A stretch of DNA of 64,000 nucleotides from Cyanophora paradoxa CCMP329 (lineage: Eukaryota; Plantae; Glaucophyta), in contig QPMI01000542.1 in NCBI GenBank assembly GCA_004431415.1, positions 434,001-498,000 on the forward strand, read 5' to 3'. The position numbers were made by a program, and so were the translations under genes. The notes below the pieces were generated by a model. The model searched no databases, was not told the DNA's origin, and saw only the letters and a list, made by a program, of their open reading frames with translations. How positions within the stretch are numbered: position 1 is the first letter of the stretch; each line of letters starts with the position of its first letter. This document shows positions 1 to 64,000 of this stretch, piece after piece.

Positions 1-1351
1 TTTCCTTGGACAATCTTTTCTTTCAGTCGAATGAACCTTCACGTCTACAACAGTAGATTTCATGGGGCTGTGCCCCTAGCCTGGAACTGATGTTCTCCTC
101 CCCGGGCTCAGCCCCTAATGTGAACGCGAAGGCCTTTTTGGAAGTTTTTTGCCTTCGTCCCCCTGCAATATAGATAGGCAGAGGGGGGGGGGGGGGGGGG
201 GGGGCGGGGGGGGGGGGGGGGGGGCTAGGACGAGGGTGCGCGCATAGGTAAGGACGCGCCCGCTCAGGACCCCACGGCGGCGACGGGAGCGGGAGGAGGC
301 CAAGCTGGAGGAGACTCGAACGCGGCGTCGGCAGGGCCCAGCCGGGCCCGTAAGGCCGAGGTTTAGGAGCTTCGGCTCCCCACGTTCGGCCAGCGACGAC
401 CTGCTCCCAACACCCCGCCGCACCCGTGGACTTGGGCGGCGCGATTCAAGACCCAGCGCAACAATCCTGAACCTACCCTCCCATCTCCCCCTCCCCACCT
501 CCTCTCTCAACTCCCCCCCTCACGAGCGACCCGCGGCCATGTTTTAGAACCAGCAAGAGGGCATCTAGGACCGTGTAGCTCAGCATGCCTACGCCTCCTA
601 CTTGAGGACCGGCGCATATTATGTGTTGGGGGCGACCTGTCGGCTACAGCTTCAGCATCAGCTCGACTACGACAACAAGCTATAGAACCGAGCTCGCCCT
701 TTTTCCTCAGTGTAGCTTGGCTTTCCCAGTATCCGGTAGGCGTGGAGCGGGGGACTGCTGTCATGTGTGTACGAATGGAGCAGACTTTCCAAAAAAACAA
801 TCTTCAGTGTCTTCACTAAGTTCACTCTCAGAGTCTCCGACTCTGATGACTCCGAGTCTCGTGCCATGCATGGGTGACGGCGAGTCGCGATCGCGATTCG
901 CGAGAGAGTCGCGATCGCGATTCGCGAGCTGTTCATTCCCTCGGCGATTCGTCGTCGCTCCGCGGCCTCCGCCTGCCTTTTTTGCCGCACTCAGGGAGCG
1001 ACCAATGGGTTTCGAAAGATGTGGCAGTTGTAAATTAAAAAAACCCATGTCCACATTTGTTTTCGACCAATTGCAAAATTCAATCGGGGCAGTTTGTGCG
1101 CAGCGTACCCCCCCGTCCGGGTCCTCCCGCGCGCGCGCGGCGCCGCCGGCGCGGCGCCCGCGCCGGCCAGCCCGCGGCCGGGCCAGGCGCGATCACACTG
1201 TGAGTCTGTGACTCTGTGAGTCGACGTCTGTGACAGCAGCAGCTGCAGCTGGCATCAGCGCCGTATCATAGCACGTGCGCACGCCGCGCGCTATAGCTAG
1301 CGCTGCAGCTGTACTTCTGGCGGAGCGGAGCGGAAGGCGAAATTCGCAGAA

Positions 1352-4300
1352 ATGTCGCTGAACGCGAAGCGGGCGCCGAAGCGTGTGTGCTTCTCGGACG
1401 ACCTGCAGCTGGAGCACCTGCGGCGGGCGGCCTCTGAAGGCAGCGGCGCCGCGGCGTGCGGCTTCGGAGCCTCCGCGGCCGCGCCCGGCAGCAGTCGGAG
1501 CGGCCCGAGGTGCGCACGTGGGGGCGGAGGCCTTGGCCTAGGCCGCGCGGGCGCGAGCGTTACGGCGGCCGCGGCCGACGAGGCGGGGGCGAGCTCGCTG
1601 GACCTGCTCGACGACGCCTTGCTCTCTCGCATCTTTTTGGAGGCCGCCAGGCGCCCCGGGCCCCCCGCGGCCGCGCGCGGCCAAGCGATTCATATTGCCG
1701 CGGCCGCGGGGTTCATCACGGGCCCCGATTTCGACTATGATCTCGAAGGTCGGCCGCGGGCTCCCCGAAAATTGAACGTTACGCCTGTTTCTGCCGCGTA
1801 CAATCGCTCATCGACGCCCTCTCGCAGAGTACTGCGGCCTGTCTGCTCTGGAAAGCCTCCGGCTGGTTTCGAGGCGCTTCCGGCGGGCGGCGGAGGACCC
1901 CGCGCTCTGGAGGTAAGCCGCTTTCGAGCCCTTTTCATGAATTTCGCGCGTTTCCCCGACTCGCGATCGCGTCAATTGCGAGTTGCGCCGTCGCTCACGT
2001 TTCGTTTCGACGTGAACAACGCAGGAACCTGTCGCTCTCGGACAAGGAGGCGGAGCCGGCGTCGCTGCGGCGGCTCGCGTCGGCCCCGGAGGCCGCGCGC
2101 CGCGCCGTCCGCCGCCTCGCCGTCGCCTGCTTCTCGGGGTACCGCGAGGGCATCTGGCTCCGCTCCGAGTTCGGGCCCGATTCGCTCTCCACCATCGCCG
2201 AGGCCTTCCCCCGCCTGCTCTCCCTCAGGTCCTTCCATTTACTTATTTATTTAATTGATTACAGCCATCTCGCCCGAATTTACATGCATATGTATGTGTC
2301 TTACGATGGCTCCGGATCCGGGCGTGCAGTGTGACGGTGACCGGGGGCGACTTCCCGTTTGGGGGCCTCCCCGCCCTCCAGTCGCTCCAGTCCCTCGAGG
2401 AGCTCGAGCTCCGCGCCGAGGGGCAGCTCCGGGACAAGGTGAGATAGATCATTTTGCTTTGATTTTGGTAAACCGCAAACATATATTAATGAATGGACGC
2501 AGGAGGTGACGGCTGCGGACGCGGTGCAGGAGTCCCTCGTCGGCCTCGCCCACTCCTGCCCGCTCCTCCGCTCGCTCCGCCTCTCCGGCGTGCTCGTGAC
2601 CCTCGGCACGCTCCGGCGCCTCGCCTGCGCCCCCGCCGCCCCGTCGCTGCGGTCCCTCCGCCTCGCGGTGCGGGGCGACCTGCGGTCCAGCCGGCGGGAC
2701 ACGGAAGCCGCGGTCCAGGCCCTGGCCTCCTTCCCCGCCCTCGCCCGCCTCTGTTTCGGCGTCGAACGGTTCAACGTACCCGTCTCCATCCCCGCCCCCG
2801 ACCTCGCCCCCCTCTCCGCCCTGCCCCACCTCTCGGGTCCGCGCCTCCCGCCCGTCCCGTCCCGCATTTCCGTGATCCGGTACCCCCCGCAGAGCTCGAG
2901 ATCTCGTCCCCCGTCGATTCGTTCGCCTTCGTACCCCTGCTCGGGGCCCTGGAGTCGCTCTCTGTTCGCGTAACCCCCGGCGAGGTCGACGCGGAGGGCC
3001 TCCGCGGCAGCCCGCCCTCCCTGCGGCGCCTGCGGGTCAGCCGCGCGGCCCCGGCCGGGGGCCCTAGCCATGGCCACGCGCGCGCCCAGCGGGCCCCGCG
3101 CATCTCTTCCGACGAGCCCGTGGCCGGCGCCGGCGCCGGCGCCGAAGCCGAAGCCACGGGCTCGGCGGCCGCGTCCCCCTCGCGATCGTTCTGCGACGTC
3201 GACGCCATCGACCGGACCGACGGCGGCGGCAGCGCTAGCGTCCCTTCCAGCCCCAAATGCGAGGCCGCGAGCTCCCTCCCCTTCGCACTCTCCCGCCTTA
3301 GCTCCGTCGAGGTCCGCCCATCTTATAATTATAATTAAGCTTAAGCTTCAGATGATTGCAGTGATCTGATACGATCTGATCTGACCTGATCATGATCTGA
3401 CGCGCGCGCGCAGGAGCTGGCGCTCTCGCTCCCCGCGTCTGACTTGGAGGAACTGGCCTCGGGCCCGGGCGGCCCCGCCTGCTGGCCCAGCCTGCGCCGC
3501 CTCTCCGTCGCCTGCGCCCCCGAAGCCGACCCGCTCCCGCTGGCGTTCCTCCAGCGCCTGGGGGCCCACGCCCCCGGGCTCGCGTCCCTGACCGCCTGCA
3601 GCCCGCTGCCCCTCACGGACCCGGCGTCTGCCGCGGCCGCCCTCTCCCCGCTCCGCCGCCTCCCCCGCCTCCGCCTCGCCGCCTCCGCCCGGTTCCTCCC
3701 CCCGGGGGCCGGCCCCGCTGTCCCGTCCCTGCCCCCGTCCTCGGCTCCCGCCTCGCCCTCGGCTCCGGCGCTGCAGACGTCGTCGTCGACGTCGGCGTTG
3801 GCGTCGGCGGGCCTGCAGGCGATTGCCGGCCGCCGCCGCGCGCCGCTCAGCTTTCCCTTCCCCTCGTGCCCGGCCGCGGCCGACGGCGACGTCGACGTCG
3901 ACAGCGCGCTCTGCGGCCTCGCGACGCCCCCGCGGCGTACCCGCAGCTTGAAGGTGCGATCGCGAGCGGCACGTGCACCCGACCGATTATAATTATACTA
4001 TGATCGATATACGTTTTAGGCGCTGCTGCGAGGCGCTGAGTTGAAGGCCTAGGGTCGAGGCTGATTCTGATTCTGGGACGCGCAGCTACCAAGCGGGACC
4101 AAGGCGGAAGCTCTGCTGCAGCTGCAGGGCGGCCGGCTGGCGATCGGGACGGCGGCGGCGGCGGCGGCGGGCGGCTGCCGGCGACCCGTGGAGGGGGACT
4201 GGCTGCGGGCCCTCTCGGCCGCCCTACCGGCGACCTGCATTGCCTGCGACTCGCTCGATCGCGAGCTGGGTGCGCGCGCGCATGCGCACACGCACAGACC

Positions 4301-4448
4301 ACCGCCCACGTGAATTCATGATAATTACAAAATTATGCCTGCGACGTCGACGCGCGCGCACCTGACCGTCGGACCACATGTGCATATCGCAGGCACATCG
4401 AGACGGCGCTGCCCCGGCTCCATGTTTATGTGCACCCGCGAGTCATGA
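1352..4448 (+). CDS. Multi-exon F-box/LRR-like protein (3' end approximate)
   Basis: Splicing GT(~1749)..AG(~1827) joins LDLLDDALLSRIFLE to EYCGLSALESLRLVSRRFRRAAEDPALWR, an F-box motif. Later exons carry degenerate LRRs (CPLLRSLRLSG, PSLRSLRL, PSLRRLSV). Downstream exon boundaries are uncertain. Confidence 0.7.
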
Positions 4449-5680
4449 CCATTTATATATATACTAGTAGGTCCTCACTCGCGATCGCACCCGCCTGCGG
4501 TCCCTGTCTCTAATTCATGTCTCTATCGGTGATGTCTCTAATTCAACAGATCCCAGTCAAGTGCTCGCTATATATGCGTAGCGCCGTAGGCCCGGCCGGG
4601 CCCGCGGCGGCGCGGCCGCCAGACTCAAATTTATATATTTTGCAGCACCGAAACCGAAATTAATTATGAATGGAACGGCGAGCGCTAGCCGCGCGGCGCG
4701 CGCGCCGCCCGCCGCGCCTCCGTCCCGCCCGGGCCCGGCCCGCCGGCCCGCGCTCCGCCTCGCCCGCCGAGCCCCGCATGCGCAGCGCTAGCCGCCCGCC
4801 CCGCCCCGGCCGGGTCCGACTCATCCCCGCGGCCGAGCCGCGCAGACGCCTGCGCATGCCGCGCCGCCGCCCGCCGCGCCGGCGCCTCTGCCCCGCCCGG
4901 CGAGCCGCGCCGCCGCCCGCCGCGCCTCCGCCGCGGCGCCTGTTGTCCGCGGCCCGGTGAACCGCGCCTCCAACCGTTGAACCGCCGCGCGCGCGCGCCT
5001 CCGCCCCGCGCGCCAATTGCAAGCTGCGCGCAGCTGCGAGCTCGAGCCGCGTCGGTGTATACGTATACGTACATGTTCGCCGTATACGTACGCGTGCTCC
5101 GCCCGATCGATATCGCGACCCGCTGAGGTGCACGTGCTCAGACGCCGTTGCGCGCCCACCGTGGCACCGACAGCCTGGCCATGGCAGCTGCAGATCTAGA
5201 CCGGCCGCTATTGCAGTGTGTGCGCGCGCTCCCGGCCCGTCCCACCAATTGCAAGTGAGCCGCGCGCGCCGCTAGCTATATAGCGCTAGCGCTGCGCATG
5301 CGCCGCGGCCGCGGCGCCCCTATAGCTAGGCCGGGGGCCGCGTATACGTACGTTCGCCAAGTTGTTGTTGCGCTGTGCCACGGTGCACGTGCGCTGTGCA
5401 TGTACATGTGGCGCATAGCTAGTACTGGCCAGAAGCCCGGGGTACCAGGAGTACTAGGGTACGTCTGGTACCCCGGATAATCCGATGATCGGGGCCGGAT
5501 TTGGCCATATATATATATATATGCTCAATGCTCATATGCATGGACTCCGGATCCGGCCGGCGCCCGAGCTCTCCGCGGCCGGGTCCGCCGGAATCCGGAT
5601 CGACCGTCACGGCGTCGGATGGCTCGAGCTCGGATCAAGTCGACGTCAGTCGGCCCGCCGCCGGCCGGCGGTCCCCGGCG

Positions 5681-6162
5681 TAGGGATATGGCCGGGGGGT
5701 CCGACCACTGGCCAGCGGCCCAGCCCAAGCCGCCAAAGCTCAGCCGCTGGCCCGGCCGGGGCTGGCCGCCAGCCTCCAGCCAGAACTTGGCCGGCCAGCT
5801 GGCGGCCAGCCTCTTACTAGGAGTCCGGGGCTTGGTCGGCCAGGCTGGCCAGCCGGCCAGCCGTAGAGCCCGTCCTGTTTAATGAAAGCCTTGACACAAA
5901 CCCTAGCTATCTTTTCTCTATTTCATAAAAGTTGTTAATAACAAGCGCTGTTGATATTAGCAAGTCCCCCCGTCAAGCCCCACCTCTAGCCTCGAGCCTG
6001 CACCCCAGCCAGCCCCTCTGGCCGGCTGGCCGCCTCATAAAGCCGAAAAGGGCTGGCCCGGCTGGCCGAGAAATTCGAAATCGCCGGGCTGGCCCGGGGG
6101 TCAAAGCCTTATGCCAGCCGGCCAGCTGGTCGGCCAGACGTCGACCAGCGGCCATATCCCTA
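5681..6162. mobile_element. hAT-type MITE (482 bp)
   Basis: 14-bp TIR TAGGGATATGGCCG...CGGCCATATCCCTA; perfect 8-bp TSD CCCCGGCG (5673-5680 and 6163-6170); no ORF. Confidence 0.9.
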
Positions 6163-6696
6163 CCCCGGCGGCGGACCCTCGCCGAGTCGGTCGGCGTCCG
6201 ACGGTCGGACAGGAGGCCTATATATAGCTAGACTCTCGAGTCTGAGACTGATCGATTAATAGACTGACGGCAACTGTATCCACATTGTGGAGTAGTACTA
6301 GTAGTACTAGTAGACCTGTAATTTGTGGAGGTACTGTATAGGGCAACTTCTCAGCCGCGAATTACCGCGGCACCAATTGCAAATTACCGCGTTTTAACAG
6401 ACTTTTGGCGCGTTAATATTAATTTGGTACCGGTACCGCGTTAGTTAAGTGCCCACGGTACTGAAATGCGCGCCCGACGGTACCGGTGCACGTACCGCGC
6501 CGGGGCCGTTGAAGTTAGTTAAAAACGTTGCGCAGTTTTGGCGAAGTACTATTATTTTCATGTACTAAATTAACTTGCAGTACTATGATATCGAGATATA
6601 GAATATCATAGTATATCAGCATAGTATGATGCGGGCGCCCGCACTGCCGCGCGGCAGTCCGACGCAGTCGGCAGCAGCTGGCTGCAGCTAGCCTAG

Positions 6697-7258
6697 TAGG
6701 CTTGCGGCTAGCGGGGCCGCGGCCCGCGGGTCGGCTCGAGCCAAGCCTAGCCAGCCCGAAATTCGGCTCGAGCCGCTAGCAAGCCGGCGCCGGCTTGCGC
6801 ATGCCTCGACCCGGGAGTCGAGCGCCCAAAATTTAAAACCCCGGGCCCTTCGCTACCTCTAGGCTCTAGCCGGCTTGCCCGGCTCGCCTCCTTCGAATTC
6901 CGCATTTTCAAGCTCCTCCCCCCATCCGCTGGCCCGCCATGCAGGCCGGTCTAGCGCTAGCCCACGGGGCTTGCCCCTAGGCCTCCGGGTAGCTGCCAGC
7001 CTGGCAGGCTAGCGCTGGCGGCTCTGATAGCGCTAGCCTCCCGGCCAGTCCGTCCAACCAGCTGCAGGCTAGCCCCCCCGGCTAGCTATAGCAAGCCGGC
7101 TGGCCATGGCGCGGCGTCTCCCCGCGCGCGCTAGCCGGGCTTGCGAGCCAGCTCGACTTGCGAGCGCTAGCCAAAACGACGGCTCGATCGCGAGCCGCCC
7201 GCCAAAGTCCGCTAGCCTAGCCGGCTGGCTAGCTGGCTAGGCTCGAGCCGCAAGCCTA
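6697..7258. mobile_element. hAT-type MITE, second family
   Basis: TIR TAGGCTTGCGGCT...AGCCGCAAGCCTA. Candidate 8-bp TSD GCTGCAGC at 6681-6688 and 7259-7266, with an extra 8 nt (TAGCCTAG) between the left TSD and the TIR. Many internal GCTAGC/GCAAGCCG motifs. Confidence 0.7.
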
Positions 7259-7322
7259 GCTGCAGCTAGCTAGCGCTGCATGGAAATCGATTTCCTGGGT
7301 CCTGACTCCTGAGTCCTGACTA

Positions 7323-7550
7323 CCGTGTAATACTTAATTACCGCGCTGACATAACTACTGCGCTACCATATTACTGCGCTCAAAAGTTTTAGAACGCAGT
7401 AATTTAGTAGCGCAGTAAATGTCTTTTGCTAACACTTTTCTATGGGCGGTTTGATAAGAACGCAGTAATTTGGTACCGCGCTAAAGCGCCTACCGGCGCA
7501 GAAATTTTAGAACGCAGTAATTTGTGGCGCGGTAATTAAGTATTACACGG
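7323..7550. mobile_element. Tc1/mariner-pogo-type MITE
   Basis: TIR CCGTGTAATACTTAATTACCGCG...CGCGGTAATTAAGTATTACACGG, flanked by TA on both sides. Confidence 0.88.
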
Positions 7551-7552
7551 TA

Positions 7553-7830
7553 CCGTAGAGCAGGAAAATATATAGTGGGCCGGAAATTAGTGGACTAGAA
7601 AACTTGGCCCTCCCTTAGGCAAAATACTGGAGCCCGAAATTAGTTGACCAAAATCTTGTCAGGCTTGTTTGGGGCGGTAGTTTTGGGGGGTACTGTATAA
7701 GGCAGCTTAGCAGCAGGGAAAATTGGGAAATACTGGAGCCCGAAATTAGTGGATTGAGTCAAGTTTTCGGTCCACTAATTTCGGGCTCCGGCCACTAATT
7801 TTCTGCGTCCAGTATTTTCCTGCTCTACGG
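7553..7830. mobile_element. Tc1/mariner-pogo-type MITE, abutting the previous one
   Basis: TIR CCGTAGAGCAGGAAAATA...TATTTTCCTGCTCTACGG, flanked by TA; shares TA 7551-7552 with the upstream MITE. Confidence 0.88.
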
Positions 7831-9779
7831 TACTGGACCCCTGGCCCATGGGATCGCCGAGAAGCTGGGTCCCGGAGGTTCCCATATATAATTATAAGCT
7901 TTCAAAGCCAAGCCACCGAGCTGGTCCGGCCGACTCCCGGAGTCCGGCGAGCATATGCGGCCGCCGCCGGGCGCCATGCATGCAAGGGCGCCATCATGGC
8001 ATGCGCATGCGCGCAAGTTTCTCATGATCACATTAAAGAAAAACACATTATTCTAGACGGTGATTCGTTGTGAGTATGTCCATGATTTTTTCGATTCCCA
8101 ATCAAGTTGCGCGCATTCCACCAATCAGCAAGCTTGATACCGCGCGGACACGGCGACGTGTAAGTGCACGTGCACGCAAGCGCACGCACTGCAGCTGGCA
8201 GCTGCCAGCCTGGCCATGGCAGCTGCAGTCCCTGCCACTGCCTGCCACTGGCTGCCAGTTCCGGCCATCCCACGTGCATCACGGTGCATGCGCACGGGCC
8301 GACGCGTACGGTCCCCACATATGCATAGCGCGGTACGGTAATTTGTAACCGGCGCCGGCCGCCGCGGCCGGCGCCGGTGTCGGACTCTCGCCGAGTCGGT
8401 AACCCTATCTCGGACACCGGGACACGCGGCCGGCCTGGCGCCGGGCGGCCCGCCGGCCGGGCCCGCGGCCGGGAGGCCTAGCCTAGTAGGCGGGCGGCGC
8501 CGGGCCCGGGCCGGCGGCCCGCCCTGCCCGGCGCGGCCGGCCCGGGAAACTTCGGAACTTCGGAAATCGGCCGCGGCCGCGGCGCGGGGTCATGAATCAT
8601 GATCACTCAGTGACTGAATGACGATCGAATCCCCAATTCCCGATTGCAAATCTATAAATATACATATGACAATGTGTACTATCACATACTATGATACAAT
8701 CGCAAGTATTATAGTATATATATGACTCAGTTTTCGAGTTAAAAAAGAAAGTTGACATTTTACAGAAAGACTGTTGCCGCAGAGCAATTGGCCCAAGTTT
8801 GGGACCCGCGGACCCGCGCGCGCGGCGCCGGCGGCGGTCCCGCGCGACTCCCGCCGAGTCCCGCGGGCGGCCCGGCGCGGGACGCGATCGATATCGACAC
8901 CGCGCGCGCGAGTGCGCATGCGTCGCCGAGTCGGCGCGGACCCGGGAGTGTACATGCCATGATGTCATGCAGACTGATATCGATCATGCGAGTCATCATG
9001 GCATGCGATGATCATCATGGCATCGGATGCAGCCTGGCAGTGGCCCGGCGGCCGCGGGCACTATGTACTAGTTCTGTCACAGTGTGGCACAGTGGCACTG
9101 CGGCACCCTGGGGTCCGAACTGACGCTCGCGGGGACCCGGGAGTCGGCCCGGCCCCGGCGGCCCGGCCGGGACCCGGTGAGTGGGTAACTAGCTCTAGGC
9201 TCTAGCCTAGTAGGCTCGTAGGGAGCAGCAGCGCCGGCAGCAGCATCCGCTGCAGCGCAGCAGCTTACGAAGCTATACTAAGTTACAGCAGCCTTACAGA
9301 CGCCCCCACCGTGGCACTGGGGCCACTCGAACGCATCAGCCTGGCAGCGGCATCCCGATCGGCTCTTGTCCACCCCGCCTGCACGGAAGGCCGACTTCCT
9401 AAACGTATATTTCAGGGCTTCCACGCACAAATTCGGGCCAAGTGCAGATCTAGAGTGCAGCTGACAGGCTTGGCGAGTTCAATACCGTCGCACTCTTCTT
9501 AGCTCCGATCCAGTTCTGCAGGCCGACCTTGGCTAGATCGTCGCACATATACCAGTTTTTGGATCTGGATCTGGACCGGATCATCCTGTAACGATAAGTC
9601 GCGTTGTTCGACTTCTACGTATACGCGGTGCGCATCCGTAACTCAAATGCGCATGCTGCAGCTGGATCTTTTCGAACGCGGAATTCAAAGTCGGCCTAAA
9701 GCTTTATATGCAACCTGTTACCATGGCCAGTTGATAATCACTCACGCTGTGAACTGCTACACAGATCGCTGAAAGAAAT

Positions 9780-11756
9780 ATGTCAAAGCGGCGAAGGGAA
9801 CTGTCGGAGGTTGATAGCGACGGCGACTTTACTCCGACCTCGAGTCGGAGCTCGGGCGCAAGCGCGCCGTCGCCGAAAGGCGCTGGCACAGCCGGCAGCG
9901 GGCTCTGGAATCAAGAAGATGACGGTGCCCTGCCCATGCGCAGCGATTGCAATTGCAATTGCCGACTGACATCGATTGTGGCTTGCCATCACAGAGAAGC
10001 TCGTAGCTCTCGTGAAGGAGAATGGTATGAAGTGGAGCACCATCGCCGCTAAATTCTCAAATCGAACCGGGAAGCAATGCCGCGAACGTTGGCTGTGCGC
10101 AATTTTTCGTTAAGATGCAAATGACCCAGATATAAATCATTATATCGGAAAACTGTTTCGCGATCTGACGTCGAAAACAGACATGCCCTCGATCCCGAGC
10201 TAAAAAACGACCCTTGGACGGCAGAAGAGGTAATCAGATATATTTATAAATGTCCTTCAGTCGCCATGTAGCAGATCTAGAATTTCATGCGAATGTTGTA
10301 ACGTGCTTATAATTGTCGGACAGGATGAGCTGCTGGTCGAGCTGCACAAACGGATCGGGAATCGTTGGGCAGAAATCGCCAAGTTTATCAAGGGAAGATC
10401 GGACAATTCGATAAAAAACAGGTGATATTTTTTTCGCCTATTGCTTCTGTCATCGACAAGTTTGCCTTAGCTCCATCCATATGCATTGGAATCGCCTATC
10501 TTGCAAATTTCCACTTGCGACTTAATCTTTTCGGATTTTACCGCCATGGCCATTTTTGACACGTTGATTTCCGCAGATGGAACTCGACAATCCGTCGTAA
10601 ATCAAACCGCGAAGGCCGGAGCATGCCGTCTCACCAGGAGATGGCGCAACGTCTCCGAAAGGCACGGGAGCGAGCGGCCGTCCGCGCATTGGGCAGTGGC
10701 AGCGACGGAGCCCCCGCATCAATTTCGGGTGACTTCCAAGGCCAAGCCGACGCCTCGACATCGGAGTCGCCAGCCGCAGCGCAGCTCTCGACCCCCGAAG
10801 TCCCAAACGGGCATCTCACCGTCGACATTCCGCAGTCACGGACGCTGATGGATCTGGACAGAGTAGCTGACGTCGACATTGACATTGAGACAATTGTCGA
10901 CCTCGCAATCGCGGACGTGTCGGCCTGCGCATCGACGGTCGCTGAAATCGACGGCCCCGAGAGCATTCGCTCCGGCCTCAGCTCGGGCACCGGGTCCTCG
11001 ATCTGCTCCGGCTCGGACATCGACCCAACGTCGCCGGGCCTCGAACTCGCGTTTCTCGGCTTTGCCGGCGCCGCGGACGTCGACGAGTTGATCCCTGTCC
11101 AGCCCCTGGCCAACGTACGCGTGGCGCACGTCGCGCATCCGCTCACCATTGTGCCAGCCCTAGCGACGGGCGCTATGCCGCCGTTCTCGCTACCAGGGCA
11201 GCATGTGCAGCTTGCGCAGTTCGGCTCTTCATGCAACCCGTCGACTTCGACATCCCATCACCATGATCAGCTGCAGACTGGCAACGCTTTCGGTCACTCT
11301 GTCTACGGCCATGGCTACGGTTTCTCTGCCGCTGAAGACGGGAACTTGCAATCGCGATCCCATGCACATGTGCGTCACTGCCGATTGCAAATTAAATGTG
11401 TAATCGAATGATGCATTGAGCTTGCTGGCACGGCGCAGGCTGCACCCGTTCGTTTGGCGACTTCGTCTTCGATGCAAACTCCAATGCAGTTCAACTTCGG
11501 CCAACCGAACCCCGTCGACGTGGCCTTCTGCGCGTGTCGCCATCCGCACTGCTGTGAGTGCGAGACGCTGCAGGATCGCCACAGCAGCGGCGTCCCGGTC
11601 TTCACAAGCTTTCCTGAACCCATTGGCAACACTATGCATATGGCTAGCGGCAGCTTTCAACCCCTCTCGAATTTCAACTTCTCCGGACCAGCATCGATCA
11701 GTGTACACGGTAGCTATAGTGCAGTCCAGTTTTCGGAATCACCTTTGCAATTTTAA
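9780..11756 (+). CDS. R2R3-type MYB transcription factor
   Basis: Spliced: [98 protein letters not shown], followed by an acidic/Ser-rich C-terminus; GT-AG introns. Confidence 0.93.
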
Positions 11757-13028
11757 TTTTTGATCATAATTGTGATCACATGATTATGATCTCATGAGCC
11801 TTTCTTAGCGAATGAACGAACATATTTTGGGATATTGCTTGTACAATTGCAAATAGAAGGAGAGGCAAGCGTTGATATACAGTTATGTGCACGTGGTAGT
11901 CCAAATTCTGTTAATTAGCGAAATTGCAGTCAGCGGATTGGAAACATAAATGCATATCATCAATTTGCGATCAATACAACGTGCAATTGCCGCGCCGAAT
12001 TGCAATACAACAATCAAACATGCCTAGGCCCAATTGCAAGTATCAGCACTAGTATCAGTACTAGTACTAGTATAAGTTGCGATTGCACTGTGGCACGTTA
12101 GCGCTTCGAATTCCGGTCCGAAAGTCAGATGGTATTAATTGTCGAATGGTTTTGTCGACGTCGAGCTCATGATCCCAAACATGTACAGATGGACTCTTCT
12201 ATCTAGAATTAAATCTGCGGCTGTCTAAGCTGATCGATATCGATATTGCAAGGGGGGGTACCCCCTCCCTTGCTCCCCTGGTGAGTTGGTGCGGCGTACT
12301 TTCTGTGTTAACATTTTTTGTAAGATGCGATTCTTTGCATGCGCTCTCGTATAGGTGTGATCGCATCGTAGCCGCTGCGAGCGGCGGAAAAAAATGCAGA
12401 GGCGGGGCTGCGCAAACATGTCGAGGTCGCGCCTCACCTGCTATTGCTATATGCGCCGGACCACGTGCTCCTGATTGCTCTCGATGCGCTCTACAAACTT
12501 TGTCATACATGCCCGGGCTCAAGAAGCGGCGTGCGGCGCGCTAGACCGCCTCAAGTACCTGCTGTACCGGGCGCCGCTCCTGAGAGTTGGAGGCGCATCG
12601 AGACTCGAGCAGGGGGAATGGAGGCGATATCGTGTTGCAGTACCCGTGCTTTAAGCCGGCAAGCTAGCCGACAGAGCTGCCATCCGGGCGGCAAATGCAC
12701 TCGGCCGGATCCGGACGAGAGTGCGAGAGTGCAGGAAGAAGGCGCCCGCGACGCCCGCGAGTGCCCCGCGCCCGCCGTCCGCAGCTGCAGATCCGAGCTC
12801 CGCGAATGCGATCTCTTCAAACATGCCACACTCTTGCCAGATGGAAGGCCTAGGTGAGCTCGCGCGCCTCCCGGCAATCCCGAGCTGGGAATGCACACTC
12901 GAGCTCGCCGACGGCTCTGACAAGGCCGCTCGGGTGCAGATCTTGCCATGTCGTTGAGCAACTCGTCTTGCGCATCTTCTAGATCCCATCCGGAAGGCGA
13001 GCTCGCGCGCTATCGGGCGTGCGCCGTC

Positions 13029-13875
13029 GTCGACTCCAGGTTCGCTCCGCCGCTGCTGCTGCGCACCTGACCCGCCCCCGCTGGGCCCGGCGGCCAGGCC
13101 CCGCCCCCGCACGCCCTCTGTCCGGGGCGAGCTGACGCCTCGGTTCGAATTCTGCGCATGCGCAGGCTATAGCTATGCGCGGGTCCCGGCGCCACCCGCC
13201 GCTCCGCCCGCTTCCTAGCCCGCCGCCCTGCCGGCTGCTTCAGCTTCGTCGACTCCAGGTTCGCCCCGCTGCTGCTGCTGCGCACCTGACCCGCCCCCGC
13301 TGGGCCCGGCGGCCAGGCCCCGCCCCCGCACGCCCGCTGTCCGGGGCGAGCTGACGCCTCGGTTCGAATTCTGCGCATGCGCAGGCTATAGCTATGCGCG
13401 GGGCCCGGCGCCACCTGCCGCTCCGCCCGCTTCCTAGCCCGCCGCCCTGCCGGCTGCTTCAGCTTCGTCGACTCCAGGTTCGCCCCGCTGCTGCTGCTGC
13501 GCACCTGACCCGCCCCCGCTGGGCCCGGCGGCCAGGCCCCGCCCCCGCACGCCCGCTGTCCGGGGCGAGCTGACGCCTCGGTTCGAATTCTGCGCATGCG
13601 CAGGCTATAGCTATGCGCGGGGCCCGGCGCCACCTGCCGCTCCGCCCGCTTCCTAGCCCGCCGCCCTGCCGGCTGCTTCAGCTTCGTCGACTCCAGGTTC
13701 GCCCCGCTGCTGCTGCTGCGCACCTGACCCGCCCCCGCTGGGCCCGGCGGCCAGGCCCCGCCCCCGCACGCCCGCTGTCCGGGGCAACTTACGCCTCGCT
13801 CCTTGCGCATGCGCAGGCTATGCGCGGGGCCCGGCGCCACCTGCCGCTCCGCCCGCTTTCCCGCCCGCCGCCGCC
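13029..13875. repeat. Tandem repeat, 219-bp unit x ~3.9
   Basis: GTCGACTCCAGGTTCG recurs at 13029, 13248, 13467 and 13686. Confidence 0.92.
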
Positions 13876-14582
13876 CTCCCCTGCCCGCCCGCCTGGTGCC
13901 CGGCCTTCGCCTGCGTCGCCACCCCACCCATCCGCCTCGCCACCCCACCCGCCAGCCTCGCCACAACGCCCGCCCCGCCCGGCCCGGCCGCCAGCCTTGC
14001 TTCTCTGCCCCCACTCGCCCCCCCCCCCCCCCCCCCCTACCCCTCCCCCTTTCCAAGTACCCTGCAATGTGTACAAGTACCCCCCCTTGCACCTCCGCGC
14101 GCGGCCCGCACTTGCTGCACTTGCACAGGGCCGGGCGCGGTCTGCTAGTATGGCAATCGGAGTACTAGCTATAGTGTACCGAATTCGAAGCTGCAAAATA
14201 CATGAATTGCAAGCTACAGCTACGTATATATCTATACGTACAGATGAAGGTCATGATCGATATCGATATCAGCAGATCACGTCGCGAAGGAAGCACGTCG
14301 AGGAGACGTTCCACACGCCGTTCGCCTCGGCCACGTCCTGCCTCGCGATCGCGAGCGCGATCGCGATCGCGATCGGAAACATAAATAAATCGATTTGGCG
14401 CCCGCGCATTTAATTTGCATGCCTCTGTTCTGTAGCTATGTGAACCTAGCATCACACATGCATACGTAGAACGCGTTGTTACTTGGGTTTTGATGTAATT
14501 ACAAATTGCGGACCTTGGCCCATGAGCGCATGGAGCGGCAATCGAAGCCCTCGGCGGCAGCCTCGAGCTCCCAGTCCGGTGC

Positions 14583-17489
14583 CTACAAAATGGCATTCGA
14601 CATGTGCAGCTTCATTGTCAGGCGCGCGAAATTCCGTGGAAATCGGCCATGAAGCAGCGGCCGCGGGAGGCACCGAGGTGCGGGCGAAGGGAAGAGAGAG
14701 AAAGTCCGGGAAGCGGACGAGCTGCGCGCGCGACCGCCGCACGCGTGTGTGCACAGCGGGCGGGCGGGACCAGCACAACGCGTCGCGGTCGCACCTGGAA
14801 GGCCGCGAGGGCGCCCTCCGCGAGCGCCGCCACCACCTCGTGCCACGTGGCCGTCGTGAGGACGGGCAGATGCGCCGCCGCCTCCGCCTCGGGCGCGAGG
14901 TACGGCGCCGCCTGCGCCGCGCCGATCGCGACACGCGCGCGCGCGCGCGTCAAGGATCACCAATGTCGACAAGAAGACGGCATTCTCACCTGGCTGTTCT
15001 GAAAGATGGAGTAGCTCCGGAACGGCACGGTCTTTGCGAGCCGCACGGGGTTCAGCCTGCGCTCGGGGCCCGGCGACGGCGTCAGCGTCGGCGTCGGCGC
15101 CAGTCGGGCCGGCTCTGACGCTCGGCCAGAGCTCGAGGCGGGGAGTGCGGCACCAGTGGTCGGCGTGGCAGGACTCTTGCGGCAGATCCCGCATCCGAAA
15201 CACGTCCTGCGGGCGATTCTCGGCCCGCGCTCGCGATCGGCGCCCCGGGCGCAGATACGAGGGAATGGGGCCGGCGATCACGAGGAGCGCAGACCTTCCC
15301 GGGGTGGTCCCGACACGTCATGGCCGGCGCGATGAGAACGCGCCCCGACGCCTTCGCGCCACCGTCGTCGGCCGCGGCGCGCATGCGCGCGCTCAGCCCC
15401 CCAAAAAGCGTACCCGGGCGAGCGCGACGGCGATGCGGAGGCTCCGCATCTGGTGGGCGATGTTCTGCCACGTATGGCAAATGAGCCCCGTCAGCGTTGC
15501 GACGATAAAAACCGCTAGGGCTGGCCGGACTTCCAGCCGGGACATTCAAAGAAATTAATTAGAGCACCTTGGACATGTCGTGGGTGAATGTGAGGTACTT
15601 CTTCCCGGAGCCGTAGGACTCCTCTTGATCGGGGACCAGCCACAGGTTCCCCCGCTGCAGCATCTGGGCCTGGGGGGGGGGGGGGGGGGGCGGGGTACGT
15701 TCAAGCTCGCTCCATCGAGCTCGATGGCGCCGGGGTACTGGGGCTCGCGAGCGTGCCTTGTACGGCCCGTCGACGAAGTTGCTGTGGACCGTCGCCGGTC
15801 CCTTTGCCGCGTTCCTCAGGTGGGGCAGCCTGCGCGGACGGGTAGGGGTACACTTGAAAATGCTGACGTCGCGGGGCGGAGGGGTACACGCAAAGACGGA
15901 CGGACCAGAAGTAAAGGCCTCCGTTGGGGTAGTAGTCCAGGTCGAGGACCTGGATGTTCGCCTGTACCCCCGATCATAAGGGCGCGGCGAGGTGGGGGAA
16001 GAGAGAAGGCAGGGGTACCGGAGCAGTGTTCAGAGCCACGTGGGCCTTCATGAGGCGGTTGAAAGCGTACTGGTCCCAGGAGACGGGGGTAACCCACCCC
16101 ATCTGCAGGCGACGGGGGTACTGAAATCAGGCCGCGCATGGTAGGGGAGGCTAGGGGGGTTGGGGGGGTGGGGGTAAAGGGCGGGGGGTGAGCTCACGTA
16201 GAGGCCGATGGCCTCCAAGGCCCCGGGGGATGATTTGGCGAAAAAAGTACCGATGTTGTAGTCTGGAGGGATAAGGGAAAGGTAGGAGGTCAACCAGGGT
16301 ACAGGAAGGGGGCTCGCGCGGGGTACAGGCGGCGCACCCTCCTCCCACAGGTCGGGCATCCGCCAGAAGTACCCGTCTGTCATAAAGGCGAGGTCCGCGC
16401 CCTGGGGTACGTAGTCGAACGGGTTCAGGAGGATAACGCTGTAGCCCCCGCGTCAGGTGGTGCAAGCGAGCGGTTGGCCGCCTTCGGGGCACACCCGTCG
16501 GGTTCTTGGAGGAAGATGTCGAATCCGAGCAGGAGCGCGTTGAACACTGCGGGTGCGCCTCTTAGCTAGGGGGTACGGACCCCAAGGACCGCGACGGGGA
16601 TACCGAATTGGAATTTCACGGTGTTCGTCTTGTTCGTTTCCGGGGGAACGAGGAAGGAGCGCACCCCAAGGCTGCCCGGACGGTCAGGCGGAAGCTAAAG
16701 CAGCGGACGGCGTGCCCGAGCGCCGCACCCGCTGATTGCTGCGTGCATCTCGGCGCTTGTGGACAGGATCAGCATGTGCCCGGCCAGGCCGATGCGGTTC
16801 GCGGATAGTATGAGCTGCGTTCGATTGAGCGCAGCGATCTCAGAAAGACGCTCAGAAGAACAGCGCGCACGTTGTGCATCATACGCCAGAATCCCATGTC
16901 GCCTGCAAGCGCACCCGGATCAAATTCCCTCCGGGGACCGCGCGGGAGAGCGCCCGACGCGGAGCGCTTAGCCCCCGGACCGTAGCTAACAATGACGCGG
17001 TTGCGCTGCCCGTCGGGCCCGCTCATAGCCACCAGGCTGAGGCCCAGTGCCTGAGCGGCGATCAAAAGGGCGCGGCCGCGGCCCCGGCGCGGCGGGCGAG
17101 GCGTGCCAGCGAAAGGAAGTTCCCGTTATCGTACTTGAAGACGTGGTACTTCTGGGGGAAGCGCGGCAGCATCGCCAGCGCGTACTCCAGCCGCGCCTTC
17201 ACGTCGTCTGCCGCGGAGCCTTTCGGTGCAGCTCGCGTCGCGCATCGATGCGACACGCACCCTGCAGCTCCGGAGGTATGTCGGCTGAGACGAGGGCGGC
17301 CTGGGCGCCAGGATAGGCGCGCTCAAGCGCGGCCCAGTCTGAGCTCGTGGCATTCGCGCTCGCTGGTGCTTCTGTCGCATTTGCAACCTGTGCGGGCGCT
17401 TCGGGCTCCTCCGCCGAGGCTCGGGCGTGCGCAGCGGCTGTGAGGACGAGGAACGCCGCGAGCAGCACGCCCCGGCCGTCTCGCCGCAT
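14583..17489 (-). CDS. Nucleotide-diphospho-sugar transferase (GT77-like) with N-terminal signal/anchor; multi-exon, 3' end approximate
   Basis: MRRDGRGVLLAAFLVLTAAAHA signal; exonic motifs LLLGFDIFLQEPD, NPFDYVPQGADLAFMTDG, YNIGTFFAKS, WDQYAFNRLM, LDLDYYPNG and VHSNFVDGPYK occur in GT77 order. Confidence 0.8.
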
Positions 17490-17733
17490 CGACGCGACGC
17501 CCCGAAAACCCGCACAAAACCGTCGTTGGCCGCTGCGCCCGCCAGCGTCCCGCGTCCCGCTTCTACTTCGCGCCGTACCCCCGCGTCGGCCCGTAGTACC
17601 CCGTACCCTTAGGCCGCTCCGAGCTGCGGGTTCACTTCGTCGCCCTCTCGAGCAGCCTAGCGTTGGGATCGAAAACTGTCCAGCTCCGCCGAGCGCCCCA
17701 GTGCTTGCGTCAGCTCGGCGCAGCTCAAGGGCG

Positions 17734-20519
17734 ATGCCACGAGCGCACAGAATCACGAACTGGTCCCGCACAGGTACGCTGGCACCCGCACTCGGCAGGT
17801 GGCTCGTACCGAGCGTGTGTGGCCGAGCTCGCGCTGATGTCCGCCGCTGCCGCTCGCGCGCAGGGAGCTTCTGCCCTAATGTGGTTCGCACAGCGTCACG
17901 TGCACGCGTACGCGCGGCGCACCGCTGATCCCGGGCGCCTCAGGTCCACCACCCGACTTCGGCATCCGAGATTCTCGTCATTCTTGCGGACGCCGAGCGG
18001 AGGAGCGCGCGCGTTAGGGTCGTTGGCTCTGGTGCATTGTCTGTGTATACGAGCCAGTCCGTTGGCCACGCACCTGACTTCGATTCAATGTACAGGGTGG
18101 TCGCCCCTTCTGAGCATAGTGCACTGCGTGGACACTGTCGTCTGGATGGATCAAATGTCATCGATCCTCAGCATCGACCGGCACGCCAAAACTGTGACAG
18201 TGCAGGTGGGCGGGCAGCCCGTGCAGCTTTCCGCGCCAGCGCCGCGGAATTCGATCCCGCTGCTGCGCAGGCCGGCGCCACGCTCGCCCAGCTGAACCGG
18301 GCTCTGGAGGCCGAAGGTCTGGCGTTCTCTAATCTGCCGTCCGTCTCGTGCGCCGCCCCCGCCCTGCCCCGCCGCGCCCGGCTCGAGCGGGCGCCGCGCG
18401 CTCCGCACGCGCGCGCGCCTCACGCCGCGACCGGCCGCGCCTGTTCCACGCGCAGCGGGCAGACGATAGGCGGCGCCATCGCCACCGCCACGCACGGCTC
18501 GGGAATGCGGGCCGGGCTTCTCTCCTCTGCGGTGCGCATGTGGCTCGAGTGGCCGCTCGAATTCCCTCGCGCGGATTCGAACCGGGGTCCCCCAGGTCCT
18601 GGCCCTGGAGATCGCGACGCCGGCGAAGGGCGTCCTGCGGCTCACGCGCGCCTCCTCGTCGCCCCTCTTCTGGGCCGCCTGCTGCAGCCTGGGGGTACTG
18701 GGCGTCGTCACCGAGGCGCGCTTCTACCCCCCCTTACCCCGCGCTCGCATCTCGTACCCCCCTCGCTGCGCGCTGATGCGTACCCACCTCAGGTCACCCT
18801 CCAGGTGGAGGATGCGTACGCCCTCTCGGTGCGGGGTGGGGCCCTACCGGGTACCACCTTCGATTCCTGACCGCGGGACGGTCCCGGGGTACAGGTCGAA
18901 CAGGAGCCCCGGACGCTGGACGACGTGCTCGTAAACTTCGAGGTGGGTACAGTGTTGCCGGGCCTGGGTAAGGCAATTCCGACCGTCCCCCGCGCAGTCC
19001 GTCGCGCGGTCCGCGGAGTACGTGCGCTTCTGGTGGTACCCACACACAGACTGGGGTGCGCCGTTCGGTTCCGACGTCGTACCCGTCTTTCGCCCGTCCG
19101 ACCCTCGAGCCCGTCAGTGCTGCTGAACACCGCGGACCGCGTACCCCCCGCCCTGGCCCCGCCGCCGCGCCGCCCCTCCCTCCTCTCCCGCCTCCTGTCC
19201 CGTGTCCGCTTCAACGTCCTGCAGGTGTTCCCCCCACCCCCTCCTCTCCCGCGTACCCCCTCATCCGCGATGCGTGACACCGCTGCGCCGCAGTCCGCCC
19301 TCCTGGCCTCCTGGATCGTAACCCCCCTGGTCCCCATCATCAACCGCGTCTGGCGCTGGCTCTACTTCTCGTCGCGGTACCCCCGCCTCGATAATTTCTT
19401 TTACCCGCAAACTCTCTGACACGGCCTGGGGTACACACAGCGCTCGAGCGATCGTCTGCCCGATTCAGTTCTTCAACTTCGACTGCCTTTTCATGCAGCA
19501 CGTCGACGAGGCGAGTGCTTGCTGTACCCCTTGCGGCTATCAGTATCTCACTCTTTCTCGCAGTGGGCCGTACCCCTCTCCGAAGCCGCAGCGGCGCTGA
19601 CAGGGCTTCGCTCTCTCATCGAGTTCCGGGGGTACAGGGCCCACTTCCCCGTCGAGGTGCGTACCCCTTTCCTCCCCTGTACCCCCGACATCCGATCAAT
19701 CTCCTGAGCCCCCACCAGGTCCGCTTCGTACCCCGGGACTCTGTCTGGCTCTCGAACGCGCACGAGCGGTGCGTCCGCTCGTACCCCTCCGTGGCGGGCG
19801 CCTTTCTTAGGGGTACGGCGCCGCAGGGACGTTGTGTACATTGGGGTCATCAGCTACCGGCCCTTCGGCATCGATATTCAGGTTCGAATTCGCTGTGCCG
19901 AGAACGGACTGTAGGACCCGTCAGCGTCCGCCGTGGGCCCCGCCTCCCTCCCTCGGCGAGGGGGGTCTACCCCTCAGCGGGGAGCTAGAGCTAGAGCCCT
20001 ATCTAGCTCTGGATCCGGCCCGCTTTCCTTCGTTCGCCGAAGGTCGACTCCGTTCGCAGCTAGAGCTCTAGATCTAGATCTAGATTCAGTCCTGCTCTGA
20101 TCGATCTAGAGCTGCGACTCCGATTGATTGGTTCGCGCCGTACCCGTACCCCCGCAGGACTTCCGAAAGTACTTCGCAGACTTCGACGCGCTCATGCTGC
20201 GCTTCGGTGGGCGACCCCACTGGGCGAAGGTCGGCCCTGTGTACCCCCCCCCACCTCCCTCCCCCTTCTCCACCCTCCACGAACCCCCGCCCTGCCAGGA
20301 CCACCCCCTGGGGCGCGCCGAGCTGGCGAAACTGTACCCCAAGTTCGAGGAGTTCCGCCAGGCGCGAAATTAAGCTGAAGGGGCCGTACCCCTTATATTA
20401 CCCCCGCGCCCCGGGCCGCCTGATCGCATTCGAGAGCGCAGGTCAGGGCGCAGTTGGACCCTGCGAGCCTGCTGGGGAACGCCTACACGGACCGCCTCTT
20501 CGAGCCGGGCGCCGCGTAG
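17734..20519 (+). CDS. GULO: L-gulono-1,4-lactone oxidase-like FAD oxidoreductase (VAO-type FAD domain + ALO domain)
   Basis: Spliced motifs ITNWSRT, VRVVGSGWSP, TVTVQAGATLAQLN, QTIGGAIATATHGSG, SLGVLGVVTE, QHVDEWAVP, AHFPVEVRF, GGRPHWAK, LDPASLLGNAY. Confidence 0.85.
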
Positions 20520-21390
20520 CCCCGTGGCGTACGTATACAGATCTAAAGCTAGCAAGTCGACGTTCCGGCCGGCGCCCGCGCCTGCTCTCTCAAGCTTGCA
20601 GTTGCTTTCTTGTCGCATGCGAATTGAATTCGAAGGAGGGGGCCGGACCCGCGCCGGTCGGCTGCGGTCGCGCAACCTGCAGCCTGGCAGCTTGCAGGGC
20701 ACTGCGGCGGGGCAGGGCGAGAAACTTCATTCGAGATTTCCGAAGCTAAGCGTCTTGCTCCCCGGGGCCGGGGCCTAGCTTGTACTAAGCTATATAAGTT
20801 AGGCGCATTCACCGAGTCAGACTCCGAGAAACTCACAGTGACGTGCACAATATATATAGCACTATCAGTGTTACATTTCGAATTCTAGCCGGCGTGACTA
20901 CTAGGCTACACGTTATACTTATTCAATGATTACAGGGCGCAGCCCACTAGAACTTCGGAAAGAAAGAAGGCGGAGACACTATGCCAACTATTACTAGTAC
21001 TCATGATCAGTGACCGCACTACAGGCGATCGCGAATCGAACTGTACACGGGCGCCGGCCCGGCGGATCTCGGGGGCCGCAGGCGCGGATCGGGGACTACT
21101 CAACTTACAGGAGTTGCACCAGAAAAAAACCTAGCTGAAGGGAAAAAGAACTCTACACAGGCGCGACGGAAATGGGATTGAAAGGGGGAGGCGGGGATAG
21201 AATCTCGAAATAGATTTACAGGGGGTCCGGCGGCAGCGGCCGGGAGGGACCCGGGAAACAGGGAACCTCGAAAGGCGCACAGGGAGCAGGACGGGCGCCA
21301 ACGTCGCGTGCGCATTATTTACAAGGGCGCGGGCGCCGCGTCGAGCCGGCAAATCGACCCCGGCGCCGGGCCGGCCGCCTCGGCTTCAGC

Positions 21391-24300
21391 TTAGCTGGCG
21401 CCGTGGACGGAGAGCGAGGGCGGGTGCTTGGCGCGGGATAGCGCCGACTTGGACACCTTGCAGCCGAACAGCGAGAGCGTCTGCAGCTGAGGGAGCGACG
21501 AGGCGAGCTGCAGCGCCCCGGCGCTCGTGAGGCGCGTGTGGGAGAGGTTCAGCGCCGTGAGGAGGGGGAGCCGGCCCAGGGCCGGCACGCATGCGTCCGA
21601 GAGGCGGTAGTTCTGCGCCGCCCATCGCTCAGAAAAAGAAAGGAAAAGAAAGGAAAGGAAAGGAAAGGAAAGGAAAGGGACCTGGGAGAGATTCAGGGAG
21701 GACAGGCGGGAGAGGCGGGGGAGGTGCCGGGCGACGCCGGCGTCGGAGAGGGCGCCCCCGCAGAGCTCCAGCGACTCCAGGTCCCTCAGCTGAGGGGGGG
21801 CGTCGGACAAGAGCAAAAGGGATCGAAGTCTACCGAGGCGGCTGATACCGAGGCGGCTGAAGGAAGTCTAGGAGGCTGAACCTAGATAGGAACGCGCTAG
21901 GTCCATGAATATCTTACGCTGAAGCACAGGCGCAAGCTTGCGGGCGGGCCTTGGCGAAAAAGGAAGCTATATAGCTACAGCTAAAGCAACAGCTAAAGGA
22001 AGCTCGGGATTATTATTGTGGGCCCATCATAGACGCCAGCATCCTCGGGCCTCAGCGGGGGGCGGGCGGACCCTCGCGAGGTGCTCGAGGCCGGCGTCGG
22101 AGATGCGGGCGGCGAAGAGGTCGAGCTCGCGGAGGGCCGGGAGGCACGCCAGGTGCGCCAGGCACCCGTCCGACACGTTCCGCGCGTCCAGGTTCAGCGC
22201 ACGCAGCCGCTTCATGTTCCTGCGGGGGCCGAGTCGGAGGAGAGGGGGGGGGGGGGGGGGGAGGGGGGGGAGGTGAGGGGGGAGAGGAGAGGGGGGCGGG
22301 ATTCCGTTGTTAGCCCGCGCTCCGGTGCCATCCGATCACCCGGGGGCTCGCTGTTAGCCCGCGCTCGCGGCGCCGGCGCCGGCGCCGCCAAGTCCCCTCG
22401 AACCCCTCGGGGGATGGCTCACCTCAGGTGAGCGGCGCCCTCGTCGCCGACCTTGGTGTAGGAGACGTCCAGCGCCTGCGCGGAGGCGGCCCGTTAGGGC
22501 CCCGTCTCAAGGCGCGGGCGGGCGGCCGGGCGGGCGGGGGGTTGAATTTGAATCCAGAGCAATTTAAACCAGCTAGCATGTACACCACGCCTCGTCTTAA
22601 GGCGCGGGCGGGCGGCCGGGCGGGCGGGGGGTTGAATTTGAATCCAGAGCAATTTAAACCAGCTAGCATGTACACCACGCCTCGTCTCAAGGCGCGGGCG
22701 GGCGGCCGGGCGGGCGGGGGGTTGAATTTGAATCCAGAGCAATTTAAACCAGCTAGCATGTACACCACGCCTCGTCTCAAGGCGCGGGCGGGCGGCCGGG
22801 CGGGCGGGGGGTTGAATTTGAATCCAGAGCAATTTAAACCAGCTAGCATGTACACCACGCCTCGTCTTAAGGCGCGGGCGGGCGGCCGGGCGGGCGGGGG
22901 GTTGAATTTGAATCCAGAGCAATTTAAACCAGCTAGCATGTACACCACGCCTCGTCTTAAGGCGCGGGCGGGCGGCCGGGCGGGCGGGGGGTTGAATTTG
23001 AATCCAGAGCAATTTAAACCAGCTAGCATGTACTCCACGCCTCGTCTTAAGGCGCGGGCGGGCGGGGAGCCCGCGATCCGCTCTCCGCTCTCCCCCACTC
23101 ACCTCGAGGGCGGTGAGGGGCGCGAGGTGCGCCATGCCCGCCGACGTGATCTCCGTGTCCGCCAGGTCCAGCCGCGCCTGCGGGGGGCCCACGTCAAGGC
23201 GGAGCGATCGTCGAGGAAACGGTCCGGAGGGGCCAGATCCAATAGAGCTGCTGCCACGGCGCCGGCGCCGGCGCGCATGCCGGCGCGGTCTAGACGCGGT
23301 CTAGACGCCGGCGCGGCGCAGCGCGGCGCGGCGACGCGCACCAGGGCGACGAGGGGCCGGAGGTGCACCATCCCCGCGTCCGTCAGGTCGCACGATTCCA
23401 GGCAGAGCGCTTTGATCGACACCAGCTTCGACAGGCTGGACGCGGAGGGCCGTGAGTGAGCAGGAGAGGCGAGGGAGAGGGAGAGGGCGAGGGAGAGGAC
23501 GGGCGGCGCGCCTGCCGAGGCCAGCGTCGTTGATGTGCGTGTAGGCGAGGTTCAGCGAGGTCAGGGAGGGGAGCGCTGCGGTCGGCCGGGCGAGCGAGCG
23601 CCGCGGTGTGAGCCGCCGGGCGAGCGAGTCGGACGGGTGGGGCGCGGGGCACCGGAGAGGGCGGAGAGGCCCTCGTTGGTGAGGCCCGTAGACTCGAGGT
23701 TCAGTTCCGTGAGGCCCTTGAGCGCGGAGAGGGCGCGCGCGCCGCGGTCCCCGAGGCCCGTCCCGGCCGCGTTCAGGTGCTGGAGCCGGGGCATCCTCGC
23801 CACGCCCTCGAACGAAGCGTCCGTCAGCTTCGTGCGCGCCACTTTAAGGCTCGTGAGGCCCGTCAGCCCTGCGCCGCCGCCGCCGCCCCGTCGGGATCGA
23901 ATCGAAGCGGAAGCGGGTTCGGCGATCGGGATCGGCGGCGCACGCGTGAGGGGCTCGAAGTTCGCGTCGGTAATTTCGATGCAGTACGAGAGGCTGAGCG
24001 TAACGAGGCCCGAGAGGTCGGCTAGCGGCTCGACCTTGATCAACCTGGGCGCACGCGGGCGGCCGGCACCGATCAGCGGCGGCGCGGGCGCCCGCGGGCG
24101 GGCGGGTAGGAAAGGGATTGCGCGCGGCTTACTTCGTGCACTGCTCGAGACTAATGTGCCGCAGGTGCTTGAGCGCTGGGAGGGCGTGAGAGGGCCGCGG
24201 CTGCGAGGGCCTCCGGCGGCGGAGCGGACCTGACAAGCGGGCCACTCCTTTATTCGAGACGCCCTTGCATCCCTCCAGACTCAAATACGTGAGGTTGTGA

Positions 24301-25284
24301 AGCTCTGCGTGCGTTCTCAGAGAGCGGAGAAGGCTGGAGAAGAAAAAAGGCGCGGGTCCGGACCGAGGATGTAATCGACGGCGTCATCGGTGAGCTTCAC
24401 GCAGCGGTCGACGCTGAGCCACGTGAGCGACGGCGCGAGCGATCTTAGGTGCCCGATGCCTGCGCGCGGCGAAGAGCGGAGCGGCGGATCAGCGTTGTGT
24501 GCGGGCGACAGCAGCGGACCAACGCACCCGCGTCGCTGACGCCGGCGCAGCCGGACAAATCGAGGCCTGAAAGAGACGCAATAAAGAGAAACCAGAAACT
24601 TCCGATCGACGGGGACACACGCACGGATCAAGGTCTGGAAGTGCCGGGAAACGAAGTGGAGCCAGCTGTCATCGACGCCGGCGGAGCAGGACGACGGCAG
24701 GGCGAGCTCCCAAAGCGAGCATTTGGCGAAGAGATTAAGCATCGAACGAGTCAGTCGGTTCCGGGCGACTGCGGCTGGTTAGGAGGCGGCCGGTTCAGAC
24801 GTACGCAAGGCGGGATCCTACACACCCAACGCCTGCACGACCTGCTGGGCCAACTCCGGCGGTAAAAGCTGCATTTACATAGTTAGCAAACGGCGCCACA
24901 GTGACGCGGGGGACGCACGGCAATCACATCCGCGTTGAATTTCGCCGCGTTGAAAGGGCTCCGAGAGAGCTCGCTTGCGAGAGACTCGACGCAGATCTCT
25001 AACAACGACAGCATCTGAGTGCCGCCATCGGCTCCTCGCCGCCAGGTCTGGACGGGCCGCTGCGCTTCCTCATGCCGCCCGCCAAGCAAGCGGCTCGTAA
25101 GGCTGCCGATAAACCCGGGGGCGCCGTGTTTCAACTCTGGCGACGACGGCGGCGACGACGCTGCGCTGCTGAGGATGGGGCTGCCGGGGCAGGGGCTGGA
25201 GCTGCTGGAGCTCGCACTGCGGATCGAGGGCTCGCACTCCCTGGCACGACTGGCCTTGCTACAGCAAGACGCAAGGGCTCCCAT
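21391..25284 (-). CDS. Leucine-rich repeat protein (RI/AMN1-like LRRs) with N-terminal MGALASCC acylation motif
   Basis: Many LRR exons (LQHLNAAGTGLGDRG, LTELNLESTGLTNEG, LRELDLFAARISDAG, LESLELCGGALSDAG, LTALNLSHTRLTSAG); N-terminal SLLEICVESL segment. Confidence 0.87.
21635..21679. repeat. (AAAGG)n intronic microsatellite
   Basis: Direct reading of aaaggaaaagaaaggaaaggaaaggaaaggaaaggaaagg. Confidence 0.85.
22503..23066. repeat. Intronic minisatellite, 90-bp unit x ~6.3
   Basis: Near-identical unit CGTCTYAAGGCGCGGGCG...GTTGAATTTGAATCCAGAGCAATTTAAACCAGCTAGCATGTACACCACGCCT recurs every 90 nt within an intron of the LRR gene. Confidence 0.95.
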
Positions 25285-26652
25285 CGCAGGGAGATCGCGA
25301 TCGGACGATGCGCGGTTCGCCGGCTGGTTCGGCGCTGCTCAGGCCCGAAATCACCTGTACCCGGGAGTTGACAGCGGCCCAGTCAGCGGGCAAAGCGGCG
25401 TTTTGCGGGACACCGGCGTCCAGAAGCGCGGTGAGAGCGTGTTTGGCGGCAGCTACACGCTGGGAAACACGAACGACAAGCTGGCGGCGGCGGCCACCAA
25501 ACAAGCGCCTGCTTCGGCCGCGGCCGCGCAGGCACCTCGAGCGCTCGCGGATCACTGCTTTTACTGCTTTGACATCCTGTGTGCGAGCCTGGACGGCCAC
25601 GATGACCACCTGGCGCCGGCTTTTCCCGAGGCTGAGTGGTGAGACGCGTACGCGCGCCGTTCACTGTGGCTTCGCAATCGAAGGCAGCAATATGCGCGCA
25701 CAGGCCCGATCTGACCGCTGCGTGCGCAGCCCGCTGTTCGTGTCCTGGTACAAGGGTGGGTCGCTCGACCTGCGCGGCTGCATCGGGTCGCTCTCGCCCA
25801 TCACGCTGCACTCTGGCCTCAAGAATTACGCCCTGACGAGGTGAGGGACCTCTGCCCTCTCCCTCTGGCCGGCTCGCGCTCTGTTCCAACCAGCCTTCCC
25901 ACCGCGCGCCGCACGCAGCGCCTTCAAGGACAGGCGCTTCAGCCCCATCGAGAAGGTCCGTCGCGCGGTCGTTCTCGCCACTCGTTGGCCCTCTAGGTCT
26001 TGTCCTCGCCCTGACAGGCCGCGGCACGGCGTGGTCGCAGCGCGAGCTCTCGCGCCTTCACTGCGGCGTTTCCCTCCTGACGCACTTCGAGCCGGCCGCG
26101 GACTACCTGGATTGGGAGGTGGATGCATTTCCATCCTTCTCATCGCCGCACGCACGCGGGCGCTCACGTGCACGCGCGCGTCGCAGATCGGCGTGCACGG
26201 GCTCGTCATCGAGTTCCACAAGAGCGGGCAGCGCTACAGCGCGACGTACCTCCCCGACGTCTGCCCGGAGCAGGGTCCGCGATCGCCGGATTCGATCTGC
26301 GCTCGCCCGCTTCCTTCCCCTCACCCGCGCGAGCCGGGGCAGGCTGGAACAAGGTGGAGTGCATAAACTCGCTCATCAAGAAGGCCGGATGGCACGGCGC
26401 CGTCGGCGACGATCTCCGCCGCTCCCTTCAGGTGCCTTCGGATTCGAATTTGATCGCCCCGCTCCGGCCCCCCCTGAGCCCCCCCGCAGGTCACGCGGTG
26501 CGGCCCGCCCGCGCCGTGCCTAGACCGCGTCGGATCAAATCTCGAATTTGAATTTGACCTCTTCCCCGTCGCCTCGACAGGTACCAGGGCACGAAGTGCA
26601 TGGTCTCGTGGGACGAGTACCAGGCCTACATCAAGCAGATCAGGGCGGAATA
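25175..26652 (+). CDS. AMMECR1: AMMECR1-domain protein (start codon uncertain)
   Basis: Spliced: CFYCFDIL..PLFVSW..LRGCIGS..YALTSAFKDRRFSPI..CGVSLLTHFE..DWEIGVHG..SATYLPDVCPEQGW..SLIKKAG..VTRYQG; the LRGCIG signature is intact. Confidence 0.92.
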
Positions 26653-27186
26653 GCCGCGGGCGCCGCCGGCCGGATCCGGACTAGATCTAGAACTCGACTG
26701 CGCCCGGAGCACTAGGCTCGCGCCTTCAGATCTAGGCCTAGGTCGCCCCATTGGCAGTCCTTTGAAGGCAGTGCAGCTGCGTGTAGAAGTGAAACCATGG
26801 CCACGGTTTTCCACACCGCACCGCTGCGCGCGATCCGCACGATCTCTAGCTGATACGATGCATTAATAATTTAATACTCGCATAACTCGTATACTGGCTC
26901 TCGGCAGCTGAGCTCTACCCAATAACGATCCGATAAAGCGAGCAGCTAGGAGAGCTAGCGCCCGGCCCGACCGGGCTGGATTAGATCGAGATGAGGGCAC
27001 AGCGGGCCGGTGCGCGTCGGCGCGCGTCAAAATCCAGCGGAGCGATGTAGGGCCGACTCCGTTAGGGGCGCCCCCTTCCACGGGGGCCGCCGGGCGGCGG
27101 CCCGTCGGCGCGGGCTCGGTCCGGGGCGGCGGGGCCCAGTGGAGGGAGCCGGCGGCGGCCCGGCGGCCTTGGTGGGCGGCGGGGCC

Positions 27187-29847
27187 TTAGAGGAGGGCGC
27201 CGAGCATCTCGGGGCTGTACTCCTTCAGCTCCGCGAGGCGGCCCCCGCGCACCAGCGCCGCGTAGTCCCTGAGGCGGGGGCACGTCAGCTGAGGAGTCCT
27301 CTGGGGCTCTCCAGGGGCTCGCAGGCGCGGGGCGGGAGGCCCAGGGCCTTTGGGAGGCCTGTGGCGGGGGGCGGGGCCGGGGGCGGCGAGCGGAAGCGAC
27401 TTCTTCTAGGACCGACCGCATTCTCGTGAGGCGGCGCGGGGCGGGGGCCGGCGGGGCGGGGTGGGGCGGCCTCCAAAATCCCCCGGCTTCCAGGATCCCT
27501 TCCTCGGGCGAGGGGGCGGGGGGGGGGGGGGGGTGGGGGTGGGGGTGGGGGTGGGGGGGGGGGGGTGCCTCTAGAAGATCCCTGCCTCCCTGATCCTCTA
27601 TCTCGGAGGGGCGGGGCGGGGCGGAGCGTGGCGCACGGGTTGGCGATGAGGGGCCGCCCGATGGCCACGAGGTCGACGCGGCCGGCCGCCACCGCCGCCG
27701 CCCCCGACTCCGGCCCGTAGTTCCCCACCCCCACCAGCGTGCCCCTGCCCAAGCGAACGAAGCTCAGCGGGGGGGGGGGGAGGGTAGGAGGTGGGGAGGG
27801 GATCACTTGTAGGTGCGGCGCATGAACTCCTCGACGGTGCTACCCCCCAGGTGCTCGAACCCCTTGCCCGCCTCCGTCACCGACCTGCGGGCGGCGGAGG
27901 CGAATCGGGCGGTCGGCCCGGGTACGGCTTCATCTTTCTTCTTGGGGGTACGCACGTGTGGACGTAGGCGAGGCCGCGCTTGGAGGCCTCAGAGAGGACC
28001 GCCTCGAAGGCTTTCTCGTCCCCCGGGGTGTGCTGCGGCGAAAGAGCGCATCAGGGGGGTACAGTGCGTAGCCGGGGGGTACGGCCGGACCTCCATCTGG
28101 TACTCGTCTCCCGGGGACAGGCGGATGCCGACGCGCGTCGCCTTGCCGAAGCCTGCAGAAGGGGGTACGCGTTCAGCGGGGCAGGGGTACGAGCGCGCGG
28201 TGCGCGTACCCCTGATGCACGCGTCGAGGACGTCGATCGCGAAGCGAGCCTGCGGGGCGGGCGGGGGACGCTCGGCCTGGGGGTACGGGAACAGGTGAGG
28301 GTACGGCTACCTGCTTCTCGGGGGTACCGCCGTACGAGTCCTCGCGCCTGTTCGTGTGGCGGTGGAGGAACTGGTCCACGAAGTACCTGTACTCCCCTCA
28401 GCCGAGACGAAAGGCGGTACCCCCTCCAAGCACGCCGTACCCGTTGGCGCCGTGGATCTCGACGCCGTCGAAGCCCGCGGCCTGTACCCCCGTCGGTTCG
28501 CGGCGACTGTACCCTTGAGAAGGGCGGCGGAGGGGGAACGCACGGCAGCCATCTCCGCAGCCTGGCGCCACGAGTCGACCTGCCGTGGGGGGTACTCGTC
28601 CGTTCAGGACGAGCGGTCGAGATTCGATTCCGGGGGGTACGGCAGACGCGCCTGCCCGGGGACCTCGGCCTCCTCGAGGGCGCGGGGGGTCTCGTACTGA
28701 AGCTCGGTCCGGGGTACGCGGCCGTCCAGGGCCACTGCCGAGGGCGCAACGGGGGCTTGGCCGGTGAAGGCCCTGCGGGCGGGCGGGGCTCGGTCGGGGG
28801 TGGGGGGGGGGGGAGACATGGCAGCGGGGAGGGGGGGGGGGGGGTCAACGCACGAGTGCGCGACGCGGCCGCAGTGCCACAGCTGGCAGAAGCTGTTGGG
28901 GGGGGGGGGGGTGGAGTCGGAGGGGGTACGGTCAAGCAAATGGCTCGAGGACTCGGGGCGCACATGGTACCCCCGTTGTCGTGCACGCGGTCCGTCACGA
29001 GCTTCCAGCCCTTCACCTGCTCCTCTGTGAACATGCCTGCGTACCCCGCTAGCGTGAGCGGAGGGGGAGAGAGAAAGTGGGGTGGGGGTACAGCTGACCC
29101 GGAGTGCCGGGGTAGCCCTGCCCGTCGGGGCGGACGATGGTCGCCTCCGTGATTAGCAGGCCGGTCTCCGCGCTGCGGAAGGGATTATAGAGAGAAAAGG
29201 GGAGGGGGAAAGAGGGAAAGGGGGGTACCGGCGGGCGTAGTACGCGGCCATGTCCTCGGTGGGTACGAGGCCCTCGCCGGCCATGCAGCTGCGGCGGCCG
29301 GGCGGCGGCCAGGTCGGCGCAGCGCAGCGCATGGGATCGGATCCGTGTGAAGAAGTGCTGCACTAAGGACGGAAACACAGGCTTCCGGCCTCGCTTCTAG
29401 ACTCCCTCTAGCATCTCTAAGCTGTGCGGGAAGGCGACTGCAGGCCCTGAGGGGTGCCAGCACGGCTGACCGAGTCATCGGAGCCATCGCTGCGCGCGGG
29501 GAAGACACAGCGGATCAGCCGACCGCGTTGCCGGCCGCGCGCGGGGCGGTCGCACCGATGCGGTTGCGGAGGATGAGCTTCTCGTCGATCTTGAGCGGCT
29601 CAAAGAGCACATTCAAGTCTGCCGTTTAAGTATGCCAGTAAGCGGCAGTCGAACGCCCGCCCCCGCGCGAGTTTTTTGCACCGGCAGAGGCCACCGGAGA
29701 GACGGCGGGCGTGGCGCGGTTCTGCTTGTGCTTCCGAAGCGCCGAGGTCGGCCGCGCGAGGCGGCTTCGGTGCACGCGCTCGCCGGCGAAGGAGCTGTGC
29801 AGGTCGGAACGGGCCGAGACTGGCGCCGGGGTTGCGAAGGCTTGCAT
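27187..29847 (-). CDS. Old yellow enzyme / alkene reductase (OPR/NemA family), probably plastid-targeted
   Basis: [86 protein letters not shown]; N-terminal extension MQAFATPAPVSARS. Confidence 0.92.
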
Positions 29848-30152
29848 GGCTGCGAGTGATATACGGAAAAAGTGAGGTCGGACGCGCTCAGGACGCGCGC
29901 TCAAAGCCTCAGGACGTCATGCAACGTCTGTTGACGTAACTCGCGCACCTTTGGGTGGACGCGTAGACGGCACAGCTGTGTCCTTCGTAGACGGGTTCGC
30001 TCCTGTGCTCTCCCTACGAGGTCGAGCGTTGAACAAGGGAGGCGCAGCGACCTTCGAGCGAGTGTACCCCAAGTAACCGACGGCTTGCTGTTTCGCCACC
30101 AGCGGTCCGGAGAGGTCGAGGAAGTGCGAAGCCGAGCGAGGAAGCAGAGGAG

Positions 30153-32649
30153 ATGGCGAAGCCTCGCGTTGTGGTGCTTGGGGGCGGTTTCGCCGGCTGC
30201 AAGGTGGCAAAGGCGCTTGAGACCGAAGCGGATGTCACGCTCATCGACCCCAAGTCGTATCTGTGCGCACGCGCGCCGGTCCGACGAGCCAGCGCGCGCC
30301 CGCGCCCTCTTGGCGTTCCGTTCTGACCGCGCCCGCTTCCAAAACTCAGCGACATCAACATCGGCGTGCCGCGCGCGCTTGTGGATGACTCTATCCACGA
30401 GCCGATGAACCCCGAGCACCGCAAGTTTTTGCGGCACACCGCCGTCCTGCACGGCCGCGGTGCGCGCCGCGCCGCGCCACGCGCGCCGCCGCCGCTCCAT
30501 CCGACGTCCAACGCGGACGCGCCCCGCGAACAACAGTCGAGGAGGCCATTCCCGGCACCGTCCGCGTCTCGGGCCGCGCCGAGCTCGTCCCGTACGATTT
30601 CCTGGCGAGCGGCGCCGGGCCCGCGCGCGCTCCCTCGCCGCCGCCAATGCTCTCGCTGGTGCCCAGGTCGTGGCGACGGGCGTGTCCTACAGCGGGTGGA
30701 AGGCAGAGGAGGCCACCGCAGACGTGCGGCCTTCCCGTCCCGCCGCCCTGCGCCGGCGCCGTCGTCCGACTCCTGCGCCGGGCGCAGGAGCGCGTCGTGG
30801 CGCTGCGGGGCATGCGGGACCGTCTGCGGGGCGCGCGGCGCGTGCTCATCGTTGGGGGCGGCCCCACGGGCGTCGAGGCGAGCGCTCCGCCCCCTCCCCG
30901 CCTCGCCCACCGCGCCGCCCCGCCCCCCGCGCGCCGCTCCGAACGCGACCGCAGGCGGCGGCGGAGATTCTGATGGCGGCGCCCAAGCGCGAGGTCACCC
31001 TCGTCCACAGCGGCCCCGCCCTCCTCGTGCGTGCGCTCAGGTGAGCCGAACCCGGCTCACCTGAGACTGAGCCCGGGCAGGACGAGCTCGGCAGCGAGAA
31101 GATCTCGCGGCACGCGCACGAGTTCCTCGCCCGCCACGGCGCCAACGTGCGCCGAGCGCGGCCACCGTACCCCCCGCTTCGTCTCTTGCTGATCGCTTCC
31201 AATTAGATCCTCCTGAACGACCGCGTGGAGGGCGTGAGCCCGGGCATCTTCTTCGGTACCCCGGCCCCCTCCCCGCCCCGCTGCGGCACCGCCTTACTCC
31301 GCGCCGCCGCCCCGCAGGCACGGAGGAGCGCCGCACCAGGCGCGCCCGGCCCCCGCTCGAGGGGGACGTCTAGACGGCTAGAGCCGGGACGGCTAGAGGG
31401 GACAGTGCTCTCCTATCCACTGCCTTTCTCGCCTTGAATCACGCGCGCTCGGCTCCCCTTAGCTCTTAGCTCAAAGATAAGCTCCTGCTCAAAGCTGAGA
31501 TCTTAGCTCACAAAGCTCCCGCTCGCAAAATCTCTCAGCTCAAAGCTGATCTCCGGGGCGGCAGGAGCGGCGCGGTGGTCGCCGCGGACGCGACTCTGGT
31601 GGCGGTGGGCGGCGGCCGCCCCAACGCCGCCTTCCTCTCCCGCGCCTTCCCCACCGCCCTGGTACCCCCCATATCCTCTTCCACCCCCCCCGGCCCCTCC
31701 CCTCTCTATCCCCCTCCTCCTCTTCTCTTTTCCGCTCCAACCCCCTCTCTTATCGGGCTTCATCCCCATCCCTCTCCTCCTCACCCCCCCCCCCTCCCCC
31801 CCCTCGCCACCCCCTCTCTCTCGCGTCCCCGACGGTCCCCCGCAGGACGGCTCCGGCTTCGTGCGCGTCGACGCCACGCTCCGGGTACACCCCCCCTCTT
31901 CTCCGCATTGTACCCCCTGTCCCTAACCTCCCCCCAGGTGGTGGGTACGACGAACGTCTTCTCGGCGGGCGACGTCTGCACGGCCCCGGGCCGGAAGGCG
32001 CGCGCCGATCTGATCTTATCAGATCTGATCTGAGCCTCCGATCTGATCTGAACCCGGCCCCGGCCCCAACAGGGCGCCTACGCGGCGGGGCTTCACGCGG
32101 CCGTCATCGCTGAGAACATCCGCCGCCTCGCAGTAAACCCCCAGGCGCGCCCGGCCCGAACGGCTCCAGATGAAGCCCTTATCTAAAAATAACTTGCCCT
32201 CGCCCGTCCTGGACCCTTGTCTACCCCCCCGTGACCCGGCCCCCGGCCCCCCCCGCAGGCGAGCCTGAAGGAGTTCTCGCCCGCCCCGCCAATCTGCCTC
32301 GTCCGCCCCCGGCCCCCCGCCCCCGCCCCCGCCCCCGCCCGCCAGCTCTGACGCTGGCGCACGCGCGGCGCAGGTGACGCTGGGGGCGGGGGACGGGGGG
32401 CTGGCGACGCCCTGGTTCGGCCTCACGGGCTGGCTCCCCAAGAAGATGAAGGCCGAGGACATGTTCGTGCCCCGCACGGTACGGTACCCCCGCGTCCCCC
32501 CCCCGCCCCCCCCCCCCCCCCCCCCCCCCGCCTTCTTTTCGTCGGGATGGAGGGGGCGGGCGGCCGCTGACCGGAGCGGGGTGGGGGCGCGCGCGCACGC
32601 GCAGAGGAGCGAGCTGGGGCTGGACCAGAAGGGCTGCGCCTGCCTGTAG
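30153..32649 (+). CDS. AIFM2/FSP1 (AMID)-like FAD/NAD(P)H oxidoreductase, 16 exons, C-terminal CACL
   Basis: Complete spliced ORF: VVVLGGGFAG, YDFLVVATG, LIVGGGPTGVE, VTLVHSG, GFVRVDATLRVVGTTNVFSAGD, ending DQKGCACL*. Confidence 0.9.
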
Positions 32650-33162
32650 GCCCCCGGCCTGTGGGTGTAGGGCCCACTAGATCTACAGTAAACGATTAAG
32701 CTAAATATTCTCATGATCATGATTGTGTAGCTCTAGTTACAAATTCAACAATTTACAATTCAATCCGCCCCGCGCCGCCGATTGGCGCGCGTACGTCCGC
32801 TGCAGCTGGAGATCGAGGAGGGATCCGCTGCACATGTAATTATAATTATATAAGCTCATACATGCATTTCGGACTCGGGATCCGCGCATTGGCGCCTCGC
32901 AGCTGCAGCCGGCCGCGCCGCGGCCCCGGCGGCTGCGGGCCGCGGGCCGCCGCCTTCGAAACTCTAGCTAATTCCCGGCCGGGTCCTCGCGGTTCTGGCG
33001 CATCGGCTCTTCATATACCACCCGATCGCGACCCCGCGGCCGCGCTCTGCCCATGGCCAGCAGCGCCGCGGCGGCCGCCCCATGGCCAGCGCTTTCGAAT
33101 TCACGACCACTTTCACTTTCATTTTAAGACACCCCGGGTACAGTTGTAACTCAAACTCATTT

Positions 33163-33706
33163 TGTCGCGGGCGATGGCAAGACCAAGTCTGGTTTGAGAT
33201 TGGTCGGCTGGCCAGGGGCCGGGCCCGGCGTGGCCGCGGGCCCTGGGCCGGAATCCGGCTATAGGCGTGGCCGGTCGCGACTTGACTTGCAATTCCCGGA
33301 ATTGCCGGAATTCCCGGAATTCCCGGAATTCCCGGAACCCAAGCCGGAACCCAACCAATAAATCGTACATGCTCAACAACTAGAAAATACTTGCTAGTTT
33401 GCAACGCGGGCTAGTATAAGTAGCCGCTGCCCTGCCAAAGTTGTCATTCCTTGTGAGGCGCACAGCCTCGAAATACTAGCAGCGAAACTCTGCCATTTTG
33501 CATCTGTAACTTGGGAGCACATCAGGGGCGGGCTAAGCATTAAGGGAACATCGTCAGGGATCAGAGATCCAGGGGCGGGCTAAGCATTAAGGGAACATCG
33601 TCAGGGATCAGAGATCCAGGTCTGTAATTACTCTGTTATTAGGCCTCTGGTTACAAACCCCTAGACTATATCTGGGCCTTGCCCGGATTTAACCAGATGC
33701 TTAATA
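33163..33706 (+). repeat. 5' LTR (544 bp) with an internal ~48-bp duplication and GGAATTCCC 9-mers
   Basis: Matches 37420-37954 and 37961-38419 by eye. Confidence 0.92.
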
Positions 33707-34424
33707 CGTGGGGGCTGCTCAAAACTTTCAGCTAGCTCTTCAAAGCTAGCTGGCCGACCTCTACGTCGCGATGCGCATAGCTGCTGCGCATGCGGAAGTC
33801 GCTGCGTACTGACCGGAGCCTTTGCGCATGTTCGCGACTCCTACTATCAACTTGGCGCGACCTGCTGCGCGGGTGAGCGGACGCTACCGCGCGCCAGCGC
33901 TACGCGTCGCTTTAAAAGATGCGTACATGGTCGCCCTGCCTGGGCTAGCTACTAGGCTAGCCGCGAGCGCTCTAGCAGCCGCGGTATGACGCCGCTAGCG
34001 GGGCCCCGGCATGCGCACGCGCGCGCGTACGTCTGCGCCGCGACCAGTGTCTGATCCGGGCCCGCTCGATGCAGCGTTCGCATCACAGGCCTAGGCCGGA
34101 TCGGATTCTGCGGCGCGAGCGCACTCGAGCTCTACAGGCGTGGCATCGCCGGCCGACGGGCGCCGAGCTCGCCGATCATCGGATTCGACGCTGAGCTCGC
34201 GGGCCGGGGGCCGCCAGCTGCAGGCGCGCTATAGCTAGCTCCGAGGCTCGGGCCCGGGCTCCGGGGCGCCGTCGACGTCGATCAACGCGTGCCGTGGCGC
34301 GAGGGCGAGGAATCGGAAGCGCTAGAGCTAGCGCTAGATCTAGAACTAGTCGGATCGCCGGGGGCGGACCTGCTCGGCGGTTCGCTGCGGAATTCTGCTG
34401 CGGCGGACGTGTTTCGAGTTCGAA

Positions 34425-35633
34425 ATGGCGCCGGCTCCGAATACGCGAAGCGGCGGATCCGGATCCGGAGGCGCGGGCGCTAGTGGCGGATCCGGGGGCG
34501 GCAGCCAGGGCAGTGGCGGGCCCGGGGCGGCGGCTGCAGCTGCGCATGCAGCAGCCGTGCCCGCGGCCGCGGCGGCGGCCGCTCCGGCGGCAAACGCGAT
34601 GCCAGCGCCAGCTCCGGGGCCAGCGCCGGTCGCGCCAGTGGCGCCGGTTGCACCAGCGGCGGCTGGGGTGCCAGTCGCGATCGGGGGCCAGCAACCAGCT
34701 GCGGCGGCAGCTGACGCTGCGTTGGAGGCGCTGAAGAGCAACCTGGACATGCATACACGTCACCGCGAGCTGAAAGAATTTAAGGAGCGAATTCCTGCCT
34801 TGACAAATACTGGCGTTCTATCGTGGATCGTATCGCTGGAGCGCCTGGCAACTTTTATTCAGCCGCCGAAATTTTTGGAGCCGGACAAGATAGTAGCGGA
34901 GCTCGCAATGTCTTCGCTGCAGCGCTCAGCGAGCGATGCTTTGACTGGAGCATTCTCAGCGACGGTGCTGGGTGCTATGACGTCGAAGGCGGCGGGCGGT
35001 GAATTCGATATGACGTCGTGGGCAAGGATTCGTGAGCATCTGATCAGCTTGGTGCCTGGCAATAAATTCGAGCTGCTGAAGAATACGATCAAGACGGCGA
35101 GCCAGCATTTCTCAGCTCTGAATAACCCTACGGAGCTGGATGCTCAAGCACTTATCAATAATGTTGTTTTCTTTCGACGCCTGCTTCAGCTGCAAGATTC
35201 ATGTCCGGACGAGATGTTGATCGCGGAATTAATGTCTCCGGACGCGATCACTTTGCCGGCGATGGTCAAGCTCACAAGCAGAATTTCAGAGGACGCGCGA
35301 ACGAATCTGGCGGAGTGGGGTCGCGAATTCTTCAGTCGAGTTCGGTCCCATAACGAGCTGGAAATGAGGCTCCAGCGGGTGAGGGCCAGCAGTGGATTTT
35401 CGGACGCGTCAGTCTCTCGCGTTGCGGGGGTTGAGCTTGCCAGCAGCAGCAAGAAGCAGAAGACGGGCGGACAGCCTCGTTGGTGTGATGAATGCGAGAG
35501 CGGCTCGCACAACACAGTCGTCTGCAGCAAGCGACTTCAGCGGGAGCTGGAGGAGATGCGGGCGCAATATTCGGCCTGTCAGCAGGAGCTCGAGAAATAT
35601 CGGAGCTCCAGCAGCGTGGCGGGCGCGAAATGA
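34425..35633 (+). CDS. gag: Gag-like protein (402 aa) with CCHC zinc knuckle
   Basis: Intronless ORF between the LTRs; Ala/Gly/Pro-rich N-terminus, helical core, WCDECESGSHNTVVC (CX2CX4HX4C), C-terminal coiled coil. Confidence 0.8.
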   Translation: MAPAPNTRSGGSGSGGAGASGGSGGGSQGSGGPGAAAAAAHAAAVPAAAAAAAPAANAMPAPAPGPAPVAPVAPVAPAAAGVPVAIGGQQPAAAAADAALEALKSNLDMHTRHRELKEFKERIPALTNTGVLSWIVSLERLATFIQPPKFLEPDKIVAELAMSSLQRSASDALTGAFSATVLGAMTSKAAGGEFDMTSWARIREHLISLVPGNKFELLKNTIKTASQHFSALNNPTELDAQALINNVVFFRRLLQLQDSCPDEMLIAELMSPDAITLPAMVKLTSRISEDARTNLAEWGREFFSRVRSHNELEMRLQRVRASSGFSDASVSRVAGVELASSSKKQKTGGQPRWCDECESGSHNTVVCSKRLQRELEEMRAQYSACQQELEKYRSSSSVAGAK

Positions 35634-38419
35634 AGTACACGCCACGGCGGTTCGGTCTCCGCCTGAGCAGAAATTAAAAGACCAGTGGTGGAGGAGTTCG
35701 GATTTAATTCGTCGCGAAGAGGGGTGGGCCCGGCGACGTGGCGGCGTGTACTTGTAATTTTTCAGCTGCAGCCAGAGTTCGAGTTCTTGGCAGAACAGCT
35801 GCAGCTTCGCGGGGCTGGATGGTGCACCTGCGAAGGCGGCGGCCTTTCTTCACAGTCGATCGCGAGGCTGGTGGCGAATTCGAAGAAGGCGTCGCTCCGT
35901 TCCGGTGAACCGGCGTTCAAGCTGGAGATGCGGACCTGCCCGAGGCCGGGGCAATACAGGAGGGCATCGGATTCAGCTGTGGGCGGGTGGTGTCAGCCGT
36001 AGAGGGCGGGAGGCCCGAGGACAAGCTAGAGGCGCGGACCTGCTCGTGCCAGGATGGCGCTCAGGACAGCTTTAACCCAGTCGGCACCCAACCGAACAGA
36101 GACCGGAATCGGCCCTGCATAAGACGAACGCGAGCTCAGCGTTATCGTCACCGCGGGGTTACTAAATTCGAGTCAAGCGTGTCTCGGCGTGGCGTCGTCG
36201 GGATGCAACCGTCTCGCGAGGAGCGGGCTTGCAAGAAGCAAGAAGAAGACGTCAAGGCAAGCGCACCTCCCAGGACGGATGGAACCGGCCTTGATCGTGC
36301 TCGGAATTGGAGAAGGGGACGACGGAAGCATGTGGAAGTCGCTCAGCTGGCGGACGGGGCGTAGTGCACTACGACTCCTCGTCGGCTGCAGTCGGCACCG
36401 GTGCAAGTCGTGCTCCTGACCCGGCGGAGGATAGAGCATCCCCGGCGGACATTCTGGGTCTTCGGACTCGATGGGCAAGTGCACCTACCGCCGGCGGGCA
36501 CACAGCAACCGTCAACTTCGCTGTGCGTCCGACCGCAATTTAATTCTCGGGTCGAAATCGGCGGAGGATCTCGTCAGGCGGACTGATAACAAGGGCGGAA
36601 ATTTTGGAAGTGCTCGACGCGGCGGCGTTCGCGCTCTGATGCACAGGATTTCCTCTCTTCTCGCCGCCTACAGATTCAGACGCAGGCCGGAGGGGCCAGA
36701 CTTCGCACGTTGTCGAGGGCGCAGCTTCGTCTGCAAGGCCGACATCAATTGCGAGTCAGCGGGGGCGCAGCCTATAGCTAGTCAATGGGGCTGACCCTCA
36801 AGTCTCGGCTGGGGCGTCCGGCCGTGGATCAAGGGCAGTGCCTGCGGTCCCGGAGGCTTCAGCTCGAGAGAGGGCGGATGGGATCCCAGCGGATGGCCCA
36901 CCGTCCGAGGGAGGGGAGAGCTGTGCAGCCTGGTAGCTGCAGCTTCGCAGTTGTACATATCGTGTACATATCAGCCGCAGCGCGCGGCGAGCTCGAGTAG
37001 CTACGGATAGAGTAGCGAGCTCGGGAAGCATTCGGATTTCACAGCTGCAGACAGGACCAGCTGTGCGACGTCTGGATCATTTCTAGGTCCAGCGGAAGCT
37101 GAGGGCACGCCTTGGAAATATTTCCTTAGCTCAGAAACGATTCGAAATTTTTTCGCAACGTTGGACATATATTTCTGATAGCATTAGACGTCTACATATT
37201 TATTTTATTGTAGATAGCGCAGCCTTCGTGCTGCTAGGGCTGTAGTGCAGCCTTCGAGCTGCTAGGGCCGTCAGGGCGTTAGAACGCCTCGGCCACCTTT
37301 TCTTGTAAATAGTCAGAGTCGTTTTCGATCGATATCGATATCGGACTCGACGTTTTGCTGCGACGAACGTCGCGGGCGGGATGGAGGCGCTGAGGACGGC
37401 TTTTCTCTGCTGCGACGAATGTCGCGGGCGATGGCAAGACCAAGTCTGGTTTGAGATTGGTCGGCTGGCCAGGGGCCGGGCCCGGCGTGGCCGCGGGCCC
37501 TGGGCCGGAATCCGGCTATAGGCGTGGCCGGTCGCGACTTGACTTGCAATTCCCGGAATTGCCGGAATTCCCGGAATTCCCGGAATTCCCGGAACCCAAG
37601 CCGGAACCCAACCAATAAATCGTACATGCTCAACAACTAGAAAATACTTGCTAGTTTGCAACGCGGGCTAGTATAAGTAGCCGCTGCCCTGCCAAAGTTG
37701 TCATTCCTTGTGAGGCGCACAGCCTCGAAATACTAGCAGCGAAACTCTGCCATTTTGCATCTGTAACTTGGGAGCACATCAGGGGCGGGCTAAGCATTAA
37801 GGGAACATCGTCAGGGATCAGAGATCCAGGGGCGGGCTAAGCATTAAGGGAACATCGTCAGGGATCAGAGATCCAGGTCTGTAATTACTCTGTTATTAGG
37901 CCTCTGGTTACAAACCCCTAGACTATATCTGGGCCTTGCCCGGATTTAACCAGAATAAACGCCGCGGGCCCTGGGCCGGAATCCGGCTATAGGCGTGGCC
38001 GGTCGCGACTTGACTTGCAATTCCCGGAATTGCCGGAATTCCCGGAATTCCCGGAATTCCCGGAACCCAAGCCGGAACCCAACCAATAAATCGTACATGC
38101 TCAACAACTAGAAAATACTTGCTAGTTTGCAACGCGGGCTAGTATAAGTAGCCGCTGCCCTGCCAAAGTTGTCATTCCTTGTGAGGCGCACAGCCTCGAA
38201 ATACTAGCAGCGAAACTCTGCCATTTTGCATCTGTAACTTGGGAGCACATCAGGGGCGGGCTAAGCATTAAGGGAACATCGTCAGGGATCAGAGATCCAG
38301 GGGCGGGCTAAGCATTAAGGGAACATCGTCAGGGATCAGAGATCCAGGTCTGTAATTACTCTGTTATTAGGCCTCTGGTTACAAACCCCTAGACTATATC
38401 TGGGCCTTGCCCGGATTTA

Positions 38420-38991
38420 TTTTTTTTTTTTTTTGGTGAATTACCGGCCACAGTCTCTAGACACCAGCACTGCGGGGGCTGCCCAGGGGGCATAAAGACA
38501 AAAAAGCAAAATAACTAAGACAAGAGCACGAAGAAAGATAAGACAAAGAGCCAAAATCGACAATAAAAAAGGAAAGACACAGAGCTCGAGACAGATCGAT
38601 AGCGAGAAGAGACGATAAATCGAGCAGATCTAGGACAGAGGATAACTGACACGAAGAAGAGCCAGAGCTAGAGATACCATCAATATCAGAAGGAATTACA
38701 TCACTAAGAAGCGGGGGACAAAATTGAGAAAGATAAATAACAGGAAGAAGACAAGTAAGAGGAACAACAAGACGACATGGAGGCGGAGGCGAAGCAGGAC
38801 GATGCGAAAGGGCAGAGCTACGGCACGAGGTCGAGGAGGACACAGGAGGCGGAGCAGGCGGATCAAGAGCAGGCAAAAGGACAGTCAAAGGAATCACTAA
38901 AGCCGGCCAGGGTCGAGGCGGGCAATCGAACTGCAAACGACGGCGAACAACAGGTCGAGCACGAGGACTATAGCTAGTATTGAAACTAACT
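38420..38991 (-). mobile_element. Poly(A)-tailed non-LTR retrocopy (SINE or 5'-truncated LINE) inserted in the LTR
   Basis: T15 at 38420-38434 on the + strand; 9-bp TSD CCGGATTTA (38411-38419, 38992-39000); the LTR resumes exactly at 39001. Confidence 0.88.
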
Positions 38992-39395
38992 CCGGATTTA
39001 ACCAGATGCTTAATAATTTGTAGCAACCATATACATCCCCTCATCGATAATTATATAAGATTCGTATGCGTGTCACTAACTGAAAGCGCTATAGCTAGCT
39101 GAAAAGCACGTCGAACTTAACACGTCGAGTCAGCATTGTAATTGAATAAAAGCACTCGTGTCGGCGCTTCATCTAAGAATATGAATAGGCCTAACTGGGC
39201 CTGTTGCAGAATACCCTCGAACGAGTATTTGGCCTGTATATAAGCCTAACAGAGAACTCGTCAAAACCCTGCAGAAAGAAAGCGAAAAGTACTTGGAATT
39301 TTCGGAGATGTTCACACACATGCATCCTTTTTCTAAGCATGAACAAACGAATAATAACGCATTACGTAAGTGAGAAGGTAGAAAGATTCGACGCA

Positions 39396-41339
39396 TTACT
39401 GGAGGGTGCAGGACTTCTCCTCCTCGACGGCCGGCGCCGGCGGCGGAAGGGGCGCCGGCAGCCACGTAAAGGGCTGAGCCCGGAGCGGCGTCAGCCTCGA
39501 GCTCCAACCTGGAGCGGCATAGCCGGCACTGACCTTGACGTTCGCGACGGCGGCGTCGATGTGGCGGCAGAGGCGCGCGATGCACTCCTCCTGCATGCTG
39601 TTCACCCAGAAGAGGGCGTTGTGGCGCGGGAAGTTCGCCATATCGGGCGGCAAGCCGGCCGTCGACGGGAAGCGCTGCCGCGGGTCGTCCACCAACGGGA
39701 TGATCGCCTGCGCGCGTGCGGGCCGCGGCCGACGTCAGTGCCGGCGGCTCGAGCCGTGTGGCGTTGCATCGGACCTTGCCGAGGTGGCACGCCTCCGCGA
39801 TCTCGCGGCGCACCCTGCACGAGGCCGGCGGTCAGAGGAGAGGGACGAGCGACCCAGCTCCTCGCCCCAGCCCGCGCACCAGTCCTCGAGCTCCTTGCAG
39901 CGTTCGAGCGTGCCGTCCACCAGGATGAAAGCTTTGCGAAAGCTTTCAGGCAGAGGCCGACCGTCGCAGCAGGAGGCGCGGAGGCTCTCGAGGATCTTCG
40001 AGTCGAAGACGCCGCCCTGGAGGCTCTGCAGGTCGAAGAAGACCTTGTAGCTGAGGGGCGTCGAAGTCAGAGGGGCGGCGACGGAAGCCGGCGCCATCGG
40101 TATCGCGTACCCCTGCCGCTCGAGGGCCTCCCGCACGAGGGAGGCGAGGTAGTTCCTCCCGTCCAGCCGCCGGTACGTGATGCTGCACCCCGTCAGCGGG
40201 CAGATCGGGCGCGGGGCGCGGGCAGGAAAGCAATCGCGCACAAGACGTGGTACACGTAGCCGGGAGGGAGGGGCGGGACGCGCGAAGCGGGGCCGTACCC
40301 CGGCGTGGGGCTGTAGCCGGGCGTGGGGCTGTAGCCGGGCGTGGGGCTGTAGCCGGGCACGGGCGCGGGGTGGCCGCCTCGGAGGGCGGCGATCTCGGCG
40401 AGGAGGCGCTGGCGGGCGCCGAAGTGCGCGACGCCCATCCGCTCGAGCTCGCCGTCGCCCAGGGCGAGCAGGGCGACGCCGTTTGTGAACCGAAATGCCT
40501 CCGCGAACCTGCCGGCGCCTCACGGAGTGAGGCCGGGCGGGACGGCGAGAAGGGAGGCGAGATAACGGGAAGCGGTGATGGAGATGGGCGGGAGAGTGAT
40601 GACGCACTCGGCGAGGGGGCCGCGGGAGCGGACCCACGCGACGACCTCGTCCTCGATCCACGCGCGCGCGTCGCCCGATGGAGGTCGCAGGGGGATGGAG
40701 CGGCAATGTTCCATAATAGCACGGCACTGCGAGGACCCTCCTCCAACGGATATGCTACGACGGACAGGCTCCGGCATGGCCGTGAGGGGGTTGTTGGTGA
40801 CTAGCAGCTCCTCTAAGGCGGCGAGGCGGCCGATCTCCGGCGGCAGCGCCGTCAGCTGGTTGAACTGTAACCACAGCTTTTTCAGGGAGGTAAGGCGGCC
40901 GATCTCCGGCGGCAGCGCCGTCAGCTTGTTTCCGCCCAGCCCCAGCTCCTTCAAGGCTGCGAGGCGGCCAATCTCCGGCGGCAGCGCCGTTAGCTGGTTG
41001 TCGTTCACGCCCAGGTGCTGCAGGGCGGCGAGGCGGCCGATCTCCGGCGGCAGCTCCATCAGCTGGTTGCCGCCCAACCAGAGCTTCTCCAGGTTCGTGA
41101 GCTTGGCGAGCTCTGCCCCCGGGATGCGCATGAGCTTGTTCCCTCCGAGCTGGAGCTCGCGGATGTTCTCGGCCCCCGCTGCCGCGATCTCCGCCGCCGG
41201 CCACTCCCTCCGCAACCCCCCGCCAAGATCCAGCCTCCCCTCCCCCGGGATCCACCCCCTGCCCATGCCTGCGGGGCGGTCAGCGGCAGAAGCGCGGAGC
41301 CCCCCCCCACAGGCCCGTCCCTGTCAACTCGCCTCGCAT
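39396..41339 (-). CDS. LRR-SAM-TIR protein with SARM1-like TIR and C-terminal CaaX (CTLQ)
   Basis: Six ~23-aa LRRs (LxxLxLxxNQLTALPPEIGRL); SAM (WIEDEVVAWV..NGVALLALGDGELERMGVAHFGARQRLLAEI); (PGYSPT)3 linker; TIR YHVFITYRR..LASLVREALERQGYKVFFDLQSLQGGVFDSKI..DWVRREIAEA..IIPLVD..LPPDMANFPRHNALFW; ends EEKSCTLQ*. Start is 41339 (via a GC-AG intron) or 41266. Confidence 0.85.
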
Positions 41340-42409
41340 CTTAGCCGACGGGCCCGCTCCCGCTGCTTCGCTTGGTGGGAGCCGAAAGCGGCCTAGCAGT
41401 GGCTAACAAGCTCCACGGCGCCCTGTGAGGCCGAGAGCGAAGCGATCCCTAGGTTCTAGACCGAGATTCGCGCGCCCGGCACCAACTAACGGCAATCCAG
41501 GCCATTCGCCCGCCCGGCGTCGCGCACCTTCGACGAAACGCCTTGACGCAGCGGTGCCGAGCTTTCGGAACCGACGGAGCCCGCCCGGTCAGAAGTTCCT
41601 CGGTCGCGCGCTGTCTGCTGACCTGGCCGTTCGCCCGCAGCGCAGTGTACGAAGCTACAAGTGAGCTGTGAGCGAGCGAGAGGCGGCAATGCCAAAAAAC
41701 CGCCGGCTTCGCACCTGCCCGGCGATTCCCCGAAGATTCCCCTGTACCCCCTCAAGATAGCACGCGGCTGCACGGCTAAGCACGCCGAAGCACGGCTAAG
41801 CACGCGGAGCACGGCGCTAAGCACTGCTGCGCGGCACGCGCGCCGGCGGCTTGCACGCGGGATCGACAGGCGTAGGACAGGCCTAGGCCTAGGCGTACCG
41901 CGCGCGACACGAATCGAGGACGCCCGCAACGTGCCCTCAGCGCGGTGAGTGCAGACACGATTTGCATTAGCACACAACCACAACTACTAGGAGTTTCACA
42001 TCGCCCAATTTATCTCTCCGACTAGATAACACTGAGGACCGTCGAGTGCTGTGCTCTGTCTAAATGGTAGGTTTGGTGCTGGGCTATCTGTATATCTAGC
42101 TACACTGGAGGTCTGAAATAGGTTTGTAGCTAGCTTTAGCTATAGGTAGCTATTTATCTGTCGCTAGCGCTAAGTCTGATCTGCAGCTATTTTGATTTGT
42201 CTACTAGGGTCCCTGAAAGTGAAAAGGAAAGGAAAGTAGCTAGGGATCCCGGCTCCCGTCTGCAGGTGTATACACCCCGATCGATTTTCGCTGCTCCTCG
42301 CCAGCCCCAGCCGGGTGGGCTACTGGCTCGCCTCCGCCTCCGCTGTCTTGGTGTTGCCTCCCCGTGCCCCTTATGAGACCCCCCCCCAGATAGCGCCCAT
42401 TTTATCCCT

Positions 42410-45400
42410 TCAGCGCGGCCTGGTCCGCGCCGTGCCCACGCCCCAATCATACCTGTTGGTGTGGTCGTACAGCTGCATCGCTTCGGCAGCCGCTGCCCAG
42501 CCGTAGTCCTCCGGGGGACAGTTCAGCGATGCGTATTCCAGGTTTTCCCCACCGCCGCGGTGCCTGGACATTAGCGCGTGGCACGCGGCGCACCGTTCTG
42601 TGCACCGCTCCTTGGTCGGCTGGCCTCGGCGCTGCCGGGATGGCCCTGCCGCGGATTGATCAGACTCGCCTGCCGCCTCGCGGACGCGCGCCTCGGTGCG
42701 TCTTCGCTTCGCGCGGCGCTCTTTCATCACCTTTGTGATCCCGCACGCTTTCTCCCACTCAGCGTAGGCCTTGCAGCGGGCGGCCCACGTCTTGTGGGCC
42801 TGCTCGCCTATCGCCGTTGTCAGCTTCCGCGTGACCTCGGCCGCCAGCTTCTCGTCCGGGATCGTCTCCCGGACCATGTCGGTAAGGCCCGCAGGCGGCA
42901 ATCCACGGAGCACACAGATCTGTGTTCGTCGTTCTAGCGGCGTGAGCGTCGGCTCGTTCACGCGCGTCACCTTGAGCGAGTTGCAGAGCGCTTGCGGGAG
43001 CGACCGCTGGAGCGGCTTCGCGAGCGCACCGCTTACAACAGCTGATATGCTTGCTTCTGCCGCAGCGCGCGCTTCCACCGCTACCGCGCTGAGGCACGTG
43101 AGCATGTGCTCGAGCGTCTCCTCCGTACCAGCGACTAGTCTGGGCGGCCGGCAATGTCTTGCTGCCGTGTGCCGCAGAGCACGCACAGCCCGTTTGGGTT
43201 CACCTCGCTGTACAGCTCTGGCGCGTCCCGCTTGCGGACCAGGGCCGTCGCCACGGTACCCAGCACCAGTTTCACATGCGTACCCCGGTAGCAGTTGCTT
43301 TCCCGGCTCACCCCGACGCGGCGGGGTCCCATCGCCATCTGATCGTACACAGCGCCGTGATCGACCGGCTCCCGCAGCCACTGGCCTGCCTGCGCCTGAT
43401 TCGACCAGGCGAAGTGCGTATGATGCGCATGCAGCACTGCGGCGTGCCTCCGGGGATCGCCTTCGACCCGCCTCGCGGTTCCGTCCGACCCCTCGATCGT
43501 CAGGACCGCCGGCATGCTGAACTCCGGCGGCAGGAAGATGCCCTCATCGATCTCCGGCTGGTCGAGCTCCCTGGCGAGCTTCGCGGCGGCGTCGGCACGG
43601 TTGTTCATCTCATCAGTGCCGTGCGCTTTGACCTTGACTAGCTCGATTTCCCGGCTGTGCTCACGCTTCGCCAGGATGGCCCGGAATCTGGACCAAGCGT
43701 AGAGCTCGGCGCTGCACGGGTGGCGGACGTAGTCGCGCGCGTGCTTGTGGTGCGCATTCTGAACGAACTGTTTGTACCACGTGCAGACGTTCTGACTGTC
43801 CGTGTGCAGCCGCAGACCTGTAGGCGCGAGCACGTCGGCGACGATCGCCGCCTGGAGCTCTGCCTTGTTGATCTCCTGGAGGCCGCGGAGCCGGCCGTAC
43901 AGCGTGGACTCCTCTCCTTCCGGATTGAGGGGCGCAACATCCGGTGCGCGGGCCGGAATCACTATTCCAAACCCCGCTCGGGCATCCGCTGTCTGACCGG
44001 CCCCCAGGCTCCCGTCCGTCCAGATGTTCAGCTTTCCTTCCGTCTCGGCGTACCGAGCGAGTTGTTCCGTCTCTGCCTTGGGCCACACTTCCAGCAGGTG
44101 CTGCCAGTACAAGTTTTCGGTCCCGCCGTGCTGCAGATCGCGTGTCCATGTCTTGGGCCCCCCGCCCGTGTAGTAAAGGTCGCGCCGTTCCGCAGATTTC
44201 GACACGGGGCGGGCCTCGTCCCTCGGCTCCGTGCTCGGCGCCGCCGCCGCCGCCGCGTCCAAGGCTACGCGCAGGTCCTCCTCGGCCTCGGGGCTCAGCT
44301 CCTCGCGGAGGAAACGTGGGTCCTCGTCCTGGACCGCCTTCACGCGGGCCTGGCGGAGGAGCTGCTGGCGTCTCTCGTCTTCATTCAGTCCGGGATCGTA
44401 GTACTCGAGCGTCATCCGCCCAGCGGCCCCTTGCGCCCTCGTCGCGACTTCGTCTCCCGGCTCTCTCCGGCGACTAGATACGTCTCGGGTTCGCCGCCCA
44501 AGCTCAAGAGGGTGTCCTCTTCCTCCCACCAACCCTCACCGTTTGTCCAAGGGCCGTCGCACTGACTCATTTCCGGGCAGCGTGCCGGGATCGGGTGCTT
44601 ACACCGCTCGTCGTGGTGCCAGTACATCTTTCCGGAGCCGGGGACTGCCGTGTACGTTTCCGGGCGCCCCTTCACCTTCTCGTGCCTGCAGTGACCGTCG
44701 CACCGGCAGTAGAGTCCGGGCTCGCTCCCGTCGGCTTCGGGGTCCGCGCCGCTCGGTATCGGCACCCAGTGCTCAAGCAGGTATTCGAACGCAACGATGC
44801 TGCCCTCCGGCGCCCTCCCTCTGACTACCCGGCCCACGTAGGGCAATGCAGCTTCATCGTGGAGCGCCTCCGCCTCGAAGACGGCTACGAAAGTCCCCGG
44901 CGTCCACTTGACCTTGCGGGCCCCGCCGGGGAGCGAGGCCATGGCCGACGCGCGCGTGCCCGCCCTTCGCATCGGGTGCCGCAGCTTCTTTCCGTCTACC
45001 GTGAGCGCTCCCACCAACTCTCGCCACCACGCAGGCTCGCTCTGCTGCAGCGTATCCTTGGGGGCCTGCGTCTGCAAGTCTCGCCAGGTGCGCACGGTCT
45101 CGCCGTCCGCAGCGGTCACCGCATCCATCGTCACTGCGCCCGCCTTGTACAGCGCGGGGGCCGCTACTCCAAAGATCGAGCTCGGTATGTGCGTCGCGAC
45201 GACGTAGCGTCGGTCGAGCCGCTCCGGATCAGGCCAAGGCGTCGTCCCGGGCATGGTGCGGAACGCCGCGTAGCGCGCGTGGTTCGACACCAGCCTGTAC
45301 TTACGCCGCTGCATCTGCGGCATGATCGCAGCCAGGGAGTTCCCGCGGGTCAGTCCGCTGGAGACGGGCGCATTCAGGAACTCGGTCGGGAGCAGCGGCA

Positions 45401-48400
45401 CGCCGAGGTCCTCCTGCAGCGCGCGCACTCGGTGCCGGACCGCCTGGGCGAGCAGCGAGCCCTCGGGTGCGCAGAGGCGGATCTGTGCCTCCGCGATCTG
45501 AGCCTCGGCCTGCAGGTGCTCGGTCCTTTTTAGGCTGTACCCCCCGTGGCTCCAGATCACGTAATTCGTCGTCGAGGCGGCGAGGTTCGCGTGGTGCTTG
45601 ACCACCCTTAGCCAGATGCGATCTAGCTCCTGGCACTGACCCTCGCTCAGGGTCATGAGCTTCAAGCCGTACGCGATTCGGGCCTGGACTACGGCCTCGA
45701 CAAGGTAGCAGGCCTCGTTCGTGGTGAGCTTTTTACGCTCTATCAGCGCCACGGCTCCTCGCGCCTGATCGCAGATGTACTGCCACTGACGATCCCAGTT
45801 CAGGTTCGCGCTCATATGCACCCCGAGGAGCTTGAAGTGCTCGTGGGGCTGGCGGACGAGCCCGACGGGGGTACCGTTAATCTTCGGCGGGGAGGGCCGC
45901 TTCTCCTTCTTCTTCGCGGCGGGGTGGGCCCCGGTTTGCTCTCAGTCTCGCGGCGTGCGTTGTTCCACGTGAAGATCGTCTTCTTCGCGTTGACCTCGAT
46001 ATCGTGCAGGCGGAAGAATTCGCCGGCCACGTCGGCCTGGGCCTGCAGCCCCCGCAGGCTGCCGCTCATCCACTTCGTGTCGTCGGCGTACGCCACGCCG
46101 CTGACGCGGGCCCGGGCCGCGCGTTCCGCGGCGTCTGTCTCTCTCGGGTTCCCATTACGTACGCTGTACCCGGCTCCTCCGCCGTCTCAGGGTGAGCATA
46201 TTGCTCTATCGTTTTCGCCACCTTCTTGCCGCACTCTCGCTCGTGCTGATCCATCCGCACTTGCGCGCAGAGGAGCGCATCGTAGAAGATCAGCCAGTGC
46301 AGCGGCGACTCGACGCCGCCCTGCGGCAGCCCGCACTCGAGCTCGAATTCGTCCGAGAGGCCGTGCCCCGAGATCGCCCTGGCCCGACGGCGTCGGAATA
46401 TGTTCCTGTGGAGCTCGATGTACCCTCCGGTACGCGCAGCCTCCGCATCGAGAGCTCCATGCTCTCCCACGAGACGGAATCGTACGCGCGCCTGATATCC
46501 TGCAGCAGGACGTAGACGGGCTTCTTGTACTGCTTCGCGTCCTCGAGGACTGCGTTAAAGACGTGGAGGGCGTCATCCGTCGAGCAACCAGGTCTGAAGC
46601 CGTAGTTGGCGCCCCTCAGGAACCCGTTCTCATGTATGGTCCGGGACAGGCGCGCGTTCAGGAGGCCCGTGGTGAGCTTCAGGGCGACCTCCTGGAGGGT
46701 GATCGGCCGCAGGTTGTTATCGATGTCTCCGTCCCATTCCCCTTGCTTCGTGATGCCAAGGATGTTGCCCTGACACACGGCGTCCGGCATGTCCCGCAGG
46801 CGGATCGCCTCCGCCACCAGCGAGAGCAGCAGCTTCCGGCCCCAGTGGACCGGCTCGCCCTCGGCAGCCCCGTCGGGGCCCCCATCCTCCTGTTCGGGGC
46901 GGGCGGGGGCCGCGCCCTTTGCCCCTTTGCCCTCGCCTTCCTCCTTTTTCTTGGGCACTTCCGCCCACAGGAACTTCACCATAGCGTACGAGAAGTTAGA
47001 CGGCCCTGCCGCCGTGTTCCCCAGCGTCTTAATGTACTCTCCGAGCTCCTGTTCGCTCGGCTCGGCCATGTCCCTTGCGTATTTGGCGGGGTCAACGTAG
47101 TCTTTCGGCTCGTATTCAAGCCTCCAGAAGTCGAGCAGCGCCCTCCCTGCGCTGTCCTTCAGCACGCTTTGAGGCAGTGTTTCCACCGTGCCCCCACTCG
47201 GGGTTGCCGGCGCTTGCACCAGGATCGCCAGTGCTCTTTCAGCAGCCGCTTCACTTCGGCAGGCTCGTTGTAGATCTCGTACGTCTTTCCGTCTCCTGAC
47301 ACCCGAGTGATATGCATGATCGGCCTGTTTCGGGGCTTCTCTAGGACCGAGGCGATGTAGGAGCCTAGTCGGCGCCCATCCATGAAGTTGTCTAGCCTGT
47401 TTTTGAGGGCCTTCTCTATTTCGCCTGCCTGCAACGCGCGGCGGATCCTCTGCAGATCGTGCCGCGTTCGGTTCTGCCATGTCTTGAGCTCTCTAAAGAA
47501 GGTCGCCCAATCTTCTTTCAGCTGCCGCCGGCGCGCAGCGGCCCAGTCATTGTCAACTTCAGCGTCCGAATTCGAAGTTGAATTCGAAGTCGAATTCGCG
47601 ATCGGCGACGATGGCCATGGGGGGGAGGACTGGGACGGGGGGGACGAAGCTGGGGTACCGCCTGCAGCTGGCGGAGATCGAGATCCGCTCGAGCTTTGGG
47701 AGTTACGTGCGTCGTCCTGGCTCTGGCTTTGGGGCCACGAGCCTTGTGCACGAGCCCGCCTTTCAGCCGGCCTCAGCGGGAACGGCCGCAGGCCTTCCTT
47801 GTCCGTCACGTAGCTCTGCAGCTTTTCTACTGCCAGGATCGTCTGCTCCGACGGAACCCCGCTGGATTCCTTGTTCCAGGCTGCCAATATGCGGGCGACC
47901 TTGGAGTCCACCTTCGCCTGCCACGGCAGGTTGCGCGGCTTGGTCGGCTTCCCGCCCCGGCGCCTCATGCTTAGATGCTCCTTTGCCACCTCCTGAACAA
48001 GTGTGGCGCTCGCAGCGTGGATTCGGGCCAGGCGGTCGAGGCGCTCCTCCGGCGTTCCCTGGCCGACCGACTCCAGGTCCGACCCCAGTGCTTCCCCGAG
48101 CTTTTTGTTAAGCTCTCGCTTCAGCTCATCCTTCTGCTTCAGCGTCCGCTTCAGGCCGTCTGGGTCGAAGACCGGCGGACCAGGCTTCGGGGTGGGCATC
48201 GGTCCCACCGGCGCGATCAGCCCGGCGCGCTCCAGGTCGAAGTCCGCGAGCACCGGGAAGTGATCCGAGTCGTGTGGCGCATCGACCCAAGTCGGGCAGG
48301 CGTGCACGCTGAGGAGCGCCTCATCGAGGGCCTTCGACACCACCACCGCATCGATGCGCGCCGCGTGCCAGAGTGCGTCCTTCGGCAGATTCGCGGGGGC

Positions 48401-49360
48401 TTCCTCTTCTGCGTGTTCCGTTCCTTCTGACTCGACGGCGCCGGCAGGCTGCGGCGGGTCTGCCTCGGCCGCCGGGCCCTGCTTCGCACCGTGCGGTGTG
48501 CGGTGCGTAACCTCGCGCGCCGAGCGCCAGGTCCCATTATCATAATCGTGGGAGTGCTGAAGCGCTGTATCGCGCAGGTCCCATGAATCTGTGAACGTGT
48601 TCCACCATTTCCTCTCCGCCGTCCTGCTCGGGACCATGGTCCCGTTGCGGATCCGCGACAGTTCGGGGATCGCTACGGAGTTCCAGTCGCCCAGCAGTAT
48701 CAGGTGCGCGTGCTGCCGAGCGCTGAAGTCGCCGTGCATCTTTGTCAGCTCCTCGACGATCTTCTCCTGATCCTGGCGGTGCGCAGCCTTGCTCACGGTC
48801 GCGGGCATGTACACGCTTGCCACGAATAGCTGGATATTCCCCTGGAACCGGAGCTCGAAGCCGATCAGCCGGCCCGGCACTTCGTACTTCTTCGTCAGGT
48901 GCTTGACCCACTGCGGCGCCACCCAGAGCGCCGCGCCGCTTCCCCGCGTACCATCGCCTGACTTCAGCGTGTACAGCAGCTTCCCGTGCGTGATTGCGCC
49001 TTCCGGCTGGAGCGGGTCCTCCCCATCCGACCGAAGCGCGGCTGCCATCTGGGGCCTAGTCATTGACAGCTCTTGCGCTCCCGCAATATCCACGTCCCAG
49101 CGCCGGCAGAATTCTTCCATTTGCTGCAGTTTGGCAGCGTTCGACCCTCTCGTGTTGAAGGTCATCGCTCTAAGGACGCCTTTCATTTTGTCTTTTTCAA
49201 TGGACGGAGAAGCCCCGATAGAATCCCCGCCTTCAGGAAACTCGATATCGGGAAAGATGTCTTTTAGCCTGTACTCGGATGCAGGCCTTGCAACTGCAGG
49301 CTTTGGAGCCTGTGCTTTCTTGCCCTTCTCTATCTTACTTTGGTTCTTCTTTCCTTTCAC
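42410..49360 (-). mobile_element. Non-LTR retrotransposon (LINE) ORF2: APE endonuclease, RT, RNase H, CCHC; frameshifted, probably 5'-truncated
   Basis: TFNTRG, AQE, LLGDWN, RIDAV, SDHFPV (APE); LRPITL, NYGFRPG, DIRRAYDSV, PQGGVESP, YADD (RT); WTDGS, NKAEL, HTDSQ, VKAH, NNRADAAAK (RNase H); CVLCG..ETLEHMLTC. Split over 7 overlapping ORFs. Confidence 0.95.
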
Positions 49361-50928
49361 TGTGGTCTAGCGACGGGGGCGCTAGTTGGGTCGCAGACAC
49401 ACGCTTGCACATACCGGACTCGCCGGCCTGTACATGTGCTCAGCTTCGGCACTACTCTGGAGACCTGGCATAGCTCGGGCTCTGCAGCTGCGCATGCATT
49501 CCCAAAGACATTCAAATTGGCGAGAGCGCTCGACGAGTCCAAGGACAGGGTGACCGCAAGCAAGTTCCCGCATGAAGGAAGCTTGTTGGCTGCAGCTGGC
49601 CAGAAGAAGGGCGCCAGAAGGGCGGGCGACTGCGGGAGGAGATCAAATCTGCAGAATTCGATCCCGTCGCGAGAGGGACGGGAATCAGCTCGGAAACCGT
49701 CGCATGCATCTTGGAATGATGCTCGGGGTCCGCACGCATGCAGGATGCGTTCATTCTCGACCGGGATCGCCGAATTCCCGAGAGGCACCGCCGGCCGAAG
49801 CCGCAGACACAACCGGCCGCAGCCGCAAAGAACATCAGGACACATGTGCATGCCCTTGAAGGGCAGCCGGCCGCAGCCGCAGTCGACCTGCGGTGCTCCG
49901 GAGCGACGTGCGGCGTTCACGCGCTTTGCCGGAGGGTTAGCCAACGTGTACATGTGCGTATGCGTACTTCCGCACGCTTCTGCGTGCGCGGGGAGGCGGA
50001 GCGGGAAGCGTTCAAACCTTTGTCATCTCTTTGGGACCTGGATGGCCGAACAGCTAGCCCTAGTGCTCCTAAGACTATTCCCACGGGTTTCCCGCGGCGG
50101 CGGTCGCCTGAAGGCTCAGGAAAGGCTTCCGACGGATCGACCTGAAATTCCCGGGGGTACCGGAAATTTCTCAGCGCGGTGAGTGCGCTGCTTTTTGTAA
50201 AGCATCCATGCACGCCGAATGATCTCAAGCAGGACGCGGCTGCTTGCAAGACCAGCCGGAGACGCAGTCGTGCGGTATACGTAGGCGGCGCGGCGGGCCC
50301 TGCAGCCGCCCGCACGCGATGGAGTCCGACTAAGCCGCGGGGGGCCGGCGCCGCCGGCAGCGGAGCGGACGGTGACGGCGAGCCTAAGGTGCACGTGGCG
50401 GCGGCGAGCCGCGGACGGTGAGCCGGGCTCGGGCCCGGGCGCCGGCGGGTCCTCAGCCCCCTCGCAGCTCCTCGCGAGGCCCGCCCGCGCCCTCGAGCGG
50501 GGGCGCGGGGAGCCCTCCAAAGGGGCGCCCCCCGATCGAGAGGCACCGGTACCGCAGAGGGCGGCGGCGGTGGCGCCCGTCCCTCCCCCGGCCAGCCCCG
50601 GCCCCGGCCCCGGCCCCGCACTCTTCTCCCTGCCCCGGCCCTCCTCTCTCCCGGGGCCGGGTCTCTCCCTGCCCCGGCCCCGCACTCTTCTCCCTGCCCC
50701 GGCCCTCCTCTCTCCCGGCCTCTCCCTGCCCCGGCCCTCTCCCTGCCCCGGCCACGCTTTGAGGGAGGGCCGGGGCAGGGAGAGAGGCGGGGCCGCACCG
50801 GCCCCGCCTCTCTCCCTGCCCCGGCCCTCCCTCAAAGCGTCGCCGGCCCTCCCCCGCGCCTTCGCCGCAGGCGCACCGTACCCCTCCCCGCAACCTTCCC
50901 CTCCCCGACCTGCTCAGCCGCCCCGTCA

Positions 50929-51184
50929 GATGGCCCGAGGCGGGGCGGGGACCGAGACGAGGTGGAGCGGGCAGCGCTGACGATCCAGCGGCACCTGCGG
51001 GGCTACCAGGTGCGGAAGAAGCACGGGTGGCGGCGGCGGCGGCCGGCGTCGATGAAGGAGGAGGAGGCCGCGGCGAGTTCGGCAATCGCCCCGGCCCGTC
51101 GTCCGCGGCTTCCTGATGCGTCCGCAGGCCGTGATCCAGAAGCAAGCATGGATCAAGGAGCACCATGAGCGGCTCGCCCGCTAG
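50929..51184 (+). pseudogene. IQ-motif-containing gene fragment
   Basis: Exon after CCCCGTCAG reads EVERAALTIQRHLRGYQVRKK (IQxxxRGxxxR); the next exon AVIQKQAW ends in a stop; no convincing 5' end. Confidence 0.5.
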
Positions 51185-51292
51185 CGCTGTGCCGCCGCAC
51201 CCCGACGGCCTCCTGACGGCCTCCTGGGGCCGTTCGGGGCCGGACCGCCCCCGTAAGAGCCTCGAGAGCGGCGGCTCTCCGATCAGCCGCGG

Positions 51293-53502
51293 CCGAGCAC
51301 CGCAAGTTTTTGCGGCACACCGCCGTCCTGCACGGCCGCGGTGCGCGCCGCGCCGCGCCACGCGCGCCGCCGCCGCTCCATCCGCCATCCAACGCGGACG
51401 CGGCCCACGCACTGCAGTCGAGGAGGTCATTCCCGGCACCGTCCGCGTCTCGGGCCGCGCCGAGCTCGTCCCGTACGATTTCCTGGCGAGCGGGGTTGGG
51501 CCCGCGCGTGCGTTCTTGCCGGCGCTAACCCTCTCTCTGGTGCCCAGGTCGTGGCGACGGGCGTGTCCTACAGCGGGTGGAAGGCAGAGGAGGCCACCGC
51601 AGACGTGCGGCCTTCCCGTCCCGCCGCCCTGCGCCGGCGCCGTCGTCCGACTCCTGCGCCGGGTACAGGAGCGCGTCGTGGCGCTGCGGGGCATGCGGGA
51701 CCGTCTGCGGAGCGCGCGGCGCGTGCTCATCGTCGGGGGCGGCCCCACGGGCGTCGAGGCGCGCGCTCCGCCCCCTCCCCGCGCCCCCTCGCGTCGCCCG
51801 CCCCCCGCGCGCCGCTCCGAACGCGACCGCAGGCGGCGGCGGAGATTCTGATGGCGGCGCCCAAGCGCGAGGTCACCCTCGTCCACAGCGGCCCCGCCCT
51901 CCTCGTGCGCCCCCGCGGCCCCGCCCCGCCCCGCCCGGCTCACCTGAGCCTGGGCCCGGGCAGGACGAGCTGGGGAGCGAGAAGATCTCGCGGCACGCGC
52001 ATGAGTTCCTCGCCCGCCACGGCGCCAACGTGCGCCGAGCACGCCCAACGTACCCCCCCGCTTCGTCTCTTGATCGCGTCTGCTCAGATACTTCTGAACG
52101 ACCGCGTGGAGGGCGTGAGCCCGGGCATCTTCTTCGGTACCCCGGCCCCCTCCCCGCCCCGCTGCGGCACCGCCTCACTCCGCGCCGCCGCCCCGCAGGC
52201 ACGGAGGAGCGCCGCACCAGGCGCGTCTGGGCCGCCGCTCGAGGTGGACGTCTAGACGGCTAGAGCCGGCCAGAGGGGACACCGCTCGCCTCCGCGGGCA
52301 CGTCCAGTGCTCTCCTATCCACTGCCTTCCTCGCCTTCAATCACGCGCGCCCGGCCCCCCGCTCGCAAATCTCTTAGCTCGAAGCTCAGCTCCTGCTCTC
52401 AAAGCTTAGCTCTTAGCTCTTATCTCTCAAATCTCCCGCTCGCAAAATCTCTCGGATCGAAGCTGAGCTCCGGGGCGGCAGGAGCGGCGCGGTGGTCGCC
52501 GCGGACGCGGCTCTGGTGGCGGTGGGCGGGGGCCGCCCCAACGCCGCCTTCCTCGCCCGCGCCTTCCTCACCGCCCTGGTACCCCCCTCTCCTTCCCCCC
52601 CCCCCTGCCCCTCCTCTCTCTTCTCGGCCCGCCGCCCCCTCCCGTCCCCCCTCGCCACCCCCCTCTCTCCCGAGTCCCCGACGGCCCCCCCGCAGGACGG
52701 CTCCGGCTTTGTGCGCGTCGACGCCACGCTCCGGGTACACCCCCGCCCCTCTTTGAAGCAACGTACCCCCTGTCCCTTAGCTCGCCCCCCCCTCCCCCCC
52801 CCCCCCCCCGCCCCCCCCCTTCAGGTGGTCGGCACGACGAACGTTTTCTCGGCGGGCGACGTGTGCACGGCCCCGGGCCGAAAGGCGCGCGCCGATCTGA
52901 TCTGATCCGATTTAGTCTGAGCCTCCGATCTGATCTGATCTGAGGCCCCGCCCCTGCAGGGCGCCTACGCGGCGGGGCTGCACGCGGCCGTCATCGCTGA
53001 GAACATCCGCCGCCTCGCAGTGAACCCCCAGGCGCGCCCGAGCGGCTCCAGATTCAGATTAAGCCCAAGTATAGAATTAAGTTGGCGCCGCGCCGCGCCT
53101 ACCCCCCCGTGACTCGGCCCCCGGCCCCCCCGCAGGCGAGCCTGAAGGAGTTCTCGCCCGCCCCGCCGATCTGCCTCGTCCGCCCCCGCCCCCGCCCCTC
53201 CCCCCCGCGCCCGCCAGCTCTGACGCTGGCGCACGCGCGGCTCAGGTGACGCTGGGGGCGGGGGACGGCGGGCTGGCGACGCCCTGGTTCGGCCTCACGG
53301 GCTGGCTCCCCAAGAAGATGAAGGCCGAGGACATGTTCGTGCCCCGCACGGTACGGTACCCCCCCGGCCCCGCCCCGCCCCGCCCCGCCTTCTTCTCTTC
53401 GAGCTGGAGAGGCCGGCCGCTGATCGGAGCGGGGTGGGGGCGCGCGCGCACGCGCAGAGGAGCGAGCTGGGGCTGGATCAGAAGGGCTGCGCCTGCCTGT
53501 AG
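51293..53502 (+). pseudogene. 5'-truncated paralogue of the AIFM2/FSP1-like gene
   Basis: Homology to 30412-32649 starts abruptly at CCGAGCACCGCAAG, mid exon 2. It lacks the first GxGxxG FAD motif. The remaining exons appear open with the same intron positions and end CACL*. Confidence 0.85.
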
Positions 53503-56500
53503 GCCCCCGCGACCGAGCTGCGGGTCTGGGGCCCGCCAGGACGAACGCATTAAGCTAAAGATTCTCATGATCGTGTAGCCCTAATTACAAATTCTAGATC
53601 CACGTGTGGTGGATCGTCTTTTTATCTTCTCTATTTTCTTAATTTCAAGTTTCAAGTCACAGAGTCACTGATTATGATCATGATCATGACGCGCGTACGC
53701 ACGGCGCCACGCGCGCAGCGCATGCGCATATGACGGCACCATCAGGCCCCTGAGGAGCGGCAAGATCAAATCGCACGTGCACGCATATGCATCGGGCATG
53801 CGCACCTGTACCCCAGCTCCTGCCTTTCCATCGATATATCGCCGCCCACGGCCGCGGGCCGGGGCCGCCGACCACGCGCGCGCAATGGGCTGCGGGGCTT
53901 CAGCCACAGCTGCGGACGCAACTCAGCAGACTCGGGGATCGCCCCCAACTAGTACTGCATGCGCATGCGCAGCAAGCTGCAGCCGACGCTACCTGAGGCG
54001 TCGAACAGCAATTGCAAGAATTAAAGCTATATAATTAAAAGCATCCCCGATAGCATATGCGCATGGGCCTCTCCCTTCTTTGAAGTCTCTTTTCGTTCGC
54101 GGGACCGCGACTGGGGACATCGCGCGCGGATGGGGGGAGCGGAATCCGAATCCTCGTGTGGGCCCGCGCGCGCCTGCGATCGCGAGGCTGGCAAGCTTCG
54201 CGAGCTCCACTGGGGCCAGATGGTGGAGGGCCACTGGAGCTCGAGGCTGCCGCGTCAGTGGCGCAGCTCCGAGGCTCGCGGGGCTCTGCGGCCCTGCGGG
54301 CTCCTGCGCGAGCTCGAGGCGCTGGCCCCGGCGCCCGGCGGCCGCATGCGCAGGCAGACGAGTTCGACGCTGTCACGTCAACGGAGCAGTGCGACTAGGG
54401 ATCGACCGGATAACGTATGTCGGAACTGTCGGAACTCGAGCCACCGACGTCGACATCGACAATGTACATGGATGTCGACGTCGACGTCGGTGCGATTCGA
54501 CAGAGGGGGGGGTAGGGCACCGTAGGGGTCATCCAGTCTACTCCAGCACTGTGGGGGCGTGTACAGGCAATCAGACTTGGGTACCTTAGTTGCTTGCAAC
54601 TAAGGACCCAGGTCTTCTATGTTCACGTGTATGGTGGTGGTTCATTCCCCCCCTAAGTTCCAGGGTGTTGGATTCGAACCCGAGACCCAACCCGTCAAAC
54701 ACGTTTCCTGAGCAATCCAGCAACCGCGCTCTCTTGCTTCCATCGACAAAAGTGAGCTCCAAAGCCGCGCGCGTCCGTAGAGCTTGCAAACGCGACCGCA
54801 GGTAGCCTGGTTGCCGAGATCGTGCAGCCTCTAAAGTTCCTATACAAACACGCAATTGTGTTTTCCAGGCAATCCAGCGACCGCGCCGGATTGCTTCCTT
54901 AGAGGAAAAGACGCTATGCAGCTAAGCGCATCGATATCCATTTTAGAAGCTAGCGCGATGGCAGGTAGCCTGGTTGCCAAGATCGCAAAGTTCCCATACA
55001 AACATGCAATCGTCTCCTGCTCCTCAGGGAGCGCGCGCGCGGTTCCGGTTTTCAAACCAGTTACAGGGTGCATCGAAACGGGCACGATGGCATGCTCAGC
55101 AGCATGGCGTTGAGGTGCGATCCATTCTTTGATCCCGGAGGTGGCCGTAGCCGTCACCAGGAAACATGTACCCCAATGTCGGCGCAGTGCGCACTCACGC
55201 AACCGTGCTCTCTGAAACCCAAGTCTGTACTGCCCCCCGGGGGCAGGAATAGTTATTGCAAGGTAGGGCATGATCGTATGATATTCTGGAACGGGCGGGA
55301 TTCGAAGGCGTGATTCTCATCGCAGGGCGATTCGAACACGGGAGGCATGAATCAGACAGCGTGTATGATAACCACACCGCAGCTCGCCACATTCCCCGGG
55401 ATTTCCCCCCCTTAAGAGACCATAGATTCATAGAAGCGTGGGTTCTATGTGAGGCTTTGTGAGCGACGGCGCCCGGGCGCCGACGGGCCGCCGACGGCAG
55501 CTAGCTGCAGGGAGGGGCGCTGTACATGTTCGAATGAACATGCATATGTACATGAACGTCAGCGAACAGCCTATAGGCTATAGCTAGGCCTTTTCCGAAG
55601 TACTAGTTCACTGAACTGAACATGAACTTCGGAGCGAACACGCGCGAACAAAGAATTTTCGGAAGTTCGCAAAGAAAGAATTTTCCGACCATAGTAATTA
55701 CTAAGTTAGTTCGGTCTCAAATTAGTGCGTTTTTTCGTTTTCAGTGTATGGGACGGGGGGTACTTCCTGTACCCCTACAGTAGTTTCTTCGAGCGCTTTA
55801 ATTAATGCGGTCCGGTCTCAAATTAGTGTGTTTTCCGCATATGAGAACACACCGTATACGTAGTGTGTCTCAAAATTAGTGTGTTTTCCGCGGATCTGTC
55901 AGTGCGCGTATGATTCCGCATATGAGAACACACTTCGGGCGGGCCGCCGCCGGCGGCGCGCGCCGGCGCCCGCGCGCGGGCCGCGCGCGCCGCGCGGCGG
56001 CGCCGGGCCGGAGACTGGCCCGGAGTCCGCGGCCGGGCTGTACACAGTACACATGTCCGCCGCTCATGATCAGGAATCGCGATTCGCGACTCGCGAGTCA
56101 TTCGCGAGCTCGCCGAGCTCGAGTCGCGACTCGAGCTCAGCGGCTCGCGAGCCCGGAGCCCGGCCTCGGATCCGGGGATTCCCGGACTCCGGGACTCCCG
56201 GACGGGACCCGGCCGGTCACCCGGAGTCCGCCGCGGCGGCCGCGCGCCGCGGCCGGGCGGCCCGGGCCCGGAGTCCCCGGACTCCCGGATCGGACTGGGA
56301 GTCTGGGACTGCACTGCGCCAGTTGACCCATGGCCAGCCCTAGGGCCTAGACTGCAGCGCGCATCCGATCGCGATGATCATCGCCGAGTCGGCCGCATGA
56401 CTGAGTGATCATCGGATCGGCGATTCCGGTCCGACGCGTACGGTCCTTCAGACACTGCAGATCTAGAGTCGCCCGCATCTTGCAGCGTGCACTGCCGCGG

Positions 56501-56576
56501 CAGTGCCGCCTGTTCTCAGCGAGCTCTCGGCAGTGAGTCGGCACACACTCCTGAAGCACGTCGGTCCGACGGTCAA

Positions 56577-59500
56577 ATGGGCTGCGGGGCGTCAGCACCT
56601 GAACCGACTACAGCTCGTTCTCTGAACCCTACAGCATCTGCGGCACCTGCGCCCCCGCAGCCGGCATCTGCGGCACGTTCGCCCCCGCAGGCGGCATCTG
56701 CGGCACCTGCGCCCCCGCAGGCAGAATCTGCGGCACCTGCGCCCCCAGGCCCGCAGGCGGCATCTGCGGCACCTGCGCCACCGCAGGCAGATCAAGAATC
56801 TGCGGCACCTGCGCCCCCGCAGGCAGAATCTGCGGCACCTGCAGCTGCGCCCCCGGGCCCGCAGGCGGCATCTGCGGCACCTGCGCCACCGCAGGCAGAT
56901 CTAGAATCTGCGGCACCTGCGCCCCCGCAGGCAGAATCTGCGGCACCTGCGCCCCCGCAGTCAGAATCTGCGGCATCTGCGCCCCCGCAGCAGCAGGCAT
57001 CAGCCACGGCGGCCGCGGCACCTGTAGCTGCAGCTGTACATGTCAGGCCAACAGCTTCAGCCACACATGCATATGCCGACGTCGCAGCTGCGCCGACGGC
57101 GTCGAACGCGACGTCCGCAGCGGAAGTTCCTCACCGGTACGACATCTTCATCTCGCACAAGCAGTCCTCTGGTGAAGATCTCGCCCGCATCTTCAAGACG
57201 ACGGTGCGAGCAGGGCCTGCGCGGGCTAGCCAAGCGCTCGCTGCACAGAACTGACGGGGCCGCCGGCGTGCGCAGGCGGAGAAGGTGACGGGGGAGCTCG
57301 GCATCGAGCTGCGCATCTTCCTCGACCGCGACGACCTCAACGACATCCAGGACCTCAGCGCCAACATCCGCGCCTCCCGCAGCGTCCTCCTCCTCCTCAC
57401 CAAGGGTCCGTTCCCCCCCCCCCCCCCCCCCCCCCCCCCTCGCGATCGATCCGCCGCTAAACGCTTGGGCTGCTCATCGTTAATCCTCCCTCTCATCGCG
57501 CCGCTTCATTCCGAGCCCGCCTCGTGCATGTGCTCAGTACGCTCGCGCCGTGCAGACGTGTTCCGCAGCAAGTTCGTGCTGCAGGAGCTGAAGGCGGCGG
57601 ACGAGGCCGCCGTGAAGATAGTCACCGTCTGGAACCGCGAGGGCGCTAACGGCGTACCCGAGTTCCCCTTCGGTCTGCCCCCTCCCCCCCCCCCCTCTCT
57701 CCGCCCCGTCTTCCCCTCCCCTCCCCGAACGCGTCCCACCTGCCCCTCTTCCCTCCCTCCGAGCCCCCCCCCACCCCCCCCCCCACCCCTCCCTCCTCAC
57801 CTTTATCATGATTTCTTTTACCAATTTTTCGACCCTTGATCATGATCAATGTTTACCTGCACTTTCCTCTACCGCCCCCCCCCCCGCCCCCCTTCCTTCG
57901 GGCGCTCTAGATCTCCTGTCCCCCTCCTTCCCACCATTCCCCCCATCCCCCCCCCGCCCCCCCCCCCCCCCCCCCCGTGCCCTTTCTCCTCCCACTCTTC
58001 CTCCTCCTGTAGATCTTGACCCTTGATTCTACGTATACGGCCTTTGACACCCATGACATTTATATGATTAGCCTTCCTTCGGCCCTGTTCTGACGCAGCG
58101 ATCACGAGCGCAGCGGCGACGGTCGAACTGCCGCCCTCCACGGAGCTCGGCGCGGTGGGCCTCGACGAGGAGGCGGCGCGGGCGCTGCTCGGCCGCGTCC
58201 TCAAGGTCAAGGCCGAGACGTACTACCGCGACGGAGAGCACCACCGCATCTGCATCGAGGAGGCCCTCGAGCGCTGCGGCGTCGAAGTGCGCAGCGCCGC
58301 CGCCGCCGGCTCCGGGCCCGTCCACACCGCCGTCCGCAAGGTCCGCTCCCAAGTCGTGCAGGGCGCGCGGCATTTCTCAGGATCCTCGCCCTTAATCCGC
58401 TCGCGATCGCGATCGCGCAGTACGCAAAGGCGGAGGTGGGGAACACGGAAGCGACGGAGGCGCTGGCGCTGTACGTGCACCCGAAGGCGACGACGGACGC
58501 CGCCCGCCGCAACGTCGTCGACCTCGCCGGCCACGTTGTCGCCTTCCTCCGCCGCCACATGCCCGTGCCAGAGGGGTCCGCGGCCAGCCGCACGGCCGCG
58601 CCAGCTGCCCCCGCCGCCGCCGGTGGCGCCCGCGTGCTGCTCATCGCGGGCGAGCCCGGCTCCAGCAAGTCGACCTTCCTCGCGCACCTGCATCGCCGCG
58701 CCTGCGAGCAGTGGGCCGGGGCGGACGGCCGCCCGCCCGCCGGCGACGACCGGCTGCCGGTCACGTGCCTCTTGCGCCTCTCGAACCTCACGCGGGAGCG
58801 GGCGGCGAGCGGGCTGCGGGCGGAGGTGGCCGACGCCCTCAGCTTGCCCGAGGCCGACCTCCCTGCCCTGCGCGAGAGGCGTGCCGCTGCCCGCCACCGC
58901 CGCCCCGCCCACCATTCCTCACTGCCCCCCCTCGTGCACAGCCGCGGGCTGGTGCTTCTGCTGGACGCGTACGACGAGCTGGAGACGGGGGCCGGCCGCC
59001 CGCCGGCCCTCTGGAGCCGCAACGAGCTCGGCAAGTGGGCCTCCGCCGTCGTCGTCACGTGCCGCTCGGCGTACCTCGCCGCCCAGCCCGACTACCCCGT
59101 GCGCCGCTCCTCGCGATCGGCCCTCCGCAGCCTCGCCCGCCCGCCCCGGTGCGCCCTGCGACCGCCCCGCAGTCGCTGTTCGCGCCGGCTGGCGATCGCG
59201 GCGCGCTTGAGGAGGTCTGCACCCACCCCTTCGATGCCGGACAGGTGCCCGCCCTTCCGACAGCGGCTGTTCAGGCCCCGTGCTGACCGCCGCGGGCCGT
59301 CCTTCAGGTGGAGGACTACATTCGCAAGTACACCGGCCTGTACGGGCCAAGTGCCCCCGAAGGGTTGCGGGACCGGGACTGCACGTGGACGGCGGAGGAG
59401 TACGCGGCGCGCATTGCCCAGGTCCCCGGCACCGCGACGCTCATCGAGAACCCCTTCACGCTCACGTGCGTCCGATCCGATTATTTGTGCCGACTCGCGT

Positions 59501-62500
59501 CTGATAATTGCAATTGCCGTCGCCTCGGGCGCGCAGAATGGTCGTGAAATCGCTGCCGAAGATACTGAAGAGCCGGTGAGCCCCGCTTTTCGCGCGTCAA
59601 CGCGCCAGTTGTCGATGTCTCACTTTTACATTCCGCAGCGAGGCGGCTCACGATCATTTGGAGAAACCGACAGCCAAGGCCGCCGCAACGTACCTCCTGA
59701 CGATTCGCGAGCTCTACCAGCAGTTCGTCGAGGCGCGCGGGGGCGCTGCGCATGCCGCCCCGTTGCAATTGGTTATGGGCCGCTAGGCGATTGGTGGCTG
59801 ACTGCGTTCGCGGGCAGCTGTGGTTCACGCGGCAGTGGGAGAAGTCGACGTTGACGGCAGCGGGGGCGGCCAAGGAGCTCGAGACGGGTACGGGCTGATG
59901 TGTCTTTTCCAAGACCCATGAACAGCTGTAGTCTGCACGATCGCACTTTCATGATCCCCAAATCACCTTTCACCAATCGCTATATATTTCAAGCAATGAT
60001 ATCTTTGATCTCGTGATCTGATGCTTATAGTTATACGTAACGCTGTCGCCAGGCGACCTGAAGGATTGGACGCTGAGCGACTTCCAGGAGAATACCCGCG
60101 GATACTGCAAATTGCTGGCCGACGCCATGTTTCGAGTGAGGCTTCCGCCCTCTAGATCTGCAGCGTTCGCCGCTGACGCCAGGGACTGTGCAGGCGGCCA
60201 TCTCCGAAGTGCTCTGCCCTCCGAAGAAGGCGAAGGTCGCTCAGTTCCTTCTTCGCGGCGCGAAGGCGGCGGATGTGACGGCGACGGCGGCCGCGCCGGC
60301 CGAGGGCGCGCAGAGCGCCGACCTCAGGCTCTGCATCGAGCTCCTCACGGACACGTCGGACCCCGTCCTCGCCTTCTGCCGCGACAACTGCCCCCTGCGC
60401 GTCGCCCGGGCGGCCGACGGCGGCACGGCCGTCCGCTTCCTCCACAAGGCCCGCCCGCTTTACGGCGCCGTCCCTCGCCCTGACGTCTGCGACAGACGCT
60501 CCTGGAGTACTTTGTTGCAGAGGGGGCGTACGCCGACGGCGCCAACGCGTTCCGATCAGTGCGTGCAGCTCGCCACTCCCGCCAATTCACGACCCAAAAG
60601 TGTGCTTTCTCCGCTTTATAAAATTACAGGCGATTGAGAGCGAGGCGGCCCCGCAAGAGGAGCTCGCCCGGCTGCGCGTGAAGCTGCGGGCCCTGCGCCG
60701 CGTGCAGAGCATCGCCGACGGCAGCGCCGCCGTCACGCGGGCGGACCCCAGCCTCCTCCACCTGCGGTGAAGCATTCACACGTTTCGCGTTCCTGCCTGG
60801 CATTCACACGTGTTGGCGTTGCTTGGACCAGGTTGCTGACAAAGGAGCCGAAGATCCTCCAGTTCCTCGCTGACTGCTGTACGGCTGACGTCGACTACCG
60901 TAACGTGCGCTGCAGCTGTGCCTGAACACATTAATTGCTTGCCTCGAAATCGGAGTCCGGCGCAGAAACTGCTGGATCTGATGGAAAGGAGCCGCCACGA
61001 TGACGCCACGCCGGGAGACATCATCGCCTCGGCCAACGCTATGACGATCCTGAACCGCGGTGCGGTCCACCTGCTCGCGATCGCGACGCTGTTGACACTG
61101 TGCGCACTGCGGCAGCTGGCTACAGCTTTGCGGGCAGCAGCCTCCGACGCGTGCGGGTGCCCGGGGCCGACCTGCAGCGGCTGGAGGCGGCGGGCGCGGA
61201 CCTGCGCGGGGCGGACCTCACGGGCTGCAACCTTCTCGACGCGAACCTCGCCGGGGCGGACCTCCGCGGGGCCGTGCTCACCGACTGCAGCGTCACCCTC
61301 AACCCGGCGCTCTGGGGGCATGAAGATCGTGTGCGGGCTGTCGCCATAACTCGGGTGCGCTGCTCAGTAGATGATGATGAGCGGGTGCCTGTGGCTGATT
61401 TTCGGCCACAGGACGGGAAGCGCGCCGTGTCGGGGGGCGACGACAAGACGCTGCGGGTGTGGGACCTGGAGAGCGGGGCGGAGCTGCGGTGCCTCGTGGG
61501 CCTCGAGTACATGGTCACCTCGGTGGCGATCTCGCCGGTGCACTGGGGGCGGGGCCAAAATTCCGGGCCAGAGGCCGATCGTGGGTGCCTCGGGGGCCTC
61601 TCGGCGGGCCGCAGGACGGGAAGCGCGCCGTGTTTGGGAGCTTGCACAGGAAGCTGCGGGTGTGGGACCTGGAGAGCGGGGCGGAGCCGCAGTGCCTCGA
61701 CCACTGGGGCCACGAGGGCGTGGTCCGCTCGGTGGCAATCTCGCCGGTGTGCTGGGGAGCGGGCCAGGGCTCGGGGCCCGAGGCTGATCGCGGGGGCCTC
61801 GGGGGCCTCTCGGCGGGCCGCAGGACGGGAAGCGCGCCGTGTCGGGGAGCGACGACAAGACGCTGCGGGTGTGGGACCTGGAGAGCGGGGCGGAGCTGCG
61901 GTGCCTCGCGGGCCACAAGAGTGAGGTCACCTCGGTGGCGATCTCGCCGGTGCGCGGGCGGCGGGCCGGGGTCGGGCCCTGAGGCTTACCATGGGGCCTC
62001 GGGGGTCTCTCGGCGGGCTGCAGGACGGGAAGCGTGCCGTGTCGGGGAGCAGCGACAAGACGCTGCGGGTGTGGGACCTGGAGAGCGGGGTGGAGCTGCG
62101 GCGCCTCGCGGGCCACGAGAACATGGTCACCTCGGTGGCGATCTCTCCGGTGCGTGGGGGGCGGGCCTGGGCTCGGGGTCTGAGGCTGATCGGAGGGGCC
62201 TCGGGGGCCTCTCGGGGGGCCGCAGGACGGGAAGCGCGCCGTGTCGGGGAGCTGGGACAAGACGCTGCGGGTGTGGGACCTGGAGAGCGGGGTGGAGCTG
62301 CGGCGCCTCGCGGGCCACGAGGGCGCGGGCATGATCACCTCCGTGGCGATCTCGCCGGTGCACAGGCCCTGAGGGGGCGGGGCCGGGGCTCGAAGCCCGA
62401 CGCTGATCGCGGGGGCCTTGGGGCCCCCTGGGCGGGCCGCAGGACGGGAAGCGCGCCGTTTCGGGGAGTGGAGACGACACGCTGCGGATGTGGGACCTGG

Positions 62501-64000
62501 AGAGCGGGGCGGAGCTGCGATGCTTCGCGGGCCACGAGGGCGAGGTCTCATCGGTGGCGATCTCGCCGGTGCACTGGGGGCGGGGCCGGGGCTCGGGGCC
62601 CGAGGCTGATTGCAGGTGCCTGGGGGCCTCTCGGCGGGCTGCAGGACGGGAAGCGTGCCGTGTCGGGGAGCAGCGACAAGACGCTGCGGATGTGGGACCT
62701 GGAGAGCGGGGCGGAGCTGCGGCGCCTCGAGGGCCACGAGGGCGCGGTCAACTCAGTGGCGATCTCGCGGGTGCTTAGAAGGCGGGCCGGAGCTCGGGTT
62801 CTAATCAAGAGTCTGATTGCAGGGGCCTCGCGATCGGGGGCCTCTTGGCGGGCCGCAGGACGGGAAGCGCGCCGTGTCGGGGGGCGACGACAAGACGCTG
62901 CGGGTGTGGGACCTGGAGAGCGGGGCGGAGCTGCGGCGCCTCGCGGGCCACGAGGGCGCGGTCAACTCAGTGGCAATCTCGCCGGTGTGTGGGGCGCAGG
63001 CTGGGGTTTGGGTCTGGGTCTGCGGCTGATAAATTGGGCCTCGGGGGCCTCTCGGGGGGCCGCAGGACGGGAAGCGCGCCGTGTCGGGGAGCTGGGACAA
63101 GACGCTGCGGGTGTGGGACCTGGAAAGCGGGGCGGAGCTGCGGCGCCTCGCTGGCCACGAAGGCGAGGTCACCTCAGTAGCGATCTCACCAGTGCGCAGG
63201 GGGCAGGGGCGGGGCTGGGGGCCCGAGGCTAATTGCAGGGGCCTCGGGGGCCTCTTGGCGGGCTGTAGGATGGGCAGCGCGCCGTGTCGGGGAGCAAAGA
63301 CAGGACGCTGCGGATGTGGGACCTGGAGAGCGGGGTGGAGCTGCGGCGCCTCGCGGGCAACGATTGGGCGGTCTCGTCGGTGGCGATCTCGCCGGTGCGC
63401 GGGGGCCGGGCTGGGGCTCGGGGTCTGAGGCTGATTGGGGGTGCCTTGTGGCCCCCTCGGTGGGTCGCAGGACGGGAAGCGTGCCGTGTCGGGGAGCGAA
63501 GGCCACTATATGCGGGTGTGGGACCTGGAGAGCGGGGCGGAGCTGCATGCGCAGCAACTTCATAACTCTGACTACACGGTCCTCTCGGTGGCAATCTCGC
63601 CGGTGCGTGGGGGTGGGCCGGGGCTGGGGGCCCGAGGCTGATCGCGGGTGGTTTGGGTGCCTCTCGGCGAGCTGCAGGACGGGAAGCGCGCCGTGTCGGG
63701 GAGCAACGACAAGACGCTGCGGGTGTGGGACCTGGAGAGCGGGGCGGAGCTGCGGCGCCTCGCGGGCAACGATTGGGCGGTCTCGTCGGTGGCGATCTCG
63801 CCGGTGCGCGGGGGCCGGGCTGGGGCTCGGGGTCTGAGGCTGATTGTGGTTGCCTTGGGCCCCCCTGGGTGGGTCGCAGGACGGGAAGCGCGTTGTTTCG
63901 GGGAGCGGCGACCTGTTTGGCAAAGACAACACGCTGCGGATGTGGGACCTGGAGAGTGGGTTGGAGCTGAGGTGCTTCGGGGGCAACGAGGGCGCGGTCA
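56577..64000 (+). CDS. NLR-like STAND protein: MGCGAS - Pro/Ala repeats - TIR - NACHT - pentapeptide repeats - WD40 array (runs off the window)
   Basis: TIR YDIFISHKQ..IFLDRDDL..SRSVLLLLTKDVFRSKFVLQEL; Walker A IAGEPGSSKST; Walker B LVLLLDAYDEL; VVVTCRS; NPFTL; FLHK-TLLEYFVA; SANAMTILNR..PGADL..GADLRGADL; then DGKRAVSGSxDKTLRVWDLESGAELRRLAGH repeats. Confidence 0.9.
56636..56995 (+). repeat. Coding ~30-bp tandem repeat (SAAPAPPQAE)n
   Basis: About 11 copies of TCTGCGGCACCTGCGCCCCCGCAG, in frame after MGCGAS. Confidence 0.88.
61412..64000 (+). repeat. Array of exon+intron units (~200 bp), one WD40 repeat per exon
   Basis: Exons begin AG|GAYGG at about 61412, 61615, 61824, 62024, 62226, 62443, 62645, 62859, 63066, 63269, 63471, 63678 and 63880. 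They mostly end TCGCCG|GT. The first is exactly 126 nt (61412-61537). Confidence 0.93.

What the first reader, a model, noticed from the sequence alone, without database searches (positions are those of the whole stretch)
39396..41339. SARM1-like TIR NADase with an LRR sensor in place of ARM repeats, plus a prenylation signal
Seen: the spliced product is LRR x6 - SAM - (PGYSPT)3 - TIR - CTLQ*. From memory of SARM1, the TIR aligns motif by motif: VFITYRR vs VFISYRR, LASLV vs LASLL, GYKVFFDLQSLQGGVFD vs GFSVFIDVEKLEAGKFE, DWVRREI vs DWVHKEI (catalytic Glu retained), LPPDM vs LPEDM. Established: SARM1 is ARM-SAM-SAM-TIR, and SAM-driven oligomerisation activates NAD+ cleavage. Inference: this is a cytosolic, membrane-tethered receptor-executioner in a unicellular eukaryote, with ligand-sensing LRRs coupled directly to SAM-TIR. 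I do not know of this architecture being characterised.
Basis: partly seen in the sequence, partly recalled or inferred. Interest (0 to 1): 0.9.

Follow-up and report, generated by a model that had tools for sequence, protein, structure and literature searches.

The report
Algal LRR-SAM-TIR gene, SARM1-type TIR
A real, spliced and transcribed gene of a glaucophyte alga (almost certainly Cyanophora paradoxa) joins a leucine-rich-repeat sensor, one SAM domain, a SARM1-type NAD-cleaving TIR domain and a conserved lipid-anchor signal, an uncharacterised arrangement that belongs to a family of 20 or more genes in this genome.

Summary
On the minus strand, 41266..39396, a seven-exon gene of 486 codons encodes six 23-residue LRRs, one SAM domain, a PGYSPT x3 linker, a TIR domain and a C-terminal CTLQ.

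Three corrections:
- The coding start is 41266; the ATG at 41339 is an out-of-frame uORF.
- There is a sixth intron, 39474-39533.
- The TIR carries a gene-specific 11-residue loop insertion.

RNA-like runs show introns 1, 4 and 6 spliced. The LRR-SAM and SAM-TIR junctions lie inside exons, so this is one gene.

The TIR is of the SARM1 type. The closest paralog hits only SARM1/TIR-1 among solved structures (2e-20). A subfamily profile scores SARM1 at 6e-47 and the next TIR class at 1e-6. The catalytic Glu is invariant.

It is not a SARM1 orthologue: it has one SAM, no ARM repeats, and its nearest outside TIRs have prokaryote-type architectures. All close relatives are Cyanophora paradoxa proteins. 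Four of them also end in C-x-x-Q.

NADase activity, prenylation, oligomerisation and an immune role remain inferred. The scan flagged sibling LRR-SAM-TIR genes on other pieces of this genome. The joined protein was not searched or folded; exons were searched separately and paralog P0002 stood in.

The parts
40608..41266 (-). Exon 1: start codon (41266), N-terminal cap, six LRRs, short linker, first helix of the SAM domain
   Evidence: Open frame from the ATG. Pfam LRR_4 4.9e-23. RNA-like contigs cover 40606-40846 and 41041-41217. The N-terminus MG[KR]GW.PAEG is shared by many paralogs.
40745..41164 (-). Six 23-24-residue leucine-rich repeats of the SHOC2 / Leptospira LIC type
   Evidence: Repeat parsing. 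69-bp tandem periodicity. Best solved relatives are LIC11098, LRRD1 and SHOC2. Concave-face positions 2, 3, 5, 7 and 8 have 2.4-3.4 bits of entropy across 92 family repeats; most scaffold positions have 0-1.7 bits.
40509..40607 (-). Intron 1 (99 nt, GT..AG, contains an in-frame stop); it splits the SAM domain
   Evidence: The joint is seen in X1, X3 and X4 (two studies). The DNA-like run X17 is contiguous here.
40242..40508 (-). Exon 2: rest of SAM, PGYSPT repeats, PPxY motif, first residues of TIR strand A
   Evidence: Pfam SAM_1 1.5e-4. 65 of 88 residues identical to P0002 116-195.
40373..40666 (-). Single SAM domain (interrupted by intron 1)
   Evidence: The SAM of the other subfamily (P0005) matches SARM1 SAM1 at 1.6e-6. 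The SAM of this subfamily is more divergent: best solved hit aveugle 0.005, SARM1 0.99.
40289..40358 (-). 18-bp tandem repeat, 3.9 copies, coding PGYSPT x3 plus PGYGPA
   Evidence: Tandem Repeats Finder, 94% matches. Translation.
40256..40276 (-). PPLPPGY: a PPxY motif eight residues before the TIR FITYRR strand
   Evidence: Same motif at the same spacing in paralogs P0001-P0009, P0023 and P0177.
40183..40241 (-). Intron 2 (59 nt, GT..AG); splits the VFITYRR strand
   Evidence: Splice letters. RNA-like contigs in X1 and X3 end exactly at 40182 and continue into exon-2-like letters of a paralog (table 7). Not seen as a clean joint.
40111..40182 (-). Exon 3: TIR strand A and helix A (ITYRR...LASLV...)
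   Evidence: hhalign to the TIR profile, probability 96.4%, profile positions 16-36.
40051..40110 (-). Intron 3 (60 nt, GT..AG, in frame, no stop)
   Evidence: Splice letters. Paralog proteins lack these 20 residues. An RNA-like paralog contig lacks exactly 60 nt here (tables 5 and 5c). Splicing of this copy itself was not seen directly.
39880..40050 (-). Exon 4: TIR strand B, BB loop, helix B, strand C, start of helix C (...ELEDW)
   Evidence: hhalign probability 98.8%, profile positions 39-84. Weak direct hit to the SARM1 TIR.
39930..39962 (-). Gene-specific 11-residue insertion (GRPLPESFRKA) between helix B and strand C
   Evidence: Gap against all 79 profile sequences and all paralogs. Retained in the spliced RNA-like contig X1 record 3, 39879-39991, with 0 differences.
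39815..39879 (-). Intron 4 (65 nt, GT..AG)
   Evidence: Joint in X1.
39775..39814 (-). Exon 5: VRREIAEACHLGK, with the catalytic Glu codon at 39802-39804
   Evidence: 13 of 13 residues identical to P0002 268-280. This Glu aligns with the Glu of SARM1 WVHKEI and is invariant in 79 sequences.
39708..39774 (-). Intron 5 (67 nt, GT..AG)
   Evidence: Splice letters. Colinear with P0002 280/281. X1 record 2 stops at 39709 with 16 unplaced letters, which is consistent with splicing but not proof.
39534..39707 (-). Exon 6: TIR strand D to helix E (AIIPLVDD...LPPDM...)
   Evidence: hhalign probability 99.1%, profile positions 99-154. Direct hit to C. elegans TIR-1 at E 0.04.
39474..39533 (-).
   Evidence: Joint in X1, X3 and X4. 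Its removal makes the tail colinear with P0002 339-363.
39396..39473 (-). Exon 7, coding part: Pro-rich tail, EEEKS, CaaX-like CTLQ (39399-39410), stop TAA (39396-39398)
   Evidence: 18 of 25 residues identical to the P0002 C-terminus. C-x-x-Q is the last four residues of P0002, P0007, P0008 and P0011.
39000..39395 (-). 3' untranslated region (at least this long), AT-richer than the gene
   Evidence: RNA-like contigs in X1 and X3 run from the intron-6 joint through 39000 and beyond; the X4 contig reaches 39086 (table 8).

Best explanation
This is an intact, transcribed, seven-exon nuclear gene of a glaucophyte alga, almost certainly Cyanophora paradoxa. It encodes a 486-residue cytosolic protein with this layout: N-cap, six SHOC2-type LRRs, one SAM domain, a Tyr/Pro-rich linker (PGYSPT x3, then a conserved PPxY), a SARM1-type TIR domain, a Pro-rich tail, and a CaaX-like CTLQ.

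Shown here:
- the gene model and its expression;
- the domain order;
- membership of the TIR in the SARM1-type subfamily, with the catalytic Glu and the Y-R-R and D-W motifs intact;
- conservation of the C-terminal C-x-x-Q in paralogs;
- concentration of variability on the concave LRR face across the family;
- membership of a lineage-specific family of 20 or more LRR-(SAM)-TIR genes.

Inferred working model: the LRR holds the protein inactive and/or binds a trigger. On activation, the SAM domain and the TIR's own interfaces bring TIR domains together. That assembles the active site around the Glu, and NAD+ is cleaved. Whether the outcome is NAD+ depletion or a cyclic-ADPR-type signal cannot be told from sequence. 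A farnesyl group on CTLQ places the assembly on a membrane. The likely role is cell-autonomous defence or regulated cell death, functioning like an NLR in which SAM replaces the NTPase oligomerisation module.
For: Gene and transcript:
- All splice sites are GT..CAG and introns are 59-99 nt.
- Introns 1, 4 and 6 are spliced in RNA-like runs X1, X3 and X4. These runs give no cover over most of the upstream spacer. The DNA-like run X17 is contiguous across the whole region.
- Domain junctions lie inside exons 1 and 2, and introns lie inside domains.

Domains:
- LRR and SAM.
- TIR, exon by exon against the profile.

TIR type:
- The TIR of paralog P0002 hits only SARM1/TIR-1 among solved structures, at 2e-20. 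In the TIR exons the window gene is 15/23, 43/56, 13/13 and 51/58 identical to P0002.
- Profile A1 scores SARM1 at 6e-47. The next TIR class, TIR-STING, scores 1e-6.
- The AlphaFold2 model has pLDDT 90. The top 36 Foldseek matches are all SARM1/TIR-1, with target TM about 0.9 and rmsd 1.7 A.
- The catalytic Glu is invariant in 79 sequences.
- The SAM-TIR module of sister subfamily member P0005 hits full-length SARM1 at 1e-32 through both domains. Its nearest ESM Atlas clusters are Ect4/SARM1.

Anchor and family:
- CSVQ or CTLQ forms the exact C-terminus of five family members, with differing upstream sequence.
- All close relatives are C. paradoxa proteins. Some are encoded by neighbouring genes on the same contigs.
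- The Cyanophora TIRs form one clade, SH-aLRT 99.
- LRR concave positions carry 2.4-3.4 bits of entropy; most scaffold positions carry 0-1.7 bits.
- No stretch is hydrophobic enough for a membrane span.
Against: - No enzymatic, lipidation, oligomerisation or infection data exist for any family member.
- This copy alone carries an 11-residue insertion next to strand C. Its effect on fold or activity is unknown.
- The SAM of this subfamily is divergent and single. A test of SAM self-pairing gave no answer.
- The residue aligned with SARM1 His685 is Asn here. This reading is by eye from the alignments.
- Splicing of introns 2, 3 and 5 of this exact copy was not seen as clean joints.
- The run type 'RNA' is the tool's guess, although the spliced joints support it.
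- The joined protein itself was never searched or folded.
Confidence: 0.6

Rival explanations
1. The TIR acts as a non-enzymatic assembly or adaptor domain, as in TLR and MyD88-type signalling. The protein would then be a membrane-associated scaffold that recruits other TIR, WW or RING proteins of the family.
For: The family includes TIR-WW (P0009), LRR-SAM-TIR-RING (P0177) and ZZ-SAM-TIR (P0022) members. A PPxY motif sits at a fixed distance before every SAM-linked TIR. This suggests a protein-protein network.
Against: The catalytic Glu and the surrounding D-W...E and Y-R-R motifs are invariant or nearly so across 79 members of the subfamily. That is hard to explain without catalysis. The only solved relatives are NAD+ hydrolases.
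Confidence: 0.12
2. The protein is an active NAD+-cleaving enzyme, but its role is not pathogen defence. It could be a metabolic or stress sensor, or a developmental or cell-death switch at a membrane, with the LRR serving only as an autoinhibitory or partner-binding module as in SHOC2 and Roco proteins.
For: The LRR is of the SHOC2 / RSU1 / Roco cytosolic type. SARM1 itself is chiefly a metabolic sensor (established knowledge; see 10.64898/2026.04.20.719644).
Against: The family is large, with neighbouring genes on the same contigs, and is lineage-specific. Variability is concentrated on the LRR concave face. This is the usual signature of receptor families in conflict with pathogens. That pattern is suggestive only.
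Confidence: 0.2
3. This particular copy is a decaying paralog. It is transcribed, but the 11-residue insertion in the TIR core region has crippled it.
For: The insertion is unique among 79 TIRs and all paralogs. It contains a small direct duplication (AAAGCTTTC twice). It lies at the edge of strand C in the paralog model.
Against: The 486-codon frame is intact across seven exons. All splice sites are canonical. The mRNA is spliced and keeps the insertion in frame. Strand C can be re-formed by the residues that follow the insertion (AFILV).
Confidence: 0.08

Closest known systems
SARM1 / TIR-1 / Ect4 (animal ARM-SAM-SAM-TIR NAD+ hydrolases)
   Same: The TIR subfamily is the same. Among solved structures only SARM1/TIR-1 are hit: 2e-20 for the single sequence and 6e-47 for the profile. 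The paralog model matches at TM about 0.9 and 34-35% identity. The catalytic Glu, the Y-R-R strand and the D-W motif are conserved. A SAM domain lies directly upstream of the TIR. The SAM of subfamily member P0005 matches SARM1 SAM1.
   Different: It has one SAM, not two. It has LRRs instead of the ARM NMN/NAD+ sensor. It has a CaaX-like C-terminus and a PGYSPT / PPxY linker. The loop before the D-W motif is three residues shorter. Asn sits where SARM1 has His685. This copy has an 11-residue insertion. It is not an orthologue, and its position relative to animal SARM1 in a tree is unresolved.
TIR_2 (PF13676) proteins with prokaryote-type architectures, found in metagenomes
   Same: These are the nearest TIRs outside Cyanophora, at 80-113 bits and mostly 35-47% identity. 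They score above human SARM1 (76 bits). The motifs are the same.
   Different: Their partner domains are FGE-sulfatase, Sel1, SPFH, CHASE2, DO-GTPase, STAND ATPase or kinase. None of the 17 sampled has LRR-SAM. The Cyanophora TIRs form their own clade.
Toll-like receptors (LRR - transmembrane helix - TIR)
   Same: An LRR sensor and a TIR output are combined in one polypeptide.
   Different: There is no signal peptide or membrane span. The LRR is of the cytosolic SHOC2 type. The TIR belongs to a different class: TLR TIRs score 5e-5 or worse against the profile. A SAM domain lies between the two parts. Any membrane contact would be through a lipid anchor.
Plant TIR-NB-ARC-LRR receptors (TNLs) and other NLR/STAND receptors
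   Same: LRR plus a catalytic-type TIR, in an expanded gene family some of whose members are neighbours on a contig. The logic of induced TIR proximity is shared.
   Different: No NB-ARC, NACHT or other NTPase domain was detected. The domain order is reversed, with the LRR first and the TIR last. Plant TIRs score only about 3e-5 to 2e-3 against the profile.
SHOC2 / LRRD1 / Leptospira LIC LRR proteins
   Same: The 23-residue repeat has the same LTxLPxEIGxLxxL scaffold.
   Different: Those proteins lack SAM and TIR. The E-values are inflated by the repeats, so this names a repeat class and not an orthology.

Membership tests
SARM1-type TIR subfamily (TIR_2, PF13676) | Sequence and profile match to the TIR domain over its full length | tested here: met
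   Window exons 3, 4 and 6 match profile A1 colinearly at probability 96-99%. Exon 5 is 13/13 identical to P0002. Paralog P0002 passes the TIR_2 gathering score, 32.5 against 28. Single exons are too short for Pfam.
SARM1-type TIR subfamily (TIR_2, PF13676) | Closer to SARM1/TIR-1 than to any other structurally characterised TIR class | tested here: met
   Only SARM1/TIR-1 are found at E<=1. The profile gives 162 bits for SARM1 and 31.6 bits for the next class. The top 36 Foldseek matches are all SARM1/TIR-1. These tests were done on paralog P0002 and profile A1, not on the joined window protein.
SARM1-type TIR subfamily (TIR_2, PF13676) | Catalytic glutamate (SARM1 Glu642 position) present | tested here: met
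   The Glu of VRREI (codon 39802-39804) aligns with the Glu of SARM1 WVHKEI through P0002. It is invariant in 79 sequences.
SARM1-type TIR subfamily (TIR_2, PF13676) | NAD+ hydrolase activity | not testable with these tools
   Needs an enzyme assay.
SARM1 orthologue (ARM-SAM-SAM-TIR) | Two tandem SAM domains that form the octameric ring | tested here: not met
   There is one SAM in the window gene and in the paralogs scanned.
SARM1 orthologue (ARM-SAM-SAM-TIR) | N-terminal ARM-repeat domain with the NMN/NAD+ allosteric site | tested here: not met
   The N-terminal half is six LRRs. No ARM match was found.
SARM1 orthologue (ARM-SAM-SAM-TIR) | Groups with animal SARM1 in a TIR tree | tested here: inconclusive
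   No animal SARM1 sequence could be obtained under a reference. Human SARM1 scores 76 bits, below more than 150 other representatives. The Cyanophora TIRs are one clade among the 79 sequences.
CaaX prenylation substrates | Cys at position -4 with Gln as the last residue, at the true C-terminus | tested here: met
   CTLQ followed by TAA. The frame is confirmed by the spliced contigs across intron 6. CSVQ ends P0002, P0007, P0008 and P0011. That Gln as the last residue favours farnesyltransferase comes from established knowledge, for example yeast Ydj1 CASQ.
CaaX prenylation substrates | The protein is actually prenylated, and the organism has the transferase | not tested
   No lipidation data. 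The farnesyltransferase genes of the organism were not looked for.
Toll-like receptors | Signal peptide, extracellular LRR and a membrane-spanning helix | tested here: not met
   The highest 19-residue Kyte-Doolittle mean in any exon is 0.93. The N-terminus is not hydrophobic.
NLR / STAND receptors | Central NB-ARC, NACHT or other STAND NTPase domain | tested here: not met
   No such Pfam match in any exon or in paralogs P0002, P0003, P0005, P0007 and P0023.

The most novel reading that the evidence does not exclude
Cyanophora carries a complete NTPase-free immune receptor class. A hypervariable cytosolic LRR senses a pathogen cue. A single SAM domain polymerises the receptor on a membrane, to which it is held by a farnesyl group (or, in sister members, by N-terminal acylation). 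The clustered SARM1-type TIRs then cleave NAD+ to kill or arrest the cell. On this reading the SAM-TIR executioner module of SARM1 is not an animal invention. It would be an old eukaryotic, or repeatedly captured bacterial, cassette that different lineages wired to different sensors: ARM in animals, LRR in glaucophytes.
Probability: 0.3. Interest if true: 0.8.

Novelty: new variant of a known kind. Interest (0 to 1): 0.6.

Why it matters
SARM1 is the best-understood NAD+-destroying executioner in animals. Its SAM-TIR core is usually discussed as an animal feature with bacterial affinities.

Here the same TIR type, again directly behind a SAM domain, is wired to a different sensor (LRR) and to a lipid anchor. 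The host is a glaucophyte, one of the three primary-plastid lineages and one with almost no described immunity.

If the proteins are active NADases triggered through their LRRs, three things follow:
- They would be a natural experiment in how TIR enzymes are controlled without an ARM domain or an NTPase.
- They would give a first handle on cell-autonomous defence in glaucophytes.
- They would inform the debate on the origin of the SARM1 module.

The family's side branches (RING, ZZ, WW, LRR-TIR without SAM) and the fixed PPxY motif offer testable wiring hypotheses.

Tried and rejected
1. Pfam on single TIR exons gave nothing; the pieces are too short. Profile-profile comparison per exon was used instead.
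2. Exons were searched separately by reference. The closest paralog, P0002, stood in for PDB search, folding and profile work. Its identity to the window's TIR exons is 15/23, 43/56, 13/13 and 51/58.
3. The window's own protein was not found in the protein collection. All hits were paralogs.
4. SAM self-pairing was tested with complex prediction on P0002 residues 92-162, two copies. The result was no answer, score 0.00. This is no evidence either way.
5. A profile search (A2) was run to obtain animal SARM1 sequences under an id for a tree. It returned only Cyanophora proteins. The SARM1-inclusive phylogeny could therefore not be made. A quick tree of 79 TIRs shows only that the Cyanophora sequences are one clade. 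The careful tree search did not finish in the time allowed.
6. A 30-33-nt micro-intron as the explanation for the 11-residue insertion was rejected. A spliced RNA-like contig keeps it.
7. The ATG at 41339 as the start was rejected. It is out of frame and runs into a stop after 19 codons.
8. N-myristoylation of MGRGWIP is judged unlikely. Arg after Gly2 and Pro at position 7 violate the usual pattern (from knowledge, not tested).
9. Rfam and tRNA scans of 38000-43500 gave nothing.
10. Literature searches for LRR-SAM-TIR, SARM1 with Cyanophora, Cyanophora or glaucophyte with TIR, and the supplements of a 2026 survey of eukaryotic TIRs found no description.
11. A search for further paralogs inside the window with tblastn found only this locus.
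Full report
**What is there**

The finding lies on the minus strand. Translating the three minus-strand frames of 39300-41400, together with the ORF list, gives a seven-exon model. All six introns start with GT, end with CAG and are 59-99 nt long.

| Part | Coordinates (minus strand) |
|---|---|
| Exon 1 | 41266-40608 |
| Intron 1 | 40607-40509 |
| Exon 2 | 40508-40242 |
| Intron 2 | 40241-40183 |
| Exon 3 | 40182-40111 |
| Intron 3 | 40110-40051 |
| Exon 4 | 40050-39880 |
| Intron 4 | 39879-39815 |
| Exon 5 | 39814-39775 |
| Intron 5 | 39774-39708 |
| Exon 6 | 39707-39534 |
| Intron 6 | 39533-39474 |
| Exon 7 | 39473-39399, then TAA at 39398-39396 |

The exon lengths sum to 1458 nt, which is 486 codons. 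Every search on the window's own gene was made exon by exon, by reference. The joined-protein HMM search and fold were left out.

**Is it one transcribed gene?**

One call of read laying on 39000-42400 compared three RNA-like runs (X1, X3, X4; two studies) with a DNA-like run, X17.

- X17 covers the whole stretch without gaps.
- The RNA-like runs give no cover over most of the upstream spacer, 41394-41960. The exception is the bin 41508-41621, which has depth in X3 and X4.
- The RNA-like runs carry contigs that skip exactly intron 1 (all three runs), intron 4 (X1) and intron 6 (all three runs), each with GT..AG ends.
- Intron 1 contains an in-frame stop, so it must be removed.
- Introns 2, 3 and 5 were not seen as clean joints in this copy. 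Contigs end exactly at the exon-3 acceptor (40182) and continue into paralog-like exon-2 letters. A paralog contig lacks exactly the 60 nt of intron 3.
- The 3' UTR runs at least to 39000.

The LRR-to-SAM junction lies inside exon 1 and the SAM-to-TIR junction lies inside exon 2. The introns lie inside the SAM domain (intron 1) and inside the TIR domain (introns 2-5). A contig in X4 spans 241 nt of exon 1 plus 53 nt of exon 2.

**Domains**

- *Exon 1* gives Pfam LRR_4 4.9e-23, LRR_14 and LRR_8. It parses into six 23-24-residue repeats. Its nearest solved relatives are Leptospira LIC11098, LRRD1 and SHOC2, the cytosolic LTxLPxEIGxLxxL class.
- *The SAM domain* begins at the end of exon 1 and continues through the first 45 residues of exon 2. 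Exon 2 alone gives SAM_1 1.5e-4. The homologous region of paralog P0002 gives SAM_1 6.8e-6.
- *The linker* follows: an 18-bp tandem repeat of 3.9 copies coding PGYSPT x3, then PPLPPGY.
- *The TIR* is spread over exons 2-6. Single exons are too short for Pfam. Exons 3, 4 and 6 each match a 79-sequence profile of the subfamily (A1) colinearly, at hhalign probability 96.4%, 98.8% and 99.1%. Exon 5 is 13/13 identical to P0002. Even as raw pieces they find SARM1 and TIR-1 as the only TIR proteins in the PDB, at weak E-values of 0.9 and 0.04.
- *Membrane spans:* no 19-residue stretch is hydrophobic enough for one; the maximum Kyte-Doolittle mean is 0.93.

**Relatives and organism**

Word-indexed searches found only proteins named tig..._g....t1 from EukProt. 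An exact look-up identifies these as EP00741 Cyanophora paradoxa.

None is the window's own product. The closest are P0002 and P0007. Identities to P0002 by exon are:

| Exon | Identical residues |
|---|---|
| 2 | 65/88 |
| 3 | 15/23 |
| 4 | 43/56 |
| 5 | 13/13 |
| 6 | 51/58 |
| 7 | 18/25 |

The exons lie colinearly on P0002 residues 116-363. The window is therefore almost certainly C. paradoxa or a very close relative. Run names are coded, so this is an inference.

The family holds at least 24 proteins, with these architectures:
- LRR-SAM-TIR: P0004-P0007, P0010, P0023;
- LRR-TIR without SAM: P0011, P0013-P0017, P0019;
- SAM-TIR: P0008;
- ZZ-SAM-TIR: P0022;
- TIR-WW: P0009;
- LRR-SAM-TIR-RING: P0177.

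Several members are encoded by neighbouring genes on the same contigs. The window holds only this one member. First-stage notes of this scan list four more LRR-SAM-TIR loci on other pieces of the genome. These are unchecked notes, but they agree with the EukProt paralogs.

**Is the TIR SARM1-like?**

Yes, as a subfamily.

- The P0002 TIR hits 19 distinct PDB sequences at E<=1. All are SARM1 or C. elegans TIR-1, the best at 2e-20.
- The alignment places VFITYRR on VFISYRR, the BB-loop region on FIDVEKLEAGKFE, and DWVRREI on DWVHKEI.
- Profile A1 scores SARM1 at 6e-47 (162 bits). The next TIR class, oyster TIR-STING, scores 1e-6 (31.6 bits). Plant, TLR, AbTir and SPARTA TIRs score lower.
- An AlphaFold2 model of the P0002 TIR has mean pLDDT 90.2. 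Its first 36 Foldseek matches are all SARM1/TIR-1, with target TM 0.8-0.93 on the TIR-only chains and rmsd about 1.7 A for the best. RUN1 follows at about 0.57.
- The catalytic Glu is invariant in all 79 aligned sequences, as are the F, Y and first R of the FISYRR motif, a Cys, and the Asp of DW.
- In the sister subfamily (P0005) the SAM also resembles SARM1 SAM1, domain E 1.6e-6. The SAM-TIR module hits full-length SARM1 at 1e-32. The nearest ESM Atlas clusters are Ect4/SARM1.

**Is it a SARM1 orthologue?**

No. There is one SAM, not two, and LRRs where SARM1 has ARM repeats.

- In an exhaustive search of 1.84 billion representatives, only Cyanophora proteins and one metagenomic protein reach E<=1e-30.
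- More than 150 representatives score 81-113 bits, above the 76 bits of human SARM1.
- Seventeen non-Cyanophora hits were sampled. Their TIR is fused to FGE-sulfatase, Sel1, SPFH, CHASE2, DO-GTPase, STAND ATPase or kinase domains, or to no other detected domain. None has LRR-SAM. I read these architectures as mostly prokaryotic; that is an inference.
- A quick maximum-likelihood tree puts the ten Cyanophora TIRs on one side of a branch with SH-aLRT 99. This fits a single origin followed by expansion.
- I could not place animal SARM1 in the tree. No SARM1 sequence could be obtained under a reference.

**The C-terminal signal**

After intron 6 is removed, exon 7 reads as a Pro-rich tail ending EEEKSCTLQ-stop.

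- The last four residues of P0002, P0007, P0008 and P0011 are CSVQ. The residues before them differ (EEKS, KKNS, AKRQ, EEKS).
- P0011 carries a different TIR type.
- A Cys fixed at position -4 of the true C-terminus in five diverged members argues for selection on a CaaX box. A terminal Gln favours farnesyltransferase (established knowledge, for example yeast Ydj1 CASQ).
- Sister members that end in ...LPAPLA instead begin MGGC or MGGG (P0023, P0005). These are classic N-acylation contexts, which suggests that membrane attachment is a family theme. That is inference only.

**LRR variability**

Across 92 repeats from the window gene and 19 paralogs, positions 2, 3, 5, 7 and 8 of the LxxLxLxxN strand carry 2.4-3.4 bits of entropy. 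These positions form the concave face. Most of the scaffold positions (1, 4, 6, 9, 11-21, 24) carry 0-1.7 bits; positions 10, 22 and 23 lie between. This is the pattern expected of a binding surface under diversification on a homogenised scaffold. It is not a test of selection.

**What is peculiar to this copy**

- An 11-residue insertion (39930-39962) lies between helix B and strand C. It is absent from all paralogs and from all 79 profile sequences.
- The insertion contains a small direct duplication.
- A spliced RNA-like contig retains it, so it is not a micro-intron.
- Its effect on the fold is unknown.
- The Pro/Ala-rich spacer between LRR and SAM is much shorter here than in P0005 or P0007.

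**Most likely mechanism**

Shown: the architecture, the expression, the TIR type with an intact catalytic centre, the conserved CaaX-like end and the variable LRR face.

Inferred, step by step:
1. The LRR keeps the protein off and/or binds a trigger.
2. SAM and TIR interfaces cluster the TIR domains.
3. The clustered TIRs cleave NAD+.
4. A farnesyl group localises the assembly to a membrane.
5. The outcome is growth arrest, cell death or a nucleotide signal.

Sequence cannot tell whether NAD+ is depleted or a cADPR isomer signal is made. A recent survey found cADPR-producing TIRs in several protists but did not include Cyanophora (10.64898/2026.04.20.719644). A prediction of SAM self-pairing gave no answer. 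It counts neither for nor against.

**Novelty**

The gene models of the paralogs are public and their domains are detectable with Pfam. I found no paper that describes an LRR-SAM-TIR protein, a SARM1-type TIR in glaucophytes, or this family. The library searched is limited to open-access papers and bioRxiv.

I class it as a new variant of a known kind: a SARM1-type SAM-TIR module with a different sensor and a lipid-anchor signal, in a lineage-specific receptor-like family.

Noticed in passing
window 41959-42070: A 110-nt, AT-richer element with very high summed depth in the RNA-like runs (about 3,700-9,400, against about 10-20 for its neighbours). In the DNA-like run its depth is about 240, against about 12-30 nearby. 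There is one copy in the window and no Rfam or tRNA match. It may be a dispersed, highly transcribed repeat or an undescribed small RNA.
   Followed up: partly
window 41280-41339 (minus strand): A 19-codon upstream ORF (MRGEL...) ends 13 nt before the main ATG and is out of frame with it. The paralog model P0003 starts with the same MRGEL. RNA-like cover here is low but not zero.
   Followed up: partly
window 40256-40276, and paralogs P0001-P0009, P0023, P0177: A PPxY motif (PPLPPGY) sits exactly eight residues before the FITYRR strand in every SAM-linked TIR of the family. One family member, P0009, is a TIR-WW fusion. WW domains bind PPxY, so members may pair through this motif. Untested.
   Followed up: partly
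paralogs P0177, P0022, P0009, P0011 (no window coordinates): The family has side branches fused to RING fingers (P0177), a ZZ finger (P0022) and a WW domain (P0009). A large LRR-TIR branch lacks SAM and has a different TIR strand A (FVSYAH). One of its members, P0011, still ends in the same EEEKSCSVQ tail.
   Followed up: partly
paralogs P0023, P0005 (no window coordinates): Family members that lack the C-x-x-Q end begin with MGGC or MGGG. These are typical N-myristoylation or palmitoylation contexts, a possible alternative membrane anchor.
   Followed up: no
window 43138-44535 (minus strand): A long open frame with a Pfam RNase_H match at 4.9e-12. It lies next to another 509-codon open frame (44415-45941, minus strand) that has no match. 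This may be a retroelement remnant upstream of the gene.
   Followed up: no
window 40824-41279: Summed contig depth over the LRR repeats is 10-100 times that of the rest of the gene in all runs. The cause is words shared with many paralogous LRR genes. It shows how large the LTALPPEIGRLAAL repeat family is in this genome and transcriptome.
   Followed up: no

What the first reader, a model, noticed from the sequence alone, without database searches (positions are those of the whole stretch)
56577..61350. N-acylated TIR-NACHT-pentapeptide-WD40 NLR architecture
Seen: MGCGAS (predicted myristoylation plus palmitoylation), a Pro/Ala spacer, a TIR with the catalytic-position Glu (FVLQEL), NACHT, and a SANAMTIL..GADL pentapeptide linker before the WD40s. 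As I recall, the NACHT-ANAITIL-pentapeptide-WD40 module occurs in Mortierellaceae fungi, their endobacteria and ciliates. Here it is intron-rich, so it is native or long domesticated. Inference: a membrane-anchored TIR-NLR that evolved independently of plant TIR-NB-ARC-LRRs.
Basis: partly seen in the sequence, partly recalled or inferred. Interest (0 to 1): 0.8.

Follow-up and report, generated by a model that had tools for sequence, protein, structure and literature searches.

The report
Algal lipid-tagged TIR-NACHT-WD40 receptor gene
The glaucophyte alga Cyanophora paradoxa carries an intron-rich gene for an immune-receptor-like switch protein with a probable lipid-anchor start, a probable NAD-cleaving TIR domain, an animal/fungal-type NACHT ATPase, a short pentapeptide-repeat linker and a long WD40 sensor; it belongs to a family of at least 25 genes that no paper in the searched library describes.

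Summary
From ATG 56577, 18 exons to 61354 plus one-blade WD40 exons to the window end give one open frame with no stop or frameshift. The organism is Cyanophora paradoxa. The gene is annotated (P0001, 1732 aa), but that model lacks the MGCGAS start and first TIR strand and errs at three GC-AG introns.

- **TIR:** supported by exon-by-exon tiling on paralogs. A profile hits C. elegans TIR-1/SARM1 with the catalytic Glu aligned, and a paralog model matches RPS4, SARM1 and RPP1 TIRs.
- **NTPase:** NACHT-type (NLRP9, NLRP3, NLRC4, NOD2), not NB-ARC.
- **Linker:** the pentapeptide repeat and the A-N-A-x-T-I-L motif are confirmed.
- **Relatives:** Ciliates were not found.
- **Origin:** the Cyanophora genes form their own clade, so this is not a recent transfer.
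- **Mosaic:** TIR exons resemble one paralog group and the chassis another, with the break at a phase-0 intron.

Unproven: no RNA evidence was obtainable. The Pro/Ala spacer has atypical codon usage and may be intronic. Acylation, NADase activity and an immune role are inferred. The scan flagged this family before on other DNA of this genome.

The parts
56577..56594 (+). Start codon and M-G-C-G-A-S: consensus for N-myristoylation (Gly2, Ser6) plus a palmitoylatable Cys3
   Evidence: Read directly. It is the only in-frame ATG upstream of the TIR. Paralog P0023 begins with the identical M-G-C-G-A-S, and 9 further paralogs start with MG plus nearby Cys. A at -3 and G at +4.
56634..57131 (+). Pro/Ala-rich ORF (30-nt repeat 56632-56995, then a non-repeat stretch). 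It is either a flexible spacer or an intron.
   Evidence: TRF gives 11.2 copies of period 30. The frame is kept through several 6-nt indels. GC3 is only 0.42-0.51, against 0.76-1.00 in the other exons. An alternative GT-AG intron 56617-57120 keeps the frame.
57132..57203 (+). End of exon 1: TIR first strand and helix (Y-D-I-F-I-S-H-K-Q-S...)
   Evidence: 16/22 to 19/23 identical to the TIR start of paralogs P0006, P0007 and P0009. GC3 is 0.83. Missing from the annotated model P0001.
57276..57405 (+). Exon 2: TIR second strand and BB-loop region
   Evidence: 32-35 of 42-43 residues identical to P0006/P0007/P0009, colinear with exon 1.
57556..57672 (+). Exon 3: TIR helix C with the catalytic-position Glu (codon 57585-57587, in F-V-L-Q-E-L)
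   Evidence: In the profile A1 alignment to C. elegans TIR-1 (8p2m), this Glu pairs with the Glu of V-H-K-E-L, the SARM1-type catalytic position. It is conserved in the TIRs of P0006, P0007, P0010, P0011 and P0012.
58114..58340 (+). Exon 4: C-terminal half of the TIR domain. An alternative acceptor 15 nt upstream, at 58099, is also in frame.
   Evidence: 42/65 and 38/61 identical to P0006 and P0007. The 58114 acceptor gives the same length as the paralogs (read). The exon ends in phase 0, at the swap boundary.
58421..58878 (+). Exon 5: start of the NACHT module, with Walker A G-E-P-G-S-S-K-S at 58649-58672
   Evidence: Pfam NACHT 24.4 bits (cut-off 26.7) and AAA_16. 85-88% identical to P0002/P0023. 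The GC donor at 58879 is supported by 23 homologs that lack the 21-residue insert.
58942..59098 (+). Exon 6: Walker B (L-L-L-D-A-Y-D-E, 58949-58978) and sensor region
   Evidence: D165, D168 and E169 are nearly invariant in alignment A2. The motif is present in the paralogs.
59173..61059 (+). Exons 7-17: the rest of the NACHT module (helical and winged-helix domains), ending with S-A-N-A-M-T-I-L at 61029-61052
   Evidence: Exon table. Profile A2 hits NLRP9, NLRP1, NLRC4 and NLRP3. The AF2 model hits NLRP3, NOD2 and NLRC4 over about 600 columns. The linker residues N, A and L are invariant in 24 homologs.
61116..61354 (+). Exon 18: pentapeptide repeats (about 61193-61288) and the first WD40 strand
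   Evidence: PF00805 E=7.9e-13, 48.1 bits against a cut-off of 20.2.
61412..64000 (+). Array of 13 one-blade WD40 exons (126-132 nt) separated by phase-0 introns of 74-88 nt. It runs off the window.
   Evidence: TRF period 202, 12.2 copies. Exon list. P0001 has 15 Pfam WD40 stretches. P0001 residue 1464 maps to 63999.

Best explanation
This is one nuclear gene of Cyanophora paradoxa. It encodes an NLR-like STAND protein with these parts in order:
1. A probable dual-acylation start (M-G-C-G-A-S).
2. Possibly a Pro/Ala spacer.
3. A TIR domain with the catalytic-position Glu.
4. A NACHT NTPase module.
5. A conserved A-N-A-x-T-I-L plus pentapeptide-repeat linker.
6. About 17 WD40 blades.

Inferred mechanism, by analogy with solved NLRs, plant TIR receptors and SARM1:
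1. The WD40 propellers hold the NACHT in an inactive, nucleotide-bound state.
2. A ligand binds the variable WD40 surface and releases the NACHT.
3. The NACHT oligomerises.
4. The clustered N-terminal TIR domains form composite active sites that cleave NAD+.
5. This causes NAD+ depletion or nucleotide signalling, probably at a membrane if the lipid anchor is real.

What is shown is the domain content, one open spliced frame, family membership and the mosaic origin. What is inferred is acylation, NADase activity, oligomerisation, the ligand and an immune or cell-death role.

The gene is a recombinant. A TIR cassette of the P0006/P0007/P0009 type sits on a chassis of the P0002/P0023 type, joined at a phase-0 intron (58341-58420).
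For: - **Frame:** one open frame across 18 exons plus the WD40 exons.
- **Annotation:** the public model P0001 joins TIR, NACHT and WD40. So do the paralog models P0006, P0007 and P0010-P0012.
- **Exon order:** exons 1-5 tile colinearly on P0006 and P0007.
- **TIR:** Pfam TIR_2 is sub-threshold (18.8 bits for P0001, 25.8 for P0006). Profile A1 hits TIR-1/SARM1 at E=0.0026 with the Glu aligned. The AF2 model of the paralog proxy has pLDDT 81.9 and matches RPS4, SARM1, TIR-1, ROQ1 and RPP1 TIRs at E of 1e-6 or lower. It reaches TM 0.82 against Atlas TIR clusters.
- **NACHT:** profile A2 hits NLRP9, NLRP1 and NLRC4 (E of 4e-6). The model hits NLRP3, NOD2 and NLRC4.
- **Pentapeptide:** above the Pfam cut-off.
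- **Acylation-type N-termini:** found in 10 of 25 paralogs.
- **Mosaic identity pattern:**
- **Family size:** at least 25 genes.
Against:
- The leader after codon 6 and the Pro/Ala stretch have GC3 of about 0.45, unlike every other exon.
- The public annotation chose a different, clearly defective, start.
- The TIR and NACHT of this very gene score below Pfam's gathering cut-offs.
- The TIR fold evidence comes from a paralog (P0007, 58-77% identical per exon), not from this gene's joined sequence.
- Walker A has Ser instead of the canonical Gly before Lys, so normal NTP handling is not assured.
- Several WD40 blades are degenerate.
- No biochemical data exist for any family member.
Confidence: 0.6

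Rival explanations
1. The gene is the same but the front end differs. The Pro/Ala repeat is not translated: either it is an intron (for example GT-AG 56617-57120, which joins a 13-residue M-G-C-G-A-S leader almost directly to the TIR), or the real first exon lies elsewhere. On this reading the 'spacer', and possibly the lipid anchor, are artefacts of reading a GC-rich minisatellite in an open frame.
For: - GC3 is 0.42-0.51 in 56577-57131, against 0.76-1.00 elsewhere.
- Another frame is also open across the repeat.
- Each repeat unit carries an acceptor-like c-c-c-c-g-c-a-g.
- A frame-compatible GT donor exists at 56617 and an acceptor at 57120.
- Paralog P0009 has only 13 residues before its TIR.
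- The gene predictor avoided this ORF.
Against: - The repeat keeps frame 0 through at least three independent 6-nt indels.
- P0006 and P0023 models also have long Ala/Pro/Ser-rich leaders after an MGC start.
- The donor G-T-T-C-T-C is unlike the local G-T-G-C-G-C consensus.
- The intron variant still keeps M-G-C-G-A-S.
Confidence: 0.35
2. The protein is as modelled, but the TIR is a non-enzymatic assembly or adaptor domain (as in TLR adaptors), or the protein works in something other than defence, such as cell-cell recognition, stress-induced cell death or signalling scaffolding.
For: - Nothing in the data addresses activity or biological role.
- TIR scores are weak.
- No match above threshold to any anti-phage or defence family in PADLOC or NCBIfam.
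- Fungal NACHT-WD40 relatives act in allorecognition (general knowledge of HET-E).
Against: - The Glu at the SARM1/plant-TIR catalytic position is conserved in all TIR-bearing paralogs examined.
- The nearest solved structures are all NAD-cleaving TIRs.
Confidence: 0.2
3. It is a young chimeric duplicate that is not expressed or is decaying (a pseudogene in the making), produced by recombination among clustered paralogs.
For: - Mosaic structure with 85-95% identity to the neighbouring paralogs P0002/P0023.
- Degenerate WD40 blades.
- Atypical leader codon usage.
- A LINE-like element just upstream.
Against: - No stop or frameshift in 30 or more exons.
- High GC3 in all domain exons.
- Catalytic and nucleotide-binding motifs are intact.
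Confidence: 0.1
4. A recent horizontal acquisition from Mortierella-type fungi or their Burkholderia-related endobacteria, or contamination by them.
For: The nearest non-Cyanophora relatives are exactly these organisms, and they share the linker motif and domain order.
Against: - Only 25-28% identity to them.
- All 21 Cyanophora sequences form one clade outside the bacterial-plus-fungal clade (SH-aLRT 97 and 95).
- 30 or more spliceosomal introns.
- Host-like 65-70% GC and GC3.
- At least 25 paralogs on many contigs.
- A lineage-specific Walker A variant.
Confidence: 0.03

Closest known systems
NACHT-PPR-WD40 NOD-like receptors of Mortierellomycota and of Mycoavidus cysteinexigens / Candidatus Glomeribacter (Ciach et al., bioRxiv 10.1101/2021.12.02.471044; Wojciechowski et al. 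2022, PMC9815663)
   Same: - Same order: NACHT, then A-N-A-x-T-I-L, then pentapeptide repeat, then WD40.
- They are the best non-Cyanophora hits over 85-95% of the module.
- They form the sister clade in the tree.
   Different: - Only 25-28% identical.
- They carry an ARM_5 (alpha-solenoid) N-terminal domain, not a TIR.
- Their Walker A is the canonical G-x-x-G-x-G-K-S/T, against G-x-x-G-x-S-K-S/T here.
- The bacterial copies have no introns.
- No MGC start was seen in them.
Plant TIR-NB-ARC-LRR receptors (RPP1, ROQ1, RPS4, RUN1)
   Same: - N-terminal TIR with the Glu in an aromatic-x-L-x-E-L helix.
- The TIR model's best structural matches include RPS4, ROQ1, RPP1 and RUN1.
- Same logic: sensor repeat, STAND switch, TIR effector.
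   Different: - The switch is NACHT, not NB-ARC.
- The sensor is WD40, not LRR.
- A pentapeptide linker is present.
- The fusion is therefore an independent assembly.
SARM1 / C. elegans TIR-1 NAD+ hydrolase
   Same: - Best sequence-profile match of the TIR (8p2m, E=0.0026), with the catalytic Glu aligned.
- Structural match at rmsd 3.2.
   Different: - No ARM or SAM domains in this gene.
- Regulation would be by a STAND switch rather than an ARM-bound NMN/NAD sensor.
- Identity is about 20%.
Fungal NACHT-WD40 receptors (HET-E, NWD2 type) and animal NLRs (NLRP3, NLRC4, NOD2)
   Same: - NACHT fold with helical and winged-helix domains.
- WD40 sensor with near-identical repeats, as in HET-E (general knowledge).
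   Different: - No pentapeptide linker in those families.
- Different effector domains (HET, PYD, CARD).
- LRR sensors in the animal receptors.
N-acylated plant NLRs such as Arabidopsis RPS5 (general knowledge, not tested here)
   Same: MG plus Cys start, predicted to give a myristoyl-palmitoyl membrane anchor on an NLR.
   Different: - RPS5 is a coiled-coil NB-ARC-LRR protein.
- Acylation here is only a motif prediction.

Membership tests
TIR domain (Pfam clan STIR; TIR_2 PF13676) | Score above the Pfam gathering cut-off | tested here: not met
   P0001:1-225 scores 18.8 bits and P0006 scores 25.8 bits, against a cut-off of 28. P0001 lacks the first strand. The joined exon model was not scanned.
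TIR domain (Pfam clan STIR; TIR_2 PF13676) | Flavodoxin-like TIR fold | tested here: met
   Tested on a paralog proxy (P0007:308-480, 58-77% identical per exon). pLDDT is 81.9, and Foldseek probability is 1.00 to RPS4, SARM1, TIR-1, ROQ1 and RPP1 TIRs. TM is 0.82 to an Atlas TIR cluster.
NAD+-cleaving TIRs (SARM1, plant TIRs, bacterial TIR NADases) | Glutamate at the catalytic position of helix C | tested here: met
   The Glu of V-L-Q-E-L (codon 57585-57587) aligns with the Glu of V-H-K-E-L in TIR-1.
NAD+-cleaving TIRs (SARM1, plant TIRs, bacterial TIR NADases) | Measured NADase activity | not testable with these tools
   Needs an enzyme assay.
NACHT NTPase (PF05729, STAND class) | Score above the Pfam gathering cut-off | tested here: not met
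   24.4 and 24.0 bits against a cut-off of 26.7 for this gene. Several paralogs and all outside relatives carry precomputed PF05729 hits.
NACHT NTPase (PF05729, STAND class) | Profile and fold closer to NACHT than to NB-ARC or other STAND clades | tested here: met
   Profile A2 puts NLRP9, NLRP1, NLRC4 and NLRP3 on top, with no NB-ARC protein listed. The model puts NLRP3, NOD2, NLRP9 and NLRC4 on top.
NACHT NTPase (PF05729, STAND class) | Canonical Walker A (G-x4-G-K-S/T) and Walker B (hhhhD-x-x-D-E) | tested here: inconclusive
   Walker B is intact. Walker A has Ser in place of the Gly before Lys in all 24 Cyanophora paralogs that show the motif, while Lys and Ser/Thr are kept.
NACHT-PPR-WD40 receptors (Mortierellomycota / Mycoavidus type) | Order NACHT, A-N-A-x-T-I-L linker, pentapeptide repeat, WD40 | tested here: met
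   The linker residues N, A and L are invariant in 24 homologs.
NACHT-PPR-WD40 receptors (Mortierellomycota / Mycoavidus type) | Groups with that family in a tree, to the exclusion of other NACHT proteins | tested here: met
   Cyanophora plus the endobacteria and Mortierellaceae plus one metagenome protein form a group at SH-aLRT 95 against six other bacterial NACHT proteins. This is a quick tree with long outgroup branches.
NACHT-PPR-WD40 receptors (Mortierellomycota / Mycoavidus type) | ARM_5 / 'NLR_Helical' N-terminal domain | tested here: not met
   This gene has a TIR instead. No ARM-like exon is present in the window.
Plant TNL (TIR-NB-ARC-LRR) | NB-ARC switch and LRR sensor | tested here: not met
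   NACHT and WD40 are present instead.
N-myristoylated, palmitoylated proteins | Met-Gly start, small or uncharged residues at positions 3-5, Ser/Thr at 6, Cys near Gly2 | tested here: met
   M-G-C-G-A-S read at 56577. The same or similar starts occur in 10 of 25 paralogs.
N-myristoylated, palmitoylated proteins | The motif is the real N-terminus and is lipidated | not testable with these tools
It needs 5' RNA ends, mass spectrometry or click-chemistry labelling.

The most novel reading that the evidence does not exclude
Cyanophora, an early-branching relative of plants, runs a large innate-immunity-like repertoire built on a bacterial/fungal-type NACHT-pentapeptide-WD40 chassis rather than on NB-ARC. 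Effector heads (TIR, ARM-like, SAM-TIR and others) are exchanged between paralogs by recombination at a conserved phase-0 intron. Many members, this one included, are tethered to membranes by dual acylation, so that a ligand-triggered TIR NADase fires at the membrane.
Probability: 0.35. Interest if true: 0.8.

Novelty: new variant of a known kind. Interest (0 to 1): 0.62.

Why it matters
- **Origin of plant-lineage immune receptors.** Plant NLRs use NB-ARC, and searches for them in glaucophytes came back empty (for example PMC8891106 found no APAF1_C module in Cyanophora). This gene and its 25 or more relatives show that a glaucophyte has a rich NLR-like repertoire of the other STAND type (NACHT). 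Here that chassis is fused to a plant/SARM1-like TIR.
- **Repeated invention.** The same sensor-switch-TIR logic was assembled again on a different chassis.
- **A family thought to be narrow.** This links an alga to a receptor family otherwise reported only from Mortierellomycota and their endobacteria.
- **A visible case of effector swapping.** The exchange happened at an intron boundary.
- **Testable biochemistry.** The family-wide Gly-to-Ser change in Walker A and the recurrent lipid-anchor starts are concrete handles.
- **Annotation.** The public gene model is wrong at its start and at three GC-AG introns.

Tried and rejected
- **Joined spliced protein.** It was not sent to any search or fold tool. 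It was built only inside local scripts, to check frame and GC3. All searches used single exons by reference, the annotated protein P0001, or paralogs.
- **Pfam on single TIR exons.** Nothing was found; the pieces are too short.
- **Paralog DNA.** The look-up of encoding contigs for P0006 found nothing on record, so intron positions could not be compared between paralogs.
- **Word search with the P0006 TIR among large proteins.** It returned only P0006 and P0001, so no outside TIR-NLR with this TIR subtype was seen.
- **PADLOC and NCBIfam.** Only weak sub-threshold hits (SAVED-TIR, ThsB, ThcB4, Avs4), so no membership in a known anti-phage family.
- **Ciliate relatives.** None appeared. This is not proof of absence.
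- **Recent horizontal transfer or contamination.** Rejected on the tree, the introns and base composition.
- **Alternative first exon.** An ARM-like alternative upstream in the window was looked for by tblastn and not found.
- **Literature.** No paper in the library holds Cyanophora together with NACHT and TIR, or with NLR and 'TIR domain'. One search found only a negative NB-ARC/APAF1_C survey.

Full report
**Organism and locus.** The window is 65% G+C. An exhaustive HMMER search with the largest NACHT exon returned a 1732-residue protein that is 100% identical over all 226 query residues (P0001). Its close relatives are all EukProt entries of Cyanophora paradoxa, with gene names of the form tig000..._g....t1. 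The window is therefore nuclear DNA of this glaucophyte alga. The finding is an annotated gene whose model is partly wrong.

**Gene model.** I read the three forward frames and placed splice sites by hand.
- Eighteen exons run from the ATG at 56577 to 61354, with 17 introns of 47-426 nt.
- Joined inside a local script, they give one frame with no stop and no frameshift.
- After them come 13 exons of 126-132 nt, each encoding one WD40 blade, separated by phase-0 introns of 74-88 nt. They run to the window end.
- P0001 residue 1464 maps to 63999, so about 268 residues lie beyond the window.
- The joined protein was not sent to any search or fold tool. Every search used single exons by reference, P0001, or paralogs.

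**Corrections to the public model.**
- P0001 starts with a short out-of-frame peptide and skips Y-D-I-F-I-S-H-K-Q-S-S-G-E-D, the first strand of the TIR. Paralogs P0006, P0007 and P0009 have this strand contiguous with the next helix.
- P0001 has a 21-residue insert and a 13-residue insert, and it lacks V-R-F-L-H-K. All three features are unique among 24 aligned homologs.
- All three disappear if GC donors are used at 58879, 59733 and 60449. The F and K of R-F-x-H-K are nearly invariant in the family.
- At the exon 3/4 junction, the acceptor at 58113 gives the same length as the paralogs. An acceptor 15 nt upstream is also in frame.

**TIR.**
- Single exons are too short for Pfam.
- The four TIR pieces tile end to end on P0006 (residues 98-119, 121-162, 165-201, 204-268) and on P0007, at 58-83% identity.
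- Pfam TIR_2 is sub-threshold: 18.8 bits for the truncated P0001 and 25.8 for P0006, against a cut-off of 28.
- A profile of the two paralogs plus the window exons finds C. elegans TIR-1 (E=0.0026), a SARM1/TIR-1 chimera and AbTir in the PDB. The Glu of V-L-Q-E-L (57585-57587) pairs with the Glu of V-H-K-E-L. To my knowledge this is the SARM1 E642-equivalent position.
- An AlphaFold model of the P0007 TIR, used as a proxy, has pLDDT 81.9. It matches RPS4, SARM1, TIR-1, ROQ1, RPP1 and RUN1 TIR domains and TIR clusters of the ESM Atlas at TM up to 0.82.
- The TIR call and the catalytic-position Glu therefore stand. Activity is untested.

**NACHT.**
- The exon with Walker A scores 24.4 bits for Pfam NACHT, against a cut-off of 26.7.
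- A profile of 24 family modules hits NLRP9, NLRP1, NLRC4, NLRP3 and NLRP6. No NB-ARC protein is listed.
- A model of the module (pLDDT 77) matches NLRP3, NOD2, NLRP9 and NLRC4 over about 600 columns.
- Walker B is canonical.
- Walker A reads G-E-P-G-S-S-K-S. The Gly before Lys is Ser in all 24 Cyanophora paralogs that show the motif. Every relative outside Cyanophora that shows the motif has Gly there.

**Linker and sensor.** The pentapeptide repeat passes Pfam (E=7.9e-13). The preceding A-N-A-x-T-I-L motif is present in the Cyanophora paralogs and in the fungal and bacterial relatives. Its N, A and L are invariant in alignment A2.

**Relatives.**
- A word search with the NACHT-to-linker region found 19 further Cyanophora proteins. 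The next hits were Lobosporangium, Mortierella, Linnemannia and Benniella proteins at 25-29% identity, some over more than 85% of the region.
- A scan of one genome per bacterial species found 278 stretches. The best 80 were all Mycoavidus cysteinexigens or Candidatus Glomeribacter gigasporarum.
- P0042 and P0018 are Mycoavidus proteins.
It is published as NACHT-PPR-WD40 receptors passed from Mycoavidus to Mortierellomycota (bioRxiv 10.1101/2021.12.02.471044; see also PMC9815663).
- No ciliate appeared.
- Atlas look-alikes show the NACHT-pentapeptide-WD40 chassis with other heads in Actinomycetota, Cyanobacteriota and Pseudomonadota.
- The outside relatives carry ARM_5 heads, not TIR.

**Tree.** I built a quick IQ-TREE of 45 modules.
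- All 21 Cyanophora sequences fall in one clade (SH-aLRT 97).
- That clade sits beside a clade of endobacteria with Mortierellaceae nested inside (95).
- Six other bacterial NACHT proteins served as the outgroup. Their branches are long, so the root is not secure.
- Together with the introns, the host-like composition and at least 25 genes on many contigs, this excludes a recent transfer or contamination. It leaves an old bacterial origin open.

**Mosaic origin.**
- Per-exon identities show that exons 5-18 are mostly 85-95% identical to P0002 and P0023, but only about 50% identical to P0006/P0007.
- The TIR exons are 58-83% identical to P0006/P0007/P0009 and have no counterpart in P0002/P0023, which carry ARM-like heads.
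- The first ten residues resemble P0023 (both begin M-G-C-G-A-S).
- The switch point is the phase-0 intron 58341-58420.

**N-terminus.**
- M-G-C-G-A-S fits the myristoylation consensus, with Cys3 available for palmitate.
- It is the only in-frame ATG of the ORF that holds the first TIR strand.
- Ten of 25 paralog models start with MG plus Cys.
- Codons 7-185 have GC3 of 0.42-0.51, while every other exon has 0.76-1.00.
- Another frame is also open across the repeat. Each repeat unit looks like a splice acceptor, and a frame-keeping GT-AG intron 56617-57120 is possible.
- My odds are about 0.65 that the protein starts at 56577, and about 0.45 that the Pro/Ala stretch is translated.

**Verdict.** This is a real, ordinary-looking member of an extraordinary and apparently undescribed Cyanophora family. 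That family has been flagged several times by this scan on other DNA of the same genome.
- **Architecture:** firmly supported.
- **Mechanism:** ligand-released NACHT oligomerisation clustering a TIR NADase, probably at a membrane. This is inference by homology.
- **Literature:** no paper in the searched library holds Cyanophora together with NACHT and TIR, or with NLR and 'TIR domain'. The search brought up only a negative survey for the NB-ARC/APAF1_C module.

Noticed in passing
window 58649-58672, and paralogs P0002-P0015, P0023-P0032, P0039: Walker A reads G-x-x-G-x-S-K-S/T (Ser instead of the near-universal Gly before Lys) in all 24 Cyanophora paralogs that show the motif. All Mortierellaceae, Mycoavidus and other relatives keep Gly. 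This looks like a lineage-wide P-loop variant under conservation.
   Followed up: partly
window 58879, 59733, 60449: Three of the 17 introns need GC-AG rather than GT-AG. Each is backed by 23 homologs. The public model P0001 avoided them and so carries two false inserts and one false deletion.
   Followed up: yes
window 56634-57131: The Pro/Ala leader has GC3 of 0.42-0.51, against 0.76-1.00 in the other exons. Each 30-nt repeat unit contains an acceptor-like c-c-c-c-g-c-a-g.
   Followed up: partly
window 43135-52048, minus strand: Long ORFs with an AP-endonuclease domain (47159-49357, PF03372) and RNase H (43135-44529, PF00075). This is probably a LINE-like retroelement lying between the LRR-SAM-TIR gene and this gene.
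   Followed up: no
window 40364-40684, minus strand: tblastn with the SAM region of paralog P0012 hits here (E=2e-11).
   Followed up: no
window 57413-57439 and 57939-57976: Poly-C runs of 27 and 38 nt lie inside introns 2 and 3. The public model translated parts of intron 3 as a proline-rich insert.
   Followed up: partly
paralog gene names: The paralogs are clustered: four on tig00000042 (g15539, g15546, g15549, g15554), two adjacent on tig00001231, and P0002 and P0023 on tig00021070.
   Followed up: no
L003 7807-9580: A double-NACHT paralog (P0017) that groups with Mycoavidus sits next to phage holin, lysozyme and tail-assembly genes. It is on a 75-kb contig of assembly GCA_016307145.1.
   Followed up: no
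P0006 residues 146-247: The C-terminal half of the paralog's TIR also gives a sub-threshold hit to VMAP-C (PF20028, E=4.5e-5), a domain of bacterial vWA-MoxR conflict systems.
   Followed up: no

What the first reader, a model, noticed from the sequence alone, without database searches (positions are those of the whole stretch)
61412..64000. One-exon-per-WD40 cassette array with hypervariable surface codons in an NLR-like gene
Seen: at least 13 consecutive exons (126 nt, a few 132 nt) each encode one WD40 repeat. All introns are phase 0, at the same position and homologous to each other. The framework is nearly invariant, but two patches vary strongly: SG(G/S)xxx = GDDK, SLHR, SDDK, SSDK, SWDK, SGDD, SKDR, SEGH, SNDK, SGDLFGKDN; and GH..V.S = LEYMVT, HEGVVR, HKSEVT, HENMVT, HEGAGMIT, HEGEVS, HEGAVN, NDWAVS, SDYTVL. 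Established: the equivalent positions face the top of the propeller and are the specificity-determining hypervariable sites in Podospora HET-E/D/R NACHT-WD40 proteins. One-repeat-per-exon immune-like genes are known in brown algae, but with LRR/TPR repeats. Inference: any exon can be skipped, duplicated or swapped without a frameshift, which gives a combinatorial receptor-diversification system.
Basis: partly seen in the sequence, partly recalled or inferred. Interest (0 to 1): 0.92.

Follow-up and report, generated by a model that had tools for sequence, protein, structure and literature searches.

The report
One-exon-per-blade WD40 sensor array
The tail of an immune-receptor-like gene of the alga Cyanophora paradoxa is a row of near-identical small exons, each encoding one WD40 blade, that vary almost only at the same surface positions that set recognition specificity in fungal HET-E receptors. 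There is no sign so far that the exons are mixed by splicing.

Summary
**Observation: confirmed.**
- Window 61412-64000 holds 12 complete exons and 1 cut exon of 126 or 132 nt. Each encodes one WD40 unit.
- They are separated by homologous 74-88-nt GT..AG phase-0 introns.
- RNA-derived contigs are spliced at the predicted borders.
- A public gene model (P0001) names the organism by way of its paralogues: Cyanophora paradoxa. It shows 17 units behind a NACHT-pentapeptide core.

**Hypervariable positions: supported.**
- Exon positions 10, 12, 34 and 36 are the four positively selected codons of Podospora HET-E/D/R.
- These four codons carry 40 nonsynonymous and 0 synonymous changes. Their pN of 0.51 is twice the intron divergence.
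- In 33 units from three paralogues, only positions 10, 12, 33, 34 and 36 exceed 2.5 bits of entropy.

**The "exon cassette" mechanism: not supported as stated.**
- The longest identical tracts between units (101, 89 and 62 nt) run across exon/intron borders. Exchange therefore looks like ordinary homologous recombination within a 202-nt unit, as in intronless fungal arrays.
- No exon-skipping transcript was seen, but the data could not have shown one.

**Verdict:** a new variant of known kinds (fungal high-internal-conservation NLR repeats; brown-algal one-repeat-per-exon receptors).

First-reader notes, all unchecked, flag at least six more such arrays on other pieces of this genome. I found no paper describing it.

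The parts
58631..59098 (+). NACHT-type P-loop NTPase exon (Walker A GEPGSSKS, Walker B LLLDAYDE) of the same gene
   Evidence: Pfam NACHT E 7e-5 on the ORF. On P0001:1-915 it gives E 5.1e-5, 23.6 bits (cut-off 26.7), covering profile positions 1-163 of 167.
61193..61288 (+). Pentapeptide repeats directly upstream of the WD40 array
   Evidence: Pfam PF00805 E 4.2e-12, 45.8 bits, above the 20.2-bit cut-off. Also found in the paralogues and in a prokaryotic NACHT-pentapeptide-WD40 protein.
61316..61354 (+). Opening half-blade (GHEDRVRAVAITR) at the end of the pentapeptide exon
   Evidence: Read from the sequence. Present in P0001 directly before unit 1.
61355..61411 (+). Intron 0 (57 nt, GT..AG, phase 0); not homologous to the array introns and without a G4 motif
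   Evidence: Removed in P0001.
61412..61537 (+). WD40 exon 1 (126 nt)
   Evidence: An RNA loose end after the donor reads the next exon's start.
61615..61746 (+). WD40 exon 2 (132 nt; degenerate unit that lacks the turn Asp)
61824..61949 (+). WD40 exon 3 (126 nt)
   Evidence: Pfam WD40 E 4.7e-9.
62024..62149 (+). WD40 exon 4 (126 nt)
62226..62357 (+). WD40 exon 5 (132 nt)
62443..62568 (+). WD40 exon 6 (126 nt)
   Evidence: RNA loose end at the donor.
62645..62770 (+). WD40 exon 7 (126 nt)
   Evidence: An RNA loose end before the acceptor reads the previous exon's end.
62859..62984 (+). WD40 exon 8 (126 nt; close to the consensus, used as search query)
63066..63191 (+). WD40 exon 9 (126 nt)
   Evidence: The joint 63191 to 63269 is seen in both RNA-type runs and in neither DNA run.
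63269..63394 (+). WD40 exon 10 (126 nt; TAG acceptor)
63471..63602 (+). WD40 exon 11 (132 nt; degenerate unit)
63678..63803 (+). WD40 exon 12 (126 nt; 95% identical to unit 10 including its intron)
63880..64000 (+). WD40 exon 13, cut by the window end (carries a 5-codon insert)
   Evidence: An RNA contig runs on past 64000 for 20 letters and then into the start of another exon. A DNA contig runs on into a GTGCGC intron instead. P0001 has four further units.
61538..63879 (+). Span that holds the 12 homologous array introns: 61538-61614, 61747-61823, 61950-62023, 62150-62225, 62358-62442, 62569-62644, 62771-62858, 62985-63065, 63192-63268, 63395-63470, 63603-63677, 63804-63879
   Evidence: The introns align over their whole length, with a mean pairwise difference of 0.244 against 0.151 for the exons. 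They share a conserved GGCTGAT (a likely branch site, by my reading) and a conserved last ~30 nt. Nine of the 12 carry a G-quadruplex motif on the sense strand.

Best explanation
**What it is.** This is the C-terminal sensor domain of a NACHT-type STAND (NLR-like) protein of the glaucophyte Cyanophora paradoxa. The domain is a tandem beta-propeller of about 17 WD40 blades.

**How the array arose.** It grew by tandem duplication of a 202-nt unit made of one 126-nt phase-0 exon plus one roughly 76-nt intron. That is why every blade has its own exon and why the introns are homologous.

**Splicing.** As far as the data show, the exons are joined in genomic order.

**How it evolves.** The units keep exchanging sequence by homologous recombination or gene conversion. 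The breakpoints fall anywhere in the unit, in introns as well as exons.
- This keeps the framework nearly uniform.
- It also re-pairs the two variable patches of a unit.

**Selection.** Diversity is favoured at four to five codons, exon positions 10, 12, (33,) 34 and 36. These flank the conserved turn Asp and the conserved strand Val. By homology they sit in the loops on the top, ligand-binding face of the propeller.

**Inferred function.** The array binds a variable non-self or modified-self ligand and releases the NACHT module for oligomerisation and N-terminal effector signalling.

**Where the diversity comes from.** It is germline, between paralogues and over evolutionary time. It is not produced cell by cell.
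For: **Shown**
- Anatomy of exons and introns.
- Transcript contigs spliced at the predicted borders, with introns present in the DNA runs.
- Public gene model P0001: 1732 aa, 17 units, NACHT-type P-loop and pentapeptide repeats upstream.
- Cyanophora paralogues P0003 and P0162 (14 units each) and P0017 share the pentapeptide-WD40 part. The NACHT hit is sub-threshold in P0162, and P0003's upstream part was read by eye only, not scanned.
- The same core occurs in a prokaryotic metagenome protein (Mrr-NACHT-pentapeptide-WD40 x14) and in Mortierella.
- AlphaFold model of P0001:890-1660: all-beta, mean pLDDT 77. Best Foldseek match is 2ymu, a highly repetitive propeller (E 1.5e-34). Apaf-1 also matches.
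- The HET-E/D/R selected codons are 7 and 9 plus 25 and 27, flanking conserved codons 8 and 26 (PMC1805685, PMC2873952). By my own alignment of the units they map to exon positions 34 and 36 plus 10 and 12.
- At these four codons, chosen in advance: pN 0.512 and pS 0.265. At the other 38 codons: pN 0.106 and pS 0.149. Intron divergence is 0.244.
- Neutral simulation on the exon tree: 0 of 2000 runs reach the observed pN at the intron-level rate. The fraction is 0.0075 even at 1.5 times that rate.
- Parsimony counts: 40 N and 0 S at the four codons, 61 N and 21 S elsewhere; Fisher P 1.7e-4.
- In 33 units from three paralogues, only positions 10, 12, 33, 34 and 36 exceed 2.5 bits; all others are at or below 1.32 bits. 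All 33 four-site combinations are different.
- The divergent paralogue P0017 has the same positions on top.
- Exact shared tracts of 101, 89, 81, 62 and 47 nt cross exon/intron borders. Unit pairs share patch 1 but not patch 2, or the reverse.
- A unit's nearest neighbour lies in the same protein more often than chance (17.4 against 10.4, P 0.008), and there is no positional orthology.

**Inferred**
- Ligand sensing and an immune-like role, from the architecture and the analogy with HET-E and Apaf-1.
Against: - The NACHT match is below Pfam's curated cut-off. No TIR domain was detected in this gene by Pfam or by a search of solved structures.
- No function has been tested in any glaucophyte.
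- The selection tests use 13 short, recombining units from one gene. Gene conversion lowers the apparent neutral divergence of framework and introns, which can inflate the contrast. The tree is only an approximation for mosaic sequences.
- In the parsimony count, multi-nucleotide codon changes were counted as nonsynonymous.
- The top-face location rests on homology with published models. I could not read the coordinates of my own model.
- The RNA data are short assembled contigs. They cannot show full-length exon order or rule out skipped isoforms.
- All DNA runs look like one strain, so variation in repeat number between strains is unknown.
Confidence: 0.72

Rival explanations
1. This is the first reader's reading: a cassette system that works through the exons. 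Individual exons are skipped, duplicated or swapped as whole cassettes, by alternative splicing or by recombination in the introns. One gene would then yield many receptor variants.
For: - All exons are symmetric and phase 0, with lengths that are multiples of three, so any subset stays in frame.
- The introns are homologous and G-rich, with G-quadruplex motifs in 9 of 12, which could favour recombination.
- Unit number differs between paralogues: 17, 14 and 14.
- Alternative splicing of one-repeat exons is named in the title of a 2024 brown-algal ROCO paper (PMC11378527; the paper was not read).
Against: - The only joints and loose ends seen in RNA contigs join neighbouring exons.
- Shared exact tracts begin and end inside exons and introns, not at the borders.
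- Fungal arrays, taken here to be intronless (not verified in the papers read), diversify in the same way (PMC2873952).
- Removing single blades would disturb propeller closure. This is an inference.
- The data could not have detected skipping, so this is absence of evidence only.
Confidence: 0.1
2. There is no diversifying selection. The variable codons are simply the least constrained loop residues of any WD40 blade. The uniform framework is the result of recent duplication. The protein is a scaffold with no recognition role.
For: - Top-face loop residues are the most variable in WD40 families in general (established knowledge).
- Overall dN/dS of the exons is 0.93.
- Only 13 units with DNA were available.
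Against: - At four codons chosen in advance from the Podospora literature, pN (0.51) is about twice the intron divergence (0.244) and about twice the pS at the same codons. Relaxed constraint alone cannot exceed the neutral rate.
- 40 N against 0 S changes at those codons.
- 33 of 33 four-site combinations are distinct.
- The pattern repeats in the divergent paralogue P0017.
Confidence: 0.13
3. The array is an assembly artefact or a decaying pseudogene. Repeat collapse or expansion in a long-read assembly produced an array that does not exist in this form.
For: - Tandem repeats of 202 nt are hard to assemble.
- Units 2 and 11 are degenerate.
- One unit of the gene model, beyond the window, has only 34 aa.
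Against: - Short-read contigs from independent DNA runs match pieces of the array without a difference, for example 63114-63333.
- RNA contigs carry the unit-specific variable patches and the splice joints.
- All 13 exons are open and have intact splice sites.
Confidence: 0.03

Closest known systems
Podospora anserina HET-E / HET-D / HET-R (HNWD/NWD family): NACHT-WD40 NLRs with highly internally conserved repeats
   Same: - NACHT NTPase followed by tandem 42-aa WD40 units that are nearly identical to each other.
- Variation concentrated at the same four codons, flanking the conserved Val and the conserved turn Asp.
- Intragenic exchange that makes new units by joining the 5' part of one unit to the 3' part of another (PMC1805685, PMC2873952).
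   Different: - The fungal repeats are taken here to be one uninterrupted coding stretch (my knowledge; not checked in the two papers read). Here every unit is split from the next by a homologous intron.
- No HET domain.
- A pentapeptide-repeat segment lies between NACHT and WD40.
- RIP, invoked in fungi, does not apply.
- No allele or strain comparison and no phenotype exist here.
Ectocarpus and other brown-algal LRR-ROCO and NB-ARC-TPR genes (Zambounis et al. 2012, PMC3341825; ROCO paper of 2024, PMC11378527)
   Same: - One repeat per exon.
- Successive phase-0 exons of identical length (the TPR exons are also 126 nt).
- Signs of positive selection on repeat exons.
- Candidate immune receptors of an alga.
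   Different: - The repeat type is WD40, a closed propeller, not an open LRR or TPR solenoid, so adding or removing units is structurally less free.
- The NTPase is NACHT-type, not ROC or NB-ARC.
- The lineage is a glaucophyte.
- Exchange tracts here are shown not to respect exon borders.
Highly repetitive propeller of PDB entry 2ymu, and prokaryotic NACHT-pentapeptide-WD40 proteins such as P0023
   Same: - Best structural match of the model is 2ymu (E 1.5e-34).
- P0023 has the same NACHT-pentapeptide-WD40 x14 core and units 58% identical to exon 8.
   Different: - Prokaryotic genes have no introns.
- The N-terminal domains differ (a ParA-like domain and an Mrr nuclease in P0023).
Apaf-1 (animal STAND ATPase with two WD40 propellers)
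   Same: A STAND NTPase followed by a tandem WD40 propeller sensor. It is among the top structural matches (3shf, 3sfz).
   Different: - NB-ARC, not NACHT.
- The blades are divergent, there is no internal conservation and no hypervariable pattern.
- The ligand is known (cytochrome c).

Membership tests
WD40 repeat beta-propeller (Pfam PF00400) | A unit of about 40 aa that matches the WD40 profile above the curated cut-off | tested here: met
   A single exon (window 61824-61949) gives E 4.7e-9, 36.8 bits, against a cut-off of 27.
WD40 repeat beta-propeller (Pfam PF00400) | Four-stranded blades that assemble into closed propellers | tested here: met
   The AlphaFold model of P0001:890-1660 is all-beta with mean pLDDT 77. 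Foldseek matches 2ymu (E 1.5e-34), double propellers of the SSU processome, and Apaf-1. The number of blades per propeller was not read from the model.
NLR / STAND NTPase, NACHT clade | Central NACHT P-loop NTPase domain | tested here: inconclusive
   Pfam NACHT gives E 5.1e-5, 23.6 bits, below the 26.7-bit cut-off, but it covers positions 1-163 of 167. Walker A and Walker B motifs are visible. The prokaryotic relative P0023 passes the cut-off at 34.6 bits.
NLR / STAND NTPase, NACHT clade | Three-part architecture: N-terminal effector, NTPase, C-terminal repeat sensor, in one transcript | tested here: met
   Gene model P0001. RNA-supported introns link 60135 through 61115 up to the array. The N-terminal part of the model is doubtful.
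NLR / STAND NTPase, NACHT clade | Recognised N-terminal effector domain (TIR claimed by the scan for this gene) | tested here: not met
   No TIR hit for the window ORFs or for P0001:1-915 in Pfam, and none in the search of solved structures. Paralogue P0017 gives TIR_2 at E 8.2e-5, below the cut-off. A YDIFISH motif at about 57200 was read by eye only.
NLR / STAND NTPase, NACHT clade | Role in non-self recognition or cell death | not testable with these tools
   No experimental data were found for Cyanophora.
Fungal high-internal-conservation NLR repeats (HET-E/D/R type) | Tandem repeat units with very high identity to each other | tested here: met
   Mean pairwise exon difference is 0.151, down to 0.048. 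The framework is invariant at 18 of 42 codons.
Fungal high-internal-conservation NLR repeats (HET-E/D/R type) | Excess nonsynonymous change at the four top-face codons that flank the conserved Val and Asp | tested here: met
   pN 0.512 against intron divergence 0.244. Simulation gives 0 of 2000. Counts are 40 N and 0 S against 61 N and 21 S. The entropy pattern holds in 33 units. The limits are stated in the Against line.
Fungal high-internal-conservation NLR repeats (HET-E/D/R type) | Variation in repeat number and order between alleles or strains | not testable with these tools
   The DNA runs laid look like one strain. Between paralogues the numbers are 17, 14 and 14, and order is not conserved.
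Fungal high-internal-conservation NLR repeats (HET-E/D/R type) | Uninterrupted repeat-coding DNA with a HET death domain | tested here: not met
   There is an intron after every unit. No HET domain was found.
Brown-algal one-repeat-per-exon receptors | One repeat per exon, with successive phase-0 exons of equal length | tested here: met
   The criterion is taken from PMC3341825.
Brown-algal one-repeat-per-exon receptors | LRR or TPR repeats on a ROCO or NB-ARC core | tested here: not met
   The repeats are WD40 and the core is NACHT-type.
Brown-algal one-repeat-per-exon receptors | Exchange of whole exons (exon shuffling) or alternative splicing of repeat exons | tested here: inconclusive
   Exchange is seen, but the tracts cross the borders. 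No skipped junction was seen in RNA contigs, which could not have resolved one.

The most novel reading that the evidence does not exclude
The G-rich array introns are not passive. Nine of 12 carry a four-run G-quadruplex motif on the sense strand, against none of six upstream introns of the same gene. When transcribed, they might form G4 or G-loop structures that start recombination between units. Known parallels are the G4 needed for Neisseria pilin variation and the G-rich immunoglobulin switch regions (my knowledge, not tested here). That would give Cyanophora a built-in, possibly inducible way to reshuffle receptor blades. Exon skipping could add to it.
Probability: 0.1. Interest if true: 0.9.

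Novelty: new variant of a known kind. Interest (0 to 1): 0.64.

Why it matters
Nearly identical tandem sensor repeats with a few hypervariable surface codons were known from fungal NLRs. One-repeat-per-exon receptor genes were known from brown algae, with LRR and TPR repeats. This gene combines both features, with WD40 blades, in a glaucophyte, a deep branch of the plastid-bearing eukaryotes where no immune receptors have been studied.

The hypervariable codons are the same four as in Podospora. That points to a convergent or very old solution for evolving new binding surfaces on a propeller.

It also offers a clean natural test of whether introns help repeat diversification. The tracts seen here suggest they are not needed.

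The family appears to have many members in this genome. A genome-wide codon analysis and long-read cDNA would be enough to settle the open points.

Tried and rejected
- **DNA of the paralogues.** The look-up of encoding contigs for P0003 found nothing on record. Paralogue comparisons were therefore made at protein level only, and the part of the array beyond 64000 was seen only in the gene model. That part includes an odd 34-aa unit.
- **TIR domain.** Pfam on the window ORFs and on P0001:1-915, and a search of solved structures with P0001:1-135, gave no TIR hit.
- **Unit-number variants in DNA runs.** Several "skips" were reported (for example 62597 to 63799, and 61272 to 63080). They have only 20-23 letters on the shorter side, below the tool's own reliability line of 30. 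I take them for paralogue or repeat-graph joins, not alleles.
- **Exon skipping.** No such joint was listed. Contigs break at the repeats, so this is not evidence of absence.
- **Mapping variable residues on my own model.** The model's coordinates are not readable here, so the top-face claim rests on homology.
- **Post-hoc dN/dS.** The seven most variable columns gave dN/dS 1.81. I do not rely on it because the columns were chosen by their variability. I replaced it with the four codons fixed in advance from the literature.
- **Literature.**
  - Cyanophora with NACHT: 5 papers, none relevant.
  - Glaucophyte with NLR and WD40.
  - NACHT with WD40, microalga and intron.
  - The 2019 genome paper has no mention of WD40 or TIR.
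  - One broad search was too loose to be useful.
  - One search and one paper look-up failed on the format of the terms.
- **Joined spliced product.** Searches used single exons by reference, and afterwards the public gene model that the search returned.

Full report
**What is there**

Window 61404-63906 is one tandem array with period 202, 12.2 copies and 80% matches. The motif made of an acceptor plus the exon start occurs 13 times in the window, and only here.

- Cutting at the conserved donor gives 12 complete exons. Nine are 126 nt and three are 132 nt.
- A thirteenth exon is cut off at 64000.
- All exons translate without a stop into one WD40 unit of the form DGKRAVSGSxDKTLRVWDLESGAELRRLAGHxxxVxSVAISP.
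- The 12 introns are 74-88 nt, GT..AG and phase 0. They align with each other end to end.
- Only two intron lengths are multiples of three, so read-through is excluded.
- One exon alone passes Pfam's WD40 cut-off.

**Is it expressed and spliced**

I laid window 58001-64000 on four public runs. The two runs guessed to be RNA show GT..AG joints that both DNA runs lack.

- There are five canonical introns upstream in the same gene.
- One intron, 60449-60495, fits as GC..AG once the cut is shifted by the two ambiguous letters.
- Inside the array, the joint 63191 to 63269 matches intron 9.
- Loose ends that read the first letters of the next exon follow the predicted donors of exons 1, 6, 10 and 12.
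- Loose ends that read the end of the previous exon precede several acceptors.
- After 64000 an RNA contig continues for 20 letters and then enters another exon start. A DNA contig continues into a GTGCGC intron instead. The array therefore goes on past the window.

These are short assembled contigs that break at the repeats. They prove splicing at the borders. They do not prove full-length exon order, and they do not exclude skipped forms.

**Whose gene**

I searched exon 8 by reference against the representative protein library.

- The top hit is P0001 (1732 aa), the public gene model of this very locus. It contains all 13 window exons, joined at my borders and in genomic order. Four more units and a tail of about 100 aa follow.
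- The second hit, P0003, is labelled Cyanophora paradoxa.
- The genome paper gives 67.6% GC, 9.2 introns per gene and a mean intron of 86 bp, which fits the window.

Upstream of the array, P0001 has pentapeptide repeats (E 5.8e-10). It also has a NACHT-type P-loop domain that covers nearly the whole Pfam profile but scores just under the cut-off. No TIR domain was detected.

- Paralogues P0003 and P0162 have 14 units each, and P0017 is a more distant one.
- The NACHT-pentapeptide-WD40 core also exists in a prokaryotic metagenome protein and in the fungus Mortierella.
- The Mortierella WD40 region lies in a single exon. A Chondrus TIR-NB-ARC-WD40 gene has no intron at all.
- The intron after every blade is therefore what is special in Cyanophora.

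**Fold**

An AlphaFold model of P0001:890-1660, built with a 30-sequence alignment, is all-beta with mean pLDDT 77. Its best match among solved structures is 2ymu, a highly repetitive propeller. Double propellers of the ribosome-assembly machinery and Apaf-1 follow.

**Hypervariable positions**

The Podospora papers report four codons under strong positive selection: 7 and 9, flanking conserved codon 8, and 25 and 27, flanking conserved codon 26. Both pairs were modelled on the top interaction surface (PMC1805685 and PMC2873952). The residues listed in their table fix the register. Codon 8 is the strand Val after GH, and codon 26 is the turn Asp. In the Cyanophora exon these four codons are positions 34, 36, 10 and 12.

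I used these four codons, fixed in advance, on the 13 window exons.

| Measure | Four codons | Other 38 codons |
|---|---|---|
| pN | 0.512 | 0.106 |
| pS | 0.265 | 0.149 |
| Parsimony changes | 40 N, 0 S | 61 N, 21 S |

- Mean intron difference is 0.244.
- Simulating neutral codon change on the exon tree at the intron-level rate never reached the observed pN in 2000 runs. The fraction was 0.0075 at about 1.5 times that rate.
- Fisher's test on the parsimony counts gives P 1.7e-4.
- In 33 canonical units from three paralogues, entropy exceeds 2.5 bits only at positions 10, 12, 33, 34 and 36. It is 1.32 bits or less everywhere else. All 33 four-site combinations differ.
- P0017 shows the same ranking of positions.

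Caveats: few and short sequences, a mosaic history, conversion that lowers the neutral yardstick, and a simple counting method.

**How the units exchange**

Pairwise identity is mosaic. The longest exact matches between units are listed below.

| Length | Copy A | Copy B |
|---|---|---|
| 101 nt | exon 10 nt 69 into intron 10 | exon 12 nt 69 into intron 12 |
| 89 nt | last 30 nt of intron 4 to exon 5 nt 59 | last 30 nt of intron 8 to exon 9 nt 59 |
| 81 nt | last 3 nt of intron 0 to exon 1 nt 78 | last 3 nt of intron 7 to exon 8 nt 78 |
| 62 nt | last 17 nt of intron 3 to exon 4 nt 45 | last 17 nt of intron 6 to exon 7 nt 45 |
| 47 nt | last 28 nt of intron 1 to exon 2 nt 19 | last 28 nt of intron 2 to exon 3 nt 19 |

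- The tracts ignore exon borders.
- Breakpoints between the two variable patches re-pair them. Exons 5 and 9 share patch 1 but not patch 2, and exons 10 and 12 do the reverse.
- This is the mode described for Podospora mutants, where the 5' part of one unit fuses with the 3' part of another.
- Between paralogues, a unit's nearest neighbour is in its own protein more often than chance (17.4 against 10.4, P 0.008). Ordinal positions do not correspond.

**Reading**

The array is best explained as a germline-evolving WD40 sensor of an NLR-like protein. It was amplified as exon-plus-intron units, is kept uniform by recombination, and is diversified at its binding-face codons.

The symmetric exons make skipping possible in principle. 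Nothing seen here shows that it happens, and the introns are not needed for the DNA-level exchange.

**Known or new**

The closest systems are the fungal HET-E/D/R type repeats and the brown-algal one-repeat-per-exon receptors (PMC3341825). I found no paper that describes this family or its exon structure in Cyanophora or any glaucophyte.

The scan's own first-reader notes list at least six further such arrays, plus NACHT-pentapeptide-WD40 gene pairs, on other pieces of this genome. I did not check those notes.

I did not build or search a joined spliced product from the window. Single exons were used by reference, and afterwards the public model returned by the search.

Noticed in passing
window 61538-63879 (array introns): Nine of the 12 array introns carry a G-quadruplex motif (four runs of G3 or more with loops of 1-7) on the sense strand, and six fold with a G4 in the minimum-energy RNA structure. 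None of the six upstream introns of the same gene has the motif. Density is 3.48 per kb in the array against 0.44 per kb (+ strand) in the rest of the window. GC skew of 62001-64000 is +0.284, the highest in the window. The introns are copies of one another, so these are not nine independent events.
   Followed up: partly
window 60447-60495: Both RNA-type runs show a 47-nt intron here that fits GC..AG once the two ambiguous letters are shifted. The spliced form keeps the residues AVRFLHK, as paralogue P0003 does. The public gene model P0001 leaves them out, so the model is imprecise here.
   Followed up: partly
P0001 residues 1472-1505 and P0162 residues 1474-1507 (beyond the window): In two paralogues the gene model has one short unit of 34 aa that lacks the last strand. 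In both it comes directly after a unit lengthened to 46-47 aa. This is either a recurrent gene-model error or a real paired irregularity, perhaps at a propeller boundary.
   Followed up: no
window 56487-57254 and P0001 N-terminus: The first residues of the public model come from a different frame than the ORF that carries MGCGAS (a possible acylation start) and YDIFISH (TIR-like by eye). The model's N-terminus is probably wrong. Pfam finds no TIR in the pieces.
   Followed up: partly
window 56632-56999: A 30/66/108-nt tandem repeat encodes a low-complexity Ala/Pro/Gln-rich stretch (SAAPAPPQA-like) near the start of the same gene.
   Followed up: no
P0023 (prokaryotic metagenome protein): It has the architecture ParA-like, Mrr nuclease, NACHT, pentapeptide, WD40 x14, with units 58% identical to exon 8. 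The NACHT-pentapeptide-WD40 core is thus shared with prokaryotes and with Mortierella, which raises the question of a bacterial origin for the Cyanophora family.
   Followed up: partly
window 61364-62737, minus strand: A 457-aa open frame runs antisense through the array. It is most simply a by-product of the GC-rich periodic sequence, and no evidence of coding was sought.
   Followed up: no
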